A stretch of DNA of 64,000 nt from a virus, in IMG/VR virus record IMGVR_UViG_3300048672_000512, positions 64,001-128,000 of that record; one strand, given 5' to 3'. Below the pieces are notes generated by a model, which did no database searches, was not told where the DNA came from, and saw only the letters and a program-made list of their open reading frames with translations. Both the position numbers and the translations under genes were made by a program. Each line of letters starts with the position of its first letter. The stretch's first letter is position 1. Below are positions 1 through 64,000 of the stretch, in pieces.

Positions 1-1
1 G

Positions 2-541
2 AACACACCTCGCGCACTGTCGGGTGTTCCTTACAACCCGAAAGGTAAAGGTAGCTACGAAGAGGAAGACTCGGTTGAATTTGATGGTGGCAAGGATACC
101 TATCGATACATCAACTCTAAGGCTATCAAGAACAAGTTGAGCATTCCTAATCGAGACACGTGGTTGCGTATCTGGGTCAAGGATGGTGACGAAAAGGCAC
201 GCGGCTTCTGCCCGGTTTTTGACGTCTTTCACTACCTGATGCAGACTGGTCAAGCCTCCGGCAAACGCAGTTCTATCACCTTGAATGTTAGTGGCATCGG
301 ACCTGCTAAGAAAGCTATCAACTGGATGGAGTTCAAGACTCTGGTTCTGTGCGACAAGGAGGGTAGGCAAGACGTATTCGACAAGATTGGATATCCGAAT
401 GTGAATCTTCGCAACGGCTTGTTCAAGCAGTTCAAGTCAGGTCTGGCAGAAGATCTGTACATTGCTAACCTGCGCGGTCCTGTGAAGGTTAGCAAGGATT
501 CGGAAGCTGAAGACGACTCTGACGATGGAGACGACGAATGA
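2..541 (+). CDS. RecA/UvsX-like recombinase, C-terminal part (5' end lies outside the window)
   Basis: Frame is open from base 2. KAIKNKLSIPNRDTWLRIW...GFCPVFDVFHYLMQTG resembles the RecA VVKNKVAPPF...GI segment. Acidic tail. Lies next to Mre11/Rad50-like genes. Confidence 0.65.
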   Translation, partial: NTPRALSGVPYNPKGKGSYEEEDSVEFDGGKDTYRYINSKAIKNKLSIPNRDTWLRIWVKDGDEKARGFCPVFDVFHYLMQTGQASGKRSSITLNVSGIGPAKKAINWMEFKTLVLCDKEGRQDVFDKIGYPNVNLRNGLFKQFKSGLAEDLYIANLRGPVKVSKDSEAEDDSDDGDDE

Positions 542-798
542 CTATCCATCTTCTACTAGCAATTCCCATTCTAATCTTGCTTGCCCTAGTTCTAGCCTTT
601 GTAGTCTACTACATAGGAATGGCTTTGCAGTCTCTTCGTGGGGACGAAACAGTAGTGATTGCAGATTGTTCTATCGAAGGTCACGATTGGAGCCCCGATT
701 ACTTAAACACAAAGGGGTCGGATGGTAAGGCAGCATGCAGAATTCTTGAGTCCTACTGCCTGCGGTGCGGCGCTAGGCAACAAGGAAGTGGGCAATGA
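538..798 (+). CDS. Small membrane protein with Cys-rich C-terminus
   Basis: N-terminal hydrophobic helix; CxxxGHxW...C...CxxCG; ATGA-type overlaps with neighbours. Confidence 0.7.
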   Translation: MTIHLLLAIPILILLALVLAFVVYYIGMALQSLRGDETVVIADCSIEGHDWSPDYLNTKGSDGKAACRILESYCLRCGARQQGSGQ

Positions 799-1022
799 CA
801 GAAACAGAAGCTATGCTGCAGCGTGCTCGTGAGTCGGTACGCATTGCACTGAAAGCCTTCAAGGAAGGGCAGGAGGCATTTGACAACTACGTTCAAGGCA
901 CCATATTGGACTTGAATCCACCATACGCAGAAGAAACTACTGAGTGTGAAGCTTGGTGGGACGGCGTTGATTCTGCAAATAAAAAGTTTGCAGCCGACCT
1001 TGGTTACGATATTGACGAGTGA
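795..1022 (+). CDS. Rmf/CrpP-like small protein
   Basis: AFKEGQEA...NPPY...EAWWDGVDSA pattern. Confidence 0.5.
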   Translation: MTETEAMLQRARESVRIALKAFKEGQEAFDNYVQGTILDLNPPYAEETTECEAWWDGVDSANKKFAADLGYDIDE

Positions 1023-1089
1023 ACCGTAGTGGACAAAGCTATTTCATTTACGCAAGACGCGGATACAAAAGACGTGATGGAGCTGCAGC

Positions 1090-1497
1090 ATGGCTGACAA
1101 TAAACTGCTAACTTGGACTGACGAACTAGCTCCAACTGAAACCTGCAGATACAACCACTGCGTATCGCAAACTCCGTTTGGAAGGTTCCTAATTACATGG
1201 AAAGTGTGGAAAGACTATCCGGCGCCTACGGTTGACGAAACTCCGTGGGGTGGCTGGTTTTGAGCATTTGATACCATAGCAGAAGCAAAGGATGCATGTG
1301 AAGCTGAGTTTGTAAAACGCATTCAAGACTGCGGTAACACAGTTATTCAAGAAGCCGTAAAGCTAGAGCGTCAGCGTTGCGTCGCCGCTGTAGAAAACTA
1401 CAAAATTACTGTTGGGGTTCTACCTGAAGGTGAAAAGGTAGCTGTGGGTGTCATGGAAGCCCTTACCGAAGTGCGCTACGCTATTCGTAATCCGTGA
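1090..1497 (+). pseudogene. 135-codon phage hypothetical gene interrupted by one in-frame TGA at 1261-1263
   Basis: ATG at 1090; reads ...TPWGGWF*AFDTIAEAKDACEAEF... and stays open to TGA 1495-1497. Fills the gap between flanking genes. Absent from the ORF track. Confidence 0.6.
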
Positions 1498-1502
1498 TTG
1501 AA

Positions 1503-1670
1503 ATGAAAAACCAGATTACAGCCTACGACCAAGGCTATAAAGCAGGTCAATCAAGCATGCATTCTCGCAATCCTTACCGTCCTGGAACAACAGACTACGA
1601 AATGTGGGAAGAAGGTTTTGTTGACGGTCAGGATTACGTTGAAGAAGAGCAACGCAACTCGGAGTACTGA
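1503..1670 (+). CDS. Rmf/CrpP-like small protein (55 aa, below ORF-track cutoff)
   Basis: MKNQITAYDQGYKAGQSSMHSRNPYRPGTTDYEMWEEGFVDGQDYVEEEQRNSEY; GYxAG...NPY...WxxGF motif. Confidence 0.6.
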   Translation: MKNQITAYDQGYKAGQSSMHSRNPYRPGTTDYEMWEEGFVDGQDYVEEEQRNSEY

Positions 1671-1671
1671 C

Positions 1672-1878
1672 ATGCACCAAAAAGCAGTAGACTGGGACGC
1701 AGAGCGCGGATTCGACAACAGGTGGGAGGGGTCAGGTCCTAGGTGGCACGATGCGCTACCTTTTCCTGAAAATCGCCCCTGTGACTTTTGCGGAAAACCC
1801 GTGGACGTAGGCTTCATTCATGATGAATGTAGTAAGAAAGAAACGGACCTATGGATAGACCTTGGCGTTTTCTTCTGA
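1672..1878 (+). CDS. Hypothetical protein with CxxC...HxxC motif
   Basis: ATG immediately after the previous stop; CDFCGKP...IHDEC. Confidence 0.65.
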   Translation: MHQKAVDWDAERGFDNRWEGSGPRWHDALPFPENRPCDFCGKPVDVGFIHDECSKKETDLWIDLGVFF

Positions 1879-2414
1879 CCTTCCTGTTGCTGGTAACTTC
1901 ACTCTGTAGGGCTTCGGCCCTTACGGACGAAGTTACCTTGCTTCGTTCATTATCGATAGAAGCAAGAGCTGATCGCGTTCAAGCCCGCCTTGGATCAATG
2001 TACTTTCGTCAGGGTCGCATCGGTGAATACTGGCAGTCTCCTGACACTACCATTGAAACTCAGATAGGTGCCTGTGCAGACTTTGCTGTCTTGTCCTTCT
2101 TCCTGTTGAAACACTCTGGTGTTGAAGACTCTGACTTGAGGTTGGTTTACGTGCAGACGAGTAGTCAGGAAAGGCATCTTGTTCTTGTTGTGAGAGCTGC
2201 AGGAAAGAGCCTTGTGGTGGACTCTGCTAGCTTTTCAAGTCGCGCTACGCTGCTGGAAGAACGAACAGACTTGCAGCCGCTTCTTGCTTTTAACTCCTAC
2301 TATGTGTACTCAAGGTACGACCTGGACGTGCCGGTAGCTGGTTACTATGCTAGAAGCATTCGCCAATGGAACTCTGTCTTGACACGTGAAGAGTTCAAAG
2401 AAAGACACCAATGA
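1851..2414 (+). CDS. Secreted transglutaminase-like cysteine protease (BTLCP/LapG family)
   Basis: Signal peptide ending A-S-A; EYWQSP..., GACADFA (Cys), ERHLVLVV (His), LVVDS (Asp), ERTDLQPLLAFN. Confidence 0.8.
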   Translation: MDRPWRFLLTFLLLVTSLCRASALTDEVTLLRSLSIEARADRVQARLGSMYFRQGRIGEYWQSPDTTIETQIGACADFAVLSFFLLKHSGVEDSDLRLVYVQTSSQERHLVLVVRAAGKSLVVDSASFSSRATLLEERTDLQPLLAFNSYYVYSRYDLDVPVAGYYARSIRQWNSVLTREEFKERHQ

Positions 2415-2463
2415 TACTGAGCAGGCACACTGGCTCTACTAAAGTTAAATCAAGGATACACAC

Positions 2464-3495
2464 ATGATTGAGTTCATAGGTATTGGTGACCTGCACCTTG
2501 ACGGAAAGTTGAAGAAGTACATTCCAGATTTCAATGCTTTCGTTCTTGGCGAAATTGCAAAGCCCGTAGCTTACGCAAAGCGTAACGGTGTCAAGAATGT
2601 TATCTTCTACGGCGACATCAGTGATGTGCCTCGTCTTTCCGCTGACGCAACGCTGAAGCTACTTGATCTGTTTCTGGAGAACCCAGATATTCAGTTCTAT
2701 ATGTACCCTGGCAACCATGATTACGAATGCGAGGGTGTGCACAGCCTTCAGGTTCTAGCAAAACTATCTGACACGGAAAGCATTCCGAATCTGCACGTCA
2801 TAGAAGAACCTACAGACCTGTTTACAGACGAAGGTTGCCCTGTACGAATTCTACCCTGGCCTCACTTTCAGGTAAGCAAGAAAGCCTTGAACCTTGCTCA
2901 CATCGAGGTTCACGGCGCACAATGGGACCATGGCTCCAGTGTTTCAAGTGAGAGAAACACGCAATGTCACTTGATATCCGGACACCTACATACCAAGCAG
3001 GTTGTAGGACCGAAGAAGAACGTGCACTACTGTGGAACGTTGTATCAAACAAGCTTCGGTGAACGAGAAGAGAAGTACTTCCATCACGTAAAGTGGAATG
3101 GCAAGATCGCCGACATCACGTACGTCAGAACAAAGCCTAAGTACACTTTGCACAATCTTGTCATAAGCTCTGTAGTAGACCTGGAAAAGATTGACAAAAA
3201 CCCATGTTGCTTGTACAAGGTTTTTGTGAAGTCAGGTACAGACTTAGGTCCGGAGTCGCTAGCTGCGTATCCGAATGTGGTGAAGACAAACCCGTTCTCC
3301 TCACGCAAGGAACTGGAGAGCCTATTAGCAGACGAACTGTTTCTGCCAGATGGTGACGGAGAAGTAACTTCGCTTTCCGTGTTGGAAGCTCTGAAGAGCT
3401 ACATGGTGCGAGCTAACGCAGACAAGAAGGTAACAGCACGCGCCATTGAACTGTTTGAAGAACTGTCGCGCAAGTCGATAGGAACTGACAAGTAA
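2464..3495 (+). CDS. Mre11/SbcD/gp47-like recombination nuclease subunit
   Basis: GDLHL, GDISD, PGNHD, HIE, SGHLH phosphoesterase motifs; near a Rad50-like gene. Confidence 0.85.
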   Translation: MIEFIGIGDLHLDGKLKKYIPDFNAFVLGEIAKPVAYAKRNGVKNVIFYGDISDVPRLSADATLKLLDLFLENPDIQFYMYPGNHDYECEGVHSLQVLAKLSDTESIPNLHVIEEPTDLFTDEGCPVRILPWPHFQVSKKALNLAHIEVHGAQWDHGSSVSSERNTQCHLISGHLHTKQVVGPKKNVHYCGTLYQTSFGEREEKYFHHVKWNGKIADITYVRTKPKYTLHNLVISSVVDLEKIDKNPCCLYKVFVKSGTDLGPESLAAYPNVVKTNPFSSRKELESLLADELFLPDGDGEVTSLSVLEALKSYMVRANADKKVTARAIELFEELSRKSIGTDK

Positions 3496-3516
3496 CTCAA
3501 TCGAAAGGACCAACCC

Positions 3517-4638
3517 ATGAGCACAAATGAAAAGAGCGGACTGCACAACAAGTACCGCCCGTCTACGCTAGCTGAAATCATTGGACATGAAGCCGCAGTT
3601 TCCAAGCTTCGAGGTTTCATCAAGTCAGAGAAGTACCCATCTGCTGTTCTGCTGACTGGACCTACGTCTGTTGGCAAGACTACGCTAGCGCGTGCGTTTG
3701 CTACGGAGTCTCTTGGTGTTTCGGCAACAAGCACTCCGGATTACTATGAACTGAACATGGGAGACTCCCGTTCAATAGAAGACATTCGCTCTTTGATTCA
3801 GATGGTTCGTCTGAAGCCACAAGGCGGCAAGCGTCGCTTTGTTATGCTGGATGAATTTCATCAGCTTCTGTCAAATGCACCCGCCGCTAACGCTTTTCTG
3901 AAGGTTGTAGAAGAACCTCCTAGTCACGTTACTTTTCTGCTTGCTTCAATGGAGTCTGAAAAGTTCGGTAGCTCGCAGTTAGGAAAGGCCTTTATCAATC
4001 GAGCAATTCCGCTGCAGTTGACACCACCAAGCGATGAACAGTTGACCAAGCAGGCAAAACGTATCATCAAGGGTGAAGGCATGCAAGAGATTCTGGATCC
4101 AGAATCGCTGCCAAGTATCGTATCCGCCGCGCATAGTTCAATGCGTGAACTTGCAAACGTTCTTGAGTCTCTGCAGGCATTCCACGCAGGACTGTCAAGG
4201 TCTAGGGTTCTTACCGCTGAAGATGTCACGGAAGCACTTACTCTCAACATCAGCTCTGACGAGATTAGCGCCGTGAAATTCATGGTAGCTATCTGGGCGG
4301 GTAAGATAGGTGGCGCGCAACGAGCCCTTCTTGAACTCAAAGACGGTGTTGCATTCACCAACGCAGCTAGCTATGTTTCATGGTACGTTTTCAACAACTA
4401 CCTGTTGAAGGGCGCTAGGCATCCTGCGGTGTGGGGCAACGCAGCGCGTACCTCTGCTGCTAAGCAATTTGAGGCGCTGAACTACGAAAGAGGCGTAGCC
4501 CTTGAGATCCTTGCAGAAGTAAACGCAAGCATCGTTGAACTTAGAATGCAAGCAGGCGCCTTTGCTGTTAACGAGCAACTGGCGCTTTCTGCGTTTGCAG
4601 TGCGCGCTATCAGCAAAGTCAACGGCATCAAAGCATGA
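3517..4638 (+). CDS. dnaX: Clamp loader, DNA polymerase III gamma/tau-like AAA+ ATPase
   Basis: KYRPSTLAEIIGHE, GPTSVGKTT Walker A, MLDEFHQL Walker B, NAFLKVVEEPPSHVTFLLA. Confidence 0.85.
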   Translation: MSTNEKSGLHNKYRPSTLAEIIGHEAAVSKLRGFIKSEKYPSAVLLTGPTSVGKTTLARAFATESLGVSATSTPDYYELNMGDSRSIEDIRSLIQMVRLKPQGGKRRFVMLDEFHQLLSNAPAANAFLKVVEEPPSHVTFLLASMESEKFGSSQLGKAFINRAIPLQLTPPSDEQLTKQAKRIIKGEGMQEILDPESLPSIVSAAHSSMRELANVLESLQAFHAGLSRSRVLTAEDVTEALTLNISSDEISAVKFMVAIWAGKIGGAQRALLELKDGVAFTNAASYVSWYVFNNYLLKGARHPAVWGNAARTSAAKQFEALNYERGVALEILAEVNASIVELRMQAGAFAVNEQLALSAFAVRAISKVNGIKA

Positions 4639-4871
4639 CGCAGTTTCTAATTGACAGCATACCTTGGTTTCTAAGTGCTGTTACCATTCTCACTCAATGG
4701 ATGCTAGGCAACCGTGATGACAAGGCTTGGATCATAAGCTTGTGCAGTCAGCCGCTGTGGTTTCTATGGAGCGTGTTGAGTCACAGCTATGGGTTCCTGC
4801 CATTGAACCTGTTTCTTACTGTCATTTACTTCCGTAACTACCTGAAGTGGAAGAAGGATCGCGGAGCCTAA
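4635..4871 (+). CDS. Small 3-TM membrane protein, half-PnuC/SemiSWEET-like
   Basis: 78 aa, three hydrophobic helices, C-terminal RNYLKWKK resembling PnuC C-termini. Confidence 0.5.
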   Translation: MTQFLIDSIPWFLSAVTILTQWMLGNRDDKAWIISLCSQPLWFLWSVLSHSYGFLPLNLFLTVIYFRNYLKWKKDRGA

Positions 4872-4873
4872 CA

Positions 4874-7066
4874 ATGCTGGTATTTGAAGACATAACTGTA
4901 AAGAACATTCCCTTTTTCAAGGAACAAAGCTTCAATCTTAACAGGAAGGGTATCAGCCTCATTCTGGGTCAGAATCTGAATGTCTCCAGCACAGCTACAA
5001 ACTTTGCTGGCAAGTCTCTATTCTTCTCTCAGTTTGGGGAGTTTCTTACGGACGAAGTGTTTGTAGGAACCAAGAGAGACATCACACGTAAAGGATCTAG
5101 AAGCGTATCCTTCTCTATTGGCAAGGACAAGTACGAAGCCGTGCGCAGCTTTTCTCCTTCGGAGAAGGTTGCTATATCGAAGAACGGCGAGGCTCTAAAC
5201 ATACGAGAGCTTAGCGAGGCAAAGGCAAAGCTTCGGAGTTTGATCAACTTCTCGCCAGAAGAGTTCAAGACGCTTGTTTACCTTGACTTCCGCACTCCAC
5301 ATCCGTTGATCCTTGGTGACACCGCAGAGCGGCGAAAGTTCTTTCTGTCGTTCTTCCGCCAGCTTAACGCTATGGATCCAGTACGAAAGCTGATTGCTTC
5401 GCAGATTCGGGCGTTGAAAGACAAAGCTATCATTCTTGAGGAAGTGAAGGCGCAAGCATCCTCTCTCAAGGGCGAGTGTCCAGCGAACATCAAGGAGTTG
5501 AAGCAAGAACTGGAAGAGATGTCTGCAGAGCATGCCAGCGCAGAAGCACGGTTAGCTGAACTTAGTACGGCAGCCGCGCTGTGGTCGCGTATTGAAAGTT
5601 ATGCCGACGTTTCTGAAGTGTGCACGCGTGAAAACATTGATACGGAAGAACAGCGAAAGTATGCTGTAAGTGCTATCAAGAAAACGTGCTTGAGCTTGCA
5701 GAAGGCAATTGATGACTGTGAGGCTTATGACAAGTGGAAGTCAGACAATCAAGCAGCTAGCGAAGTACTTCAGAACTTGACTAGCAAGCTTGAAGAGATA
5801 GGTGTAAAGCCAAGCAAAGCAGAAAGCTACTATGAGAGCTGCACTGCAGTTCTTGAGGATTACTTAAAGGCCCGTGAGAAACTGCTGGATCAGACTGCAG
5901 CCTTAGCGGGTCAGATACGCGAAGCAAAAGAGAAAAGAGAAGTAGTAGAAGCTGAGTACGACAGGCTGATAAAAAAGCGACGTATGCTCAAGGAAGCTGC
6001 TACCACCTGCCCAACTTGCGGAGCACCGTACAGCAACGAACACGCAAGCGCTGAACTTGAAGCCGTGCGTAAAGCCATTCAGAAAAACAAGGAAATTGAA
6101 CTTGAGGATGTAGCAACCCTTGAGGAAGAGCTGAAACGACTTCAACAGGCCTCAAGGGAAATACAGCGTGAGACTCAAGATGCGCAGTATCGTGCTAAAA
6201 CGCTTCGTAGTTATCTTAATCTGGTAGCTTCAAACGCGAGTACGTCGGCACCACCTGAAAAACCGGCTGGAAAGAAAAGCGACTTTGAGTCGGATCTTGA
6301 ATCGTACCAAGACAAGCTGGAAGCTTTGAGGAACGCAAAGTACCTGCTGGAACTTGAAGCAGAATGGCGAGAACTTCCAAGGGACATTCGTAGAGAGGCT
6401 AAGCTAGGAGTGAAAGAGGCACAACAGAAGTTCACGGAACGTGCTACTGCAATTGCCCGTATCTCTGCAACTATTGAATCAGCAGCAGACAAGCAGCGAA
6501 AGCTGAAAGAGCTAAGCCGGCGTGCTCAGGATCTGATGCAGGAACTTGAAGATAACGAGCCACTAGCACTGTTGGACGGCGCCTTCTCAAAGAAAGGCCT
6601 TGAAACAATAATCATAAACAACCTGTGCGAGACTCTTGGTGCTATCGTGAACCGATATGCAAAGTACCTGTTTCCTGAAGACTATCACTTCAGCTTTGAA
6701 CTCGAATCACAGTTCAACATTCTGGTGACTAGAAAGTACAAGGACAAGGAAGAGGTATCGGATGTACGCAAGCTATCTGGCGCTGAATGTCGTTTGTTCT
6801 CCCTTGTGCTGCTGATATCTCTTCTTTCTTTCGTTCCGAAGAATCGACGTTCAAACGTGGTGATCCTTGACGAACCAACCTCCATGATGGGTCCAGACTC
6901 TGTGCAATCGTTTGTTCAGTTTCTTCCAGTTCTGAACAGTGTGATTCCTCATGTAATCGTCATCACGCCATTGAACAGCACAGAGTATGCAGGCCTCAAT
7001 CCAAACGTGTTTACTGTTCAGAAAAAAGGCAATCGAAGTAGAATTCTGGAAGGTCAGTTCTCATGA
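4874..7066 (+). CDS. Rad50/SbcC/gp46-like ABC ATPase
   Basis: Walker A with insertion GQN...NFAGKS, coiled coils, CPTCG zinc hook, LSGAE signature, VILDEPT Walker B. Start at ATG 4874 preferred. Confidence 0.9.
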   Translation: MLVFEDITVKNIPFFKEQSFNLNRKGISLILGQNLNVSSTATNFAGKSLFFSQFGEFLTDEVFVGTKRDITRKGSRSVSFSIGKDKYEAVRSFSPSEKVAISKNGEALNIRELSEAKAKLRSLINFSPEEFKTLVYLDFRTPHPLILGDTAERRKFFLSFFRQLNAMDPVRKLIASQIRALKDKAIILEEVKAQASSLKGECPANIKELKQELEEMSAEHASAEARLAELSTAAALWSRIESYADVSEVCTRENIDTEEQRKYAVSAIKKTCLSLQKAIDDCEAYDKWKSDNQAASEVLQNLTSKLEEIGVKPSKAESYYESCTAVLEDYLKAREKLLDQTAALAGQIREAKEKREVVEAEYDRLIKKRRMLKEAATTCPTCGAPYSNEHASAELEAVRKAIQKNKEIELEDVATLEEELKRLQQASREIQRETQDAQYRAKTLRSYLNLVASNASTSAPPEKPAGKKSDFESDLESYQDKLEALRNAKYLLELEAEWRELPRDIRREAKLGVKEAQQKFTERATAIARISATIESAADKQRKLKELSRRAQDLMQELEDNEPLALLDGAFSKKGLETIIINNLCETLGAIVNRYAKYLFPEDYHFSFELESQFNILVTRKYKDKEEVSDVRKLSGAECRLFSLVLLISLLSFVPKNRRSNVVILDEPTSMMGPDSVQSFVQFLPVLNSVIPHVIVITPLNSTEYAGLNPNVFTVQKKGNRSRILEGQFS

Positions 7067-7773
7067 AAGTCACAGCGTTTGCTACGCCATCCGCTTCCTG
7101 GTTTGACATTCAGGAATTGGTAATGCTCGGTGTCATTCCGAATGCAGAGTTTGCAGACAGGAAAACAAAGGCGACACCGTCGATCAGGCACACCTGGGTT
7201 AGTGATATGCATGTTGTGTACGCAGAGTCGCTGTCTGCTCTTGCAGTTCATTCGCAAAGCGTACCTGAGTGTTCTCTGACAGAAACCGTCTACTTTGTAG
7301 GTGTTGGCAGCACCACTGCAAAGGAATACGCGTTACCCGTTCTTGAAAAGCTGCCTACAAAGCCGATTGAAACGATTCTGCTGTTCAGCTCTAAGCCAAA
7401 CTACCGAATACGAATTCGACCAGCGTCCAACTGCTACAAGGACGTGTACCGAAAGCACGCAGAAACAAAGAGCTATGTGCATGCCTTACAGCCTCTCATG
7501 TACAAGATAAAGGACAAGGACAAACGAAAGCTGATCGAGTCTCAGGTTCATGCATTCCTAGGTGGTGTTGCAAAGAAGCCGCCGGCTACAGGGATTGAGC
7601 GTATCGATACGCTGCTTGCTAATGAATTGACTTCAGAGTTTCGATCCGTGTGCATTCGAGCTGCCGGTGCTAGAGTTGCAGTAGAAGACGCATGCGGAGA
7701 CTCTGGCTTCAATCCGTTTGAAGTTATTTTTGTACTAAAACGCTGCAGTCTTCAGTACCGTACTTTTCTGTAG
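7063..7773 (+). CDS. Hypothetical protein
   Basis: 236-aa ORF translationally coupled (ATGA) to the Rad50-like gene. Confidence 0.75.
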   Translation: MKVTAFATPSASWFDIQELVMLGVIPNAEFADRKTKATPSIRHTWVSDMHVVYAESLSALAVHSQSVPECSLTETVYFVGVGSTTAKEYALPVLEKLPTKPIETILLFSSKPNYRIRIRPASNCYKDVYRKHAETKSYVHALQPLMYKIKDKDKRKLIESQVHAFLGGVAKKPPATGIERIDTLLANELTSEFRSVCIRAAGARVAVEDACGDSGFNPFEVIFVLKRCSLQYRTFL

Positions 7774-7817
7774 CTCATTTTTAATGCAAGTGATCCGATC
7801 ATTTTGAAGGAACAACA

Positions 7818-8285
7818 ATGACTGCAATAAGTGGTAGGTTTGAGTACCCGGTGGGCTCTGGTGGTTTTGTAGATCTAGCTACTGGCAGGTACGTTAACGC
7901 GTATGCTGGAAACGACAGTCTGAGTTTGACACCTCCTTCTGGTCTGTCTACTGCTAGCAACTACTACACGATAAACCTGACAAACGGTCAGTATCTGAGT
8001 GCACCGGAAGGTAGCTCTTTTACTACAGCAGACGGTGACTTGTTTGTCATTGAAGACATGCTGTACATGGTGCAAAAAGGGACTCGCGTTGACTTGCCTC
8101 TTTTTCACTATACCGTCGTGACTGAGCGCACAGGAAGCGTAATCAACTCGGTAGTTGCAAGAGTTGCTTCTGTTACCAAGACTTCAGGTCCGGTTACAAT
8201 ACCGCCAAATTCTGCATACGTTTACGTGCTTGCTTCCAACAGTAGAGCAGGCACGCAGTATCTAATTCAAGTAGCTTCTGTATAA
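7818..8285 (+). CDS. Beta-rich hypothetical protein, possibly virion-associated
   Basis: Good SD (GAAGGA); rich in S/T/G/V/Y. Confidence 0.6.
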   Translation: MTAISGRFEYPVGSGGFVDLATGRYVNAYAGNDSLSLTPPSGLSTASNYYTINLTNGQYLSAPEGSSFTTADGDLFVIEDMLYMVQKGTRVDLPLFHYTVVTERTGSVINSVVARVASVTKTSGPVTIPPNSAYVYVLASNSRAGTQYLIQVASV

Positions 8286-8288
8286 ATC

Positions 8289-9095
8289 ATGGCATCTCAA
8301 AACTTTCTCCCTGTACTTTCAACTAACCGAATCGTGCTTGGGGCTGTGCCTATCACGTCCACGGCGTTTACTGGTTCCGAGACGACGTTTACGGAAACCT
8401 CCACGTCAAAGACCTACGCAACCAAGAGCTTTACTGTTCCCTACGTGTACGCAGATCCAGCAGTAGCCGGTGTCAACGTTCTTTCTTCTGCAACATACGT
8501 TGGCATTGAAGTTTCCACGTCTGTTGCTAACAGTGGAATGCATGTAGTGAAGACTGCAGTTCCTAACATGATCGAAGCTATCGATCTGGTTCCGCAACGT
8601 ACCTGGGTGCAAGCTAACGGCTTTGTTACCGAGATGGGTTTCCTTGCAAATGGCGGTAGCTTCTCGAACTTCCTGTTTCAGCTAGCTACTGGTGTTCAGG
8701 TTCCGTCTACTACGATTGTAGCCCCGCCGCTTGCTACTCCGACTGCGTCTAATGCTACGTTGTCGTGGGTTACCAAAGTTCAATTCAGCAATGCACAGGC
8801 AACCTCGTTCTTTGACGTGAACTGGGTTGAAGCTCTTAGTGCGTCAAGTGGCAACTACGAACCTGTCTCTGCTTCCATCGGTGCCCCGTCTGGTGGTATT
8901 GCAACCTACGTTCGCGCCTTCGTTGTTCAGTCTCCGTCTGCGGTTGGACGTTTTGGTGGTGTGCAGTACAACGTGATGCGATTTATTCGCGTTACGTCTG
9001 ATCCTGTTCCTGCAGGTACGTACGTGTACCCGATCACCATCACCAATACAGATGGCAACACTGTGACCGTGAACCTGTCAGTTGTTGTTTCCTAA
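8289..9095 (+). CDS. Putative virion decoration/fibre protein with C-terminal Ig-like strand pattern
   Basis: Very S/T/V-rich, few charged residues; ends PAGTYVYPITITNTDGNTVTVNLSVVVS. Confidence 0.5.
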   Translation: MASQNFLPVLSTNRIVLGAVPITSTAFTGSETTFTETSTSKTYATKSFTVPYVYADPAVAGVNVLSSATYVGIEVSTSVANSGMHVVKTAVPNMIEAIDLVPQRTWVQANGFVTEMGFLANGGSFSNFLFQLATGVQVPSTTIVAPPLATPTASNATLSWVTKVQFSNAQATSFFDVNWVEALSASSGNYEPVSASIGAPSGGIATYVRAFVVQSPSAVGRFGGVQYNVMRFIRVTSDPVPAGTYVYPITITNTDGNTVTVNLSVVVS

Positions 9096-9111
9096 CCTTT
9101 GAGGTAACCGC

Positions 9112-9417
9112 ATGAAATGCCCACAAGACGTAAGCAACGAAGAGAATGAATGGCTCAGTGACAACACCTGCAGCTACTGTGGAAGTCTGAACCCAGAAAC
9201 TTTCCTTCGTGAGATAGAAGCGGGTTCTACTATCACACCAACAGACAAGAACTACAAAGCATACTTGAACACGAGTAGTGGCCGGCGCAAGTTCTATTTT
9301 GAACATCTTTCTGACGAGCAAAAAGCTAAGTTTGTGCAGCTTTGCAATGACAAGAAGTTGAAGTTTGAGTACCCAGGATACTTCTACATCCTGCCATACT
9401 TCTGCAAAGCTGCGTAG
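9112..9417 (+). CDS. Hypothetical protein with CxxC
   Basis: SD GAGG; TCSYCGS motif. Confidence 0.75.
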   Translation: MKCPQDVSNEENEWLSDNTCSYCGSLNPETFLREIEAGSTITPTDKNYKAYLNTSSGRRKFYFEHLSDEQKAKFVQLCNDKKLKFEYPGYFYILPYFCKAA

Positions 9418-9519
9418 TTGTGTTTTCATACCGGACGCTTTCTGTTTGCTGCGCGTTTGTTGGTCCTTTCCGCGCAAGTAGTTCTTGTCTCCAAGCTACT
9501 GCAGACAGTGTAGTGTTTT

Positions 9520-9597
9520 GCACCGGCGAGAGCTTTCCGGTTCAATACTGTGAAAGTGTTGAGGTAGCGAAAGCTGCCAGGCTCGAAGACCCGGTGT
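9520..9597 (+). ncRNA. Candidate structured RNA (multi-branch fold)
   Basis: Adjacent hairpins tcaatact-GTGAA-agtgttga (9542-9562) and ggtagc-GAAA-gctgcc (9563-9578), closed by gagctt/aggctc and gcaccgg/ccggtgt stems. Confidence 0.4.
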
Positions 9598-9612
9598 TTA
9601 TTGGAGAAAAGG

Positions 9613-9810
9613 GTGCTGCGATTCACAAACTATGACGCGCCGTCTATTGAAGAGGCTACGAAGATAGATGAGACAAGACTACCGGAGAAAGTAGAATCAA
9701 TTGAGGTTTATCACGATGGTGGTAGGCTTGCCATAGTGGTGAACGGTCAAGAGTTCTTTTATGTAGACGAAGGTACTCGTGACTGCCATGTCTGTTTAGA
9801 CAATACGTAA
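9613..9810 (+). CDS. Hypothetical protein
   Basis: GGAG SD followed by GTG at 9613 (ORF track starts at TTG 9601, same frame). Confidence 0.65.
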   Translation: MLRFTNYDAPSIEEATKIDETRLPEKVESIEVYHDGGRLAIVVNGQEFFYVDEGTRDCHVCLDNT

Positions 9811-9818
9811 CAAACAAA

Positions 9819-9895
9819 GGGCCGATAGCTTAGCGTTCCAAAGCAGCGGACTCATAATCCGTTGATCGTCGGTTAGAATCCGACTCGGCCTACCA
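9819..9895 (+). tRNA. tRNA with CAU anticodon, probably tRNA-Ile2 (lysidine type), encoded CCA end
   Basis: Full cloverleaf: acceptor GGGCCGA/TCGGCCT-A-CCA, D stem GCTT/AAGC, anticodon arm GCGGA-CTCATAA-TCCGT, T arm GTCGG-TTAGAAT-CCGAC. C4-G69 and C5-G68 pairs as in TilS substrates. Confidence 0.9.
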
Positions 9896-9898
9896 AAA

Positions 9899-9937
9899 AA
9901 ACCCCACTATCTACTTGCTAGGTACGTGGGGTTTGTT
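9899..9937 (+). terminator. Intrinsic terminator-like hairpin after the tRNA
   Basis: aaaccccac-tatcta-cttgc-taggta-c-gtggggttt followed by a T-rich tract. Confidence 0.65.
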
Positions 9938-9953
9938 GCTTCTGCATTACAAA

Positions 9954-10000
9954 CTGTTACACTTTAGTTCTTGACAACCGGTGTGTAACAGAGGTAAACT
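9954..10000 (+). promoter_or_regulatory. Sigma70-like promoter with overlapping 9-bp inverted repeat (operator candidate)
   Basis: TTGACA 9971-9976, 18-nt spacer, TAAACT 9995-10000; ctgttacac 9954-9962 and gtgtaacag 9983-9991 are exact reverse complements. Confidence 0.65.
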
Positions 10001-10055
10001 GAAGGTGCAGGTAGCAAGCTACCTATCACCAGAAACAACCCTGAAGGAAGAAACC

Positions 10056-10397
10056 ATGTTCAAGACCACCAACGAATTCCAAGCTGCTGCTACCGCTCTG
10101 CGCCCTGGCGCATGGGTTGCCGTGCTACCTCCTGACGTTGATACAACAAACCCGCACCTGCGCGGTCTTGCAGTGTTCTGCGAGGAAATCCTGCTTGCAC
10201 AAGTGACGTCCAACGATAGCGAAGGCATCATGGCCGACGTGCACGTGATTGACGTTGCAGACGTTCCCGACTGCACAATGGAAATGAAGTTGACGCATGG
10301 GTCGATAGCGGCAATCTGGACCGGGATCGAGTTCCCCGAATGGAAACCGGACCTAGCTAACAACGGCTGGAGCGTGGATCCGTTCACTGCAGTTTGA
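10056..10397 (+). CDS. Hypothetical early protein (113 aa)
   Basis: SD GAAGGA before ATG 10056; lies between a promoter and a terminator. Confidence 0.75.
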   Translation: MFKTTNEFQAAATALRPGAWVAVLPPDVDTTNPHLRGLAVFCEEILLAQVTSNDSEGIMADVHVIDVADVPDCTMEMKLTHGSIAAIWTGIEFPEWKPDLANNGWSVDPFTAV

Positions 10398-10406
10398 TTC
10401 TGACAC

Positions 10407-10434
10407 ACGGGAACTTCGGTTCCCGTTTTCATTT
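10407..10434 (+). terminator. Intrinsic terminator
   Basis: acgggaac-TTCG-gttcccgt perfect stem with UUCG loop, then tttcattt. Confidence 0.8.
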
Positions 10435-10445
10435 GGAGTTCTGAA

Positions 10446-10958
10446 ATGAACAATCGCATGTTTCTTGCAGCCGACCTACACATCGAGCATGCAAGCATTG
10501 TAAAGTTTCGTACCCGCCATGATGGTTCCCCTTTCAATAACACTCAGGAGCACACTGCGTACCTGAAAGAAAGGTGGAATGAAACTGTCAAGCCGAAGGA
10601 CACGGTTCTGATACTTGGTGACGCTGTATTTGGCGCAAGCAACATTCAGATTCTGAAGGAGTTCAACGGCGTCAAGAAACTGATCATGGGGAACCATGAT
10701 AGCTATCCGGCAGCAAAATACCTTGAGGTATTCAATTCTGTGCATTCATCAATGCAGATTGCAAGCACAATCCTGACGCACATTCCTGTACATCCATGCC
10801 AGTTTCCGCGCTACCAAGCTAATGTGCATGGGCATCTGCATGACATGAGAATTGATGATCCCCGGTACTTCTGCGTATCGATGGATCAAATTGAATGCAA
10901 GCCGATACTTCTTGCAGACGTGTTTGCGCGCCTTGGTGCGCATGGAGTTCTGAAATGA
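10446..10958 (+). CDS. Calcineurin-like metallophosphoesterase
   Basis: ADLH..H, LGD, MGNHD, THIP, HGHLH motifs. Confidence 0.85.
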   Translation: MNNRMFLAADLHIEHASIVKFRTRHDGSPFNNTQEHTAYLKERWNETVKPKDTVLILGDAVFGASNIQILKEFNGVKKLIMGNHDSYPAAKYLEVFNSVHSSMQIASTILTHIPVHPCQFPRYQANVHGHLHDMRIDDPRYFCVSMDQIECKPILLADVFARLGAHGVLK

Positions 10959-11272
10959 CCAAACCTACACTGAACGGAAACTACGTGTCTGCGGTTCCTG
11001 GCGGCACACTCATTCGCAATTTCAAACCCGCAGACCGAGAGTGGTTACTCAAGTGGACAACTTGGTTCTTTTTTAGTGTTCCGGAAGCACGCAAGCATTT
11101 CTTCATTGAAGAGTGCAACTACTTTTACGATCCAGCAACAGAGACAACGCGACGCTTCTACACTGAGGGTTTTTCTCTGCACTACGTTCCTGCCAAGAGT
11201 GACCCTTTGCTTCATGCATTTATAGAAGAACTGGACCAGCAGACATGGTTGCGAATAGCTAACCGGCGTTGA
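10955..11272 (+). CDS. Hypothetical protein
   Basis: ATGA coupling at 10955 preferred over the ORF-track start at 10895. Confidence 0.65.
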   Translation: MTKPTLNGNYVSAVPGGTLIRNFKPADREWLLKWTTWFFFSVPEARKHFFIEECNYFYDPATETTRRFYTEGFSLHYVPAKSDPLLHAFIEELDQQTWLRIANRR

Positions 11273-11317
11273 CTGTGAAGGTAGTCGTGTAGTCCTGCAA
11301 ATTTTCTGGAGAAAGTC

Positions 11318-11986
11318 ATGAGCAAGAAGAGCATTGGTCTAGCCCGTTGCGTGCAATCGCGTGACGTGCGCAACGGTGTTGTCACCAGCTACGCGAGCAT
11401 GTCACTATGCGCTAAGAAGTTTGGCATGACGCAGGTTCAGCTTACCGAACACCTCAGGTCGGTGAATGCTTCCAAGCGCACATGGAAATGGCATGTCTTT
11501 CGCTATGAAAGCGACTCACATTTGCCTTGGCCGGACTTGGATCCGGTTCTTGCTATCGAGTACTCCATGAGTCTGAAAGAAGTCAGGCTGTACGTAGTCG
11601 AACACAAAGACGGCAACGGCGTCCAGTGCAAGAAGGTTTTGCCGTGGTTGGAAGACGTCAAGACCTACATTGGAAACAAAACGCTGAAACTTGACAAGCT
11701 TTCAAAAGCACGCACGATCAATGTGAATGGCGTTGACTTCCGATGCCGTGTAGCAACGCGTGAAGAGCTTCTTGAGAACTCAGAAATTCTTTCTGAGACA
11801 AGCCGCGTGCGCTCCAACCGTTTGTGTGCTTCCTACATACGAGACAATCACCCGGCTTCGGTGGCTGCCGCCGTAGAACCTGCATACGCTAGCGAGGGTT
11901 CTTCAGACCAAAGCTCTTCAGCCAACAGTCTGCAAGATGCTTTTTCCATACTGACTCAGCTCGGACGGCAACATGATACTGCCTAA
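11318..11986 (+). CDS. NUMOD1-like DNA-binding protein, no nuclease motif seen
   Basis: VQSRDVRNGVVTSYASMSLCAKKFGM...WKWHVFRY fits the NUMOD1/IENR pattern. Confidence 0.45.
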   Translation: MSKKSIGLARCVQSRDVRNGVVTSYASMSLCAKKFGMTQVQLTEHLRSVNASKRTWKWHVFRYESDSHLPWPDLDPVLAIEYSMSLKEVRLYVVEHKDGNGVQCKKVLPWLEDVKTYIGNKTLKLDKLSKARTINVNGVDFRCRVATREELLENSEILSETSRVRSNRLCASYIRDNHPASVAAAVEPAYASEGSSDQSSSANSLQDAFSILTQLGRQHDTA

Positions 11987-13940
11987 ACCTCTCAGCGCAA
12001 AGAAAAAGCTGTTTCTCCAAGCAAGAAACGAATACTACAATTCAGCTACTGGAGCTACCACGCTTACCGACGCCGAGTTTGACATTCTGGAAGATCAGAT
12101 TCGCAAGCTTGACCCAGAGTGGAAGGAGCTTCAACGTACAGGTATCTCGGCCGGCAAGAAGAAAGAAATTCCTCTTGTGTGCCAGATGCCTTCGCTTGAC
12201 AAGATACAAGCGGAAAACCCGGAAGCAGTCAACAAGTTTCTTTCTCGAATATCCAAGCTAAGCAGCAATGTTGAGCTTAGCGAAAAGCTTGATGGTTGCG
12301 CGTTGCAGGCTGTGTACGTTCTTGACAAGAAGCACTCCGTGTACGTGATGCAGCAGCTTATAACGCGAGGCGACGGTGTACTTGGCAAGGATGTTTCCTA
12401 CTTCATACCTCACTTGAAAAACGTTCCGGTAGCTATGGATCTGCGGCCGGCGCTGCGCAGCACACTACCGGAAAAAATAGTTGTGCGTATGGAAGCTGTG
12501 ATCCGTCGCAAAGACTTTAATGAAAAGTGGGCTACGGTGTTCGACTCTGCGAGGGCCGCTGCATCCGCTATATTCAATCGTCACGACGTGCATGCCGCTC
12601 TTGCAGACGTGCGCCTTGTCGCTATTCGAGTTCAGTACCCGTACTGGTCTATCAAAGCTGGCCGTGAGTTTCTGAAGTGTCATGAGTTTGAGGTTGTGCG
12701 TAGCAAGACGGTGCGAGTGGAAGAATGCACGGTTGAAAGCTTGACCGCGTCAGTTGAACGTATTCGAGAGTCTTCAAAGTACGACACCGATGGCTTAGTG
12801 CTTTGGACGTCTTGCATGCTTCAAGATTACCTTGAAGACACGGAAAAGCGCCCGCAGCATGCGCGAGCTTTCAAGTTGAATGACATTCAAGACGCAAAGC
12901 TCACAACAATAACACGTGTTGACTGGCAACCGTCGCCTCACGGCTACCTGATACCGAAGGCTCAGATTGAACCTCTAAAGTTCGGTGCGGTCACTGTCAA
13001 GCAGGTTACTCTGAATAACGCAAACTGGGCACATGAGCGTGGCCTGGGTGTCGGAGCCCAAGTCAAAGTGCTGCGTTCTGGTGAAATCATTCCAAAAATT
13101 GTTGCAGTGGTGAAGAGTGCTAAGTTCCAATTACCGTCCAGCAAGGAGGTAACTGGCTCGTATGAATGGGACAAGACGCATACGCACCTTGTTCTTGCAT
13201 CGAGCGTTGACAACAAGGAAGTGGTCGCTAAGAAGTTCAACCGCTTCTTCACGTCTTTGGGTATGGAAGACATTGCAATCGGAGTAGCTACCAAGCTTGC
13301 CGATGCTGGATTCACTTCTACTGCGCAGCTTGCTAATCTGCAATTGGCAGACTTTGCAAGCCTGCCTGGAGTGAAGTCTTCTGCAGCAAAGTATGCAGAG
13401 CAGGTGCAGCGAATTCGTGACTGTGAGTTTGACATGATCAGTCTCATGGTAGCTAGTGGCGTGTTTCCTAGAGGCGTCGGTGAAACTCGTTTGCGTTCTC
13501 TAGCTGCAGCAGTACCTACGCTTTTCAACATCAAAACATTAGATGAATCGGAAAAACTACGGTACTCTAACTATGTTGAGGCTGCAGCTGAAACAAAGGG
13601 TTGTGGACCCGCCTTCGCGGAAGCGTTGAAAGTAGGGCTTCCTGCATTCGCTAGATGGCTAGCCGAAGCAGACATTGAAGTTAGGGCTGTCAAGAAAGAA
13701 TCAAAGGTCATTGGTCCGCTGACAGGAAAGTCTTTCTCTTGGACTGGATATCGAGACAAGCAGCAAGAGCGCATCGTTGAAGATCTTGGTGGTCGCGTAG
13801 TTGCCTTCAGCGTCAAGAAGACTTCGGTTTTGTTCTACCAGCAAGGCTCCAGAGAAACAGCCAAGCCGGACAAAGCACGAGAGTCTGGAATTCCAGTCAT
13901 ATCCAATTTTGCAAAGTGGTTGGATACTGTGAAAGATTAG
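11973..13940 (+). CDS. ligA: NAD+-dependent DNA ligase
   Basis: N-terminal Ia domain (YYN...TDAEFD), MPSLDK, EKLDG adenylation lysine, TRGDG, DTDGLV, OB fold, HhH, C-terminal BRCT-like domain. Confidence 0.92.
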   Translation: MILPKPLSAKKKLFLQARNEYYNSATGATTLTDAEFDILEDQIRKLDPEWKELQRTGISAGKKKEIPLVCQMPSLDKIQAENPEAVNKFLSRISKLSSNVELSEKLDGCALQAVYVLDKKHSVYVMQQLITRGDGVLGKDVSYFIPHLKNVPVAMDLRPALRSTLPEKIVVRMEAVIRRKDFNEKWATVFDSARAAASAIFNRHDVHAALADVRLVAIRVQYPYWSIKAGREFLKCHEFEVVRSKTVRVEECTVESLTASVERIRESSKYDTDGLVLWTSCMLQDYLEDTEKRPQHARAFKLNDIQDAKLTTITRVDWQPSPHGYLIPKAQIEPLKFGAVTVKQVTLNNANWAHERGLGVGAQVKVLRSGEIIPKIVAVVKSAKFQLPSSKEVTGSYEWDKTHTHLVLASSVDNKEVVAKKFNRFFTSLGMEDIAIGVATKLADAGFTSTAQLANLQLADFASLPGVKSSAAKYAEQVQRIRDCEFDMISLMVASGVFPRGVGETRLRSLAAAVPTLFNIKTLDESEKLRYSNYVEAAAETKGCGPAFAEALKVGLPAFARWLAEADIEVRAVKKESKVIGPLTGKSFSWTGYRDKQQERIVEDLGGRVVAFSVKKTSVLFYQQGSRETAKPDKARESGIPVISNFAKWLDTVKD

Positions 13941-13959
13941 TAGTACACAAGGGGTTGTC

Positions 13960-14550
13960 GTGAACATATTTGCAGTAAACCGCGATCCGGTGCTAGCAGC
14001 AAAAGATCTGATAGATGGCCATGTAGGCAAGATGTGCTTGGAATCGGCGCAAATTTTGTGCACTGCGCATCGCACTTGTAAGTCACCTCTGTCCAGTAGC
14101 AAGCTAAGTAGGCTATACAAGGCAACGCACGTAAGTCATCCGTCATCAAAGTGGGTTTGCTACAGCAGAGATAACTATAGTTGGCTGTATGAGCACTTTG
14201 AAGCGCTCAGCGCTGAATACCAGCGCCGGTCTGCACACAAGAACCCTCATGCTTCTTTTGCTAAGCTTGGTGCTCTCTTGCGACCGTGCCAACTGGATTT
14301 CTACGATGACGGTTTTGTTCCGTGGTTTCCTGCAATGCCAGAAGAGATGAAACCAGCGTCAGGCTGTAGCGTAGACGAAATGGTGACTGCATACAAACAT
14401 TTTTATGTAGAAACCAAGCAGCCTTTTGCATACTGGACAGAACGTGCTGTTCCAACATGGTACAGAGAAGCCTGCGAGGCAAAAGGCCTTTGTGAGTACG
14501 AAGGCAAGCACAAAGATGGCCGGCGTTATAGGTTCATGCACACTGAGTGA
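13960..14550 (+). CDS. Pyrimidine-dimer DNA glycosylase/endonuclease V-like protein
   Basis: MNIFAV...DGHVGKMCLESAQILCTAH...YKATHVSHP family signature. Confidence 0.8.
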   Translation: MNIFAVNRDPVLAAKDLIDGHVGKMCLESAQILCTAHRTCKSPLSSSKLSRLYKATHVSHPSSKWVCYSRDNYSWLYEHFEALSAEYQRRSAHKNPHASFAKLGALLRPCQLDFYDDGFVPWFPAMPEEMKPASGCSVDEMVTAYKHFYVETKQPFAYWTERAVPTWYREACEAKGLCEYEGKHKDGRRYRFMHTE

Positions 14551-14558
14551 GAAACCAA

Positions 14559-14930
14559 ATGATCTTTCGTATTGCAACAACAATGTCCACAGAATTGACG
14601 CCTAGCGTAGTCGATCACGACAAGCTTGCGCAGGTGATTAATCAACGTGCATCCGAGCATCTTGGCAACGTTCTAAGTGTAGCTTTCTCAGAAGGCATCA
14701 GAGCAGGTAGCAAACCTGTTGACTTCCTAGAGAAAAGCACGCGCCCTGAGAAGATTGCCGAACAGGTTGCGTTTCTGGTGAACAACGATCTTAGCATCAT
14801 GCTTGACGGCCTGTCTCAGGAGTGGGGTGCTATCGACATGTATGCAACTGTAGAGTTTGAGGATAGCTACACGCTGATTGTTACCTTGAAGCCACGTTGG
14901 TATCATGCGGCTTCAAACGAGGTACATTAA
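14559..14930 (+). CDS. Hypothetical protein
   Basis: ORF filling the gap between neighbours; ATG 14559. Confidence 0.7.
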   Translation: MIFRIATTMSTELTPSVVDHDKLAQVINQRASEHLGNVLSVAFSEGIRAGSKPVDFLEKSTRPEKIAEQVAFLVNNDLSIMLDGLSQEWGAIDMYATVEFEDSYTLIVTLKPRWYHAASNEVH

Positions 14931-15893
14931 GTGCATAACAAAGACCAAGTTGTAAAAACCATTAGCGCGCTGCTTACTCAAATTACGCGACAAGGTACAG
15001 TAGGCCACAAAACGGATTACAAGCGAATCACGCAACTGCGATTCAGTAGTTTTCCGTTTTGTGGCCTATACTGGTTTCTGAAGCTGCCGGAAAGCATTCA
15101 ACCACATACGCGTAAAGACTTTGGTTTTGCTTACTTCACGTCTGTTGGAACAACGGTGCACAACGTGTTTCAGGAAGCAATTCAGTCTATAGTACCTGCA
15201 AACACAAAGCTACTGCATGACTATGTGTGCCGTCGATACGATTGTGGGCACCGACATCGCCTGCGATTCAAAGCACCAAAGGCTTGCACCAAGTGCAAAG
15301 GTAGCATCTTTGAAGCGTCTGAAGTGGAGGTTTCGCTTCAGGGCGCAAAAGGCCATATCGACCAGATTCTTGTGTGGGTTGACAGCGACGGTGAAATGCA
15401 CTTGATCGTGATTGACTACAAGACCACTACGTCTCAGAAAGTCAATTCCAAGAAGGGAATTCCATACAAAGAAAACATATCACAGATCCGAGCATATTGC
15501 GCTGCACTGACAGACGAAGGCTACAGCGTGTCGGCGTTTGTTCTTGTGTACATACCTAGAGACAACCCGTTTGCTCCGTGGCCCTATGTCGAAATGTACA
15601 CCGATGCAATGTACAAGAAAGACATGACGCGCATTAAAGGGTACAGCAAGCAGCATGCTGCTTGGACTTCAGTTGCTTCTGCAAAAGACGCAGTCGCTCT
15701 GCTTTCAACGCGACCCTGCCAAGATCCACTAGATGTCCCGGAAGACTATGCAGACTGCGAGTACTGCAAGCTGTGCACGCTAAGAAACACAGCTAAGATC
15801 AAAGAGAAAATCGCAGATGCAGAGTTGAAACTAAAGGGTTGGTTGCCAATCAATCAGCTCAACGTAAAACTCAAGGAAGGTAAGTTACCATGA
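14931..15893 (+). CDS. Cas4/RecB-like PD-(D/E)xK exonuclease with Zn-ribbon insertion
   Basis: GTTVH, GHIDQ, VIDYKT, QIRAY motifs; one N-terminal Cys plus C-terminal CEYCKLC. Confidence 0.8.
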   Translation: MHNKDQVVKTISALLTQITRQGTVGHKTDYKRITQLRFSSFPFCGLYWFLKLPESIQPHTRKDFGFAYFTSVGTTVHNVFQEAIQSIVPANTKLLHDYVCRRYDCGHRHRLRFKAPKACTKCKGSIFEASEVEVSLQGAKGHIDQILVWVDSDGEMHLIVIDYKTTTSQKVNSKKGIPYKENISQIRAYCAALTDEGYSVSAFVLVYIPRDNPFAPWPYVEMYTDAMYKKDMTRIKGYSKQHAAWTSVASAKDAVALLSTRPCQDPLDVPEDYADCEYCKLCTLRNTAKIKEKIADAELKLKGWLPINQLNVKLKEGKLP

Positions 15894-15990
15894 CGTCCAC
15901 GCATGTGTTAGCTGTAATGCTGCTAGCCACTGCCTGTTGTTTGATTCTGGTTTTGTGAATGTTATCTGCAAACTTCATTAGGAGAATTTC

Positions 15991-16269
15991 ATGTATGACT
16001 TTCGTACTGGAGATCCTGTTCTTTTGGTAGGTGGTGACGATCACCCGCCGCTTGCCGCAGAAGGTGAAATCGTCAGACCTACGGATACGTTTGGCTACTG
16101 CGAGGTTTTCTTTCCACGTCATTACCCACCGCCTGAAAACGGTGATGAATCCTGCTTCTGCACTTGGTGCATACCTGTTGAGCACTTGCTGCCACTTCAG
16201 GACATATCAGAACTCGATATGCTTGAAGAACAGAACGCTATAAACCTTATGCTGAAATCCGGACTATGA
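15991..16269 (+). CDS. Hypothetical protein (SH3/KOW-like barrel pattern)
   Basis: SD AGGAG; FRTGDPV...GEIV...VFF...IPVEHLLPL. Confidence 0.65.
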   Translation: MYDFRTGDPVLLVGGDDHPPLAAEGEIVRPTDTFGYCEVFFPRHYPPPENGDESCFCTWCIPVEHLLPLQDISELDMLEEQNAINLMLKSGL

Positions 16270-16568
16270 ATGAACTTACTGTATCAATTGTTGACGTGTT
16301 GTTTCTTATCTGCCTAGGTGTTCTTGCAGGATACACCCTTCGCCATCTGGTTGCTCTGAGCGACAAGAAGTGGGAACGCGAGCAACGCGCAATGAAGAAA
16401 AAACTAGATAGCGCTATCGATGCAGCCTTGGAGTTATCTGTGCTTCCAACAATACGTATGGAAGTGCAAGAGAAAGCCAAGCTTGTAGCGCGCTGTGAGG
16501 CTGTACAAACACCGGTTCAAGCTTACGTTAGAGAATTGATTCTGAAAGACCTGGAGAACAAGCAATGA
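16266..16568 (+). CDS. Membrane-anchored protein with possible C-terminal ribbon-helix-helix
   Basis: N-terminal TM helix; PTIRMEVQEKAKLVARCEAVQTPVQAYVRELILKDLE. Confidence 0.5.
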   Translation: MNELTVSIVDVLFLICLGVLAGYTLRHLVALSDKKWEREQRAMKKKLDSAIDAALELSVLPTIRMEVQEKAKLVARCEAVQTPVQAYVRELILKDLENKQ

Positions 16569-16792
16569 GCAACAAAGTCGTACACGTTGATTTCAAACAC
16601 AGGCTGTTGCTAAAGGCAGCCACTGAGCTAGCTAGGCAGATAGACCCAAAGAAGGTAGCGTCACGGTTTGACCTGTTCACCTTTGATTCAATTGTTGAAG
16701 ACGTAGCGAAGGATGCTGCAGTAGCCGCCCAACGCAGCGAGCAAGAAGCCTTGCGCAGTATTCTGGATCGAGCAGATAAACTGGACTGGTAA
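16565..16792 (+). CDS. Hypothetical protein
   Basis: ATGA-coupled 75-aa ORF. Confidence 0.65.
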   Translation: MSNKVVHVDFKHRLLLKAATELARQIDPKKVASRFDLFTFDSIVEDVAKDAAVAAQRSEQEALRSILDRADKLDW

Positions 16793-16798
16793 CTGCAG

Positions 16799-17701
16799 AT
16801 GGAAATCGGAGTATTCTGCGATGGCAACTGGTTACTGTATCGAGCGTACTCCGTTGTAAAAGACAGTCCGCAATATAAGACCAAGACAGCGCTACAGGTT
16901 CTGTCTTGGTTTGTCGAGTACAGCATACGGTTGCGAGCTACCCACGGGGCTTTGTGTTTTGACGGTGCTAAGAACTTTCGAGTTCAGATATATCCGGAAT
17001 ACAAAGCCAATCGTTCCGACAAGGAAAAACATTCGCGCACGTCAGACGCAAGCCTCAACAAGGATGCAGTGTACGAGTGTCTACCTGTTACGCAAAAGCT
17101 ATTTCAAGAAGTAGGTCTGCCTTGTTTTCAGGTTGATGATCTGGAAGCAGATGACCTTCTAGCAGCTGGTGCGTTTCGGTTCACACGCACAAACGAAAAG
17201 CAGTATCGAAAAGATCGCAAGGCTTTCATAGGCACGCTTGATAAAGACTTGCTGCAGTGCGTAGACAAGCAGGTTTGCGTATGGAATCCAGAAACCTTTA
17301 ACCGACCTGAAACCACCTACGATATTGCACGCGTTTGCCTGGAAAGGGGGCTGACACCAAAGCAGTTTCGAGACTTTCAGATTCTCATAGGTGACAAGCA
17401 AGACAACGTGCCAGCGTTAATGAGCGATGGAAAAGCAAAGAAGCTTGTGAAGGCACACGGTAGCTTGAAAGGTTACCTTGCTACAGAGGAAGGGGCTGCA
17501 TTCTTTGAAGAGCGAAAGCACGACCTCTTGCGAAACAAGCAACTCATAACAATGAGAAGGCTAGCTTGGCATCCTGACACCGATTCGCTGAAGCTACAGA
17601 TCAACCCATCATACAAGAAGGTTTGCGCAGACTATGGACAGACTCCAAGCGTATTACAAGCAGCAAGAATGCAGTGGTCAACCACAAAGCGTCTCTTCTG
17701 A
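16799..17701 (+). CDS. 5'-3' exonuclease / flap endonuclease (Pol I N-terminal / T4 RNase H family)
   Basis: DGNWLLYRAY, CFDG, YPEYKANR, EADDLLA, DKDLLQ, LIGDKQDNVP. Confidence 0.9.
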   Translation: MEIGVFCDGNWLLYRAYSVVKDSPQYKTKTALQVLSWFVEYSIRLRATHGALCFDGAKNFRVQIYPEYKANRSDKEKHSRTSDASLNKDAVYECLPVTQKLFQEVGLPCFQVDDLEADDLLAAGAFRFTRTNEKQYRKDRKAFIGTLDKDLLQCVDKQVCVWNPETFNRPETTYDIARVCLERGLTPKQFRDFQILIGDKQDNVPALMSDGKAKKLVKAHGSLKGYLATEEGAAFFEERKHDLLRNKQLITMRRLAWHPDTDSLKLQINPSYKKVCADYGQTPSVLQAARMQWSTTKRLF

Positions 17702-18038
17702 GACTACGCATTTGTTTTTGAAGGAAGTTGACGTAAGAAAGCTCCCTGAACCGGTTGTTGAAACAGTAACTATAGGCAACACAGCAAAGGTGAAAGTTGC
17801 CTCAATTGCTGGAATTATTCCAGTGTACGCATACGTTCAGACCTCCGGCGGAATGACGGTTACGGGTAGGCATTACTGGACAGACCTCGTGTTTACCAGC
17901 ACTGACGTAACTAAGGACTTGCTTGGCGCGCACGTAAAAATCTCTATCGAGAACTCCAAGGCTACTTACGAAGGCTTGTTAACAGAACACTGCGCCGACG
18001 AGTACACTGCTAAAATCGATATCGCATATCTCAAATGA
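17634..18038 (+). CDS. Hypothetical protein (true start probably downstream of 17701)
   Basis: Fills the gap; stop overlaps the next ATG. Confidence 0.55.
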   Translation: MDRLQAYYKQQECSGQPQSVSSETTHLFLKEVDVRKLPEPVVETVTIGNTAKVKVASIAGIIPVYAYVQTSGGMTVTGRHYWTDLVFTSTDVTKDLLGAHVKISIENSKATYEGLLTEHCADEYTAKIDIAYLK

Positions 18039-18250
18039 ACTGGCAACAAGCTGTAAACTGGATGAAGCTTGGTTCCAGCGTCAAGCGCGAGTCTGCAAAT
18101 ACTGACGGTGTTCCTTGTGAACCTTGCTGCTTGATGTGGGCCTGGACGCCAGAGAATCAGATTGTCAGAGTGTTCATCGGCAAGGAAAGCAAAGAGTTGT
18201 TCGTCCCAACTACCGAGGACGAGTCTGCTACCGACTGGGTAGTTTGTTAA
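18035..18250 (+). CDS. DUF2829/Tad2-like small protein (candidate anti-defence sponge)
   Basis: MNWQQAVNWMKLGSSVKR...FVPTTEDESATDWVV matches both ends of the DUF2829 pattern. Confidence 0.55.
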   Translation: MNWQQAVNWMKLGSSVKRESANTDGVPCEPCCLMWAWTPENQIVRVFIGKESKELFVPTTEDESATDWVVC

Positions 18251-18266
18251 TAAAGGAAAGAACCAA

Positions 18267-18599
18267 ATGCCTACAAAGCAACTGAAAAAGCGCACAGAGG
18301 CCGGCGTCGTAGAAAAGTCTTCAGAAGCTCCTGAAACAAAGGCTGAACCAGAACGTAATCCGGATAACCTCTATACTATTCTAGAGCAGTTATCATTGAA
18401 CCTTGATAACTTAACTTCAGATGTAGACCTTTTGTACTCTAGACTGTACCCTGTCGTTGAGCAGATTCCTATGCTAGCTGTTCCGGAAGATCAAGGAAGA
18501 GGCGACTGCAAACTAGCCAGGGACTTATCAGAGCAGGTTCTTAAATTGCTCAAATTGGGCCGCTTGGTTGCTGATATGCATCGAGCACTACGCGTATAG
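18267..18599 (+). CDS. Hypothetical helical protein
   Basis: SD AAGGA; last gene of the + strand block. Confidence 0.7.
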   Translation: MPTKQLKKRTEAGVVEKSSEAPETKAEPERNPDNLYTILEQLSLNLDNLTSDVDLLYSRLYPVVEQIPMLAVPEDQGRGDCKLARDLSEQVLKLLKLGRLVADMHRALRV

Positions 18600-18621
18600 C
18601 ACCTAAAACAGCCAACTAAAC

Positions 18622-18656
18622 AAACCCCTGAAAACTGCGTGTTTTCAGGGGTTTTT
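18622..18656 (+). terminator. Intrinsic terminator (14-bp perfect stem)
   Basis: aaacccctgaaaac-tgcgt-gttttcaggggttt-tt. Confidence 0.8.
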
Positions 18657-18784
18657 CGCTTCTGCACCCAGATACACGTCTCGGCCCGGAAACCCCTGTT
18701 TCCTGCTGTTTTTTCATTACGAAAACGATCGGAAACAGGCACTAGGAGACTGGAAGCGTGCTTCGGAAACCATAGATTTCAGCC

Positions 18785-18824
18785 AAAAGAAAAGCCCCGC
18801 AACCACAAGGTCCGGGGCTTTTTT
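18785..18824 (-). terminator. Bidirectional intrinsic terminator ending the - strand structural block
   Basis: aaaagccccg ... cggggctttt with T tracts on both strands. Confidence 0.8.
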
Positions 18825-18842
18825 ACGTCTGTACTTGCGCCG

Positions 18843-20414
18843 TCAATCGTCGTTAGCAACGTGACCGTTGAAACCACCTGCGGTGAAGATACTGACTTCT
18901 GTAGGAGACGATCCAACAACCGCCAACACGTTTACGCTCGGAGACACGTTGTTAGCCGCAGCTGCAGAGTCTAGCTTTGTTGAACTCGGAGCTACGCTGA
19001 AGGTTGAACCAAACTTCATGTTATTAGCCATGACTTTCGGATACACCGTCTGAACGTACACATACCAATACGGGTTACCGTCAGCGCCGTAGGTGGAAAC
19101 CTTCTCATAGACGTGAACACCACCAGCTTGAAGGTAGCGTATGCTTGTCTTGCCTTCGTTTCCGTAGGTGTGGCGGTTTGGCTCTGCAACAAGCAACAAG
19201 CCACCGTCCTTGCTCATTGTCATTGACGCAGCAAAATTCCCGAAAGTGCTTGGAGAGTCGTAGGGTGGACCGAACGTCTGCAATGCACCCCATGCAGTTC
19301 CATTCCAACTATAAACATGGATAATGGTTGGCTGCGTTGTACCTGAGTAGGTAGTGTTAGCTACTGCTAGATAGTTGCTTGAAACGCAAACATTGCTAGC
19401 TACACCCGGCGGCGGCATGGAGATAAATTCGTAGCCGTATCCAGTTCCTGTGTTGTTTGCAGAAGAAAAGTTTACAGCTACAGCGTTTGAGGTTCCGCTT
19501 GTTGCTAAGAACAGCGTGTCGGTGCTGCTTGTGTCCATTGTTGCGTTTGTAGACAAATGCAAACCCATGTTTGAAGCAGAGCTGCGCCACGTCACCGGAT
19601 ACAGAGAGTTTGGATCTCCCATTATCAGTCCAGTTCCTATAACACCCGTGATAGCTCCATCGTTGAAGCCTACTATGAAAGTATTTGACGTGTCATGGAA
19701 ATACTGAAGTTCTCCACTACTGTTGACTTCAAAGCAGGTGACGCCACCAGAAAGTGTACTGAAGTATCTTTTATACGGCATCCCTGTAGCTACGTAAACG
19801 CGCGTAGCTTCCGCTGTAGAATTCAAAACAAGGAACTTTACCGTGTACCCTATCTTCGCATCGCTTAGGTTGCAGTAGGAAAGAAGGTTATTCAACAGGC
19901 ATACATCTACGAAAGCGTCTATGCCACCTCCTATGTTCGATACAGTAGCATCATGTGCAGCCGAGATTAGAGTTGCAGGTCCATAGTTATCCACTATTCT
20001 ATAGACCGTCACTGCACCAAGAATGCGGCTTGCATCGCGTATAGCAGTAGACCTGTCATTCAAACGCAGCTTTGGGCAATCAGGATATCCAACAGCTAAC
20101 ATAGCACCCGAGAAGCTGCTAGCGCGCAGATAATCGAAATCGCTTATAGCACCATACCCGGCGGCTGCAGTGACTACAGGAACATCCAAGTACAGAGAAT
20201 ACGTGTCATCAGGGTTACGCTTGTGCCACCAGATAGTATCGAGAGCACCGCTCTTTCTGAGAAGAACAAACAGGTTGCCGTCGTCTGTCAGCAGAGTTTT
20301 GACAACGCTGTACCCTTCTGCTACGTTTATAGTAGCACGCAGACGTCCAAGTGCAGGTATGTCATCTTCCTTGATTTCAACGTTTGCATTTGGAGGTAGA
20401 GAAAAACCAAACAT
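18843..20414 (-). CDS. Beta-propeller/FG-GAP-like tail fibre-associated protein
   Basis: SD AAAGGA before ATG 20414; repeated FG..(S/A)..LxVGxP...GxVxVY blades; directly downstream of the long fibre. Confidence 0.55.
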   Translation of the reverse strand: MFGFSLPPNANVEIKEDDIPALGRLRATINVAEGYSVVKTLLTDDGNLFVLLRKSGALDTIWWHKRNPDDTYSLYLDVPVVTAAAGYGAISDFDYLRASSFSGAMLAVGYPDCPKLRLNDRSTAIRDASRILGAVTVYRIVDNYGPATLISAAHDATVSNIGGGIDAFVDVCLLNNLLSYCNLSDAKIGYTVKFLVLNSTAEATRVYVATGMPYKRYFSTLSGGVTCFEVNSSGELQYFHDTSNTFIVGFNDGAITGVIGTGLIMGDPNSLYPVTWRSSASNMGLHLSTNATMDTSSTDTLFLATSGTSNAVAVNFSSANNTGTGYGYEFISMPPPGVASNVCVSSNYLAVANTTYSGTTQPTIIHVYSWNGTAWGALQTFGPPYDSPSTFGNFAASMTMSKDGGLLLVAEPNRHTYGNEGKTSIRYLQAGGVHVYEKVSTYGADGNPYWYVYVQTVYPKVMANNMKFGSTFSVAPSSTKLDSAAAANNVSPSVNVLAVVGSSPTEVSIFTAGGFNGHVANDD

Positions 20415-20462
20415 GTTGTCCTTTCCGGCTTGGCGAGTACTCGCCAAGCCGCTGTTCAAATG

Positions 20463-23400
20463 TTAATAACCGCTAAGAGACGTCCAGTAACCCTGATGCG
20501 TACTCAAGCCTTCGTGATACGTTATCTGAAGGTAACCAGTCATCCCTGCAGCGTATGGCGGCAGCCCCGCTACATACGGACCCGCAGCCACGGTAAACCA
20601 ACCGCCTACAGGCTGCTGAAACCGCACGGTTATGAACTGCCCAGGGTTCCAGTTGTAGACAGTAAACGTGGTTACGTTAGCTGTCAACTCGGTAACAAAG
20701 AAGACGTTAGACCTGGAAGCGTCTATTGACAAAACTCCTGCAACTGGAGTAGCAAGAACCGGCTCTGTAGTAAACCCAGTCTTCAGTGTCGAGCCACCGT
20801 TGGAAATGACAAGAGTGTCTTCCTTGACCTGAACACTATCCACACTGTTTGTTGTAGCAATTACAACCTTGGTGGTGAACGTGTCTGTTGCGGAATCATA
20901 GTTTCGTACCTCAGACCGAATTGTAGATCCTTCGTACACGCTAGTTCCGTCAGTGTCACCGATGAAACCGATGTGTCCTATGTGGTCGCCAGCTTGCACG
21001 CGAACACGTGTTCCTACCGCCGTTCCACGAGAACGAAACAGGTTAACGCTACCTGCAGAGGTTGCAGTCGTTCCCCAGTATCCGGTAACAGAGCTTGCAT
21101 CAGCTGCAGTCGTCATGTGCTGTTGCAGACGGAAGTTGATACCTCCATCAAAAACAGTACCGTGATCAGACACCAGAAGCTTGCCAGCTCTTGATGCTGC
21201 AGCAACTACGCCGCCGGAAACCAGCGACAACTTTGCAGTGTCAGTAGTTCCTACTTGAAGGTCTGTTGCAGAGCTTGTAAGCACGTTTGCAGTATCGGCA
21301 GCTTCTATTCCAGAAGAGTATCCAGAATTTCCAAGACTGACTCGCAGCGTCTTGCCAGTGTCAGACACTAGGCTAAGTTGCTGGTTTGCTGTAGCTGATG
21401 TGCTCTTTAGGTAAAGCGTTGTAGCTGCAACATCGCAGGCAAGAGTAGCGGTATCCGAGAGTTCAAGACGTGTGCCGTTCGCTGCTGGATCGCCACTAAG
21501 GCTCAGATAGGTGGTAGAGGAGCCGTCTGTTTTCAGAAGAACATTAGCTACGCTTGTGCTGTTTCCAGACACGTTAAAGCGAAGACCGCCCTGCGTATTA
21601 GGCCCGGCGGCTGTTGTACTTATGGTTGCATATTGCGAGTTTTGCTCCCACACTTTCTTGGGTGTACTTGAGCCAATTGCAGTGACATAGGTTCTAAGCA
21701 GCGTAGGCGTGGAAGACAAAGACCAGACTGCTTCTGCTACGGCTTCTGTATAGGCAGAAATCGCAGAGTGTGCAGTGGAGTTGTCGCCACCAAAGCGCAC
21801 ACCACCTAGTACGTCTCCAGTCTGCACTGGAGCATAAGTGCTAGCTGCAATTTGCGCCGGCGTTGCTCTGCTGCTGCTCAGGATAAGACTAGCACCCGAC
21901 GTCGTACCTGTTGGAATGCTATGTGCAAACACAAGCGTACTTGCATCGCTACCCGAAACTTGCAGCGTTGCCTCAGTCGGAGTTGAAATCGCAGGTACTT
22001 GAACCGTTCCCGTGGGCTTGCTGACTCGCGTATTGGTGCTGATTGCAAAGTTCAAACTGTTGCCAGTGAGGTACTTTGTAGTAGCGTTGTAGGACAGAAT
22101 GTCATTTGCGCCTGCAGATATAACTACGTTTGCCGTGTTACCGACGCTCGATCCAAACCGAACAGAGTCGTCAGAGTCTAGGCGCAAGCCACCTTTCAGA
22201 ACGTTGTTGCGAAGCAGCTCATAAGCCGCTGTGGAACTAGCAACGCTACTAGAGTCCAAGGAGAACGCACGTGTCGTTCCCCACTGCCCAGGGAAGTTAG
22301 TACCGATGCCTATGTTGCCAGAAGTGAAATTCAGGTTATTTGGAAGGGCAACTGACTTTGCTTTTATGGTTACCGTGTCCGAAGCGCTGTCCCCAAGCGT
22401 GGTGTTTCCATTTACACTGAGGTTTCCGCTTACCGTCAGATCGTTTCCGCTAAAGAACTGAGTCAGCGGATGCCATCCTGTACCATCGTACACGTAGGGT
22501 ATGTAGGAGATACCGTCATTCGTGTCAAAGTACAGCGAAGGGTTTGTACTCGTCACACCAAGAACAGGAGCACCAGCGCCGAATTGCACCACCGGACCTA
22601 CTATCTTGTTCCAAGCAGCACCACTGTACACGTATAGCGTGTACGGTGTAGTGCTTGTGTTGAAATAGATAGCAGGAGAAGTCGGTGTCGTACCAAGGAC
22701 GGGAGCCCCCAGGCTGAACTGGCAGGACGGATATGTAACCTGAGTCCACGCGCTGTTGTAAACGTACAGAGAGTAGGGAGAAACGCTGGTATCCAGATAG
22801 GCAGAAGGTTCTACCGGAGTACCTACGTCAGGAGCACCAGCGCCGAATTGCACCGCCTGAGAGACAAACTTCTTCCACACGCCAGCGTTGTTAATCCAAG
22901 CCTGATACGGATTCACTGCTGTATTGAAATACAGTCTTGGATTCGTAGGCGTCGCTCCGGATGGATTGCCAGATCCGAACTGCACAGTCTTTGCTACGTT
23001 GTAAACTACATAGCTGACAGCAGTTTGCAGAGCGTTAGCTGCCCCTGCATTATTAAGGGCTTCAACAAGACCCAGAGGTGTTGTTACCAGGGAGCTTGAA
23101 CTTCCTGTTCCCGTCTGAGTAGAACTGGCCAGTAGCACGTCACCCGAAGTGGATGTAGTAGCAGTCGGATAACCAGTTATAAGCAGGCCTGACAGAAACG
23201 TGTAAGCAGCTTGCGTAAGGTGATAGTATTCGCCTGCTGTTCCACCTTGAAGACCACCAAGCGAACTATGTTGCTTTGTAGCAAGGACGGAATTAAGAAA
23301 ACCCTTGGTAGCAGCATCCGTATCAAGCAGAGGATCCGCAACGTCAGTAAGTCGGTGTCCTCCTATGTCCAAGTCTCCGGTTGCTGGAGACGTGCCATCC

Positions 23401-24311
23401 TTTCGCAGCATTGCGCTGGCAGGGTTTGCAATCAACTCATTGATCATCGAGGCTGTAAGCCCTGAATCCAATCCATGAAGAAGATTTGCAATGAATGGCG
23501 TAAGCTCTGACTTCTTTAGAACCTGAAACGTGGTTCCAACCGGCGGATTACTACCAAACGGCGTAAAGAACTGGTAAGTCTGAGTTAGCGTGTCGTATGA
23601 GGAAACAACACGCACGACACCAGTGTTCAAGCCAGAGGTGAACTGCACCACAAGTTCACCGGAGAACCCAGGAGCTACTGCTGGATCCAGAGTCGTTATG
23701 GAGTACGCCGTAGCACTCGAAACTTCTCCAAGGTGAATCTGATCTTGGTAGCCAACAACAGTCCAAAGAGTGTCATTGGAAACAGCTACTACGGAATTCT
23801 GACCGTCAGGTGCTGCCGTTGTGTAGATGTTAGGCCTAGCGTCTACAGCACGCGGCAGCTGATCCAGAGAGGCAAGAGCCGGAACTGACATTGCAAAGTC
23901 AGAGTTTCCAAGTTCTGCGTACACTTGAAACAGCATGCCTACCGTTGACACATAACAGTCAATAGCGAACGCGTTACCTTGAACAAGACTTGTCTTCTTG
24001 ATCTTGGAAATGCTTGTGCTATTCACGCCTAGTGCGAACAGAACATTGCCTGGCAGGTACAGGCCTACTTCAGAGAAATTGAAGTCTCCAACGGAGTAGT
24101 CCATGTACAGAGTGTACTTGAGAAGATTATTCTCAACCACAACTGGAGCGGACGGTACGCCGTTGTACAGGAGGTTTCCGTGAATGTCTGTATCACTAGC
24201 CCCCGGAACGTATCCAAGACCGTCGCCAATACGAAACAGCGACAGAACTGGAGGGAGGCTTGGATTCAGAGTGAGGTAGTCATTACCTTCTGTGGTAAGT
24301 TGAAAATACAT
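20463..24311 (-). CDS. Long tail fibre protein (1282 aa)
   Basis: N-terminus of tail-collar/baseplate-anchor type (FQLTTEG...IGDG...EVGLY); S/T/G-rich repeats; paralogous to 24321-25820. Confidence 0.8.
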   Translation of the reverse strand: MYFQLTTEGNDYLTLNPSLPPVLSLFRIGDGLGYVPGASDTDIHGNLLYNGVPSAPVVVENNLLKYTLYMDYSVGDFNFSEVGLYLPGNVLFALGVNSTSISKIKKTSLVQGNAFAIDCYVSTVGMLFQVYAELGNSDFAMSVPALASLDQLPRAVDARPNIYTTAAPDGQNSVVAVSNDTLWTVVGYQDQIHLGEVSSATAYSITTLDPAVAPGFSGELVVQFTSGLNTGVVRVVSSYDTLTQTYQFFTPFGSNPPVGTTFQVLKKSELTPFIANLLHGLDSGLTASMINELIANPASAMLRKDGTSPATGDLDIGGHRLTDVADPLLDTDAATKGFLNSVLATKQHSSLGGLQGGTAGEYYHLTQAAYTFLSGLLITGYPTATTSTSGDVLLASSTQTGTGSSSSLVTTPLGLVEALNNAGAANALQTAVSYVVYNVAKTVQFGSGNPSGATPTNPRLYFNTAVNPYQAWINNAGVWKKFVSQAVQFGAGAPDVGTPVEPSAYLDTSVSPYSLYVYNSAWTQVTYPSCQFSLGAPVLGTTPTSPAIYFNTSTTPYTLYVYSGAAWNKIVGPVVQFGAGAPVLGVTSTNPSLYFDTNDGISYIPYVYDGTGWHPLTQFFSGNDLTVSGNLSVNGNTTLGDSASDTVTIKAKSVALPNNLNFTSGNIGIGTNFPGQWGTTRAFSLDSSSVASSTAAYELLRNNVLKGGLRLDSDDSVRFGSSVGNTANVVISAGANDILSYNATTKYLTGNSLNFAISTNTRVSKPTGTVQVPAISTPTEATLQVSGSDASTLVFAHSIPTGTTSGASLILSSSRATPAQIAASTYAPVQTGDVLGGVRFGGDNSTAHSAISAYTEAVAEAVWSLSSTPTLLRTYVTAIGSSTPKKVWEQNSQYATISTTAAGPNTQGGLRFNVSGNSTSVANVLLKTDGSSTTYLSLSGDPAANGTRLELSDTATLACDVAATTLYLKSTSATANQQLSLVSDTGKTLRVSLGNSGYSSGIEAADTANVLTSSATDLQVGTTDTAKLSLVSGGVVAAASRAGKLLVSDHGTVFDGGINFRLQQHMTTAADASSVTGYWGTTATSAGSVNLFRSRGTAVGTRVRVQAGDHIGHIGFIGDTDGTSVYEGSTIRSEVRNYDSATDTFTTKVVIATTNSVDSVQVKEDTLVISNGGSTLKTGFTTEPVLATPVAGVLSIDASRSNVFFVTELTANVTTFTVYNWNPGQFITVRFQQPVGGWFTVAAGPYVAGLPPYAAGMTGYLQITYHEGLSTHQGYWTSLSGY
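22460..22985 (-). repeat. Four ~42-aa tandem repeats within the long tail fibre
   Basis: VQFG[SA]GxP...P..YF[ND]T...Y..Y(V)Y...W; the 26-nt string caggagcaccagcgccgaattgcacc occurs at 22565 and 22829. Confidence 0.85.
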
Positions 24312-24320
24312 GTGCGTCCT

Positions 24321-25820
24321 TTAGATTGAAGAAACTACCCAGCCAGTTGTGTTATCCACCCAGGTGAATCTAACTGACTTTACAGTAGACACTGTAGCAC
24401 CACCGGTATCGCTATGAACCGTGCCAGTTACTACAAGATTCTTTGTAGTCCAAGTGCTTGCAGTGTCAGCTAACACTACGAATTCACTTCCGTCACCTAC
24501 AAAACCCGTTGTTACAGGAAGGATGACGTTTAGCGTAGCTGCAGATATAGCACTACTGTCAACCAGCACCATGTACCCTAGATGGGCTACTGTAAGCGTC
24601 AAGGTTGTGGTTGAGCTACCAATTGTAGGCGTAGGCGTGTACTTTGGAATAGCGGATGCCCGCGCCCACAGGCCGTCACCTTTAAGAACTCTATCCTGTT
24701 GACCCGCTGTTGGCTTCGGAACCGCACCACCGATACCGTCAAAACCAGAAGTTGCACCGGTAAACGCATAGACGTTCGATCCAAGCTGAACAATAGCCTG
24801 CGTCATCGAATACAGATTCACTGCATCACCAGGAGCTGTTGGATTGCCAACAGACGTCAATTTGTAGCTACCCATGCTCAGAGGAGCTTGCATCGTGCGC
24901 GAACCATCCAGCAGAACAGCTGCAGTTATGTCCGTGTTGAGAAGTTCATTTACATGAGCTGCTGTCAGGCTTGTATTGAGTCCAGCAAGAAAAGCTGCTG
25001 CGGTATCTGTCAGAATCCGTTTTCGGTAAACAACAAAGGTATCGTTGACGGATGGCGCAGAAGCTAGTGGGTTTACAAAGTTGAAACCCGTTGTGTCCGA
25101 AGTCAACGATGCAACCTGACGCAGCAAACCCGCCTTGCTACCAGATACAAACTGAAGTATGTATTCTCCAGTGTAGCTAGGTGCAGCGATAGAAAGCACA
25201 CCGCTAGTGCTCACAGAAGAACCTGTTGCAGAGGCTACTGTTCCGTTAAGGATAACTTCTTCATAGCCAGTTATAGACCACAGCGACTGGTTAGAAAAAG
25301 CAAGAACCGAACCTGTGCTGTCAGGGGAGAAGGTTATAAAGATGTTGGGTATCGCTGTTGCCGCCTGTGGAAGTGAGTCCACGCTCGGTTGTGATCCCAC
25401 CACCAAGCTGTTATCAGAGTTTCCAAGCTCTGAGTATATAGCCTGATTCGTGCCAGAAGTAGAAACATAGCACTCGATGACAAGTGCATTTGGATTCGTA
25501 CTTGACGAAGGGGACTTTATGATAGGCGTTGAATTCACACCTATAGCAAACAGCGAACTCGAAAGGAACAAGCCGCATTCACCAAATGTAAACGGACCAG
25601 CAGAGTAATCAACGACGACGGTGTACTTCAATACGTTTGCAGAAGACTGCACGTAGGCAGAAGTGGAACTGGAATAGACCACCGTTCCAACGAGGTTTGT
25701 AGCCGACGGGCTTGCAGTGTAAGCTCCAGACGTTCCAAGTTTAGCAGTTAGTGTTTCAGGAGGATTGCCCGGATTCGCCTGGAGGTAGCTGATGCCAAAG
25801 TCTGTAAGTATGAAGTACAT
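24321..25820 (-). CDS. Short tail fibre protein (499 aa), paralogue of the long fibre N-terminus
   Basis: MYFILTDFG..., YTVVVDYSAGPFTFGECGLF, YSELGNSD, SVDSLPQA align with the first ~340 aa of the long fibre. Confidence 0.8.
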   Translation of the reverse strand: MYFILTDFGISYLQANPGNPPETLTAKLGTSGAYTASPSATNLVGTVVYSSSTSAYVQSSANVLKYTVVVDYSAGPFTFGECGLFLSSSLFAIGVNSTPIIKSPSSSTNPNALVIECYVSTSGTNQAIYSELGNSDNSLVVGSQPSVDSLPQAATAIPNIFITFSPDSTGSVLAFSNQSLWSITGYEEVILNGTVASATGSSVSTSGVLSIAAPSYTGEYILQFVSGSKAGLLRQVASLTSDTTGFNFVNPLASAPSVNDTFVVYRKRILTDTAAAFLAGLNTSLTAAHVNELLNTDITAAVLLDGSRTMQAPLSMGSYKLTSVGNPTAPGDAVNLYSMTQAIVQLGSNVYAFTGATSGFDGIGGAVPKPTAGQQDRVLKGDGLWARASAIPKYTPTPTIGSSTTTLTLTVAHLGYMVLVDSSAISAATLNVILPVTTGFVGDGSEFVVLADTASTWTTKNLVVTGTVHSDTGGATVSTVKSVRFTWVDNTTGWVVSSI

Positions 25821-25831
25821 AGTAATCCTAG

Positions 25832-26236
25832 TTATGACTGAAGGATGTGCAGCAACCCGACTCTTGGAATAAATACTATTTCCAACTTTATAGGGTCAGG
25901 TGCTTTTGTCTGAGGTGTTGATGCTATAACCGTCGGTGAAATAGTAGCAACCACGGATATCGCATAGACGGTATAACCACGCAAGCTCGAAGATCGGACT
26001 CTTGTTGGCACTATGCCTAGGTCAGAGAGCTTGTACTTGAATTCAGTCTGGGCTGCAACGAGCTGACGTTTCAACGCAGACGTTATTTTTATGTCGTAGG
26101 TACGCGGCTTCAAACTGACACTGAAAGATGCGTCAACGCTTCCTAGAATGTTGACGCGTTCCAACGGTTGAGTATTAGCAGCTTTACTGCAGGCACTGAT
26201 GACACCGTAGTAAAGCTGCTTTTCTGCTAGTGACAT
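25832..26236 (-). CDS. Hypothetical protein
   Basis: 134-aa ORF abutting its neighbours. Confidence 0.7.
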   Translation of the reverse strand: MSLAEKQLYYGVISACSKAANTQPLERVNILGSVDASFSVSLKPRTYDIKITSALKRQLVAAQTEFKYKLSDLGIVPTRVRSSSLRGYTVYAISVVATISPTVIASTPQTKAPDPIKLEIVFIPRVGLLHILQS

Positions 26237-26803
26237 TTATTTAGGCCACACAAAGTAGTAATCGTTATCATCTTCGTCCATGCGAATGTATGACTCGGAA
26301 GCATCGTCGTACAGAAGCGGCATGCTTCCGGAGAAGTCTGCATAGACCTTCTTTCCACGTGAGTTCACCAAGTGAATCTCTTTGTGCTTGCGTGCTACGG
26401 AACACCAGTTGCGTACAGCCATTGATCCAATGTTGTCGCTTGAAGTAAGAAGCTTGTCTGCAGGTATGTACTTTCGTGCCTGCTCAAGAAGTGTTCTTCC
26501 GTATCCAAGATTGCGATACGCTAGCTTCACGTATATTGTTCCTACAGCGACTTTTTTAGGATCGCGCGTAGCAGAGATTCCTAGTATTGCGTGCACGTCC
26601 CATTCGTCGTCGGTTCCTTGCACGATAAATCCGTACTCAATACCGTGAAAGCCTGGCTTTGATATAGCACGGAACTGCTCTTGTCTATCCGCGTTCAGCA
26701 TGCTAGCAAGTTCAGTTCCGGACTTGAAGTTGACGTACACGCGGCGAGCATCAAATTCGTCCGCGTTTTCACCTTCCGCAATATGCATAGCTTCCGTACG
26801 CAT
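26237..26803 (-). CDS. GNAT-like acetyltransferase, copy A
   Basis: IYVKLAYRNLGYGRTLL acetyl-CoA motif A; paralogue of 27633-28205. Confidence 0.7.
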   Translation of the reverse strand: MRTEAMHIAEGENADEFDARRVYVNFKSGTELASMLNADRQEQFRAISKPGFHGIEYGFIVQGTDDEWDVHAILGISATRDPKKVAVGTIYVKLAYRNLGYGRTLLEQARKYIPADKLLTSSDNIGSMAVRNWCSVARKHKEIHLVNSRGKKVYADFSGSMPLLYDDASESYIRMDEDDNDYYFVWPK

Positions 26804-27610
26804 TTATACACCCCACAAAGACTGCATGTGTTTCACAACATCGTGATGGCTTGAGAGGCTTGCTTGGTCCTTGGTAGTTGCTACGCGCGCCTGTGTTGTG
26901 CTGCGCTCTGTGTAAGCCAGCTTGACGTCGCTGTGAGCAATAGCATAAGCGGGATCACGTACAACCGAGAACTCATAAGGTGATATCCCCTCTACTGTCT
27001 TGTAAACAAGCTTGCCATTCAGTTCGTAGAAGGTGACAGGAGAATTTGCATTCAGGTGTCGGCATTTACCTTCACGTGCACCGCAGTAACCACAGTTGAT
27101 GTGGTCTGCCATTGCACCCATCGAATAGGTATTGATTTCACCGACTTCAACCTGCTCTGCAAGTTCTGCATTCTTAGTACGGTCAATTGCAGCGAGAGCT
27201 AGCACCTTCCAGATATTCTTTCCAAAACCCTTGATAGGACGCATGGAAACATCGGCAACTACACCAAGAGCTTTTGTTATGTCGTCACTCTGATGCTCTT
27301 CGTACATAGGAGCATAGCGCCAGCCCTCGTAAGCTTGACACTTAAGATCTGGGTTCCACCGAGTCAACTCAAGATTTGGAAATGAATAGCCATTGCGATT
27401 GCTGAGCTGTGTCATAAGCAGCGGGGTAACAAACATGAAGTAATCTTTTGGATCACTTGACAGGTTCATCACCTTGCTCAGGAAGGGAAGCTTTGCCTCA
27501 AACCCGGTAGGTGCTTGCGTTACTACTTCGATGTCAAGCTCAGACGCTACATACGATTTACGTTTGTTAGGCGTGCGAGTCTGCAAGCTGGAAATAACTT
27601 TTGTACTCAT
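26804..27610 (-). CDS. Prohead (capsid maturation) protease, HK97/assemblin fold
   Basis: NRNGYSFP, PMYEEH (His), TYSMGA (Ser), CGYCG..CRH insert, YEFSVVRDPA. True start ATG 27610; the ORF-track extension overlaps the upstream gene. Confidence 0.75.
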   Translation of the reverse strand: MSTKVISSLQTRTPNKRKSYVASELDIEVVTQAPTGFEAKLPFLSKVMNLSSDPKDYFMFVTPLLMTQLSNRNGYSFPNLELTRWNPDLKCQAYEGWRYAPMYEEHQSDDITKALGVVADVSMRPIKGFGKNIWKVLALAAIDRTKNAELAEQVEVGEINTYSMGAMADHINCGYCGAREGKCRHLNANSPVTFYELNGKLVYKTVEGISPYEFSVVRDPAYAIAHSDVKLAYTERSTTQARVATTKDQASLSSHHDVVKHMQSLWGV

Positions 27611-27632
27611 GATATTCCTTGTATATACGTTT

Positions 27633-28205
27633 TCACTTAGGCCACACAAAGTAGTAAGGTGGTCCGTTTGGATCTTCGTCAAGTTCAAACGCGTTTCCGC
27701 TGTCTTCAATAACGGGCATGCTTCCAGAGAAGTCTGCGTCCACAGTTTCCTTGGAGTGACCCTGCACCATGTGTATGCTAGTGTGCTTTCGAGCTAGTGC
27801 ACACCAGTTGCGTACAGCCATTGTTCCTATCTCGCTACTGGAAGTAAGAAGCATATCATCTGGAAGCAGGCGCCTAGCCTCTTCGACAAGTTGCTTTCCT
27901 ATACCAGTGTTTCGGTACTTAGGGCTGACGTAAATTGCATCAGTACTGACGCAGCGCTTTGAACCAAGCTTTCCAAGATCACTCTTTCCAGTCTGCAGCA
28001 AGCCAACCAGTTCAGCCCCTTCCTTCAGTATAAGAAGCATCTTTTCGTTTCGAGTGTCGTACTCATGAAACCCAAAACGATACGTGAAGCTACCTTTGGT
28101 TTCGGTAGCTAGCTTGAATGCACTGCTGTTGTTAAGCAGATCCTTTACTTGAACAAGCGAGAGATTTTCACCTCTCGCTATTTCCATTGCTAACACTTTT
28201 CCCAT
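27633..28205 (-). CDS. GNAT-like acetyltransferase, copy B
   Basis: IYVSPKYRNTGIGKQLV motif A; shares MAVRNWC, DFSGSMP and YYFVWPK with copy A. Confidence 0.7.
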   Translation of the reverse strand: MGKVLAMEIARGENLSLVQVKDLLNNSSAFKLATETKGSFTYRFGFHEYDTRNEKMLLILKEGAELVGLLQTGKSDLGKLGSKRCVSTDAIYVSPKYRNTGIGKQLVEEARRLLPDDMLLTSSSEIGTMAVRNWCALARKHTSIHMVQGHSKETVDADFSGSMPVIEDSGNAFELDEDPNGPPYYFVWPK

Positions 28206-28220
28206 AGCGTGTGCCGGTTA

Positions 28221-30218
28221 TCAGAACCAGCCAAACCACTGCGGAGCTAGAATAGCAGGGGTTCGCGGCGGAACCGGGCGCGTTGCAGGCGTGATGCCGT
28301 TGGGAACAAGAACTTCTGGCTTGACAGGCAGATCAGGAACCAGATTCTCGCTAGCAGGCGTCATTGTTACTTCGGACTTCTTGGTAGGTATGACCTGTTT
28401 CCAGTAGTCAACTTTTGTTCCGGGAACTGCGTCTGGGCGCTTGTTTGTGTAGTAACCTTTCCACACTTCTGAACCGACTTCTGGCGAAGCAACATCAATA
28501 TCGAATCGACCTTGAAACGCTGCAATGAGTTCGTTAGGGTTCGGTGTCACTAGGCAAAGGCGATGCCCTGCAGGAACAAGTCCTAGAACGTTGATGATGT
28601 CTCGCATCAGTTCAGAAACAGTAGGGCTATCCATCTTTTCATAAATAACTCCGAACTTCCAAGTTGGCATGTTGTCTTTTACCAGCTTGGAAGTATCCTC
28701 CGTAGTTGTAAACCTCGGAACCGATGTTTCCGAAAGCTTCAGCTTAGGATTCACGTCAGGAGTAGGCGATGCGTTACGCCACCGTTCTGCTGGTGTGTCA
28801 ACATTCAGGTCAAATGCTAGACCTCTGTCTGTGCTGCGTTCTGTCCACTGGTCCTCATACGTTGTGTATGGATTTCCAATTTCCTCTGCATCCTGTTGAA
28901 GCTTCAACAGTTCCTTGCCAAGTTCGATATCAGGCTGCACACGCGGTTGACTCGGAAGAGGTTCGGTGTCACCAACACCAGAAGTTATATCAGCGTTGCT
29001 AGGGTCAAACGTACCTTTGTTGCCGGTAGCCGACTTGATCTGCTCAGGTTTCAATACTACAAAGTGATCTGCGTTTGCGTCACTCCGGAAAGGGTCGTCG
29101 TCCAGGTTACGTATAATGCACCCATCGTTACGGCTGCTCAGTTTTGTTTTGCGTAGGGTTTTGTTGATAGTGTCTTCTATATCAACAAACCTTTCGCCAG
29201 CTGCATCAAGCGTCACTGGACTCTGAATTCTTAGGTAGACTGGAATGACAGACTGTCCTGAACCTCTCTCGCTAGATAAGCGTGATTCTAGGTCTTCGGA
29301 CTGTTCTACATACTTATCATAAGCATCATAGTCGCCACGCTTTTCCGCTTGGTCTGCTAGCTGAAGTAGCCTCTCTACTGGAGCAGTTTCAGCTGCATAC
29401 TTTGCATAACTTGAGGCTACTTTTGGGTCTGACACAAAGAAAAACCCGTAAGCAGCAGATTTCACCCGAGTTGCTGTTCCTAGTTTGCTCAGCGTAAAAG
29501 CAGAAAAGTCTGACGCAGTACCGTGATAAAGAACAAGGGGTCGGCCCTTTGAGTCTACAGCTTTGCTATCGCCAAACCACTTTTTGAAGTTATTCAGATC
29601 GTTCTCTGTCTGAGCTATAGGCTGACCTAAGCTGTTCTGATTTCCAGGATAGCTTGACCCGATCTTTAGTTCAGCAACCTCTGTCTTGCCAATAACCGAG
29701 AACAGTAGCGTATGTCGAGTCACCTTGCCGTCTTTCGACTGACGAATCCAGCTAGGCTTATTTTCGCCTGCTTCGCTCATTCCAAGATAGGTCACAAAAC
29801 CATGACGCTTCAGAATGTTGATCAGAGCTTCGTTCAGAGTTCCAATGTCCAGCTTACGAATGATGCAGGCAAGTCCATACGTGTCTGCAATGCGTTTCAT
29901 TTCCTCAAGATAGTCATTTGTAAACCACAAAGGAATACGCTTGGACTTTCCTCCAACGTGAGGGCTTGCAATGCGATCTGGCGCAAGAGAAAGCAAACCT
30001 TCCTGCGTAAGAACAGCAGGGTAGTACATGCTGCTCTTTGTAGTAGGAGGGAATTCGTCAGATAGGCGATTGATAGCATCGCGCACTTGCCTTTGCAGCG
30101 CAGGCTTCTTAGCGACCTCATTAAGTGGGCGCCGTGAGTACCCAGGAGTTTGCAGCGTCTCCTTCAGTTCGTCACCCGAAGTTGGCGTTTGTAGTGGTGC
30201 GTATTTGTCCATATTCAA
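28221..30218 (-). CDS. Multidomain protein with central ADP-ribosyltransferase (ART-PolyVal-like) domain
   Basis: FKKWFGDSKAVD..GRPLVLYHGT, GFFFVSDPKVASSYA, VIPVYL, DGCII, FVVLKPEQIKSATGNKGTFDP; domain about 28990-29600; immediately downstream of the portal. Confidence 0.8.
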   Translation of the reverse strand: MNMDKYAPLQTPTSGDELKETLQTPGYSRRPLNEVAKKPALQRQVRDAINRLSDEFPPTTKSSMYYPAVLTQEGLLSLAPDRIASPHVGGKSKRIPLWFTNDYLEEMKRIADTYGLACIIRKLDIGTLNEALINILKRHGFVTYLGMSEAGENKPSWIRQSKDGKVTRHTLLFSVIGKTEVAELKIGSSYPGNQNSLGQPIAQTENDLNNFKKWFGDSKAVDSKGRPLVLYHGTASDFSAFTLSKLGTATRVKSAAYGFFFVSDPKVASSYAKYAAETAPVERLLQLADQAEKRGDYDAYDKYVEQSEDLESRLSSERGSGQSVIPVYLRIQSPVTLDAAGERFVDIEDTINKTLRKTKLSSRNDGCIIRNLDDDPFRSDANADHFVVLKPEQIKSATGNKGTFDPSNADITSGVGDTEPLPSQPRVQPDIELGKELLKLQQDAEEIGNPYTTYEDQWTERSTDRGLAFDLNVDTPAERWRNASPTPDVNPKLKLSETSVPRFTTTEDTSKLVKDNMPTWKFGVIYEKMDSPTVSELMRDIINVLGLVPAGHRLCLVTPNPNELIAAFQGRFDIDVASPEVGSEVWKGYYTNKRPDAVPGTKVDYWKQVIPTKKSEVTMTPASENLVPDLPVKPEVLVPNGITPATRPVPPRTPAILAPQWFGWF

Positions 30219-33200
30219 TCCATTGAAAAACGTCGAGTCTTGCGAGGGTCTTGAGGCTCAGTGGAGATTCCCATGTCGGCAGAAGCACCCATCTTCTCGC
30301 GCACTTCCTTGATTTTCTTAGCCTTGTACTCAGGATCAGCAAGTGCTCGCATAGCCTTGATGATGTGATCATTTGCTTTGCGAGAATCACGACCCGGGGT
30401 GAACGAGGCATGAACCTTGCCAGTCTTGCTCAGACGAGTATCGCTAGGAATGTTTCCAAAGTCTCGGTCTAGCAAGGGGACGCGCCGATGCATGCTGGTG
30501 GTACGTATCGGAAGATCTGCCATGTCGCGTCGAGCCTGCATGAACCTAGCTGTCTCTTGCGGGTTTGGTTCCTCTTGACCTTCTCCACCTTCGTTTTGAA
30601 TACCTTGCTGCAGAGCTGCTTCGTCAAAGCTGTTTTCGTCAAACTCGCCTTCACTGGAGTTGCCGATAGCTTCAGCCTTCTTGCCAGTGATGTCTTCGAT
30701 AGCTTCTCGAATCCGACGGTCTTCCTTCAGTTCCCGCAGAATGGTTGCAATGTCCTGACCTGCAGCACCCGCCCACATCTTCAGCGGAATGACAAAACCC
30801 TTTTCAGACATCTTTTCAAGCATGTCCCAGGTAGATTCTTCATCCTTGCCTGTAAGCGACTTGTGCCATTGAACCGACGGTATGCGCAGGTTTCGAGAGT
30901 TCTGCAGGTTGTGGAAGATGTCAGACGGAGAAGAAATCTTGCGCGCCTTCTTGACATCCTTGTACTGATTGTTAAGAACAGCAATCAGCGGAAAGAACTT
31001 TGAAGTGAACACCTTGTAGGTGATAAGCTGGCGATACGCCTCCATGTTCTCCATGAACACGGTAATGGCAGCCTCGGCAGTATTATGAACCACGAGTCCG
31101 TTTGCTACAAAAGCAGGTTCGGTTCCGGGCTTCATTGAAATATCGTACACGTGCTCCTTTCCGGCAGCGATAACGGAAACAACTTCCGAGTACCTATATT
31201 GATACTTCAACAGAGAAGTCAACTCTCGGTATTTTACCAAGCTCAATTTCTTCAGAAACTCAAGGAAGTTATCGTATTTGCCTTCAGCGTAGAACTTATA
31301 GTTAAACCTGCGCAGCTCCTTGGTATTAAATCCCCAGCTCTTATCATTGCAAGAATGACATACAACTTCGCCAGTGTCAGAAAGAAAGTAGGCACCGTGC
31401 CGGTCAAACTTCAGACGTCGCTCTTCTATAAATGAAGTCCAGTAGGTACAAGGAAGGCCGTCGTTCTTTGAATACTTACCACCAGCCGCATGACTGCTCT
31501 TTATAGACAAGTAGACATGCGCTGTTGACCAGAAGTCTTCTGAGTCTTCTCTGCTAAGGGACAGAACAGTGCCTGCATTCTGTGTTGTTGGCTGATAACC
31601 GTGAGAGTTCAACATAGCTTGAAGCTGTTGAATAAGAGTACAAGACACGCTTATCCAGCTAGTTCCCCTAGCTAAGGAACCGTCACACTCTGCGTACCCG
31701 GCTAGAAACGCTTTTTGACTCTCTTCGTCTGCTTGCAGAACAGACCACGGCACCTGCTTAAAGTAAGAAGGTGTTTTTCCGTTTACGCGCCCCGGCTTTA
31801 CGTACACACCAATGTCACGCAGCCAGTCAATAAGTGCCCTGTTTCGCACTCCAGTGCTAAGAATGCTACGATTTGTGCGAATACGCCTAGCAGGCTCTGC
31901 ATTTATTTGACTTGCCGACTTCTCAGTTATTTCTCGGAAGTCCACATCGAATATATCTTTTGCCAAGAAGACAAAACGATTTACTAGCTCCGGATCCGAG
32001 TTTGAAAAGAACAGTTGCTGTGCAAGACCTGGTTCATCAGAATACGAGTCTGTAAAAGCTACGTTACCTTCACTGATGAATAGGGCTAACCAGTAAGCAA
32101 GTTCTGGTGTCATATGTGTAGGAACTGTCATATGACCTGGCTTAAAGTCCACCCGTGACCCAGGAGACATACCTACTCGATTTCCTAGTTTATTAGTCTT
32201 TGTTGCGTCATAGGCGCGCGGCTTTCTAGGTACTGGCAGCGGAACATTAAGCTTAAGTGGAGTTTTGCGCGTTACCTTGTTTCGACTGATACACAACAAG
32301 TCTCCAACCTTTATTTCATCAGCGCGCTTCCATGTTGTTTTTCCACCGTCAAGAACTAACAGTGGGTGATTTCCAGTTGCCTGAACACAGTTTCCGGTAG
32401 CCGCAGTTACGCGAAGCGTTTCTTGATAGCCATTGTAAACCCAGGCTACAGCCTTAGCTTTGCCGAATCTAGAGTCCATGTCTGCGTTTATGCTAAACGC
32501 ACGCTTGAATTCCTTTCCACTACCTAGTGAGTCTATGCGCACTAGACCCTTTGTAGTAGGTATTAGCGTATTACCAGCAAGACAAGCATAGCTAGCGTCT
32601 CCGGATAAAAATGCTTCAGAGATACCTAGACCTCGAAGTTTCATCGGAACAAGTTGTTCAGCAACATCTGTCCATTTCCAGAAGTCACCTCCGGGCCTTA
32701 TCTCGTTGACCTGAACACCGTCACGAGTAATGATCCAGGCTCCAAGCGTATCCAGTTCCGTGCGCTGAAATTCAGCAAGCATTGTAGCAAGCTCACCGTC
32801 AGACGGAATCCAGTTTTCGTTACCCGCCATGATGTGCGAAGTGGATCGTTGACGCTTGTGAGCTTCAACAAGCGTGCCGCGAAACATCACTTTTTCAAAC
32901 AGATAGAACGGCAAGAGGCGCTTGAGATAAGAAACATGAGTCCTATCTCTAAGCGCCTTTCGTGGAATGTAGATTGTAGTAAGCGGATCCAGCACCGCAG
33001 TGCCAGCAGCGTACGTGTCTATCAGCGCCCGTGGATAGCTTTCCATCAGACGATCAAGATACGGACTTCCAGCGTTCATGAACTGCGACAGCTGCGAAGC
33101 CGAGTTCATCTTTACAACAGGGTCAAGAGAATGAAACGGTTGAGGTGAAATGCTTGCGTTTGCAACGTCATGCAGCATGACATCCTGAAATACCTTTGCT

Positions 33201-33652
33201 TCAGCATTGTAGATCATCGTGCCAATAAAGGCGCCGTCCACAAGGTAGGCATTTGATATTTCCTGCATCAAGGACCGAATGTTGATGCGTGAGAGGTTTT
33301 CACCGAACAGATCCAGTTCCTTGTTCTCAAGGCCGGCTAGCGTGAAGTCTGAAAAAGGAAAGCTGGAAGACATGTCAACAGCGGAACCAGCAATAGGATC
33401 CATGTAGTACATGTCACGGTAGTACTGAAGCAGAAACTGCTCGTTGTACTCCGGAATGATACCAGTGAGAAGCGTGTTGTATGATGGCGCACCAAACACT
33501 GCAGTGCTCATAGGAGTACCACCAGACGGGGTGATCCAGTTAGCAGTAACGTCCTTCTTTGATGCTGCTTTCACCTGAACACCTGAAGACTTTACAGCAG
33601 TGTTTCTGAACTGAGTCAGGTCTGCGGTGGAAGAGAGTCGCGTTTTCAACAT
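30215..33652 (-). CDS. Portal protein (about 644 aa after splicing) containing an intein
   Basis: YYRDMYYMDPIAGSAVD..., LGISEAFLSGDASYA|TAEAAITV portal-type pattern; position between terminase and protease. Confidence 0.75.
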   Translation of the reverse strand: MLKTRLSSTADLTQFRNTAVKSSGVQVKAASKKDVTANWITPSGGTPMSTAVFGAPSYNTLLTGIIPEYNEQFLLQYYRDMYYMDPIAGSAVDMSSSFPFSDFTLAGLENKELDLFGENLSRINIRSLMQEISNAYLVDGAFIGTMIYNAEAKVFQDVMLHDVANASISPQPFHSLDPVVKMNSASQLSQFMNAGSPYLDRLMESYPRALIDTYAAGTAVLDPLTTIYIPRKALRDRTHVSYLKRLLPFYLFEKVMFRGTLVEAHKRQRSTSHIMAGNENWIPSDGELATMLAEFQRTELDTLGAWIITRDGVQVNEIRPGGDFWKWTDVAEQLVPMKLRGLGISEAFLSGDASYACLAGNTLIPTTKGLVRIDSLGSGKEFKRAFSINADMDSRFGKAKAVAWVYNGYQETLRVTAATGNCVQATGNHPLLVLDGGKTTWKRADEIKVGDLLCISRNKVTRKTPLKLNVPLPVPRKPRAYDATKTNKLGNRVGMSPGSRVDFKPGHMTVPTHMTPELAYWLALFISEGNVAFTDSYSDEPGLAQQLFFSNSDPELVNRFVFLAKDIFDVDFREITEKSASQINAEPARRIRTNRSILSTGVRNRALIDWLRDIGVYVKPGRVNGKTPSYFKQVPWSVLQADEESQKAFLAGYAECDGSLARGTSWISVSCTLIQQLQAMLNSHGYQPTTQNAGTVLSLSREDSEDFWSTAHVYLSIKSSHAAGGKYSKNDGLPCTYWTSFIEERRLKFDRHGAYFLSDTGEVVCHSCNDKSWGFNTKELRRFNYKFYAEGKYDNFLEFLKKLSLVKYRELTSLLKYQYRYSEVVSVIAAGKEHVYDISMKPGTEPAFVANGLVVHNTAEAAITVFMENMEAYRQLITYKVFTSKFFPLIAVLNNQYKDVKKARKISSPSDIFHNLQNSRNLRIPSVQWHKSLTGKDEESTWDMLEKMSEKGFVIPLKMWAGAAGQDIATILRELKEDRRIREAIEDITGKKAEAIGNSSEGEFDENSFDEAALQQGIQNEGGEGQEEPNPQETARFMQARRDMADLPIRTTSMHRRVPLLDRDFGNIPSDTRLSKTGKVHASFTPGRDSRKANDHIIKAMRALADPEYKAKKIKEVREKMGASADMGISTEPQDPRKTRRFSMD
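31082..32584 (-). mobile_element. Intein (501 aa) with LAGLIDADG homing endonuclease in the portal gene
   Basis: Starts CLAGNTLI, block B ATGNHPL, ends FVANGLVVHN followed by Thr; LALFISEG and LAGYAECDG motifs. Confidence 0.92.
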
Positions 33653-34089
33653 TTTGTATTTTCTACTGGTTGGGAGGTGATTGCTACGCTATGAATGCTG
33701 CCTTGCATGAACCTGATCAGAACGTCAGTGCGTATCATTGATGCTGGCTGGTTCACATCTATGCGTACGTAGTGAAGAGCTTCAACTGTTGCTTTCTTCA
33801 AAAACAGACGCTGCTTGGTGCACTCCTCGTGTATGGCCTTCACAAGATTTTCCACGTCTACGCTATCACTATCTACCGCGTTCATAGTAGTAGTCGCCAT
33901 GCATGTGGTGTACGACTTTGGGTTGAAAGCGGCAAACCGATAGTGAACTCCGTTTGCATGTAGAACCCTGCGCAGAGGATACTGAACTGCGTCTCTGTAC
34001 CTTGCTGCACATGACAACAAAGCTGGTGTCTCGATTACCACTTTCAAGCCTTTCTTACTTTGAGTACTGCGGATACCACTTCTTAGCAA
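33646..34089 (-). CDS. Hypothetical protein (start possibly TTG 34047)
   Basis: Fills the gap upstream of the portal. Confidence 0.65.
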   Translation of the reverse strand: MLRSGIRSTQSKKGLKVVIETPALLSCAARYRDAVQYPLRRVLHANGVHYRFAAFNPKSYTTCMATTTMNAVDSDSVDVENLVKAIHEECTKQRLFLKKATVEALHYVRIDVNQPASMIRTDVLIRFMQGSIHSVAITSQPVENTKC

Positions 34090-35170
34090 GGTAATCCAAG
34101 AGCTGCTCTATAGTCCACTTGTGCTTGCGAAGAATAGTCATCAGGTTGTCTAGATTCTCGCGCTCTTTTGTTGGCATACCGTAAGGGTCGCTCTTTGCAT
34201 TATGCATGTCGTTCTTGACACCAGTCAGAACGTCTTTCCTGTAATAGTCGTTACGCGCCCAGTCGTACAACCTATCGTACAGGTATTCAATAGAGCGGAA
34301 GTTTCCAGAAGAAGAATGCTTCTTCACAATAGCGCTACGCAGGTTCCCGGCTTCTACAGAGTCTCCAGTAGCAGACTCAGGAAGGCGCATAGCATAAAGC
34401 GCTAGCAATCCGACAAGGCTTCCTGTCTTATGCGTTCGCATGAAGTCGTAGGCCCTTGGCGGAGTCTTTTCTTCTGGCACCTTGACTATAAGGTTCGTGT
34501 AGTAAGAGAGCGGGTAGTTTCTACCTTCTGACGCCTTTGAATTTCTCAGAGCAGCCGCGCTATCAAACACAAGAAACGGTATGCCTGCTTTGACGCACAG
34601 CTTCTTCATCTGAAGTTGCTGCTTCAGCGTTTTCAACGTTTCTCGGTAGATGTACTTAAGATGCGTAGGAATGTCATCTTCACTGCCATGAAACGCAGGA
34701 TTGTTAATGATCTTCTTGTACTTCTCAAGACCTTCGCTTGAAATACCCTGAGCATAAATTGCGGTTATGTAGCTGGAAGCCTTCTTGATCACCGGACTAT
34801 CAGAAAGAATGCGGTCTTCTGCTTCAAAGTTTTGAAACTCTTCACCTTTATTCTGCCAGTAATCAACAGGTTTTGCTGCGTAGCGCTCATTCAGTTTGCG
34901 ACCGTTGAGCTTCAATACTGCGTAGTAGCCGTAGTCTGTTTTGTAGACATACGAACTCGTCATCGTACGCGCTGTACTCAGATAGTATTTCCCTTTGGAA
35001 ATGGTTTCTTCGTACTCAGAGCCGTCAGCTGGCTTTAGATGAAACTGATCCGTTGCAAGGATCTGCGCTGCTGCTCGCAAGCTTGTTAGGTGAAACAGAA
35101 CGTCTGTAGCTGCCGCCTTCAGGTTGAGGCTACCAGTTGACGTCCTTGCTTCAAGTATCTGTATAGCCAT
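34055..35170 (-). CDS. Divergent ADP-ribosyltransferase-fold protein (H-S-E type)
   Basis: LFHLTS, YYLSTAR and FEAEDR fall in the order of the three ART catalytic strands. Confidence 0.5.
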   Translation of the reverse strand: MAIQILEARTSTGSLNLKAAATDVLFHLTSLRAAAQILATDQFHLKPADGSEYEETISKGKYYLSTARTMTSSYVYKTDYGYYAVLKLNGRKLNERYAAKPVDYWQNKGEEFQNFEAEDRILSDSPVIKKASSYITAIYAQGISSEGLEKYKKIINNPAFHGSEDDIPTHLKYIYRETLKTLKQQLQMKKLCVKAGIPFLVFDSAAALRNSKASEGRNYPLSYYTNLIVKVPEEKTPPRAYDFMRTHKTGSLVGLLALYAMRLPESATGDSVEAGNLRSAIVKKHSSSGNFRSIEYLYDRLYDWARNDYYRKDVLTGVKNDMHNAKSDPYGMPTKERENLDNLMTILRKHKWTIEQLLDYLAKKWYPQYSK

Positions 35171-35173
35171 CTA

Positions 35174-35848
35174 TTATCCTATGGAAGTAACAAAGTAAGG
35201 GTCTACAATGACTGGAGTCGAGCCGCGTTCTGCAACCGTAATATGGTTCAGAGAAAGAATAGTACGCTGAGGTGCTATGCGTACGATCTGGCAGACAGTT
35301 CGTATGAACGCACTGTACTTCATTGCGTCCTCATGCGAAACCTCTTCGCAGTTGGACAGACGAGCAAGCTCTTGCAGAAAGCGTTGCACATTAGTAGCTG
35401 CTTTCTTGAGTTCCTGCATTGCATGAAGTTGACCAACGCGGTCCCCAGGAAGTGCCGATGTCAGATCAAAGCCGTGAAGTTCCAGAAACTTAGCCAGTGG
35501 ATCCATAGCAGGAATCTTCTTCAGACGTTCAGCATAGACTTGCGTCATGTAAATCCCGTCTGTTGTGCCTGAAGTGACGTCCAGAATCTTCAGAACGTTC
35601 GGCCCCATGTGCTGTTGGCAGAACTTCATCCAGGCTAGATGCACCTTATGCGCAGGAGACATTTCGCTTCGCCCTTCAGCAAACAGCACATACGTGTATT
35701 TGTGGTCTGGCGAGATGAAAGTGGAAGTGTTGATGCCGTGATACAGAAGAAGGAAACCCTTCTGTTTCAGACGCATTAGAATACGCTTCTGTGTAGCCTC
35801 AGGCACCAGAGGGTGCTGAACTGGAAGTGCTGTTACTGATTGAGTCAT
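35174..35848 (-). CDS. Protein kinase-fold protein, probable pseudokinase
   Basis: Paralogue of 35853-36536 (shared RGSTPVIVDP) but catalytic loop reads SLNHITV. Confidence 0.6.
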   Translation of the reverse strand: MTQSVTALPVQHPLVPEATQKRILMRLKQKGFLLLYHGINTSTFISPDHKYTYVLFAEGRSEMSPAHKVHLAWMKFCQQHMGPNVLKILDVTSGTTDGIYMTQVYAERLKKIPAMDPLAKFLELHGFDLTSALPGDRVGQLHAMQELKKAATNVQRFLQELARLSNCEEVSHEDAMKYSAFIRTVCQIVRIAPQRTILSLNHITVAERGSTPVIVDPYFVTSIG

Positions 35849-35852
35849 ATTA

Positions 35853-36536
35853 TCACCGATGTTTTACAGCCGTGTACCACGGATCAACGATAACTGGAGT
35901 TGATCCACGCAGCATCACGTTCAGGGAATGAAGATCTATAACACTGGAATGCGGGCACTTTTTGATAACTTCAAGTACCACTTCAAAGAATGGCAGAAGA
36001 GACTGCGGTATCTCGTAGTCAGCGTCTACTTCACCGTCAGTAGCTTCGTTCATAGCAGAAGCAATACCTTCAGCAGTCTTGACATTACGCAGCTTGTCCA
36101 TCGCAGCATACTGCCATTCACGATCACCGTAGCGAACCTCGGGTAGATTCAGAGCTAGTTCACTAAGTGCTTTTGATACAGGATGCATTCTACCTAGAGG
36201 TTGCAGAAGTTCTGCATGCACTTGAATCATGGAAGCATCTTGAAAGCTTCCGTCCTGCATGTCATAAGCGTACATGACGTAGTCGCTACGGCTACGAGAC
36301 ATGCACTCATGAAGCCACTGCAAATGAACCTTGCGCTTCTCAGCATGCGCTGGAACACTATCAAGAAAGAGAATAAGTGCGCTGCTACCGTCAGGTGTCT
36401 TGTAGACAGACTTGTCGTTGCCATCACCTAGCAACGAGTAGCCTTGCTCTTGAAGATACTTGCGAATAGCAGACGTTACACTCTTTGGAAGAAGCGGCGT
36501 GTTGATCGGAAGAGCGGTAACTTGTGTTTGTTTCAT
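35853..36536 (-). CDS. T7 gp0.7-like Ser/Thr protein kinase-fold protein
   Basis: LLGDGNDKSVY Gly loop; IDLHSLNVMLRGSTPVIVDP catalytic and Mg-binding segment. Confidence 0.7.
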   Translation of the reverse strand: MKQTQVTALPINTPLLPKSVTSAIRKYLQEQGYSLLGDGNDKSVYKTPDGSSALILFLDSVPAHAEKRKVHLQWLHECMSRSRSDYVMYAYDMQDGSFQDASMIQVHAELLQPLGRMHPVSKALSELALNLPEVRYGDREWQYAAMDKLRNVKTAEGIASAMNEATDGEVDADYEIPQSLLPFFEVVLEVIKKCPHSSVIDLHSLNVMLRGSTPVIVDPWYTAVKHR

Positions 36537-36757
36537 GCTTCGTCCTCAGGTTTAGGTAGAACCGTGCGGTCATCCCAACACACAAAGACGTTCTGATTGG
36601 CGCAGATCGTTGTCTGCATAGGCTTCTTGCAATATGGGCAAACGCCAGGCGTGTCGTTAGTCATGCCTGCAGTTACCTTCTTTTCGCTTGCAGACGCCGT
36701 AAGCTTTGCGCCCAGATAGGCACCAAAAGCCTTGTCAATATAGGTTTTTTCTAGCAT
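36533..36757 (-). CDS. Small Zn-ribbon protein
   Basis: CPYC...C...CWDD; start ATG 36757. Confidence 0.65.
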   Translation of the reverse strand: MLEKTYIDKAFGAYLGAKLTASASEKKVTAGMTNDTPGVCPYCKKPMQTTICANQNVFVCWDDRTVLPKPEDEA

Positions 36758-36787
36758 GTTTCTTCTCTGTGAGAGTTTCCGTTTACG

Positions 36788-36828
36788 AAACAAAAATGGG
36801 CGGCCGCACAATTAAGTACGCCGCCCAT
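36788..36828 (-). terminator. Intrinsic terminator after the terminase/MazG-like unit
   Basis: On the - strand: atgggcgg...ccgcccat followed by ttttgttt. Confidence 0.7.
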
Positions 36829-36840
36829 TCATGGAAGTTG

Positions 36841-37386
36841 TCAGACCAGAGGGTCCAAACCTCGCTTTTTACGCCAGTTAACAACCGAGTCATCACCCTC
36901 CGTTGCTAGGCGACACGCCATTGCAGCTACCTGAACTGCTTCTTTTCGCACGCTAGCTTTTGGTTCATCTAGAACTGCTTTTACCAGTTCACCCGATTCT
37001 TCAGAAAAGGCTAGCGTAGTGATTTCAGTGTCTGGAAACTTTGCTCGTGCTTTAGCTATTTCGGCTGCAACCTCCTGCATAAATCTGCGATCTTCTACAG
37101 TCAAGTCAAAGTTAGAGTTGAGTGCTTCTTCTGCGTTTGCCCACGCTAGAGTAGCCTTCAATGCTTCTTCGTAGCATGGATTTTTATCACTGACGATAAC
37201 GTACTTGCGGGCGGGTTTTCCGCGTAGCTGACGTCTACTCTCTACAGCTGACAGAATTTGAAACAGCTGCTTAATTTCTTCAGTAGCTATGTCGCCGGCC
37301 TCATAAGCCATCTGCAAGTCCCGGCGTTTTACCACCAAGTAGCGAGCATCCAATTTATCAATCTTTTCCATGATGTGTCCTTTCAA
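36841..37386 (-). CDS. Fusion protein with C-terminal MazG-like NTP pyrophosphatase domain
   Basis: LAFSEESGELVKAV...VRKEAVQVAAMACR (EExxE...ExxQ). Confidence 0.6.
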   Translation of the reverse strand: MKGHIMEKIDKLDARYLVVKRRDLQMAYEAGDIATEEIKQLFQILSAVESRRQLRGKPARKYVIVSDKNPCYEEALKATLAWANAEEALNSNFDLTVEDRRFMQEVAAEIAKARAKFPDTEITTLAFSEESGELVKAVLDEPKASVRKEAVQVAAMACRLATEGDDSVVNWRKKRGLDPLV

Positions 37387-40300
37387 CGGTTGTGAGAGTT
37401 GTAATGCTGCATAGCTGGTGACCGGAAGCCACTTAGCACTATGCCGCGTGTCACTTTCTTCTGATCGTCTGTTCCTTCTCCGGAACCAATGGTAGCAAAC
37501 TTGGTTGTGTATTCATGCAGCTTCGGATTGAAAGCTAGTATGTACAAAACGGTAAGCGCGCGTAGCATGTCATCTGTATAGCCTTCTCCTTTGGTGAGAA
37601 CTCCCATCACGTATTTCACAGTCATGAACTGCAAAAGCAAGTGGTCAATCGGCTTGCCAACAAAGTCTTTCTTGAAGTTCTGTGACAGCATCACTTCCTC
37701 GGGAGTCATGGAAAGCATTGGCAGGTCTAGGCTACCGTTGTCTACAGCAGTTTCAAAGTACGGAAAGTGCTTAGGTTGCAACGACAGTTGAAGCGTCTTC
37801 ACTTTGTTAGCCGTATCCTCTGTCAGCTGCTGAAGCATGTCAATGCTGTTCCATCTGTCGGCACCGACGATTACAACGTTGCAGTCTTTCACCATTGGCA
37901 GAATTACATGTTTGTACAGGTACGGGAAGTTTATCTTGGTCCCAGGCCGAGCGACAACTTCAAGAATAGACGTTACGACAAGCGTGCTAGCTTTTCTGTA
38001 ACCCAGAGCTAGAGCAAAAGCGTTGTTTGTGAGCCCTGCGTCCAGAGACAGAATGTGCGGCTCCCATACAGACTTTGTTCCTTCCTTGAGGAAGTGGGCT
38101 AGCGTTCTGCCAAGATTTTTTTCATCAGCATCATAGACGATTCGATGTTCGTTCCTTCTATCATTGGAGAACAGACCTACAACCTGTTGAGAAGTGAAGG
38201 TTGCTGCACTCAGCACCGGCGGGTTTGCTCCAAAGTCGCGCTCTGCCTTTTCTGGATTCTTTGCGTACGCAGACTTGATAGTAGCCGAATCTCTTGGCAT
38301 GAACGGGTTGATGTCCCAAGTAGGCAGCTGCAAACCAAGCATCATTGCATCCGGATTCTTCGCCTCTTCAAGCAACCGGCACATCTTGTCCTTCTTGGAC
38401 ATTGGAGACGAGATAGCTAGATTGAGAGCCATTGGAATGGTGTTGATACCTTTCCTGTACAGGTGACTGACTTCTTCTCGCACCGTCATTAGCGAGTTCT
38501 CAAGCGACTGCCACACTTCGTCTGCATTTGCATGCTCGCGTTCTTCATCTTCTTCCATTTCGTCAGAAGCAGTGTTGACGATAGGAAAGATACCGATCTC
38601 TTCAACTGAAGACAGGGCGCGTGTGTTATGAGAAGTCAACCCGTTAGCATAGAATGCGTGCCCATCTGGAACAGTAACGTCAAACACTGTGACTTTACCT
38701 GTTTGTTTCACTACAGAAGTAACCCTTTCAAAGTGCGGCTGCAGTTTGTAAAGCGTCCTCAAGCCGCTAGCAAATTCTGGATGCATTTTAGCTAAAAACT
38801 CAAGTACGTCTGGACGCTCATAAGCTAGAAACTCAGGAACTCTTCCATCAATCGTGTTACCGCGAATTTTAGACTTTGGTCTTGAGTTCTTTATGAGGCG
38901 CATTGGCGCTGGTCGTACCAACTTCTCCCCGTCAGGAGAAACGAAGTATTTGGACCTAGGAGGTGCCGAATACCAAAGGTTTAGAACCACGCGTCTCAAG
39001 TAAGGGACAGCGCGTCGGTCTGAAGCATAACCAGGAGGTGCACTCTTTATACGATCCTTGAACCTATTGACTTTTGCTCGTTTGAATGTCTCAGAAAACA
39101 AATAGGCATCGTGGCCCGTAAGCGTTAACAGCCATGTTGTGTAGTGCTTAGGTGCATTCTGCTTGTTGCGCCCCATAGACTTAAACTCTACAGACTTGTG
39201 TACACGTCCTACTAAACCGTAGACTTGAAGCAGTATAGTCTGAAGTTGACGTATGAGTTTTTCACTAGCTGATGCTAGTTCAACTTCCACTCCAGTGTCA
39301 GTGCCACGTAGCTTAGCTTTCTTTGTAGGTCCACCGTTTATGTGTCCGTCGCACGCAAAATATGCCTCTAAGTATTCATGAAGAACCTCCCTAGGTGCTG
39401 TACGCACACTAGTTGGTATTTGCTTTTCTGCAGATAGACAGTTTGTGTAGCCCCAGGATTCAAGAACTTTGGTAAAGCTAGAGTTGTTCGGGCTAGGTTT
39501 GTCGTTAACAAAGACACCGTAGGACGCAACACTGATGTTCTTAACATCCTCGCCACGTGCTCGGATATGATAGCCAAGACGTGAAGCAGCTTTCGTAAAC
39601 CTGCTCACCACCGCTGGATCGCCTGAAGTTATTTCGTTTCTGTACCCATTTGCCGTAAACGTGCCAAGTATCGTTGCCTGATCGATTGTCAGTTCGTTGC
39701 TGCCAAACATAGGTCTAGACCTGTTAGTTCTAGATACTATGTAATCACCCTCTTTGATAGAGTCTGCACGCACCCATGCAAAGGACAAATCCGGACGCAT
39801 TACAAGCATCGGATGCTCAGGTGTACACCCTATCTTTATTCCGTTCAACGTCGTTATCTCAAATATGCTACGACTAGCTTTAGCATATACGTGAGACACA
39901 TCCTTTGTACCAGTAAGGGAATCCACTTTCAACTTTGACGGTGTCAGACCTAGTGGTATGTTCAGTTCATCAAAGTGCAGGAAACCATCTGACGTGTTTA
40001 TCATCACGTCGCCCGTCAAGCAGTCTCCCCGAAGTTGGCGCTTTAACGGACCCAGAGGATACAAGTCTATGTTCTTGTGCAGGAATCTTGTTCCAAGAAC
40101 GCCGGTTTTCAGCAGTTCAATTCCATACTTTACTTGGTTGAACTTCAACATAGCGTAGTAGTCTTTGTACCACTGCGAGTTGTTCAGCAAGTCTCTTACT
40201 GGATTCCAAGAAAGACGAATAGCTCGCGCGGCAGACAAACCCACAAACGTGTACGTAAGTGGCGTGAAGTCCTGAATACCACGACAGATAGTGCTCAGCT

Positions 40301-41090
40301 TCGGAGCCTTTAGCAGGCAGTGCAAGTGATAAGTGGAAACCGTTGTAGCTACACTGGTCTTACCACTACGCTGACCCCAACACATTGCAATGCTATTGTA
40401 TGGAACCAAGTCACCATGCAAAATCAATTCAGACTTTGATGTTCCGCACTTTGGGCACTTTCCGTTTTCAAGGAGAATCAGACGCTTGACAAGATCCTTT
40501 ATCTCCATGTCTACCGGTATGTTGTAGATGTCCGAGTACCACTTTGGCTTTGTGCACTTTGGACAATACTCAGCTAAGCCGAGAACCATAGACCACAGCT
40601 GCCGAGCAAACGGTATCTTGACAGACTTCCCTGCAATATCAGTGCAGTAGTGCAGATAGTTCTTGGCACGAGGAAGATCGCGATCGTCTATCTTTAGATC
40701 TCGAATTGTTTTGGTGTCCTCGTCATAAGCCTCGCTCATAGCGTCGAGAATGAAGTTGCCGTCTGCACCACCAAGCTCTTGATTCAGCTCTTCGTCTGTG
40801 AGGCTTTCAATGTCGTCCTCTTCGATGTCCCACAGTGAAGACTTTTTCTTCTTTGCTTTAGCTTCTGGTTTCTGCTTGACAGGAGGTTTCGCTGCTGCAG
40901 TCTTTGGCTTTAGAAGCTCTACTGTTCTAGGCTCAACCTCGATACCAAAAGAAAAGGCTTCCTGCATGGACCCTACTTCCTTCAGACGTGAGAACTTGTC
41001 GCAGTAGTGACCGGAAACCGTCTTGAGTTTATCTCGGCAAGTCAGATACTTTGAGCAGGTCAAGCAGGAGCTTTTCTTTAGGTTAGCCAT
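37383..41090 (-). CDS. terL: Terminase large subunit (about 769 aa after splicing) containing an intein
   Basis: WGQRSGKT Walker A; LRGD|TRALSSVEEIG Walker B region (EE variant); LSLDAG and DDMLRA RNase H nuclease motifs; N-terminal Cys clusters. Confidence 0.88.
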   Translation of the reverse strand: MANLKKSSCLTCSKYLTCRDKLKTVSGHYCDKFSRLKEVGSMQEAFSFGIEVEPRTVELLKPKTAAAKPPVKQKPEAKAKKKKSSLWDIEEDDIESLTDEELNQELGGADGNFILDAMSEAYDEDTKTIRDLKIDDRDLPRAKNYLHYCTDIAGKSVKIPFARQLWSMVLGLAEYCPKCTKPKWYSDIYNIPVDMEIKDLVKRLILLENGKCPKCGTSKSELILHGDLVPYNSIAMCWGQRSGKTSVATTVSTYHLHCLLKAPKLSTICRGIQDFTPLTYTFVGLSAARAIRLSWNPVRDLLNNSQWYKDYYAMLKFNQVKYGIELLKTGVLGTRFLHKNIDLYPLGPLKRQLRGDCLTGDVMINTSDGFLHFDELNIPLGLTPSKLKVDSLTGTKDVSHVYAKASRSIFEITTLNGIKIGCTPEHPMLVMRPDLSFAWVRADSIKEGDYIVSRTNRSRPMFGSNELTIDQATILGTFTANGYRNEITSGDPAVVSRFTKAASRLGYHIRARGEDVKNISVASYGVFVNDKPSPNNSSFTKVLESWGYTNCLSAEKQIPTSVRTAPREVLHEYLEAYFACDGHINGGPTKKAKLRGTDTGVEVELASASEKLIRQLQTILLQVYGLVGRVHKSVEFKSMGRNKQNAPKHYTTWLLTLTGHDAYLFSETFKRAKVNRFKDRIKSAPPGYASDRRAVPYLRRVVLNLWYSAPPRSKYFVSPDGEKLVRPAPMRLIKNSRPKSKIRGNTIDGRVPEFLAYERPDVLEFLAKMHPEFASGLRTLYKLQPHFERVTSVVKQTGKVTVFDVTVPDGHAFYANGLTSHNTRALSSVEEIGIFPIVNTASDEMEEDEEREHANADEVWQSLENSLMTVREEVSHLYRKGINTIPMALNLAISSPMSKKDKMCRLLEEAKNPDAMMLGLQLPTWDINPFMPRDSATIKSAYAKNPEKAERDFGANPPVLSAATFTSQQVVGLFSNDRRNEHRIVYDADEKNLGRTLAHFLKEGTKSVWEPHILSLDAGLTNNAFALALGYRKASTLVVTSILEVVARPGTKINFPYLYKHVILPMVKDCNVVIVGADRWNSIDMLQQLTEDTANKVKTLQLSLQPKHFPYFETAVDNGSLDLPMLSMTPEEVMLSQNFKKDFVGKPIDHLLLQFMTVKYVMGVLTKGEGYTDDMLRALTVLYILAFNPKLHEYTTKFATIGSGEGTDDQKKVTRGIVLSGFRSPAMQHYNSHNR
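38625..40022 (-). mobile_element. Intein (466 aa) with LAGLIDADG-type domain in terL
   Basis: Starts CLTGDVMI, block B CTPEHPM, ends FYANGLTSHN followed by Thr; LGTFTANG and LEAYFACDG motifs. Confidence 0.92.
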
Positions 41091-41522
41091 TTACTCTACT
41101 TTCTTTCTAGTTCGGCGCTGCGTCTTTGCTGGTGTTTCTTCAACCTGCGGCTTCTTCATGTTGTGCAGCTCTTTCAGAAGCTTGTCAGCTAGGTTGACAT
41201 CCGTAACTTCACTGGACACAACACGGGCAAGAAACAGGTTCTCTTCCTCTGGCGAAAGCTTCATGAATTTCCGTACAAAGCTTGCTAGTTTGCTACGGAT
41301 AGCGGCTAGCATGTAGGCTTCGCTCTTCATGATGATGGGGTCCATACCGGGATCCTCACCTAGTGCTATCGTCAGAATCTCTTTTGCGTCAGCAACACCG
41401 TTGAAGAAAGCCAGAGACAGTGGAGCAATCTCCGTAAGAAAGAATTCACGGCACTCGGTTATCGGGTCGCTTACTAACCCGTGCAATTCCTGCTTTAGCT
41501 TTTCCGCTCGATCCAGCACCAT
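41091..41522 (-). CDS. Hypothetical protein directly upstream of terL (start uncertain: 41522 or 41345)
   Basis: Helical ORF with basic C-terminus; overlaps 41446-41940 if the upstream start is used. Confidence 0.55.
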   Translation of the reverse strand: MVLDRAEKLKQELHGLVSDPITECREFFLTEIAPLSLAFFNGVADAKEILTIALGEDPGMDPIIMKSEAYMLAAIRSKLASFVRKFMKLSPEEENLFLARVVSSEVTDVNLADKLLKELHNMKKPQVEETPAKTQRRTRKKVE

Positions 41523-41940
41523 CTGGTTTACTGGATCCGGACGCTTTGCTAGGCTTGCGTCCGGCGCTAGATACGGAAGGTTTGACGACTGGTTGCTTTT
41601 GAGTGTTGAGCTTCTTTTTAGCTGCGTTGGTTGCAGCCTTCGTAGCTTTCGCTTGCTTGTCATGGCGGGTTGTTGGAGCATTGGAAACCTTTGCTGACGC
41701 ACTGTCAAAGGCGTCAAAGTCTATTGAAGAAGCATGAACCGGAACTGCTCGCTTCTCCTTGTTTTGAATAACAGGACGGCGAGACATAAGAAGTGCAATA
41801 TCGTCACCAAGCTCTTCCAGAACGTAGCTCAGATCTTCATCTGAAAGATTCGGATCTTCCATCAGAATCTTGAGGGCTGTGCGAAAGCGTCCGCGCCATT
41901 CCTCTTTTGAAAGTGTTAGTAGTTCGTTAGAAACAGTCAT
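41446..41940 (-). CDS. Hypothetical protein with K/A/S/P-rich tail
   Basis: ATGA-coupled to the upstream gene. Confidence 0.65.
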   Translation of the reverse strand: MTVSNELLTLSKEEWRGRFRTALKILMEDPNLSDEDLSYVLEELGDDIALLMSRRPVIQNKEKRAVPVHASSIDFDAFDSASAKVSNAPTTRHDKQAKATKAATNAAKKKLNTQKQPVVKPSVSSAGRKPSKASGSSKPDGAGSSGKAKAGIARVSKRPDNRVP

Positions 41941-42389
41941 ACGTACACCTCTGAGCTTTCAGGTGGAAGAACAAGCCAACCTGACATGGTAGGCACAAGT
42001 TTTACTGTGAGCCCTACTATCTTCAGGTCACTTGAACGGTGATACGCACCCTCAAAAGCAAGAACTCGGTAAGGGTCACTAGACAGGATGTGATTCAATT
42101 CTGCGTACACATCAAAGCCGACTAACAGAGTTTCACCTCCTGCACCTAGTTGCTGGCGAATGCCGCTGTTAGCTGACATGATAGCCATCAGTAAGTCTTT
42201 CTTGCTGAAGTCAAGAACCTCATGCTTTACCGTCGTGTCTGCTCCGCATAAGAGCATATTGTTTTTCACCAATGCAGCTACGATGCGTTTTGTTTTTCTG
42301 CCTGCACGCGGTGAGACTGTCAATTGATTTGCAAACGTATCACCGACAGTGTAGCGCTTTACGATACGGACATGGTCAGAAGTGCTCAT
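41937..42389 (-). CDS. Hypothetical protein
   Basis: SD GAGG before ATG 42389. Confidence 0.7.
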   Translation of the reverse strand: MSTSDHVRIVKRYTVGDTFANQLTVSPRAGRKTKRIVAALVKNNMLLCGADTTVKHEVLDFSKKDLLMAIMSANSGIRQQLGAGGETLLVGFDVYAELNHILSSDPYRVLAFEGAYHRSSDLKIVGLTVKLVPTMSGWLVLPPESSEVYV

Positions 42390-42397
42390 ACTATTCC

Positions 42398-43759
42398 TCA
42401 TTCATTAAGATCTGCAGTGTAATCCGTCGGCTGCTTGAAGTTTCCGCCCTTGGTGCGCTGACGGTCGGAATTCTTGCTAACCGTTTCAATCTTGTTCAGG
42501 TCTTCCGGTGTCATGTCAGTTACCAGCATCTTTCCGTAGTCGATCTTCAAGGTGAATGGCTTGTCAACTTGGTTACGTGACTTGAGAATGTCAACGTTGA
42601 GATATCCTTGTTCCTTGGATTCCTTTGTAGCTACAAAAGACCAAGCTACGCTTGCATGTTCCTTGACAGTTTGGCTGTACTTTAACTTACCGTCTTCGTT
42701 AACTTGAGCAAGCATGACAACAACTCGGTTTGTACGTTCGGCATACACCTTACCAAGACGGGCAATCGATCCTAGTTTCTTCCATTGTTCATCACCGTCA
42801 GCCCCAGCAAGAAGAGTGATGTAATCAATGTAGACAAGATCTGACTGAATTGAGTCCATTGAAGCTAGCAGCTGTTCAGCTGTCAGATCTTCCTTTGGTT
42901 TGAAGATTGTGTACTTGCCACCTGCTGCAGCTATGCGCTTGTCAGCACGCCGCAAGCGTCGGTAGACAAGGTCGCGTTCACCAGAGGCTAAGCGCTTCAG
43001 GAAGATGTCAATGCTGGACATACCAGACAGGTTTGACATGGTTCTAGAAAGCATTTCAGCCCCGGCCATTTCGAGCGGAGCTAGAGAGGTTTTGTAACCT
43101 AGTTCAGCCTGATTGATGTTAAGCTGATTTGCAATAATGGACTTACCTGAACCAGAGCTTCCACCAATGATAACAAGCGACCCGCGAAAGAGTCCTCCAT
43201 TCACCGAGTCCCAGGTCTTGAAGCCAGTAGGAATTACGTCATCAGTTTCCTCGTTATACAGGATCTCTTCTGCATGCTTCAGCACGTTGGAGTCAACACC
43301 CATCGTGATGATTTCAGCTTCACTGCCTCTACGTGTTTGAAGCCTAGCGACACGCTCGTTGATTTCCATCAATAGACGTTCAGTGTCTACTCGTGGTTTC
43401 TTGAGATTGTTCAGAATGCCATCAGCAAGTGCAAACAGCAAGCGCGTCTTTCGATAGCTGTCAAGCTGATGTAGCAGGTCTTCTGAATCAGCTATGGTCT
43501 TTGGTGGACGCTCGGAATTGCGAAGAAACTCTCGCGTCTCTTCACTCAGACCAATGTCATCACACAGCAGAGCAAATTCAGGTACGTTGCCTTTTCTTTC
43601 AAAGTACGAACGAATTCGTATGTAGGCAGACTTACCTTCTTGCGTATGAAAGAACGTGTCATCAAGTGCACCTAAAAGTGAACCTGAAACCACGGAGTTG
43701 CGCGAACACAATCCGCGCAGTGCTCTACTTTCATGGATTGATGAAAAGAGTTTTGCCAT
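42398..43759 (-). CDS. dnaB: DnaB-like replicative helicase
   Basis: IPTGFKTWDSVNGGL, GGSSGSGKS, PLEM, VYIDYI, MLAQVN, ILKSRN. Confidence 0.9.
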   Translation of the reverse strand: MAKLFSSIHESRALRGLCSRNSVVSGSLLGALDDTFFHTQEGKSAYIRIRSYFERKGNVPEFALLCDDIGLSEETREFLRNSERPPKTIADSEDLLHQLDSYRKTRLLFALADGILNNLKKPRVDTERLLMEINERVARLQTRRGSEAEIITMGVDSNVLKHAEEILYNEETDDVIPTGFKTWDSVNGGLFRGSLVIIGGSSGSGKSIIANQLNINQAELGYKTSLAPLEMAGAEMLSRTMSNLSGMSSIDIFLKRLASGERDLVYRRLRRADKRIAAAGGKYTIFKPKEDLTAEQLLASMDSIQSDLVYIDYITLLAGADGDEQWKKLGSIARLGKVYAERTNRVVVMLAQVNEDGKLKYSQTVKEHASVAWSFVATKESKEQGYLNVDILKSRNQVDKPFTLKIDYGKMLVTDMTPEDLNKIETVSKNSDRQRTKGGNFKQPTDYTADLNE

Positions 43760-43762
43760 CTG

Positions 43763-44608
43763 TTATTTCTTGATCAGAAAGCGATACCGGTAACCGTCTG
43801 GTGAACTGCTATGTGCATAGTACTTAGCCATTTCCGCACTACTATGTATGCGAGTTGAGGCAAGAACTTCCAACGTGTCTGCGTCCTCAACTTCAAATGC
43901 ATATACTTTGTATCCTTCAGCAAGACACGTAGTAACCATGCGCTCCCAGAATTTACGTCCTAGTTTTGATTGAGTTTGATCTGACAAAATACAATTGTTC
44001 AGGTCAAGGAGCTTCTCAAAAGCAAGTTGAGCTACGGACTTTGACGTTCCAAGAGCCTTGGCGCTAGCTACAGCAGGATCCTGCCAAACCGAGGTCTGCG
44101 CTGCAGTACCTCTCGGTAGGCTTGTTGGTAAGTTGTTTCCAACAGGTGTAAGCTCTACTTCGTCAAGTGTGCATAGGTAGGCAAGCTCTCCATCAACACT
44201 AGCAAACAAGAATGGTGACTGCATGAAAGTTGTTTCATACACAATTAGCTTGTCAGTCACCTTCAGAAATACCTTTACACTCTCCCTATTGCTGGACAGT
44301 TCCTTGAGTAGGCTTGACCTTCCTTCTGGAGTTTTTACATACGTTGGTAGGTGCTCGTCTATCTCTGCAGGTGACGCGGTTATGGTTTCTAACATAGGTT
44401 GCACACCATTTCGTGTTCGCATCTTGAGCTTAATCAAATCAACTTGCCAAGGCTCAACGTCGCCGTACTGACGCCTGTATGCAGCTTCTAGTAGTGCATA
44501 CTGCTTCTTATTTGGTTGAGTATGAAACGTGAACCTGGAGTGTATAGTTATCTTCTGTGTTGGTGCCAGAGGTGCACAGTAACCATCGGTGTGTGCTTTG
44601 TTAGTCAT
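43763..44608 (-). CDS. Divergent GNAT-like protein, tandem copy 1
   Basis: N-terminal KAHTDGYCAPL module; AFEKLL...ILSDQTQSKLGRKFW. Confidence 0.55.
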   Translation of the reverse strand: MTNKAHTDGYCAPLAPTQKITIHSRFTFHTQPNKKQYALLEAAYRRQYGDVEPWQVDLIKLKMRTRNGVQPMLETITASPAEIDEHLPTYVKTPEGRSSLLKELSSNRESVKVFLKVTDKLIVYETTFMQSPFLFASVDGELAYLCTLDEVELTPVGNNLPTSLPRGTAAQTSVWQDPAVASAKALGTSKSVAQLAFEKLLDLNNCILSDQTQSKLGRKFWERMVTTCLAEGYKVYAFEVEDADTLEVLASTRIHSSAEMAKYYAHSSSPDGYRYRFLIKK

Positions 44609-44609
44609 A

Positions 44610-45458
44610 CTATTTCTTTATGAAGAAACGGATGCAGTGCCCGGATGGGTCGCTAGCCCCAGAGTAGTAGCTGCCCATTTCATTCACATTCTCTACTCCG
44701 ACAGACTCAGATACATGAAATTCTCCAGGAGAACCTTCAAGCACAGTAAAAGCGTACACCTTGTAGCCACTAGCAAGTGCCTGAGAAACCATTCGTTCCC
44801 AAAACTTGCGCCCTAGCATAGACTGAGTTTCGTCAGATAGAATGCAGCCCTTTGTGTCAAGAAGCTTCCAGAATGCTGCTTGTGCAATAGACTTGCCGTT
44901 CAGACTCAAGGTTCTGCTTAGTTCTGGATCCTGCCATACAGAAGCCTGATAGGCAGTAAGCTTTGGTAACCAATCTGGTAGACTGAAACCGTCAGGCTTA
45001 ACTTCAGATTCGACAAGCTCGCACAGGTATGCTAGTTTGCCATCAACTTCAGCAAACAGGTAGATTTCTCCGTCAGGTAGCTCCGTTCGGTAAACCAAGT
45101 TGCCGTTGTTGAGCTTCAGAAAAGGTCGGGCCGTGTGATGCTTCTTTATGTAGGCAAGCCTTGCTGCGCGAGATTCTTCCGTTTTTACATAGTCTGGAAC
45201 ATAGTCGTCAATTTCTGCAGGAAGCGCAGTGACCCTAGTAAAAGCATTAAGTTTGACGCCATTGCGTATGCGAAGAGCCTGTTTCAGGTAGTCTGAAGAC
45301 AGTCCATCTTGCAACCCTGCACAGAGGTGTGCGTCTTTCAGAGAGTGAAGCTGATTGCTACTAGGCTGCTTATGGCTCTTGAAGAAAGTGCGGGTCGTTA
45401 TCGTTTTATACGGCTGAAGCGGAGCGCAGTATCCGTCAGTATGCGCTTTGTCAGGCAT
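44610..45458 (-). CDS. Divergent GNAT-like protein, tandem copy 2
   Basis: SD GGAG before ATG 45458 (282 aa); KAHTDGYCAPL; AFWKLL...ILSDETQSMLGRKFW. Confidence 0.55.
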   Translation of the reverse strand: MPDKAHTDGYCAPLQPYKTITTRTFFKSHKQPSSNQLHSLKDAHLCAGLQDGLSSDYLKQALRIRNGVKLNAFTRVTALPAEIDDYVPDYVKTEESRAARLAYIKKHHTARPFLKLNNGNLVYRTELPDGEIYLFAEVDGKLAYLCELVESEVKPDGFSLPDWLPKLTAYQASVWQDPELSRTLSLNGKSIAQAAFWKLLDTKGCILSDETQSMLGRKFWERMVSQALASGYKVYAFTVLEGSPGEFHVSESVGVENVNEMGSYYSGASDPSGHCIRFFIKK

Positions 45459-45584
45459 TTGCACTCCTGTCAACCGCAGCTGCATCCTTTTCAGGCGCGT
45501 GCAGAGTTCCGATGACAGGAGTTGTACACAGCCAGGGGCAATACATCTTGTACAGATAGGAAATAGTCAAGCTCCAGAGCATCA

Positions 45585-46172
45585 TCACATCACCTCTACT
45601 TTTCGTTTAACAAGACCCGACGAGTGAAAGAAAACTTGATTCACAGGTCGGTACAGTTTGGTTGCAAAGAAGGTAACCGGATCTTCACCGGCTAGAACAA
45701 ATACCAGCTTAGCATGACCCCGTTTAGCGTCTATCAGATCCTGCGCTAGTTCAAGCCGATGTGGCGTCGTCACGTTTGACAGGCCTTGAACAACAATGAA
45801 ATCTGCTTCGCTGCTTAGTATCGGTTGATCGTACTTTCCAGATAGTCGCCCCCATTGAATCTTCCTGTTAGCGGCGCACTCGATTGCTTTGTGAACAAGG
45901 TGCGCTGCAAAGTAAAGAGCTACCTGATCACTAGGTGCGGAAGAGACTCCGTAGATGCCAGGTTCAAATGGATCTTCAAGAAACCCACGGTAACTGTTCA
46001 GCTGCACAGACTCCGGAAAGAACTTCTCTTTGAGAAAGTCTGAGTTCGTTCCAAAACCTGTTGGGTTGAAACTGAACGGCTTCTGCTGATAAACGTAAGA
46101 AGGAACCTCGATTCCCCTTACTAGAAAGTCTGCGTGGCTTGGAAGTTTTATGAGGCTACTTCGAGTTGTCAT
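45585..46172 (-). CDS. Hypothetical protein, possibly degenerate DnaC/IstB-like P-loop fold
   Basis: GIYGVSSAPSDQVALYFA and DFIVVQGL fall where Walker A and B would sit but lack the catalytic residues. Confidence 0.35.
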   Translation of the reverse strand: MTTRSSLIKLPSHADFLVRGIEVPSYVYQQKPFSFNPTGFGTNSDFLKEKFFPESVQLNSYRGFLEDPFEPGIYGVSSAPSDQVALYFAAHLVHKAIECAANRKIQWGRLSGKYDQPILSSEADFIVVQGLSNVTTPHRLELAQDLIDAKRGHAKLVFVLAGEDPVTFFATKLYRPVNQVFFHSSGLVKRKVEVM

Positions 46173-46761
46173 TTGTGTCGTTCCGCAACTTCAACCCCTT
46201 CTGAGATATGACCAAGTGCGTAAGTATGAAAACGTCAGAATGACCCCAGAGGTCAGCTTCAAACTTGTCCAAGTCTGCGTGATTATGCAGTTGAACAAGT
46301 CGGTTTGGAGTCTCCCGCCTGCTATAGAAATAGACAAACAAAGCAGGGTCAAGAAAAGCTTTCATGAGGCAGTAACCCCAGAAAGCCTTACCATCTTCTG
46401 TCTGCTGCGTGTCTGTTATAAGGGCACCAAACTTCGGAAGAAGCTTTTCAAAGAAGACGTGACTAGCAAAACCGGCGGTTGCCGGCACATTCTTGTTCTT
46501 CCAAACAAGGACTTGGCGACCAAACTTGTTTCCACCACCTCGCACCTTACGGTAGCGAACAAAGTAGACTATAACATCGTTCTTCACCAAACACACATAA
46601 CCAGTACCACCATCGCCAAATTCGTAAACATCAGCACCGTTCCACTTATCATCAGGTGGTACTTTGCTGATCTTTTTCTTCAGATATAGACGTTCAAGCC
46701 CCTGCACCATTGCTGACTCATTCAGAGGCGGAATTAGTTGCACTGCAGTTACCTCATTCAT
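46156..46761 (-). CDS. Divergent GNAT-like protein
   Basis: GFASHVFFEKLL...LITDTQQTEDGKAFW aligns with 43763 and 44610. Confidence 0.55.
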   Translation of the reverse strand: MNEVTAVQLIPPLNESAMVQGLERLYLKKKISKVPPDDKWNGADVYEFGDGGTGYVCLVKNDVIVYFVRYRKVRGGGNKFGRQVLVWKNKNVPATAGFASHVFFEKLLPKFGALITDTQQTEDGKAFWGYCLMKAFLDPALFVYFYSRRETPNRLVQLHNHADLDKFEADLWGHSDVFILTHLVISQKGLKLRNDTNDNSK

Positions 46762-48398
46762 TACAGACCTTCACGTACTGAGCCATAATCCACATAGTTC
46801 TTCTTTCGCTTCTTGGTATTTGAAAACCACTGCATCAACTCCTTCTCTACAGGTTGCGGTACGATAGGATTGAATCCCGGCTTGACAGCATTCCAGTACT
46901 CATTCCGCCGTGTTGACCGCATTATATCGCAGTCATCAAGCGTAAACACAATCAACGGATCCGGCTTGCCGTCCATCGGTGTGAGTATTCGAGAGATTCG
47001 CTGTTGTGCTTTTGGGAGGTTGGAGTTCAGTCCGCACTCAACAATTGCAGACGCTCTTGGAACATTCAGACCCACTGATAGCAGCGCAATGTTGCCTACA
47101 AGAATCTTGCACTTGTACTGCCTTGCTGCATTCACAATCTCCATGCGTCGGTCAACCTTTTTGCTCTTAGGAAGGCCACCGTAGAATGGAAGAGCGAAAC
47201 CAGCCGTCTCAGTCTCCTCGTTTATGTAACGCGTCCATTCAAGAATAGCATTCACGCGACTGAGAGGAATGAGGACTAGGTGCCCTTGCTTTGCAAGTTC
47301 GATTGCTCGCTTGCAGATAGTGGTCTTGCGAACCGTGTTTGACTCAAGCCTTGAAACCAGCGAAGTGAAAGACGCCTGCCCCATTCCTGCAGTCCACTCC
47401 TTCTTTGGCATGTTTAGCAGTTCAACACGTGGACGCAAACGATCAATTTCTGCTTTGTAGATAACCTGACCAACAAGGTCATTAGCTATCTTGAACTCTT
47501 CCGTTACCTTTCTGGCAGGGGTTCCGGTAAGTCCGATTATGTAGGTAGCGTTGAAGGCGGCAAGAACTCGGCTTGACTCCTTAGCTGGAACGCCGTGCAC
47601 TTCGTCAATCACTACAACCTCAAACATGTCTGCAATGTCTTGAAGAAGCTTCTTTCCGCGCTGTTCGCTAAAGAATGTGGCGAACGTAGCTAGACATACA
47701 TCAGTAGCCTGAAATTCTTCAAGTTTTGTGCATATACGAACTTGCTCCGGTTTCGCATTGGTAAAGGCCTCTGCTGTTTCTGAACCTATGAAGGTTTCTC
47801 GAAACTGCTTTAACCACTCAGACTGATGCGCAATAATGAGAGTCTTCTTTCCAACTCTACAAGCTATAGCAGCTCCCATCAAAGTCTTGCCAGACCTAGG
47901 TGGTGCTTCTATGATACCGAACTTTTTCTTCAGTGCTGTCGCGACAGCAGCCTCCTGGTAGTCTCGAAGCGGAACCGTTGTCTTGATCGCTCTGGAAAAA
48001 GGTTCTGAGTCTGGACGCTCAACCTGAAGCTCAAGGTTGCTGTAGCCGCACTCAGTAAGAACTTCAAGCAAGCGCTTCTTTCCGCCGCGAGGAACCTTCC
48101 AGTATTTAGACTTTCCAACCTGAACTGGCTTCTGAGTAGTTCTACCACCCAGAAAGGCAGCGCAGCTATCGCAGGTTTCACTCGGCCTGTCGTCAAGATG
48201 CTCGCAATTCTTGCACGCTTCCTCTTTGAAGAAGAAGTAGGTGAACTTCTCTTCCAGGCTAGTTACAACACGTTCCGTGATGTTCTTGATCGGTATGTAG
48301 TAGCCATTTGCTCGAATGATCTTCAGCGGTGCTTCAAAGACGCTGTCTGACGGTCTTGGTAACGGACGATCAACTTCAATGTCCTTGGTTATTGGCAT
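46761..48398 (-). CDS. uvsW: UvsW-like superfamily 2 DNA helicase
   Basis: LRDYQ, APPRSGKT, VIDEVH, GLTGTP, SVGLNVP, QQRISRI. Confidence 0.85.
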   Translation of the reverse strand: MPITKDIEVDRPLPRPSDSVFEAPLKIIRANGYYIPIKNITERVVTSLEEKFTYFFFKEEACKNCEHLDDRPSETCDSCAAFLGGRTTQKPVQVGKSKYWKVPRGGKKRLLEVLTECGYSNLELQVERPDSEPFSRAIKTTVPLRDYQEAAVATALKKKFGIIEAPPRSGKTLMGAAIACRVGKKTLIIAHQSEWLKQFRETFIGSETAEAFTNAKPEQVRICTKLEEFQATDVCLATFATFFSEQRGKKLLQDIADMFEVVVIDEVHGVPAKESSRVLAAFNATYIIGLTGTPARKVTEEFKIANDLVGQVIYKAEIDRLRPRVELLNMPKKEWTAGMGQASFTSLVSRLESNTVRKTTICKRAIELAKQGHLVLIPLSRVNAILEWTRYINEETETAGFALPFYGGLPKSKKVDRRMEIVNAARQYKCKILVGNIALLSVGLNVPRASAIVECGLNSNLPKAQQRISRILTPMDGKPDPLIVFTLDDCDIMRSTRRNEYWNAVKPGFNPIVPQPVEKELMQWFSNTKKRKKNYVDYGSVREGL

Positions 48399-48407
48399 TT
48401 AGATCTT

Positions 48408-48932
48408 TCATGTTACGTTCACTTCTCTCTTGTCAAGAGTGATCTTGAATATGTCTATAAGGTTGCGCAGACCAAACGCAGTTTGATCGATATCCTTTAT
48501 GTACAGGTCAACCGTGTCCTGCGTAGACTCAAGTTGAGACTGCAGGCGGATTGACCTTGAAATCAGCCTGTCGATAGCTGCGCGCCTGTCTTGTTGAGTA
48601 CGTCCGTATTCAGCTAGTTCTTCCGAGTACTCAGTTTGAATATGCCTACGCACGTTCGACATAGATACAGACAGGAGTTCATACGTGCGACTGCACAGAA
48701 CACGTAGCTCTGTCAAACGCGAACGAGCTGCCATGTCACCAGTCAACGCCTTTTGAATCATCGATGGAGTAAGCGCTGCAGTTGACAGCTTTCTGGAAGA
48801 TCGTGCGGAATGCAGAAACTCAGCTTCTCTAAGAATCTCTTCACAGTCGATAGCCGCTTCCACCGTATCGCGTATGTTGCGAAACCTAAGAAACTCAGCA
48901 TCCTTGTTTAGAATTGCTTTAAGGTTTGACAT
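48408..48932 (-). CDS. UvsY-like recombination mediator
   Basis: All-helical; C-terminal IKDIDQTAFGLRNLID resembles UvsY; adjacent to uvsW as in T4. Confidence 0.5.
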   Translation of the reverse strand: MSNLKAILNKDAEFLRFRNIRDTVEAAIDCEEILREAEFLHSARSSRKLSTAALTPSMIQKALTGDMAARSRLTELRVLCSRTYELLSVSMSNVRRHIQTEYSEELAEYGRTQQDRRAAIDRLISRSIRLQSQLESTQDTVDLYIKDIDQTAFGLRNLIDIFKITLDKREVNVT

Positions 48933-48935
48933 GGA

Positions 48936-49358
48936 TTAGATCATTGTCAGGTAGCTATGCAACTTGTCGTCCAACTCGCCACCTACAACCAACGTGCCCT
49001 TGTTTGGAACATGGTAGACGCACAGCTGCTTGGTGCGAATCGGAACCTGTATCTCCGAGTTCTCAACGCTGACGTTTGCTGCTGTTTCTCGCCATGAGTT
49101 ATGAACGTACAGAAGACCTGTAGGTAGGGCTATGAGAGGCTGCGGACTCTTGAAAAGATAACCAACCTGCTCGTTGCCTCTAAACAAGGTTCCAACAGAC
49201 ATTGGAAGCCTGAGCCCTTCAGCCGTTGAAGTTAGCCTCTTTGCTCTAACCGAGTCTCCTGCAACCAGCTTAGCCGTCGTGAAAATGTAGGAGTTATCTA
49301 CAACTGGCAGCGTGTAGAAAATTCCTTGCACGTACGTAGCTCTTATTAAGTACGGCAT
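48936..49358 (-). CDS. Hypothetical protein
   Basis: 140-aa ORF abutting its neighbours. Confidence 0.7.
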   Translation of the reverse strand: MPYLIRATYVQGIFYTLPVVDNSYIFTTAKLVAGDSVRAKRLTSTAEGLRLPMSVGTLFRGNEQVGYLFKSPQPLIALPTGLLYVHNSWRETAANVSVENSEIQVPIRTKQLCVYHVPNKGTLVVGGELDDKLHSYLTMI

Positions 49359-49366
49359 ACATCAGT

Positions 49367-50464
49367 TCAAATTTCTGAAGTCTGAGCGGCAAACAAGAGT
49401 TCGTCAGTCTTGACGCATAGGGCTCCGTCATTGACTGACATGGTAACGGTGTCGGTTGAGCACTTGGAAAGAATGTTCTGAAGGAACTTCACTTCCAGTC
49501 CAAAGGTAGCGCTGCCTTTGCCATTCACCTCAAGCGAGCTTGACGCTTTACCTGCAGAGCTGTTTACTGACAGAGCTAGCGTGCTGCCCTTGAGAGCAAA
49601 CTTGATAACGGCGTCAGCACCGCCCTTGGAATCGTATAGAGAAACTGCTTTGGCAGACATCAAGTAGTCTTCAAGAGCTTCCTTGCTTACCGAGAAGTAG
49701 TTGCTGTCTCGTGTACCAAGTTCCTTTGCTTTGGTCAGCACGAGGTCACCAGTAGGTTCGTTATCGGCAAGCTCTGTCATCATGGTGACGATGGTGAAGT
49801 GCCCACTGCGAATGAGAACAGCCTCGTTTGAAACTTGCATCACCACGTCACTTGAAGGCAGTTCCTTCATGGTAGTTGCAAACCTTGGATAGGCCACATT
49901 CAACTCCATCGGCTCGATGTCAAAGGTGTTCTTTGCACCAGCGTAAACAAGCTGAAAGCCATTCGAGTCATAGCCTACAAGAGACACCATCTTGGACGTA
50001 ACACGAATAAACAGACGCGGATCCGTTTGTGCGCTGTGTACTTTCTCAAGCTTCAGCAATGGAAGCTTTTCGTTTAGAAAAGCCCAGAAGGATGCTGTCA
50101 TCTTGAACTCGGTTGCGTCCTTCAGAAGGCTTACTTCCGGAACAACAGCAGCTGTAGTTGCACGCAGTTCCACGTTAGACCTTCCTGAGGAAATGACAAG
50201 CATGTCATTCTTCAGAGCGTAGGCTACATTTGTTTTCTTGCCAAGAGCAAGTTGCAGAGTATCGTAGGGAACCTGTATGGATTCAGAGCCGGTTAGAAAG
50301 GTGACAGGAAAGATGAACTTTGCAGATCCATACAGCGACGACATCGTCACCATAGTTCCCGACTTGTGACTAGTGAAGATCGCACTTGGAAATGCACCGA
50401 TTACCTTCTCTACCACCTTGAGGTAGACGTTAAGAGACGGGGCAGAATCTTTTTTGGTAGCCAT
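49367..50464 (-). CDS. DNA polymerase III beta (sliding clamp)-like protein
   Basis: 365 aa from ATG 50464 (SD AGGA); three-domain alpha/beta pattern; C-terminal FGLEVKFLQNILSKCSTDTVTM resembles DnaN. Confidence 0.65.
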   Translation of the reverse strand: MATKKDSAPSLNVYLKVVEKVIGAFPSAIFTSHKSGTMVTMSSLYGSAKFIFPVTFLTGSESIQVPYDTLQLALGKKTNVAYALKNDMLVISSGRSNVELRATTAAVVPEVSLLKDATEFKMTASFWAFLNEKLPLLKLEKVHSAQTDPRLFIRVTSKMVSLVGYDSNGFQLVYAGAKNTFDIEPMELNVAYPRFATTMKELPSSDVVMQVSNEAVLIRSGHFTIVTMMTELADNEPTGDLVLTKAKELGTRDSNYFSVSKEALEDYLMSAKAVSLYDSKGGADAVIKFALKGSTLALSVNSSAGKASSSLEVNGKGSATFGLEVKFLQNILSKCSTDTVTMSVNDGALCVKTDELLFAAQTSEI

Positions 50465-50522
50465 TTTTGGTCCTTGCTGGTAAGAAGTGGGTTTACCTAT
50501 GAACTTCACAGTTTCCACGCGT

Positions 50523-50561
50523 AAAACGAAAACGGCGAACTCCGTTGAAGAAGCTCGCCGT
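50523..50561 (-). terminator. Intrinsic terminator after topoisomerase IB
   Basis: On the - strand: acggcgagc...gttcgccgt followed by tttcgtttt. Confidence 0.7.
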
Positions 50562-50577
50562 GTGGTGTTGCTTTGAA

Positions 50578-52752
50578 TTAAAAGATGGAGTCCAGACCTT
50601 CCGTCAGAGCATCCTCCAACAAATGAACATCCAGTTGCGGACCTAGCTCATCCAGGTCTTCATCCGGTATGTATTCATTCTTTGGTTTTTTGCTTTCCTT
50701 CTTGACTTCATTCTTGCGCAGATGTGGATTCACTTCTGAAGGAGCATTGTCAGGTTCTTCCTCTGCACTTTCAGACGGATCCTCAGGAGTGGCACCGTCG
50801 GGAGTTTCAGGTTGCCTCTTTCCTGCAGGCTTGCGCGGTGCAGTTTCGCTATCCTGTTCCTGACTGTCATCAGTAGGTTCGGCGTCAGCTTCTTCACTGT
50901 TGTCATCGGGTTCTTCTGAGCGAACGCGGTCCTTGTTCTTGTCAGAGGAACCTTCAGGTGCTTCATGAGAACGCTCAGTTTCTGTCTGCTTGTCAGGTGG
51001 CGTTTCGTGTTCGTCGTCAACAGGATCACCAGTAGGCGCCTCGGCTTCTGCAAGGACTCTAGAGGACTCGACTCGGTGCTGATTCAGAAGTTTTGCCAGA
51101 TAGGTTGGCAGCGGCTGTGCGTAGTGTTCAAACACCTTTGCCTGAGCTTCAGGTGAAATGTAGTTGCTAAGCGCGGTAGCTGGAGTTACTTCCTGACCAC
51201 CATTGACACGACGCACGTGACCGAGAGTCTTTCCAACTTTCATTGCTGCAACCTTCACAGCATCAAGCACTTCCGCTGATGTCTTGAAGGTCTTCCTCTT
51301 CTCATACAGCTTTTCAACTTCAGCATTGAAAATCTCTGTACCCTTCAGCGTTCTAACCGAATGGATGGTAAGCGATCCAGCACCGCACTCTCGCCACACT
51401 CGATTCACTTCAGACGGAGTAACGTACTTGCGCATTCCGTTTTTCAACTGATAAGTGAAAAGATGATCAGCAGGTGCTTTTCCTTCCACCAGAGTACGCA
51501 GGCAGCTCATGATGTGCTTTCCTAGCGCGTCTTGTGCTACATATTCGTGCTTCTGACGAACAGCATCCTTGCCAAGGTAAGATAGAAGGAAGCCGTTTGG
51601 TCGCAGCGTCAAGTGTTTTACAAGCAGAGTAGCTAACCCAAAAGTGGGTTTGCCATCAGCTTCGTTACCCTTTCCACCAATGCGGCAAGAGAACTCATAG
51701 ACAAGCTCAAGCATCAGCGCTGCTACAGTGTCCTTGTTGCTTTCGTCGAACCGTTTCAGTAGAGCTAACCAGCGCTGTCTGACTGCTGCAATTCTAGGTG
51801 CAAGATCCTGCACCTTTTCAAACTTCTCCTTCTTGTTTTCTGTCTTCTTCTTGTGCAGATAGAAGTAGCCACCAGCAGTTCCATCCGCCCGGATAGATTG
51901 AAAGATCCAGTCACCTCTGTCTGAGTCATTCATGCGAACGGTAGGAAACATAGCAGCGCTAGGCACGCCGTCAATCTCGTCACCGTTTGCGTCATACCAG
52001 TTAGCAGAGCCGTCAACAAGACCGGTAAAACCTTCTGGCATTGTGTGCTCGTATCCGGCCTCGTGCAGCTTCTCTACAGCCTCTTCATACGGCATTAGTT
52101 TCTGACCGTAGTCGTGAACTATGCTTTGCAGCTTTGCTTTCCAGGAGGCTGTAAACTCTCGGCGCAGCGCCAGGTACTTTGAATACTCTTCAGGGTTTGC
52201 TTTCTTCAGACGTGCAGCCTGCGCTACAGACAGGTTGGATGTCTGCTTTTTGGTATTCAGATTGCGCGACGCTAGAGCGCTGATGTCCTTGAGGATTTCA
52301 TCCTGGCTTCTTGTGTCGTTTGCCGTAACAAAAGGCGTTGCTACCCAGATAGGAAAAACCTTTGCGGTGCTGTACCTAGAAAGCGTATTCCATGCGGCCT
52401 TTGAGTCAGCACGCAAGTACAGACCAAAGGCCGCAAACAGCTGCTCAATAGCAGGGTTTCGTTTAGGCCAGGCTTTGTAGGCCTTTACAAAAGCCTTCAT
52501 TCCGTTGCCCACTGCCGGAGCATCAGACTTCTTGTTTTTTAGAGCTAGTGCAACTGCGGTTTTCAGGCCTTCAACCTCCTCAAACATAGGTTTGAGCTTG
52601 TCAGAAAGCAGTGCGTCCTTTGCTTCAACGTTAAGTTTTACGCCACGATTCACGCTTACAACAGCATACAGCGCAAGTGCTAGTGCCTTGAAGTTTGAAG
52701 CATTGAGTTCAGCTACTGAAGCAGCTACTCTTCGCTTTGGATAGTCATTCAC
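50578..52752 (-). CDS. Type IB DNA topoisomerase with N-terminal extension and acidic C-terminal tail
   Basis: CRIG (Arg), FGLATL..KH, YLGKD (Lys), HSVRT (Arg), LGH (His), SNYISP (Tyr). Confidence 0.75.
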   Translation of the reverse strand: MNDYPKRRVAASVAELNASNFKALALALYAVVSVNRGVKLNVEAKDALLSDKLKPMFEEVEGLKTAVALALKNKKSDAPAVGNGMKAFVKAYKAWPKRNPAIEQLFAAFGLYLRADSKAAWNTLSRYSTAKVFPIWVATPFVTANDTRSQDEILKDISALASRNLNTKKQTSNLSVAQAARLKKANPEEYSKYLALRREFTASWKAKLQSIVHDYGQKLMPYEEAVEKLHEAGYEHTMPEGFTGLVDGSANWYDANGDEIDGVPSAAMFPTVRMNDSDRGDWIFQSIRADGTAGGYFYLHKKKTENKKEKFEKVQDLAPRIAAVRQRWLALLKRFDESNKDTVAALMLELVYEFSCRIGGKGNEADGKPTFGLATLLVKHLTLRPNGFLLSYLGKDAVRQKHEYVAQDALGKHIMSCLRTLVEGKAPADHLFTYQLKNGMRKYVTPSEVNRVWRECGAGSLTIHSVRTLKGTEIFNAEVEKLYEKRKTFKTSAEVLDAVKVAAMKVGKTLGHVRRVNGGQEVTPATALSNYISPEAQAKVFEHYAQPLPTYLAKLLNQHRVESSRVLAEAEAPTGDPVDDEHETPPDKQTETERSHEAPEGSSDKNKDRVRSEEPDDNSEEADAEPTDDSQEQDSETAPRKPAGKRQPETPDGATPEDPSESAEEEPDNAPSEVNPHLRKNEVKKESKKPKNEYIPDEDLDELGPQLDVHLLEDALTEGLDSIF

Positions 52753-53125
52753 TTGTATTTCCTTTTCTGTTGAGAGCCTTGAGGCGCAGACGTTCCAATT
52801 CAGCCAGCACGTTTACTTCGCCTGTAAATTCTTTGGTTCCAGAAGCACCAGAGGGTTTTCGTATCTCAAGGCGCAAACAGGGAAGGTCTAAGGTATAACG
52901 AAGAGTAATAGTTCTAGCCGCACTTGGTGAGGACGCACGCATCGATGAATCGTGTGCGGTGAACTGGAAACCTAGAGTTTCAGCCGTGTCCAGAAAAGCC
53001 TCTCGCAGCTGTGTAGTTGCGTTTGAGTACAGAGGATTCTCTCGATGCCGCAGGTTGTTTTTCAAGTCCTCTACAACGCATTTAATTTGATAGCGGCAAG
53101 TCTTGTAATTGGACTTTTGATGCAT
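52745..53125 (-). CDS. Hypothetical protein
   Basis: 126-aa ORF coupled to the topoisomerase gene. Confidence 0.65.
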   Translation of the reverse strand: MHQKSNYKTCRYQIKCVVEDLKNNLRHRENPLYSNATTQLREAFLDTAETLGFQFTAHDSSMRASSPSAARTITLRYTLDLPCLRLEIRKPSGASGTKEFTGEVNVLAELERLRLKALNRKGNTSE

Positions 53126-53127
53126 GC

Positions 53128-53703
53128 TCAGTCAAACCCAACTAATTCAAATTGAAGACGGTTTACCAAGGACGGCCCAAAACGCCTTAGAAACTTGGTG
53201 GTCGATCCTATGGTGTACTCCACATCGTATCTATCTCGCTGCTGTCTGTAATACAGAACGCCAGCCTTTGTGTAGGCAAAGATGACATCGGAGTTCGTTG
53301 TGTAGACGTCACGAGAATCGTCTACACAAATGCGACAACTTGTCACGTCTGGAAAGCTGCGAGTTGCATACGTGAATGTGAGCGTGTCGTAGTAGTAGAG
53401 CTGCGCGTCACCACTCGTAAGTTTCCATGCTATAGCTAGGCCCATGTTGTTATCAAAGGCTAACGACACGGACTGCACGTTAGCTACTGCAAGCGTGAAT
53501 GCAGTAGCTCCACCAACAGGATTCACAATTATGTTTCCTCCTGTATATGTCACTTCCCAATTCTGATACTCTCTGCCAAGAGATGGGTCACTTACAGCAA
53601 CACCTCCAGGCGCAACGTGATGCAAAGGCGTGTACGCATTGTCATAAGGAGGTTTGAAGTCAGCCACCTCTGGGGCGACAGTGAACGTATTAGCCGGTAT
53701 CAT
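53128..53703 (-). CDS. Tail/baseplate-associated structural protein
   Basis: ATGA coupling at 53703; DPSLG...QNW, SLAFDNNM, DVIFAY, LYYRQQRDRY motifs recalled from tail cassettes of smaller phages. Confidence 0.55.
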   Translation of the reverse strand: MIPANTFTVAPEVADFKPPYDNAYTPLHHVAPGGVAVSDPSLGREYQNWEVTYTGGNIIVNPVGGATAFTLAVANVQSVSLAFDNNMGLAIAWKLTSGDAQLYYYDTLTFTYATRSFPDVTSCRICVDDSRDVYTTNSDVIFAYTKAGVLYYRQQRDRYDVEYTIGSTTKFLRRFGPSLVNRLQFELVGFD

Positions 53704-54614
53704 CCGCGTGCCCAACTTAGCCGAATGTTGAGCGTAAGAACCTTGGTATTATCTTTCGGAATTGGCGTTGGGAACAGGCATTGGAAATTAGTATCTCCAA
53801 ACTGACCAAAACCAAAACGAAGCGCGCCGATGCCGCCTGCAGTGTTTCCTTGCGTAGTACTAAACGATAGCGTGTAGTCTCGATAGTAATTACCATTTGT
53901 GTAAGCAGTAGCCGACGGAGTACCGGGGACAGTAGATCCTGCAGGCTGGGACGTTATTGCTCCTAGAGAAGTTGTGGTAGCTGGATACGCAACAAGGTCA
54001 TAAGTGTTTGAAATAGCAGTGGTATTGAAGATACCAGTTCTAGCTAAAAAACTACCAACGACACAAGCGCGCATGGTATAGCTGTAACTGGTGCCGCCAA
54101 GCGTTACAGAACCAGTACCGTCCGTGATAGGTGGTGCGATGCGAAGACGGTAAAAAACAGTAAGCTGATCTATCGATGTCAGTGTAATAGTTGTCGGAGA
54201 TCCACCTCCATCAACAATCAGAGCACGACTGAACAGTCCACCGGAAGCCGACTGCCAACCAACACCAACTTCAGAGATATTACCAACGACAGCTCCTTGT
54301 GCAAAAGCGAGCGAGAACGTGTGAGTGGTCCTATAGTTTGGTGAGCCTTCATTTGTATAAGAGCTAGCTCCACTTATGGACGAGGATGTAGAGGCTAGAT
54401 AGCTGGAAAGAGACGTCTGCGTGTTAGCTGGCGCGGTGGTTCCGGTTCCAACCTGTGCGTAGTTGATAACCCCAGTAGCTGCGTTACCTATTTTGTCAAG
54501 ACCTGCGTCCAGAATGAGGTTGTCAAACCAGCCGGTTTCTGACACTTGTTGCCCATTGCGAGAAACAACCAAGTTGTACTGACCAGAGATAGATAGGTGT
54601 GTAGTCAAGCTCAT
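53700..54614 (-). CDS. Tail/baseplate-associated structural protein
   Basis: ETGWFDNLILDAGLD, GTGTTAP, SRALIVD.GG.PTTIT motifs; S/T/G-rich. Confidence 0.55.
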   Translation of the reverse strand: MSLTTHLSISGQYNLVVSRNGQQVSETGWFDNLILDAGLDKIGNAATGVINYAQVGTGTTAPANTQTSLSSYLASTSSSISGASSYTNEGSPNYRTTHTFSLAFAQGAVVGNISEVGVGWQSASGGLFSRALIVDGGGSPTTITLTSIDQLTVFYRLRIAPPITDGTGSVTLGGTSYSYTMRACVVGSFLARTGIFNTTAISNTYDLVAYPATTTSLGAITSQPAGSTVPGTPSATAYTNGNYYRDYTLSFSTTQGNTAGGIGALRFGFGQFGDTNFQCLFPTPIPKDNTKVLTLNIRLSWARG

Positions 54615-55957
54615 ACTAAAGTTCCAGATTGAATTGTGGGAAGGTTAACGTGGAAGTCTTCTACCAGTCCGTTGTTGTAATTAACGTAGTTGATGGTAAC
54701 GTCAAGAGCCCCACTTTGAATTGTGGGAAGGTTAACGTGGAAGTCTTCTACCAGTCCGTTGTTGTAATTAACGTAGTTGATGGTAACGTCAAGAGCCCCA
54801 CTTTGAATTGTGGGAAGGTTAACGTGGAAGTCCTCAATAGGTACAGTGTAGGTTGGCGTTGCTGACGCAACCGTAAGCGTACCGCTGACAATTACTGGCA
54901 ATGCGATAGTAGCGTCATCTAACGGCAGCCCCCACAGTTGACCCGTCAGTGCACCGATAGACATTGAGAAGTCATCAATGTACGTGTATGGGTAAATTAC
55001 CGTGGTGAAATACTGAGAAGTCGGAGCTGGTATCGCTGGGCTTGTTATCGTTGGAGAAGCTACGCTTGTATCCGCGTCCACTTCAGTGGCTAAGTAATAG
55101 ACGTCATGCGTTCCTGAAGAGAGACTGCAGTACGTCAGGGACCATTCGCCAGTTCCATCAGTCAGTATCGTATCTATCAGCACGTTGTCAACGTAGACAC
55201 GAATCGTGGTAAACGGCGGTGCTACCTGAGATATGCTCAAACAGGCCTGAATTTCTGGAGCTACACCAGTGTAGACAACAGAAGCATTTGGAGCACCGTA
55301 CACCCAAGCTGCAGTTGTGTCTGTTGGCCGAGTACGTAGACTTGTATCCACATAAACAGAATTCAGAACAACCACATAAGGCGACACTGCTAGAAACAAA
55401 GACGTTAGGGCTGTTACTTCATCAGGAGTAAGATCTGAGGGGTAAGCTATAGATACATGGGATGTTGGATACCAAGTACCTCCAGAAGAAAAAACCGGCG
55501 TGCCAACTTCAGGAGCCTTGTAGCTGTAGAAGTTTGCGTAGTCCTCAGTCCACAGCGTGTGCACTTCCACATCTGTGTTCAAGACGTAACTCAGGAATCC
55601 TTGAATCTTGAAACTTCCCTTTGAATACCAGTAAACTGGCAGGACTTGGGTCAGCCGCTGAAGCTGCGCGTCCGTGAAGACGGAAGCATTCTCAAGAAGC
55701 AAGCCGCTCATTCGCAGCATTTTCAGGTTTGTCTCTCGGTCAAACCAGTCAACTTCTGAGCTTCGTATCAAGCTTGCATTTTGAACTTTAGCCTCTGCGG
55801 CGTCAGTCAATCTGAAGTTGTTACGCAACGCTGCTAGATCGCGTGTTGGCTTATCTACTGACGCTTGAAAGACAGTGTCTATAACGTCAATAAATTCTAA
55901 CCAAGCAGGTGACTGCAGATAGTCGGGGAGTATTAGTGAGCGCCCCATAAGCGTCAA
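54611..55957 (-). CDS. Baseplate wedge (gp7/P2 gpI-like) N-domain fused to an Ig-like domain and C-terminal repeats
   Basis: WYSKGS...FLSYVL..., LFLAVSPYVVVL; then PPFTTIRVYVD...TDGTGEWS...LSSGTHDVY (Big-type Ig); then 29-aa repeats. Confidence 0.6.
   Translation of the reverse strand: MTLMGRSLILPDYLQSPAWLEFIDVIDTVFQASVDKPTRDLAALRNNFRLTDAAEAKVQNASLIRSSEVDWFDRETNLKMLRMSGLLLENASVFTDAQLQRLTQVLPVYWYSKGSFKIQGFLSYVLNTDVEVHTLWTEDYANFYSYKAPEVGTPVFSSGGTWYPTSHVSIAYPSDLTPDEVTALTSLFLAVSPYVVVLNSVYVDTSLRTRPTDTTAAWVYGAPNASVVYTGVAPEIQACLSISQVAPPFTTIRVYVDNVLIDTILTDGTGEWSLTYCSLSSGTHDVYYLATEVDADTSVASPTITSPAIPAPTSQYFTTVIYPYTYIDDFSMSIGALTGQLWGLPLDDATIALPVIVSGTLTVASATPTYTVPIEDFHVNLPTIQSGALDVTINYVNYNNGLVEDFHVNLPTIQSGALDVTINYVNYNNGLVEDFHVNLPTIQSGTLV
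54629..54832. repeat. Perfect 87-bp tandem repeat, about 2.3 copies
   Basis: Unit starts at 54629, 54716 and 54803; encodes EDFHVNLPTIQSGALDVTINYVNYNNGLV. Confidence 0.95.
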
Positions 55958-57669
55958 GCCCTGCGTCCAGAACGCGAAGAGTAGTTTACAGCAATGCTTG
56001 TTGTTCCTTGAGCTATGTAGGAGACAGTAGTCTGATCCTGAGGCGGAATCGGAATGGTCGTTATGGTGGTGCCATCGTCGGTAAACGAAAGCGTGCTGCT
56101 ATCCAAAACTGCTATGACGTATAGCCCGTCGTTCTCGCTGCGACCGTAGACAAAGTAATTTGTCGCTCCAGCAACGGGCGTCCAGGATAGTTGAACGCTT
56201 GAACCTCCGGTTGCTACCGTCACTTCTGCAAACGAGTGTGCTGTGACAATGCCAGCTGTAATAGCAACGCCGATTCCGTAAACGTAGTTACCGGATGCAA
56301 GTGAGCCCGATGACAGTACAGTTGCAGTCGGAGCTGCTACAGCCTGAATAGAAGTTATGACATTGGTGCTAGGGCTTACTATCTCGAAGTATTCAACGCC
56401 AGAATCAGCAGACCGAATAGCGTAAGCAATGTCACTTGTGTACAGGTCATAGCCGATCAACCCGCGTCGTGCCACAAACAGGGCAGCAATGTTGTTCTGC
56501 ACTTTCTGCTGTATGGATGTGAGGTTTGCCCAGGAATAGCAATACACTTTCAGGTCAATGTTGACGGACACAGGTGCTGCGTCCTCAAGAAAGAAACGAG
56601 AAACATAGACCGCACGATCCTGCAGATAGTCAAGAAACGCTTGCTTCTTGGTTGCGTTCCAAGGCACTGACGTTAGTAGCACAACGCGTATCAGGTTCAT
56701 CCATGCCAGTGAATGCGGATTGACTTCGCGCTGCGAGTAGAAAGCGGCGTCTACAACCTCAGGATAAGAAAGAGCTACATCAAGATGCTGTTGCTTCGTT
56801 ACAGCAGAACTGAACGATCCAAAAGTCGGAGCACTTACGTTCTTGAAAACATAGGCCGGCGTTTCGTCTGTTCCACCCGTACATGCACTGGTGAAGGTAG
56901 CAGTCGTGTCAGGAAACGAAGTGCATGTAATGATCTTTCCTGCTGTAGAGACTTCATTACCTGCAGAGCCCAGTGTTACCGTGTACAGAATAGACAGTGA
57001 GTCCACAGTGCTAGGGCGCGTGCCAAGAATCGAAGTACCAAATTCTATAGCAAGTCTGCCGTCTGGAAGCGTGCGATCCTTGAATCCAGGCTTACCTCGC
57101 AGCGTCCAGATACCATCGGTTACCCTTGGAATCTGATTGCCGTTGAGGTAGACGATTACGTCAGTGTCACTTACAGCAAACGAGTATTCACGAGAAACGA
57201 ACCTGGCGTAGTCTTCACCAAGACCTGGAGTAACAACAACCAGAACTTCACCCTCATGAAGGGTAGCGGTAGTCGTCACGCCAGGCTGCAGAAACAGAGA
57301 CTCACGATTGAAAAACAGATTTCCGTTTGATTCAAATTGCGTGTACGCAGGGATGACAACTGCAGTCGTCGTAGTGAATGTTGCAACGGCCGAAGCTGGA
57401 AGCTTTCGTGGCAAGCGTATGCCTTGATAGTCTGCTAGCGCGTATGCTGCGTTATCTGAGATAACCGTGTCAGGAAAGCAATCCTGAACCGAACGGAGAA
57501 TTGCAACGCGGTCTGCAGTTCCAATAGCTGCAAAGATTTCAGCAAAGGCCTGAGCTGTCGGTGAAGAGAGGCTGCCTTCCCACAAACCACGCGAAGCAAG
57601 CTCTGTCTGAATTTGCTCAAGTATCTGATCATGGTCAGGAGCAAGGGACGATAGTTCAAGTGTTGCCAT
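55954..57669 (-). CDS. Baseplate wedge protein, T4 gp6/P2 gpJ-like, with Fn3-like insert
   Basis: FPDTV...AYALADYQG..LPRKLPA, GSAGN, TGGTDET, AVTKQQH; insert GNYVYG...VQLSWTPVAGATNYFVY...FTDDG. Confidence 0.8.
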   Translation of the reverse strand: MATLELSSLAPDHDQILEQIQTELASRGLWEGSLSSPTAQAFAEIFAAIGTADRVAILRSVQDCFPDTVISDNAAYALADYQGIRLPRKLPASAVATFTTTTAVVIPAYTQFESNGNLFFNRESLFLQPGVTTTATLHEGEVLVVVTPGLGEDYARFVSREYSFAVSDTDVIVYLNGNQIPRVTDGIWTLRGKPGFKDRTLPDGRLAIEFGTSILGTRPSTVDSLSILYTVTLGSAGNEVSTAGKIITCTSFPDTTATFTSACTGGTDETPAYVFKNVSAPTFGSFSSAVTKQQHLDVALSYPEVVDAAFYSQREVNPHSLAWMNLIRVVLLTSVPWNATKKQAFLDYLQDRAVYVSRFFLEDAAPVSVNIDLKVYCYSWANLTSIQQKVQNNIAALFVARRGLIGYDLYTSDIAYAIRSADSGVEYFEIVSPSTNVITSIQAVAAPTATVLSSGSLASGNYVYGIGVAITAGIVTAHSFAEVTVATGGSSVQLSWTPVAGATNYFVYGRSENDGLYVIAVLDSSTLSFTDDGTTITTIPIPPQDQTTVSYIAQGTTSIAVNYSSRSGRRA

Positions 57670-57678
57670 TGTTTACTC

Positions 57679-58788
57679 TCATGATTTATTGAAACCTATT
57701 GTAGGACTGAACAGTTCCAACTTTTCATAATAGTTCATGTCGTGGATATACACCACGCGTGAAGCTACCCGATAGTTGCCAGAGAAGGCTTCTTGCTTCT
57801 TGTTCTTGGAGTCTACAACGACTTCCAGCGTGTCTAGCAGCTTTAGGTTTGTGTGCATAGGAGTGACAAGCTCCATACGCATGTTGAACAATCCTGTCAG
57901 CCTGCGATTCTGATACAGGGCTTTCTCATAAAAGCTGTGTACGTTGCCAGAGTCCACTGCTGTGAAGTAGACGCGCCCACGAGCTACGCTGCTTACCACA
58001 GAATCGTTTACAAGAAGCTTTGTGCTCGCTGGCACAAAAACAGAAACGTCAGACAACGTCTGTTGCCCTTGAGTGAAGACACTCTGAGCTACTGCGCTTT
58101 CCTTATATCCAGAAAAATGGTTCGCGGATCCTGCAGTTGAAGCAGGAAGAAAATCGCTAGCTAGGTAGTATCCGGGTTTCGGATCACCCACAGAGAAACG
58201 CGCAATAGGCTCTGACTTCTCCATGACGTTTGAATACACAAGCGTAGCTGACAGGTCAAGGCCTAGCTGCATGCAACTATTCGTTGACTTGTACCCACGC
58301 TCTGCTAACATACGCGCCCACTCGTGGTTCTGATGATTTCCAGAATACCAGACTTGACTATCAGAGGTTGGCGTACCTGAATACTTCAAGCTGCAGGTAG
58401 AGGCTAGGTTTTGAAGCGCGTCGTTTGAAGTGCCATGAAACGGCTGCTTTGTGGTTGCACTCCAGTAAGCAGGTACATCCATGTACGCATCTAGTTCGTA
58501 CCGGTTACCACCTGGCGAAGACAGTCGATTGAATGAATTTAGACGGAACCTATAGGTGTCCGAGGCTTCAGAGGTTCCTACCGTAAGAGCAATCTTGGTT
58601 GCGTCTCCAAGAGTCCCCGAGTTTGGAAAGAAGTCCATGTTGTCATACAGCACCATGTGCAGCATGGGAACGCCAAGTTTGGTGCTGCATGACATGTGGA
58701 TGAAGTCAACTGCATTTGCATACTGGAATGGAAATTCCTTGTCGTCAAAATACAGCTTCAGACTGAGCTGGTTCTTTAACTCATACAT
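57679..58788 (-). CDS. Putative baseplate hub protein (gp27/gpD-like)
   Basis: Size and position between the gp53-like and gp6-like genes; C-terminal FSGNYRVASRVVY. Confidence 0.5.
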   Translation of the reverse strand: MYELKNQLSLKLYFDDKEFPFQYANAVDFIHMSCSTKLGVPMLHMVLYDNMDFFPNSGTLGDATKIALTVGTSEASDTYRFRLNSFNRLSSPGGNRYELDAYMDVPAYWSATTKQPFHGTSNDALQNLASTCSLKYSGTPTSDSQVWYSGNHQNHEWARMLAERGYKSTNSCMQLGLDLSATLVYSNVMEKSEPIARFSVGDPKPGYYLASDFLPASTAGSANHFSGYKESAVAQSVFTQGQQTLSDVSVFVPASTKLLVNDSVVSSVARGRVYFTAVDSGNVHSFYEKALYQNRRLTGLFNMRMELVTPMHTNLKLLDTLEVVVDSKNKKQEAFSGNYRVASRVVYIHDMNYYEKLELFSPTIGFNKS

Positions 58789-58791
58789 GAA

Positions 58792-59121
58792 TCAACCCAG
58801 AGTTACAACAGTACCATCTTGAGTGGAGAAGTTCAGAGCTGCAAGCAGGTCGCGCCTATCAGGAATGTTCAGAGTAGTGCCAGGGATAATATCAGCAAAC
58901 GGGTGCAGTGTGTTGTTGTAGAAAAGAATAACCCACCAGAGCGATTGATCGCCCAGGTAGGAATTTGCGATAGCAGGAAGGTTAGCTTCCATTGGTGAGG
59001 TAACCACCACTTTTCGCACAGTAGGAATGCGCTGCTTCAGGTTCTTGAAAGTTGAAGCAAAGATGTCAATAGCCAAACCGTCTTGGGTGACAGCTGCAAA
59101 GTTTGAAAGGTTGAATCTCAT
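58792..59121 (-). CDS. Baseplate wedge gp53/LysM-like (gpX) protein
   Basis: LPAIANSYLGDQSLWWVILFYN...PGTTLNIP. Confidence 0.75.
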   Translation of the reverse strand: MRFNLSNFAAVTQDGLAIDIFASTFKNLKQRIPTVRKVVVTSPMEANLPAIANSYLGDQSLWWVILFYNNTLHPFADIIPGTTLNIPDRRDLLAALNFSTQDGTVVTLG

Positions 59122-59124
59122 TTG

Positions 59125-60129
59125 TTATCCTTGCTGCGGACCAGTGTTACTAGAAGCCCCGATGATGTCGTTGATGTCCTGAGACGTAGGAACGAACATG
59201 GTTGAAAACGATACGCTTACCTGAACCTGCGAAGGTGTACCGTCTTCTGTTGTAAGCATCTTGAATTCTGGATCCACACTAGTAACGACAACGGAAGGGA
59301 ACCACTGAAAGCGGCCAATGCTTAAGGATATTTGACCATCCAGAGAGTCGCGTACCGCGTTTGGAAACTGCTTCAAGTCCGTAGTGCTCTTAGCCGTTGC
59401 TGCGTTTCCATCACCCGACTTCTGCACTGACTGTAATGCGCTAGAACCCCAGTTTGCGATTGCAGAGCCCGCTTGATCCGCATTCACATTTGTAAACGGA
59501 ACCTTGACATTGCTGCCAACGACATTCTTTGTGGTGACGTCTGTAGCCCTACCCGCACCTTGCAATGCGTTGCTACCGATTGCACCAGCAGAACCGATTG
59601 TCTGCTTTGTTGCTGCAGTCAGGTTCTTAGTCAGCTTGTCCCAATTGAATTGAGGACCAGGAGCCTGCATAAGGGAACCGGCACTGCTCTCATAGGGAAG
59701 AACCAACGTCATCAGTTGGCGCAATGGAATGATGACGTCTTCCATAGGAGAAGACTCGATGTTGAATATGAGAGGCAGCTGAAAGCTGATGTGACTGGAT
59801 CCACCCCATATCTGAGCCGTAAGAGACTTAGCCATCAGATCCATACCGAAGGCGTTAGCTACAGTTCTTCCAGAGACACCCTTTACATTCAAAAAGCTGT
59901 CTTGGAGTCCATACAACCCCTGAGATATAGAAGGTTCGTATTTAGTAGCTACGCTGAAACTGAATGTCTCAGGCAGGTCTGCCATGAGAGTGAATCCTTC
60001 TCGCTTATCGTTACCAAAGTGCGTAACCGAAGAAGCAATGATGCACACCTTGTAATTCGGATTACCACTACGAACCGAGTGCGAAACCTTTTCAGGTTTG
60101 AACCGATATTCCTTGTTGGTCAGCCCCAT
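59125..60129 (-). CDS. Putative tail tube initiator/baseplate cap (gp48/gp54-like)
   Basis: QIWGGSS..SF.LPL, QAPGP, LSIGRF...VVVTSV...P..V.VSVSF.T tube-fold pattern. Confidence 0.55.
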   Translation of the reverse strand: MGLTNKEYRFKPEKVSHSVRSGNPNYKVCIIASSVTHFGNDKREGFTLMADLPETFSFSVATKYEPSISQGLYGLQDSFLNVKGVSGRTVANAFGMDLMAKSLTAQIWGGSSHISFQLPLIFNIESSPMEDVIIPLRQLMTLVLPYESSAGSLMQAPGPQFNWDKLTKNLTAATKQTIGSAGAIGSNALQGAGRATDVTTKNVVGSNVKVPFTNVNADQAGSAIANWGSSALQSVQKSGDGNAATAKSTTDLKQFPNAVRDSLDGQISLSIGRFQWFPSVVVTSVDPEFKMLTTEDGTPSQVQVSVSFSTMFVPTSQDINDIIGASSNTGPQQG

Positions 60130-60138
60130 TGTTTACCT

Positions 60139-61230
60139 TTAGTGTATTGCCACAAGATGACCCGTGGACGTTTGAACTATGTCTTGAGGTTTCTTTTGAA
60201 CAGAAGTACTTGCCGGCAGTCTGCTGCTTGCAGGTTTACTCGATGCCGCTGTAGATGCTTGTGTCTTTTCAGAAGGTGCAGGCGTAGTCGGATTGTTGCT
60301 AACAAGTGCTGGCTGCGTTGTTGACTTAGCTATAACACTGGAGGCCGGTGCATAACTAGTCTTTAGTGCTTTACGGTTTGCGTCTATATACTGACCTACA
60401 GTTTCCGCCTTGCCGCCTATGTTGACGCTTATCGCGTACTGCGTATCTGCTGGCAGGTAGGAAATCTTGTAGTTTGAATCCGAGTCATAAGCGCGTATGA
60501 CGTTCAGCGTATTAGCTGAACCTATCTGATGTGACAGGTAAAGAAACACTGGATCGTTGGCATACTTGCTATCCACCCCTTTATTAATCAGGTACTTCTT
60601 GTTCTCGACAGCTAAGCGCATGGTAGCGTCAAGATTCTCTTCTGGATCAAAGCGGTTGCGCAGACCCATCGCTTTTGCTGTTCTAGCCGTGAACTGACCA
60701 AGACCAACAGCACCTGTGCTTGATATAGCGTTTGGATTGCCGCCAGACTCCACTGCAATTATTCGTAGCATGTCTTCTGGATTCAGACCGTACTGCTTTG
60801 CCTTTTCTCTAATACGCGATTCAAGACTTTCTGATATACCACCGCGACCAAAAGATCCTACAGTAACACCCGAGCTTTCAACCTGAGAAGCTGCCGCTAC
60901 TTCCTCAGAAGACAGTCGAACGTTACGCATGCGCACTTTTGATGGCACGTAGCTTTGTTCTCTGTTGCCTTTGATAGTTGGTGTTTGCGCTGAAGAGATA
61001 ACAGGTTCAATTTCATCCAGCAGGGGTTTCGATTCACCTTTGATGCTAGCTAGTATGTCAGAAAGCTTTATTTTTCTGACTGAATAAAGCAGAAATGCCC
61101 CGCCAGCTATTGCTGCAACGAGGCTAAGAAACTGCATCAGGCTGGAAGTCTTCAGCGGCTGCGAGACTTCCTCTATGTTTGCTACGTCTGCTTTTGACAG
61201 AAGTCTAGTTGAAGGTCGGAAGTCTCGCAT
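60139..61230 (-). CDS. Lytic transglycosylase (SLT/GH23) with N-terminal hydrophobic helix
   Basis: IIAVESGGNPNAISSTGAVGLGQF...RFDPEEN. Confidence 0.85.
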   Translation of the reverse strand: MRDFRPSTRLLSKADVANIEEVSQPLKTSSLMQFLSLVAAIAGGAFLLYSVRKIKLSDILASIKGESKPLLDEIEPVISSAQTPTIKGNREQSYVPSKVRMRNVRLSSEEVAAASQVESSGVTVGSFGRGGISESLESRIREKAKQYGLNPEDMLRIIAVESGGNPNAISSTGAVGLGQFTARTAKAMGLRNRFDPEENLDATMRLAVENKKYLINKGVDSKYANDPVFLYLSHQIGSANTLNVIRAYDSDSNYKISYLPADTQYAISVNIGGKAETVGQYIDANRKALKTSYAPASSVIAKSTTQPALVSNNPTTPAPSEKTQASTAASSKPASSRLPASTSVQKKPQDIVQTSTGHLVAIH

Positions 61231-61237
61231 TGTGGTT

Positions 61238-61636
61238 TCAGTTCACTACCGCCAAGTTGAAGTTGAATGTGTCTCGAAACTCAGTATTGACCGCACCGTA
61301 GTTGAGTTGAATTCGATACCCAGGAATCGACACATCTGGAGTCACAACGATGTCTCCGTTGGTAACTCGAATTCTAGGTTCTTGCGAACGAATGCAACTC
61401 AACATGCCAGCTGTAACCTGAAGTGCTGTAACTTCAGAGATTGGTTCACCGAGAGCTTCCAGAAGCTGACCACCCCACGTTGGATTGAAGCTTCGGCTTC
61501 GACATCCAGCGTAGGATACAAACAGGCACTTCAGGTTTGCTTTTATGGAATCAATGCCGGATATGGTGTCTGCCTTTCCGTCTTGCATGTAGAAAGGGTT
61601 GATATCCTTGAATAGTGTGCTTATGCTTATTGCCAT
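61238..61636 (-). CDS. Baseplate wedge gp25-like protein
   Basis: IKANLKCLF...RSFNPTWG...EP...EPRI.V. Confidence 0.8.
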   Translation of the reverse strand: MAISISTLFKDINPFYMQDGKADTISGIDSIKANLKCLFVSYAGCRSRSFNPTWGGQLLEALGEPISEVTALQVTAGMLSCIRSQEPRIRVTNGDIVVTPDVSIPGYRIQLNYGAVNTEFRDTFNFNLAVVN

Positions 61637-61639
61637 ATG

Positions 61640-62113
61640 TTAAGATAGTCCGTGTTTCTTCTTGTACCGAGCTGCCCAGGTAGCGGGGTTTTTGTCTTTT
61701 AGAAGCACCTCAGCATACTCGTAGGACTCGTCATCGTCTGCTATAGCTATAGTCTCTTCACCTGCTGGAAACCGATCTTTCTTTACATACATAGCATAGT
61801 TGAAACAAAAGTTGTCATCGCTAGCTATCAAAGGCTCACCTAGAGGGAATGGACGTTTAAGTATTTCGGAAGCATACTTGTATGCGTATTCAGCGTCCTT
61901 AGCAATTGCGGCTTCGCCAGCAGGGAAGGGTTTTCTTGAAACACTTGTAGCATACAAATATGCATAGTAGGTACTGTTAGCCCACAGACTTTCAAGTTTT
62001 CTCTTCTCTTCAGGCGTTCTTGCTGCTTCCCAGGCTATCTTTGGTATGCGCGTTTTGGCAGCTTCGTAACCATCAAGGGTTTCGGGGTGAGTGTGGAATT
62101 TGTATAAGTTCAT
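61640..62113 (-). CDS. Helical repeat protein (~25-aa FPxGExxIA...YA repeats)
   Basis: Three clear repeats plus one degenerate copy. Confidence 0.7.
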   Translation of the reverse strand: MNLYKFHTHPETLDGYEAAKTRIPKIAWEAARTPEEKRKLESLWANSTYYAYLYATSVSRKPFPAGEAAIAKDAEYAYKYASEILKRPFPLGEPLIASDDNFCFNYAMYVKKDRFPAGEETIAIADDDESYEYAEVLLKDKNPATWAARYKKKHGLS

Positions 62114-62125
62114 ACTATTTGCTGT

Positions 62126-62896
62126 TTAAGGAATCACAGGAGAAGTTGTACCTGGGCCACCTTGCACTCCACCGTGCGTATGTGTAGAACCGACGTTGAC
62201 ACCTGCCTGCTTCAAGATTCCAGTCACGCTTACGTTTCCGGTAGCAGTTGTGTTTCCAGTTATAGACACATTAGCGTTAGCGGTAACGTCCTGAGTAACC
62301 GTTAGCTTCTTATCTAACAGTGTGTCACCTGTCACTTCAGTGTTTGGCGTGTCAAGTGTTATCTTTGTGGTAGCTTTCAACTTTATGTTTGGAGCTTCCA
62401 TGTTTATATCCTTGACCGCCTTCACTTGCACGGTGCCATCCGCAAGTATTGTCAGCTCGGTTCCGCTCTTGTGCTTGAAGTAGACAGTCTCGGAGCCTTC
62501 TTTGTTGTCCACATAAAAAATGTTCCCGGACGGATCCACAAAGCCACGTCGGTCCGGATAGTTAGTTGCAAGAGGCTCCGGAACTGCAGTTGTTTCCAAA
62601 TGCACATAACCTTCAAATACTGGAAAGTGCACGTCACCGCCCTGAAAGGAAACAAGAAGCTTGCTTCCAATTGCTGGTACAGACACCGTAACGGCACTAT
62701 CCGTAACGCCAAAGGAGGAAGCTACTCTTGGAAGAATCCAAGGTAGGTCTTCAGCCTTCTCAGCATCAATCACATTAGGAATTCTAATACGGACACGCTG
62801 CTGTTTCTTCTTGTCGTTGTTGTCAACCACAGTTGCAAGAAACAGACCGTCGTAACTGGACGTCGCTAGCTGCCTTGAATTGTTGAATGCTGCCAT
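62126..62896 (-). CDS. Baseplate central spike (gp5/gpV-like), no lysozyme domain
   Basis: ATVVDNND..KQQRVRIRIP, LPWILP, VPAIGS OB fold; beta-helix; HTHGGV apex. Confidence 0.85.
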   Translation of the reverse strand: MAAFNNSRQLATSSYDGLFLATVVDNNDKKKQQRVRIRIPNVIDAEKAEDLPWILPRVASSFGVTDSAVTVSVPAIGSKLLVSFQGGDVHFPVFEGYVHLETTAVPEPLATNYPDRRGFVDPSGNIFYVDNKEGSETVYFKHKSGTELTILADGTVQVKAVKDINMEAPNIKLKATTKITLDTPNTEVTGDTLLDKKLTVTQDVTANANVSITGNTTATGNVSVTGILKQAGVNVGSTHTHGGVQGGPGTTSPVIP

Positions 62897-64000
62897 TTAT
62901 CTTGCAAGATGTCCAAGGTTTGCGAAGAAGAAACCACCATCCATCCAGGAGAAAGTAGGAATGGACAGAACGCTATTTGCCTGACTGCTACCAGCTGGTT
63001 GTGACTGTGCTGCGGGTTTGCTTTCCGTCTGCGCTGCTGGTGCAGGCACCGCTTTCTGCATACTAGGTGCTTGAGTATTTACAAGCTTCGGTTGCGTTGC
63101 CGGAGTTGAGGACTTGCCAAGACCGGAAGCAACACTACTGTTTGACGGATACAGAGGCGTTCCGTCTGCATTGGTAACGCGACCACTTGCAGTGCGCTGC
63201 GCTTTGCTGTCAATCGGCCTTGTATCTAGTGTGGCGTTGTAGTCAGTGAGGCGTTCAAGAAGACTACGGGTTGCTGACGGGTAGGACTTGCGTACGTTTG
63301 CGTCACGGATTGCGGTCGGAGACGTTCTTACGAATCCACTGTCAGCTAACAGTCCAGACTTCTCCATATCGTTTATAGTTGTTGATGGCATGGTTATTGA
63401 GTAACCGTCATCACTTATGCTATGTACGTCCGGAGTGTTGAAGCCTAGATTCTGTACGTGTGTAAGAAGGTTGGAAAACTTGCTCTTTGTTGTTGGAGCA
63501 AGTTTGTCCAGGTTAACGCCAAGAGCTGTTACTTTTCCGCTTTCAGTAAGCGCTGTAGTTGTTGGCTTAAGATACCTATCAACAGAGTCTAGCGCTTTCT
63601 TACTGAAATAGCTTTCTACGCTATCGTAAACCCAAGTTCCTATTTTGGAAGCCAGCTCAGCAGCCCAGGAAACAAATTGCTTGCCAACTTCAGTGTTTAG
63701 CACTTTCACTACTAAAGTTCCCAGGCCGGCAATTCCAGCAGTAAGCTCTGCTCCGTCTATCAACCCTTTGATAACCGGATTTTCAAGAAGCATATCAAGA
63801 AGAGTTCCGAAAGAGTCTCTTGGCCTTCTTGCGTTCTCTGCAATCACGTGCAAGTCTGCAGTTTGCGACTCACGCATGCGACGGTCTTCAACTTCAGCGA
63901 CAGCGTTTGCAGCCTGCTGCGTTTCAGAAGTCATACCATAGGAGGGTTCTATGCGTTGTTGCATAGCCTTCTTGTTTGAAGGAAGAGAAAGCAGCTGCAC
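62897..64000 (-). CDS. C-terminal part of a large tail/baseplate protein (tape measure or gp29-like), start outside the window
   Basis: Frame open to the window edge; low-complexity C-terminus ending DGGFFFANLGHL; upstream of the spike gene. Confidence 0.45.
   Translation of the reverse strand: MQLLSLPSNKKAMQQRIEPSYGMTSETQQAANAVAEVEDRRMRESQTADLHVIAENARRPRDSFGTLLDMLLENPVIKGLIDGAELTAGIAGLGTLVVKVLNTEVGKQFVSWAAELASKIGTWVYDSVESYFSKKALDSVDRYLKPTTTALTESGKVTALGVNLDKLAPTTKSKFSNLLTHVQNLGFNTPDVHSISDDGYSITMPSTTINDMEKSGLLADSGFVRTSPTAIRDANVRKSYPSATRSLLERLTDYNATLDTRPIDSKAQRTASGRVTNADGTPLYPSNSSVASGLGKSSTPATQPKLVNTQAPSMQKAVPAPAAQTESKPAAQSQPAGSSQANSVLSIPTFSWMDGGFFFANLGHLAR

Follow-up and report, generated by a model that had tools for sequence, protein, structure and literature searches.

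Putative host-modifying enzyme genes around the portal gene of a giant phage, with a candidate head-module carrier for one of them

Six enzyme genes, encoding two kinase-like proteins, two different ADP-ribosyltransferases (ARTs), and two GNATs, flank the portal gene of a giant phage. This arrangement raises the question of whether such enzymes are loaded into the capsid and delivered with the DNA, or have gathered among the head genes with no role in the virion. To our knowledge, head-packaged effectors are almost entirely predictions, save T4 Alt, the P1 Dar proteins, and the N4 vRNAP. The locus offers a compact testable case, in which an ART is joined, as judged by homology, to a lineage-conserved head-module protein and the relatives with the putative carrier only are natural controls.

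Gene content between the large terminase and the prohead protease

The genes are listed below in their order on the minus strand of the window, i.e., the whole stretch of DNA analysed (64,000 nucleotides).

37383..41090 (-): large terminase (terL) with an intein and a LAGLIDADG endonuclease; phrog_17415 at 2.9e-157, PF14890, PF14528; core gene, upstream border of the enzyme island
36841..37386 (-): 181-aa gene; matches only PHROGs of unknown function
36533..36811 (-): Zn-ribbon protein; CxxC...C...C motif, phrog_13972
35853..36536 (-): T7-gp0.7-like minimal protein kinase, 227 aa; AlphaFold2 (AF2), PDB searches, and hhalign
35174..35848 (-): paralogous pseudokinase, 224 aa; 29% identity to the 227-aa kinase, E 5e-33
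34055..35170 (-): ART-fold protein, 371 aa; AF2, VIA-align, and Foldseek
33646..34089 (-): small ORF ahead of the portal gene
30215..33652 (-): portal with an intein and a LAGLIDADG endonuclease; phrog_16240 at 1.2e-145, PF14890; core gene
28221..30218 (-): ART-PolyVal protein, 665 aa; PF18760 at 2.4e-22
27633..28205 (-): first GNAT, 190 aa; PF00583 at 34.6 bits
26804..27709 (-): prohead maturation protease; phrog_18299 at 2.6e-57; core gene
26237..26803 (-): second GNAT, 188 aa; PF00583 at 24.4 bits

The sequence-only reading of this DNA had given these identities in this order, and both were borne out by the open reading frames, except that the 181-aa gene between terL and the Zn-ribbon gene had been omitted. 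Its fold calls all held when tested with Pfam, AF2 and PDB searches, or hhalign, and the three chemistries that it named (phosphorylation, ADP-ribosylation, and acetylation) are all present, with largely intact catalytic motifs. Every copy of the four enzyme families found in a search of the 178-kb record lies within 10.5 kb. The island genes are co-directional and closely spaced, and starts and stops abut or overlap between terL, the portal gene, and the protease gene. Late expression of the island cannot be read from this position alone, because replication genes (DnaB, a second helicase, and a clamp) share the same minus-strand block on the upstream side of terL; in a promoter and terminator scan, the signal was not above that of shuffles.

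The 181-aa gene had no relative by jackhmmer and no homologue in the loci of related phages, and no relatives were found for the small ORF ahead of the portal gene, which probably encodes about 84 aa from an internal Met. The Zn-ribbon protein probably starts at M19 (36757), giving 74 aa, and the protease probably begins at the Met near 27610.

Comparison with relatives separates the core from the enzymes. The portal shares about 40% identity with those of phiRSL1, PaBG, and other phages, and the protease has homologues in 95 phage records, with 89% identity to that of a relative, L007. In about 20 relatives, among them phiRSL1 (ORF214), PhiXhv-16, Voja-6, and GR7B, a homologue of the Zn-ribbon gene lies, as here, between terL and the portal gene, mostly right before the latter. 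The Zn-ribbon protein is thus a conserved core gene product and does not belong to the enzyme set. In L011 and L012, whose proteases are 63% and 59% identical to that of this phage, only terL, the Zn-ribbon gene, a gene of about 130 aa, the portal gene, a gene in the portal-protease slot (197 aa in L011 and 297 aa in L012), and the protease gene are present. The closest relatives have none of the island enzymes, and because they hold the bare core only, the Zn-ribbon gene is assigned to the core and the enzyme genes to an accessory insertion. The sequence-only reading had the enzymes sitting where core head genes would normally be, which does not fit the relatives, as these have nothing or one small conserved protein there. 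In PhiXhv-16 the protease gene directly follows the portal gene, and in Voja-6 and GR7B the portal-protease slot holds different genes. A ligase and a glycosyltransferase, which are non-structural, also lie among the head genes in this phage group.

The ART-PolyVal fusion and the GNATs

The 665-aa protein consists of an N-domain (about residues 1-190), an ART-PolyVal domain (about 190-415), and a C-domain (about 415-665), that is, one recognised effector domain and two domains of unknown kind. The PF18760 match (80.6 bits, cut-off 31.2, model positions 1-140) was confirmed on the genome; no other Pfam domain matched the protein at E<=0.01, and no MuF domain (PF04233) was detected. The active site of ART-PolyVal domains comprises a His in strand 1, a Tyr in strand 2, and an Asp in strand 5 (Iyer 2017, PMC5512222). 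Judged by eye from the profile alignment, the His of YHGT, the Tyr of SSYAK, and the Asp of DGCII are retained and fall in conserved columns; the Atlas model is poor (pLDDT 0.51). The N-domain was found only here and in L007, and the C-domain ends in a Pro-rich tail and a terminal aromatic motif.

The C-domain is homologous to the stand-alone slot genes of L011 (phmmer, 2e-17) and L012 (5e-13), in agreement with jackhmmer. Furthermore, with its start at 30218 or 30212 and the end of the portal gene at 30215, the 665-aa gene directly follows the portal gene as the slot genes of L011 and L012 do. By this homology, the 665-aa protein is a fusion in which ART-PolyVal precedes a counterpart of the small portal-protease protein of the relatives. 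A full-length relative of the fusion in L007 is 62% identical, with flanking domains about 80% conserved and a diverged ART core. No known capsid-targeting signal was found; neither was a solved relative of the slot family, which is only weakly linked to phiRSL1 ORF209 (E 1.6e-4 in phmmer and a probability of 24% in hhalign).

Elsewhere, too, ART-PolyVal forms fusions with MuF or portal domains (P0078, P0053, and an Atlas MuF_C cluster). In the MuF (SPP1 gp7/Mu gp30) fusions described by Jamet et al. (2017, PMC5576092), an enzyme or toxin is likewise placed on a minor head-module protein right after the portal, and P0078 has the same ART-PolyVal domain on MuF. However, the effector is C-terminal in the MuF fusions (PMC5576092), whereas the enzyme in the 665-aa protein is N-terminal to a putative carrier of another family.

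Both GNATs exceed the cut-off for Pfam Acetyltransf_1 (20.7 bits), are paralogues with 41% identity to each other, and have the acetyl-CoA loop R/Q-x-x-G-x-G/A (RNTGIG and RNLGYG). The first is 60% identical to residues 436-621 of an L007 protein in which Pfam recognises an ART-ART-GNAT architecture, these residues being its C-terminal domain; on this homology, the first GNAT is an orthologue of that domain, detached from such a fusion. The L007 fusion is without the slot domain, and the carrier idea therefore fails to explain its delivery. The L007 orthologue of the second GNAT gene (6134-6700) lies upstream of the protease gene, and the GNAT and protease genes thus follow one another in a different order than in this phage. 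ART-PolyVal occurs in 79% and GNAT in 45% of the members of an Atlas viral cluster, and this kind of GNAT typically adjoins the ART in gammaproteobacterial phages (Iyer 2017, PMC5512222).

These observations bear on the view that no enzyme is packaged and that a hypervariable insertion hot spot between essential genes, possibly driven by the homing endonucleases of the terL and portal inteins, gathered intracellular takeover or anti-defence genes, the ART-slot fusion having no role in delivery. The content between terL, portal, and protease, which varies in nearly every relative examined, is consistent with such a hot spot, as are the missing enzymes in the closest relatives, the LAGLIDADG inteins in both flanking genes (portal inteins are seen in at least 7 related contigs), and the shifted GNAT order in L007. 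However, the ART reads in frame into a conserved head-module protein that follows it, an arrangement kept in the 62%-identical relative, where the flanking domains are conserved more strongly than the ART core, and ART-PolyVal has repeatedly been fused to MuF or portal domains. We consider a purely intracellular role of all the enzymes unlikely.

The kinase pair and the 371-aa ART-fold protein

The 227-aa protein has a protein-kinase fold (AF2 pLDDT 89), with matches to 126 PDB kinase chains at E<=1e-3. Its family, represented by a 44-sequence alignment, matched T7 gp0.7 in hhalign with a probability of 96.5% (E 8.9e-10, 153 columns), and PF27024 is present in part of the Atlas clusters that match the kinase. 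The Gly-loop, D201 and N206 of the catalytic loop, and the metal-binding D218 of the DPW motif are retained, these three residues being conserved in 43, 43, and 44 of the 44 family members, respectively. The beta3 lysine, present in 36 of the 44 relatives, is replaced by Ile (I55), which leaves the activity of the 227-aa kinase uncertain. In the 224-aa paralogue the same lysine is replaced by Leu; G37, D201, and N206 are also missing, with S, T, and D at positions 201, 206, and 218 of the 227-aa copy. It is the sole member among the 44 without both the catalytic-loop Asp and Asn.

The island kinase and T7 gp0.7 (T7K) share a homologous kinase core, a DLHxxN catalytic loop, and a DP-type motif in place of DFG. 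In contrast to T7K, the island kinase has only 227 aa and stops about 9 residues past the DPW motif, without the C-terminal shut-off/DNA-binding domain; it also has Ile for the beta3 Lys, a dead paralogue beside it, and a terL-portal site instead of one in the early region. T7K homologues without the shut-off domain have been reported in jumbo phages with their role left open, and the T7 kinase disarms many defence systems (PMC13645617). The trio of kinase, pseudokinase, and ART is a concrete place to seek the role of these homologues.

The 371-aa protein (AF2 pLDDT 83) folds as an ART in its N-terminal part (about residues 20-215), and a helical domain makes up its C-terminal part. In VIA-align, the N-domain gave Z scores of 9.9 with Tpt1 and of 9.2 and 9.0 with DarT. 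The seven chains with Z>=8 (Z 8-10, with 113-151 residues aligned) were all Tpt1/KptA or DarT, and over 25 ART toxins and PARPs ranked next. Foldseek also gave DarT and Tpt1 as the best matches, with probabilities of 0.97-0.99 but E values of only about 1e-2. Pfam, NCBIfam, and the PDB sequences gave no match, whether the protein itself or its family profile served as the query; the likeness to DarT and KptA/Tpt1 is structural only. Among 31 family sequences, the conserved residues are the invariant H27 in strand 1 (24-30), Y62 and S65 in strand 2 (62-67), and E116-x-E118 at the start of strand 5 (118-123). The strand-1 His followed by a helix is shared with DarT and Tpt1/KptA, which are nucleic-acid-directed ARTs. 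Differences from these are the E-x-E motif, the extra 150-aa helical domain, and the phage origin without a DarG-like partner; the Arg-His-Arg-Arg tetrad of Tpt1 also appears to be missing.

A single pattern scan recovered 121 viral relatives of the 371-aa protein. A kinase-family domain was present in 6 of 80 loci of this family, in 5 of them within about 1.2 kb, and 3 of these domains lie inside proteins that also have ParB_N, Pol-beta NTase, or amidoligase and deaminase domains. The kinase and the 371-aa ART are recurrent neighbours in unrelated viral contigs, often in or beside large multidomain polyvalent proteins. The 371-aa protein thus represents a widespread ART-fold family without a Pfam match, whose nearest structures act on nucleic acid and which is a repeated neighbour of T7-kinase-like domains. 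It may itself act on nucleic acid. Together with the kinase and pseudokinase, it could form a host-takeover or counter-defence pair with a T7-kinase-like function, either injected or made after entry.

Capsid loading and its alternatives

The sequence-only reading had regarded the locus as its best candidate for an undescribed system. However, the concept of an ART, a kinase, and a GNAT in predicted virion-packaged polyvalent proteins was published in 2017 by Iyer, Burroughs, Anand, de Souza, and Aravind (PMC5512222). The repertoire is the same (a polyvalent-clade ART, a Ser/Thr-type kinase, and GNATs), as are the GNAT beside an ART in proteobacterial (pro)phages, the portal/terminase type of phage, the predicted role in early infection, and the solo domain versions near the main locus. 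The locus is a split-up version of these described effector proteins, with most of the repertoire spread over small genes rather than combined in a single giant polypeptide (PMC5512222). It differs further in that its kinase belongs to the T7-gp0.7-like minimal family, as opposed to the truncated kinase clade of PMC5512222, and in that the partner of its ART-PolyVal domain is a portal-protease slot protein specific to the lineage; packaging is a prediction in both cases. The locus therefore extends the polyvalent-protein picture and changes no concept.

The best sign of capsid loading belongs to only one island enzyme, the ART-PolyVal fusion, and even there packaging is predicted from sequence. 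We favour, with a probability of roughly 0.6, the reading that the locus is an accessory island of polyvalent-type host-modifying enzymes, inserted into the conserved core (terL, Zn-ribbon, portal, slot protein, and prohead protease) of a jumbo myophage of the phiRSL1/PaBG type, and that the slot moiety carries ART-PolyVal into the prohead. Delivered along with the DNA, this enzyme would ADP-ribosylate targets in the host ahead of phage gene expression, and the GNATs would probably act on the same pathway.

The sequence-only reading went further, in that all six enzymes would be made late, loaded into the prohead, perhaps trimmed by the protease, and injected together as an anti-defence arsenal acting before transcription. 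The tight co-directional packing between terL, portal, and protease and the clustering of all copies of the four families agree with this, and the domain types match those of polyvalent proteins predicted to be packaged. Also in its favour, kinase-family domains are found inside polyvalent-type giant proteins next to members of the 371-aa ART family. Genes of this family adjoin the protease gene in L013 and L083, and in Dickeya JA phages the distance between the two is about 6 kb. On the other hand, a plausible carrier exists only for the ART-PolyVal protein; the kinases, the 371-aa ART, and the GNATs are small, single-domain proteins without a common N-terminal signal. The kinase/ART pair sits with replication genes in other phages, adjoining DNA polymerase instead of head genes in L121, and position among head genes predicts little where a ligase and a glycosyltransferase share it. 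Nor does T7 gp0.7, cited as a precedent, argue for packaging, as it is an early-expressed cytoplasmic enzyme and not a virion protein (PMC13645617). Loading of the whole set is not supported by these findings, and we regard it as improbable. Equally doubtful is a broader form of the favoured reading, in which the slot protein is a new MuF-like carrier of N-terminal enzyme cargo, the solo enzymes are co-loaded as an injected counter-defence set, and the kinase and new ART form a conserved module across many phages.

T4 Alt is likewise an ART from a large myophage and parallels the favoured role of the ART-PolyVal protein, in that entry into the host together with the DNA is proposed for it. Alt is an R-S-E-type ART whose gene lies away from the head genes and which is loaded via the prohead core. 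Its clade includes neither island ART: the ART-PolyVal domain appears to be of the H-Y-D type, and the 371-aa protein has the H/Y-x-x-S-T/E-x-E pattern with a DarT/Tpt1-like structure.

The enzyme island and its genomic setting

The enzyme island is a dissociated polyvalent-protein repertoire. This class was described in 2017, with virion packaging predicted, not shown (PMC5512222), and the sequence-only reading of the island as a candidate undescribed system is not supported. Every gene listed in that reading was found in the proposed order by Pfam, PHROG, AF2 models, and profile alignments, and its fold guesses were good, the kinase and ART folds being supported by models and the GNATs by the Pfam cut-off. 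The genes are as follows in transcription order.

37383-41090, minus strand: terL
36841-37386, minus strand: 181-aa gene
minus strand, next in order: Zn-ribbon gene
35853-36536, minus strand: 227-aa kinase
35174-35848, minus strand: 224-aa paralogue (pseudokinase)
34055-35170, minus strand: 371-aa ART-like protein (ART371)
minus strand, next in order: small ORF
30215-33652, minus strand: portal
28221-30218, minus strand: 665-aa ART-PolyVal protein
27633-28205, minus strand: first GNAT (GNAT190)
26804-27709, minus strand: prohead protease
26237-26803, minus strand: second GNAT (GNAT188)

The source is an IMG/VR virus record of 178 kb with an estimated completeness of 75%, and all copies of the four enzyme families in this record fall within these 10.5 kb. 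A megablast search with the region as query detected no nucleotide-level relative among 50,697 phage records. The portal and protease were 35-45% identical to their counterparts in phiRSL1, PaBG, BcepSauron, Motura, and Lu11, as well as in the Xanthomonas PhiXhv phages, the P. putida Voja-6 group, and the Dickeya JA and Erwinia jumbo phages, so that the phage can be assigned to the jumbo myophages of subgroup 2.2 of Iyer et al.

The enzyme region sits inside a long minus-strand block containing, in transcription order, baseplate/tail genes, helicases and a clamp, DnaB, terL, the enzyme region, and tail-fibre-like genes. Since replication genes share the block, it does not represent a head operon of late genes only, and neither a major capsid gene nor a scaffold gene adjoins the enzyme region. 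In a scan for promoters and terminators, counts did not exceed those of shuffled sequences, which gave no basis for drawing transcription units.

Both terL and the portal gene are split by an intein with a LAGLIDADG endonuclease. The portal ORF also exceeds 1000 aa, suggesting an intein, in no fewer than seven related viral contigs (L011, L020, L022, L043, L049, L072, and L074), and portal inteins seem common in the phage group. The 181-aa gene, which separates terL from the Zn-ribbon gene, matched only PHROGs of unknown function and had no homologue at that position in relatives; its C-terminal half carries an EExGE-like motif reminiscent of MazG-type pyrophosphohydrolases. Downstream of GNAT188, 499-aa and 1282-aa proteins (20463-25820) showed weak matches to an N-terminal tail-collar fibre domain, and the pair is kept in order in the related Logan contig L007 as 539 and 1291 aa.

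Core head genes and inserted enzymes

A search for related loci with the single protease sequence as the query found nothing, and one with the kinase alignment yielded no usable pattern. Profiles of each island part were run on 65 viral contigs that encode a related protease. Of these, L011 and L012 are the closest (protease identity 63% and 59%), and they carry terL, a Zn-ribbon, a gene of about 130 aa, the portal, a slot gene (197 or 297 aa; the small gene between portal and protease), and the protease. None of the island enzymes was present in either contig. In PhiXhv-16 the protease directly follows the portal, in Voja-6 and GR7B unrelated genes separate the two, and in phiRSL1 and PaBG they lie far apart. 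These bare or varied loci indicate that the enzymes were inserted in a lineage-specific manner, at varying positions of a conserved cluster, and that no head gene was replaced; the proposal that the enzymes occupy the slots of core head genes is thus not borne out. The Zn-ribbon gene is a 92-aa ORF with a four-Cys ribbon. About 20 relatives, phiRSL1 (ORF214) among them, have it between terL and the portal gene, and it is therefore a core gene outside any arsenal.

The prohead protease matched phrog_18299 and its family had no Pfam match. An invariant Cys/His cluster (CxxCG...CxH) is inserted near the C-terminal half in the family alignment (A4), which suggests a zinc site that would be unusual for assemblin-type prohead proteases.

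The ART-PolyVal protein and the GNATs

The 665-aa protein contains an ART-PolyVal domain, and its C-terminal 150-190 residues (C-domain) were homologous to the slot genes of L011 and L012 (phmmer 2e-17 and 5e-13), and the aligned part includes a Pro-rich tail with a conserved PQ-aromatic-W motif at its end. Both in this phage and in L007, whose protein is 62% identical, the slot-like moiety comes after an N-domain and the ART-PolyVal domain; between the two proteins, the flanking domains are more conserved than the ART core. This fusion of ART-PolyVal to a lineage-specific slot protein is new. No C-domain homology was detectable in the slot proteins of the more distant relatives L013, L016, L019, L025, L045, and GR7B, and hence we claim no slot family across the whole phage group. 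A weak match linked the C-domain and slot proteins to phiRSL1 ORF209, which might be an orthologue of the slot protein. PDB sequence searches with the 665-aa protein and the slot profile gave nothing meaningful. The C-terminal WFGWF was considered as the stump of a deleted second ART and rejected, as the terminus is also kept in the 62%-identical relative.

With an enzyme attached to a small head-cluster protein whose gene immediately follows the portal gene, the arrangement resembles MuF-effector fusions, and other phages have ART-PolyVal fusions to MuF, MuF_C, or Mu-type portal domains. Judging from the domain architecture, this fusion is the one real hint of packaging at the island, and virion packaging of the ART-PolyVal protein appears plausible. 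Among related phages, the virion proteomics of PaBG covers only 14 abundant proteins, and the Dickeya JA phage paper is without virion proteomics.

The two GNATs scored above the Pfam cut-off and were 41% identical to each other; tblastn of a GNAT against phages gave no match. In L007, the ART protein gene is followed by one for a protein with two ART-PolyVal domains and, after them, a GNAT 60% identical to GNAT190; this alignment begins exactly at a repeated linker. The GNAT188 orthologue comes next there, upstream of the protease, whereas it is downstream here. One Atlas cluster of viral proteins also joins ART-PolyVal with GNAT, and a GNAT of this type typically adjoins an ART in polyvalent proteins of gammaproteobacterial phages (Iyer et al. 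2017, PMC5512222). Taken together, these findings suggest that the GNATs belong functionally with the ART-PolyVal module, and their packaging is plausible by association.

The kinase pair and the ART371 family

The model of the 227-aa protein showed a protein-kinase fold (pLDDT 89), with 126 PDB kinase chains matching at E<=1e-3, and the family alignment matched T7 gp0.7 with 96.5% probability. PDB sequence search with the kinase gave nothing meaningful, and tblastn against phages gave no match. A word-indexed homologue search yielded only one relative and an exhaustive profile search was needed, which provided 173 distant relatives, from which 44 members were aligned. The family is marked by a Gly-loop, a VLKIF strand, and the motifs DLHxxN and VIVDPW. 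D201, N206, and D218 are present in the 227-aa copy, while its 224-aa paralogue (29% identity) is the sole member of the 44 lacking both D201 and N206. The description as a kinase plus pseudokinase was therefore right, with a caveat on the activity of the first copy, in which the beta3 Lys (Lys in 36 of 44 relatives) is Ile. The T7 kinase is an early cytoplasmic enzyme that disarms many defences, and its jumbo-phage homologues are without the shut-off domain and of unknown role (PMC13645617).

ART371 belongs to a family of proteins of about 300 aa with invariant H27, Y62, S65, E116, E118, and R120, which lie on strands 1, 2, and 5 of the ART fold in its model (pLDDT 83). VIA-align of the model gave yeast Tpt1 (Z 9.9) and DarT (9.2 and 9.0), followed by dozens of ART toxins and PARPs, and Foldseek also placed DarT and Tpt1 on top. 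No sequence library searched recognised the protein (Pfam; NCBIfam, noise only; PDB with the single sequence and the family profile). One pattern scan found 121 viral relatives. The family is a new, widespread ART-fold family with a DarT/Tpt1-like predicted structure.

Its linkage to T7-kinase-like domains is also new. A kinase-family domain was found in 6 of 80 retained ART371 loci, within about 1.2 kb in five. Three of these domains lie inside proteins of 782-1754 aa with ParB_N, Pol-beta nucleotidyltransferase, or amidoligase plus deaminase domains, which are typical polyvalent-protein architectures. The kinase/ART371 pair is therefore a module that recurs and has ties to the polyvalent network. 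Genes lying between kinase and ART at other loci do not form a conserved third partner.

Elsewhere the pair has genes for a DNA polymerase and a homing endonuclease among its neighbours, not head genes. ART371 genes adjoin the protease in L013 and L083 and lie at most about 6 kb from it in the Dickeya JA phages; a ligase and a glycosyltransferase share this protease-side stretch. The notion of a capsid-loaded set is partly supported: it is plausible for the ART-PolyVal protein and, by association, for the GNATs, while the kinase pair and ART371 may or may not be packaged.

Giant polyvalent-type proteins beside the ART371 family were observed in unrelated viral contigs (L120:3455-8716, L121:2230-8901, and L109:10049-12652), carrying a T7-kinase-like domain with amidoligase, dCMP deaminase, DUF6934, ParB_N, or Pol-beta nucleotidyltransferase domains. 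A single ORF at L090:19906-20970 matched both the ART371 (2e-6) and ART-PolyVal (4e-14) profiles, and may represent either a link between the two ART families or a fusion. In the 141-kb Alishewanella phage vB_AspM_Slickus01 (OQ508957.1), five sites matched the ART371 N-domain by tblastn, which points to a marked expansion of the family.
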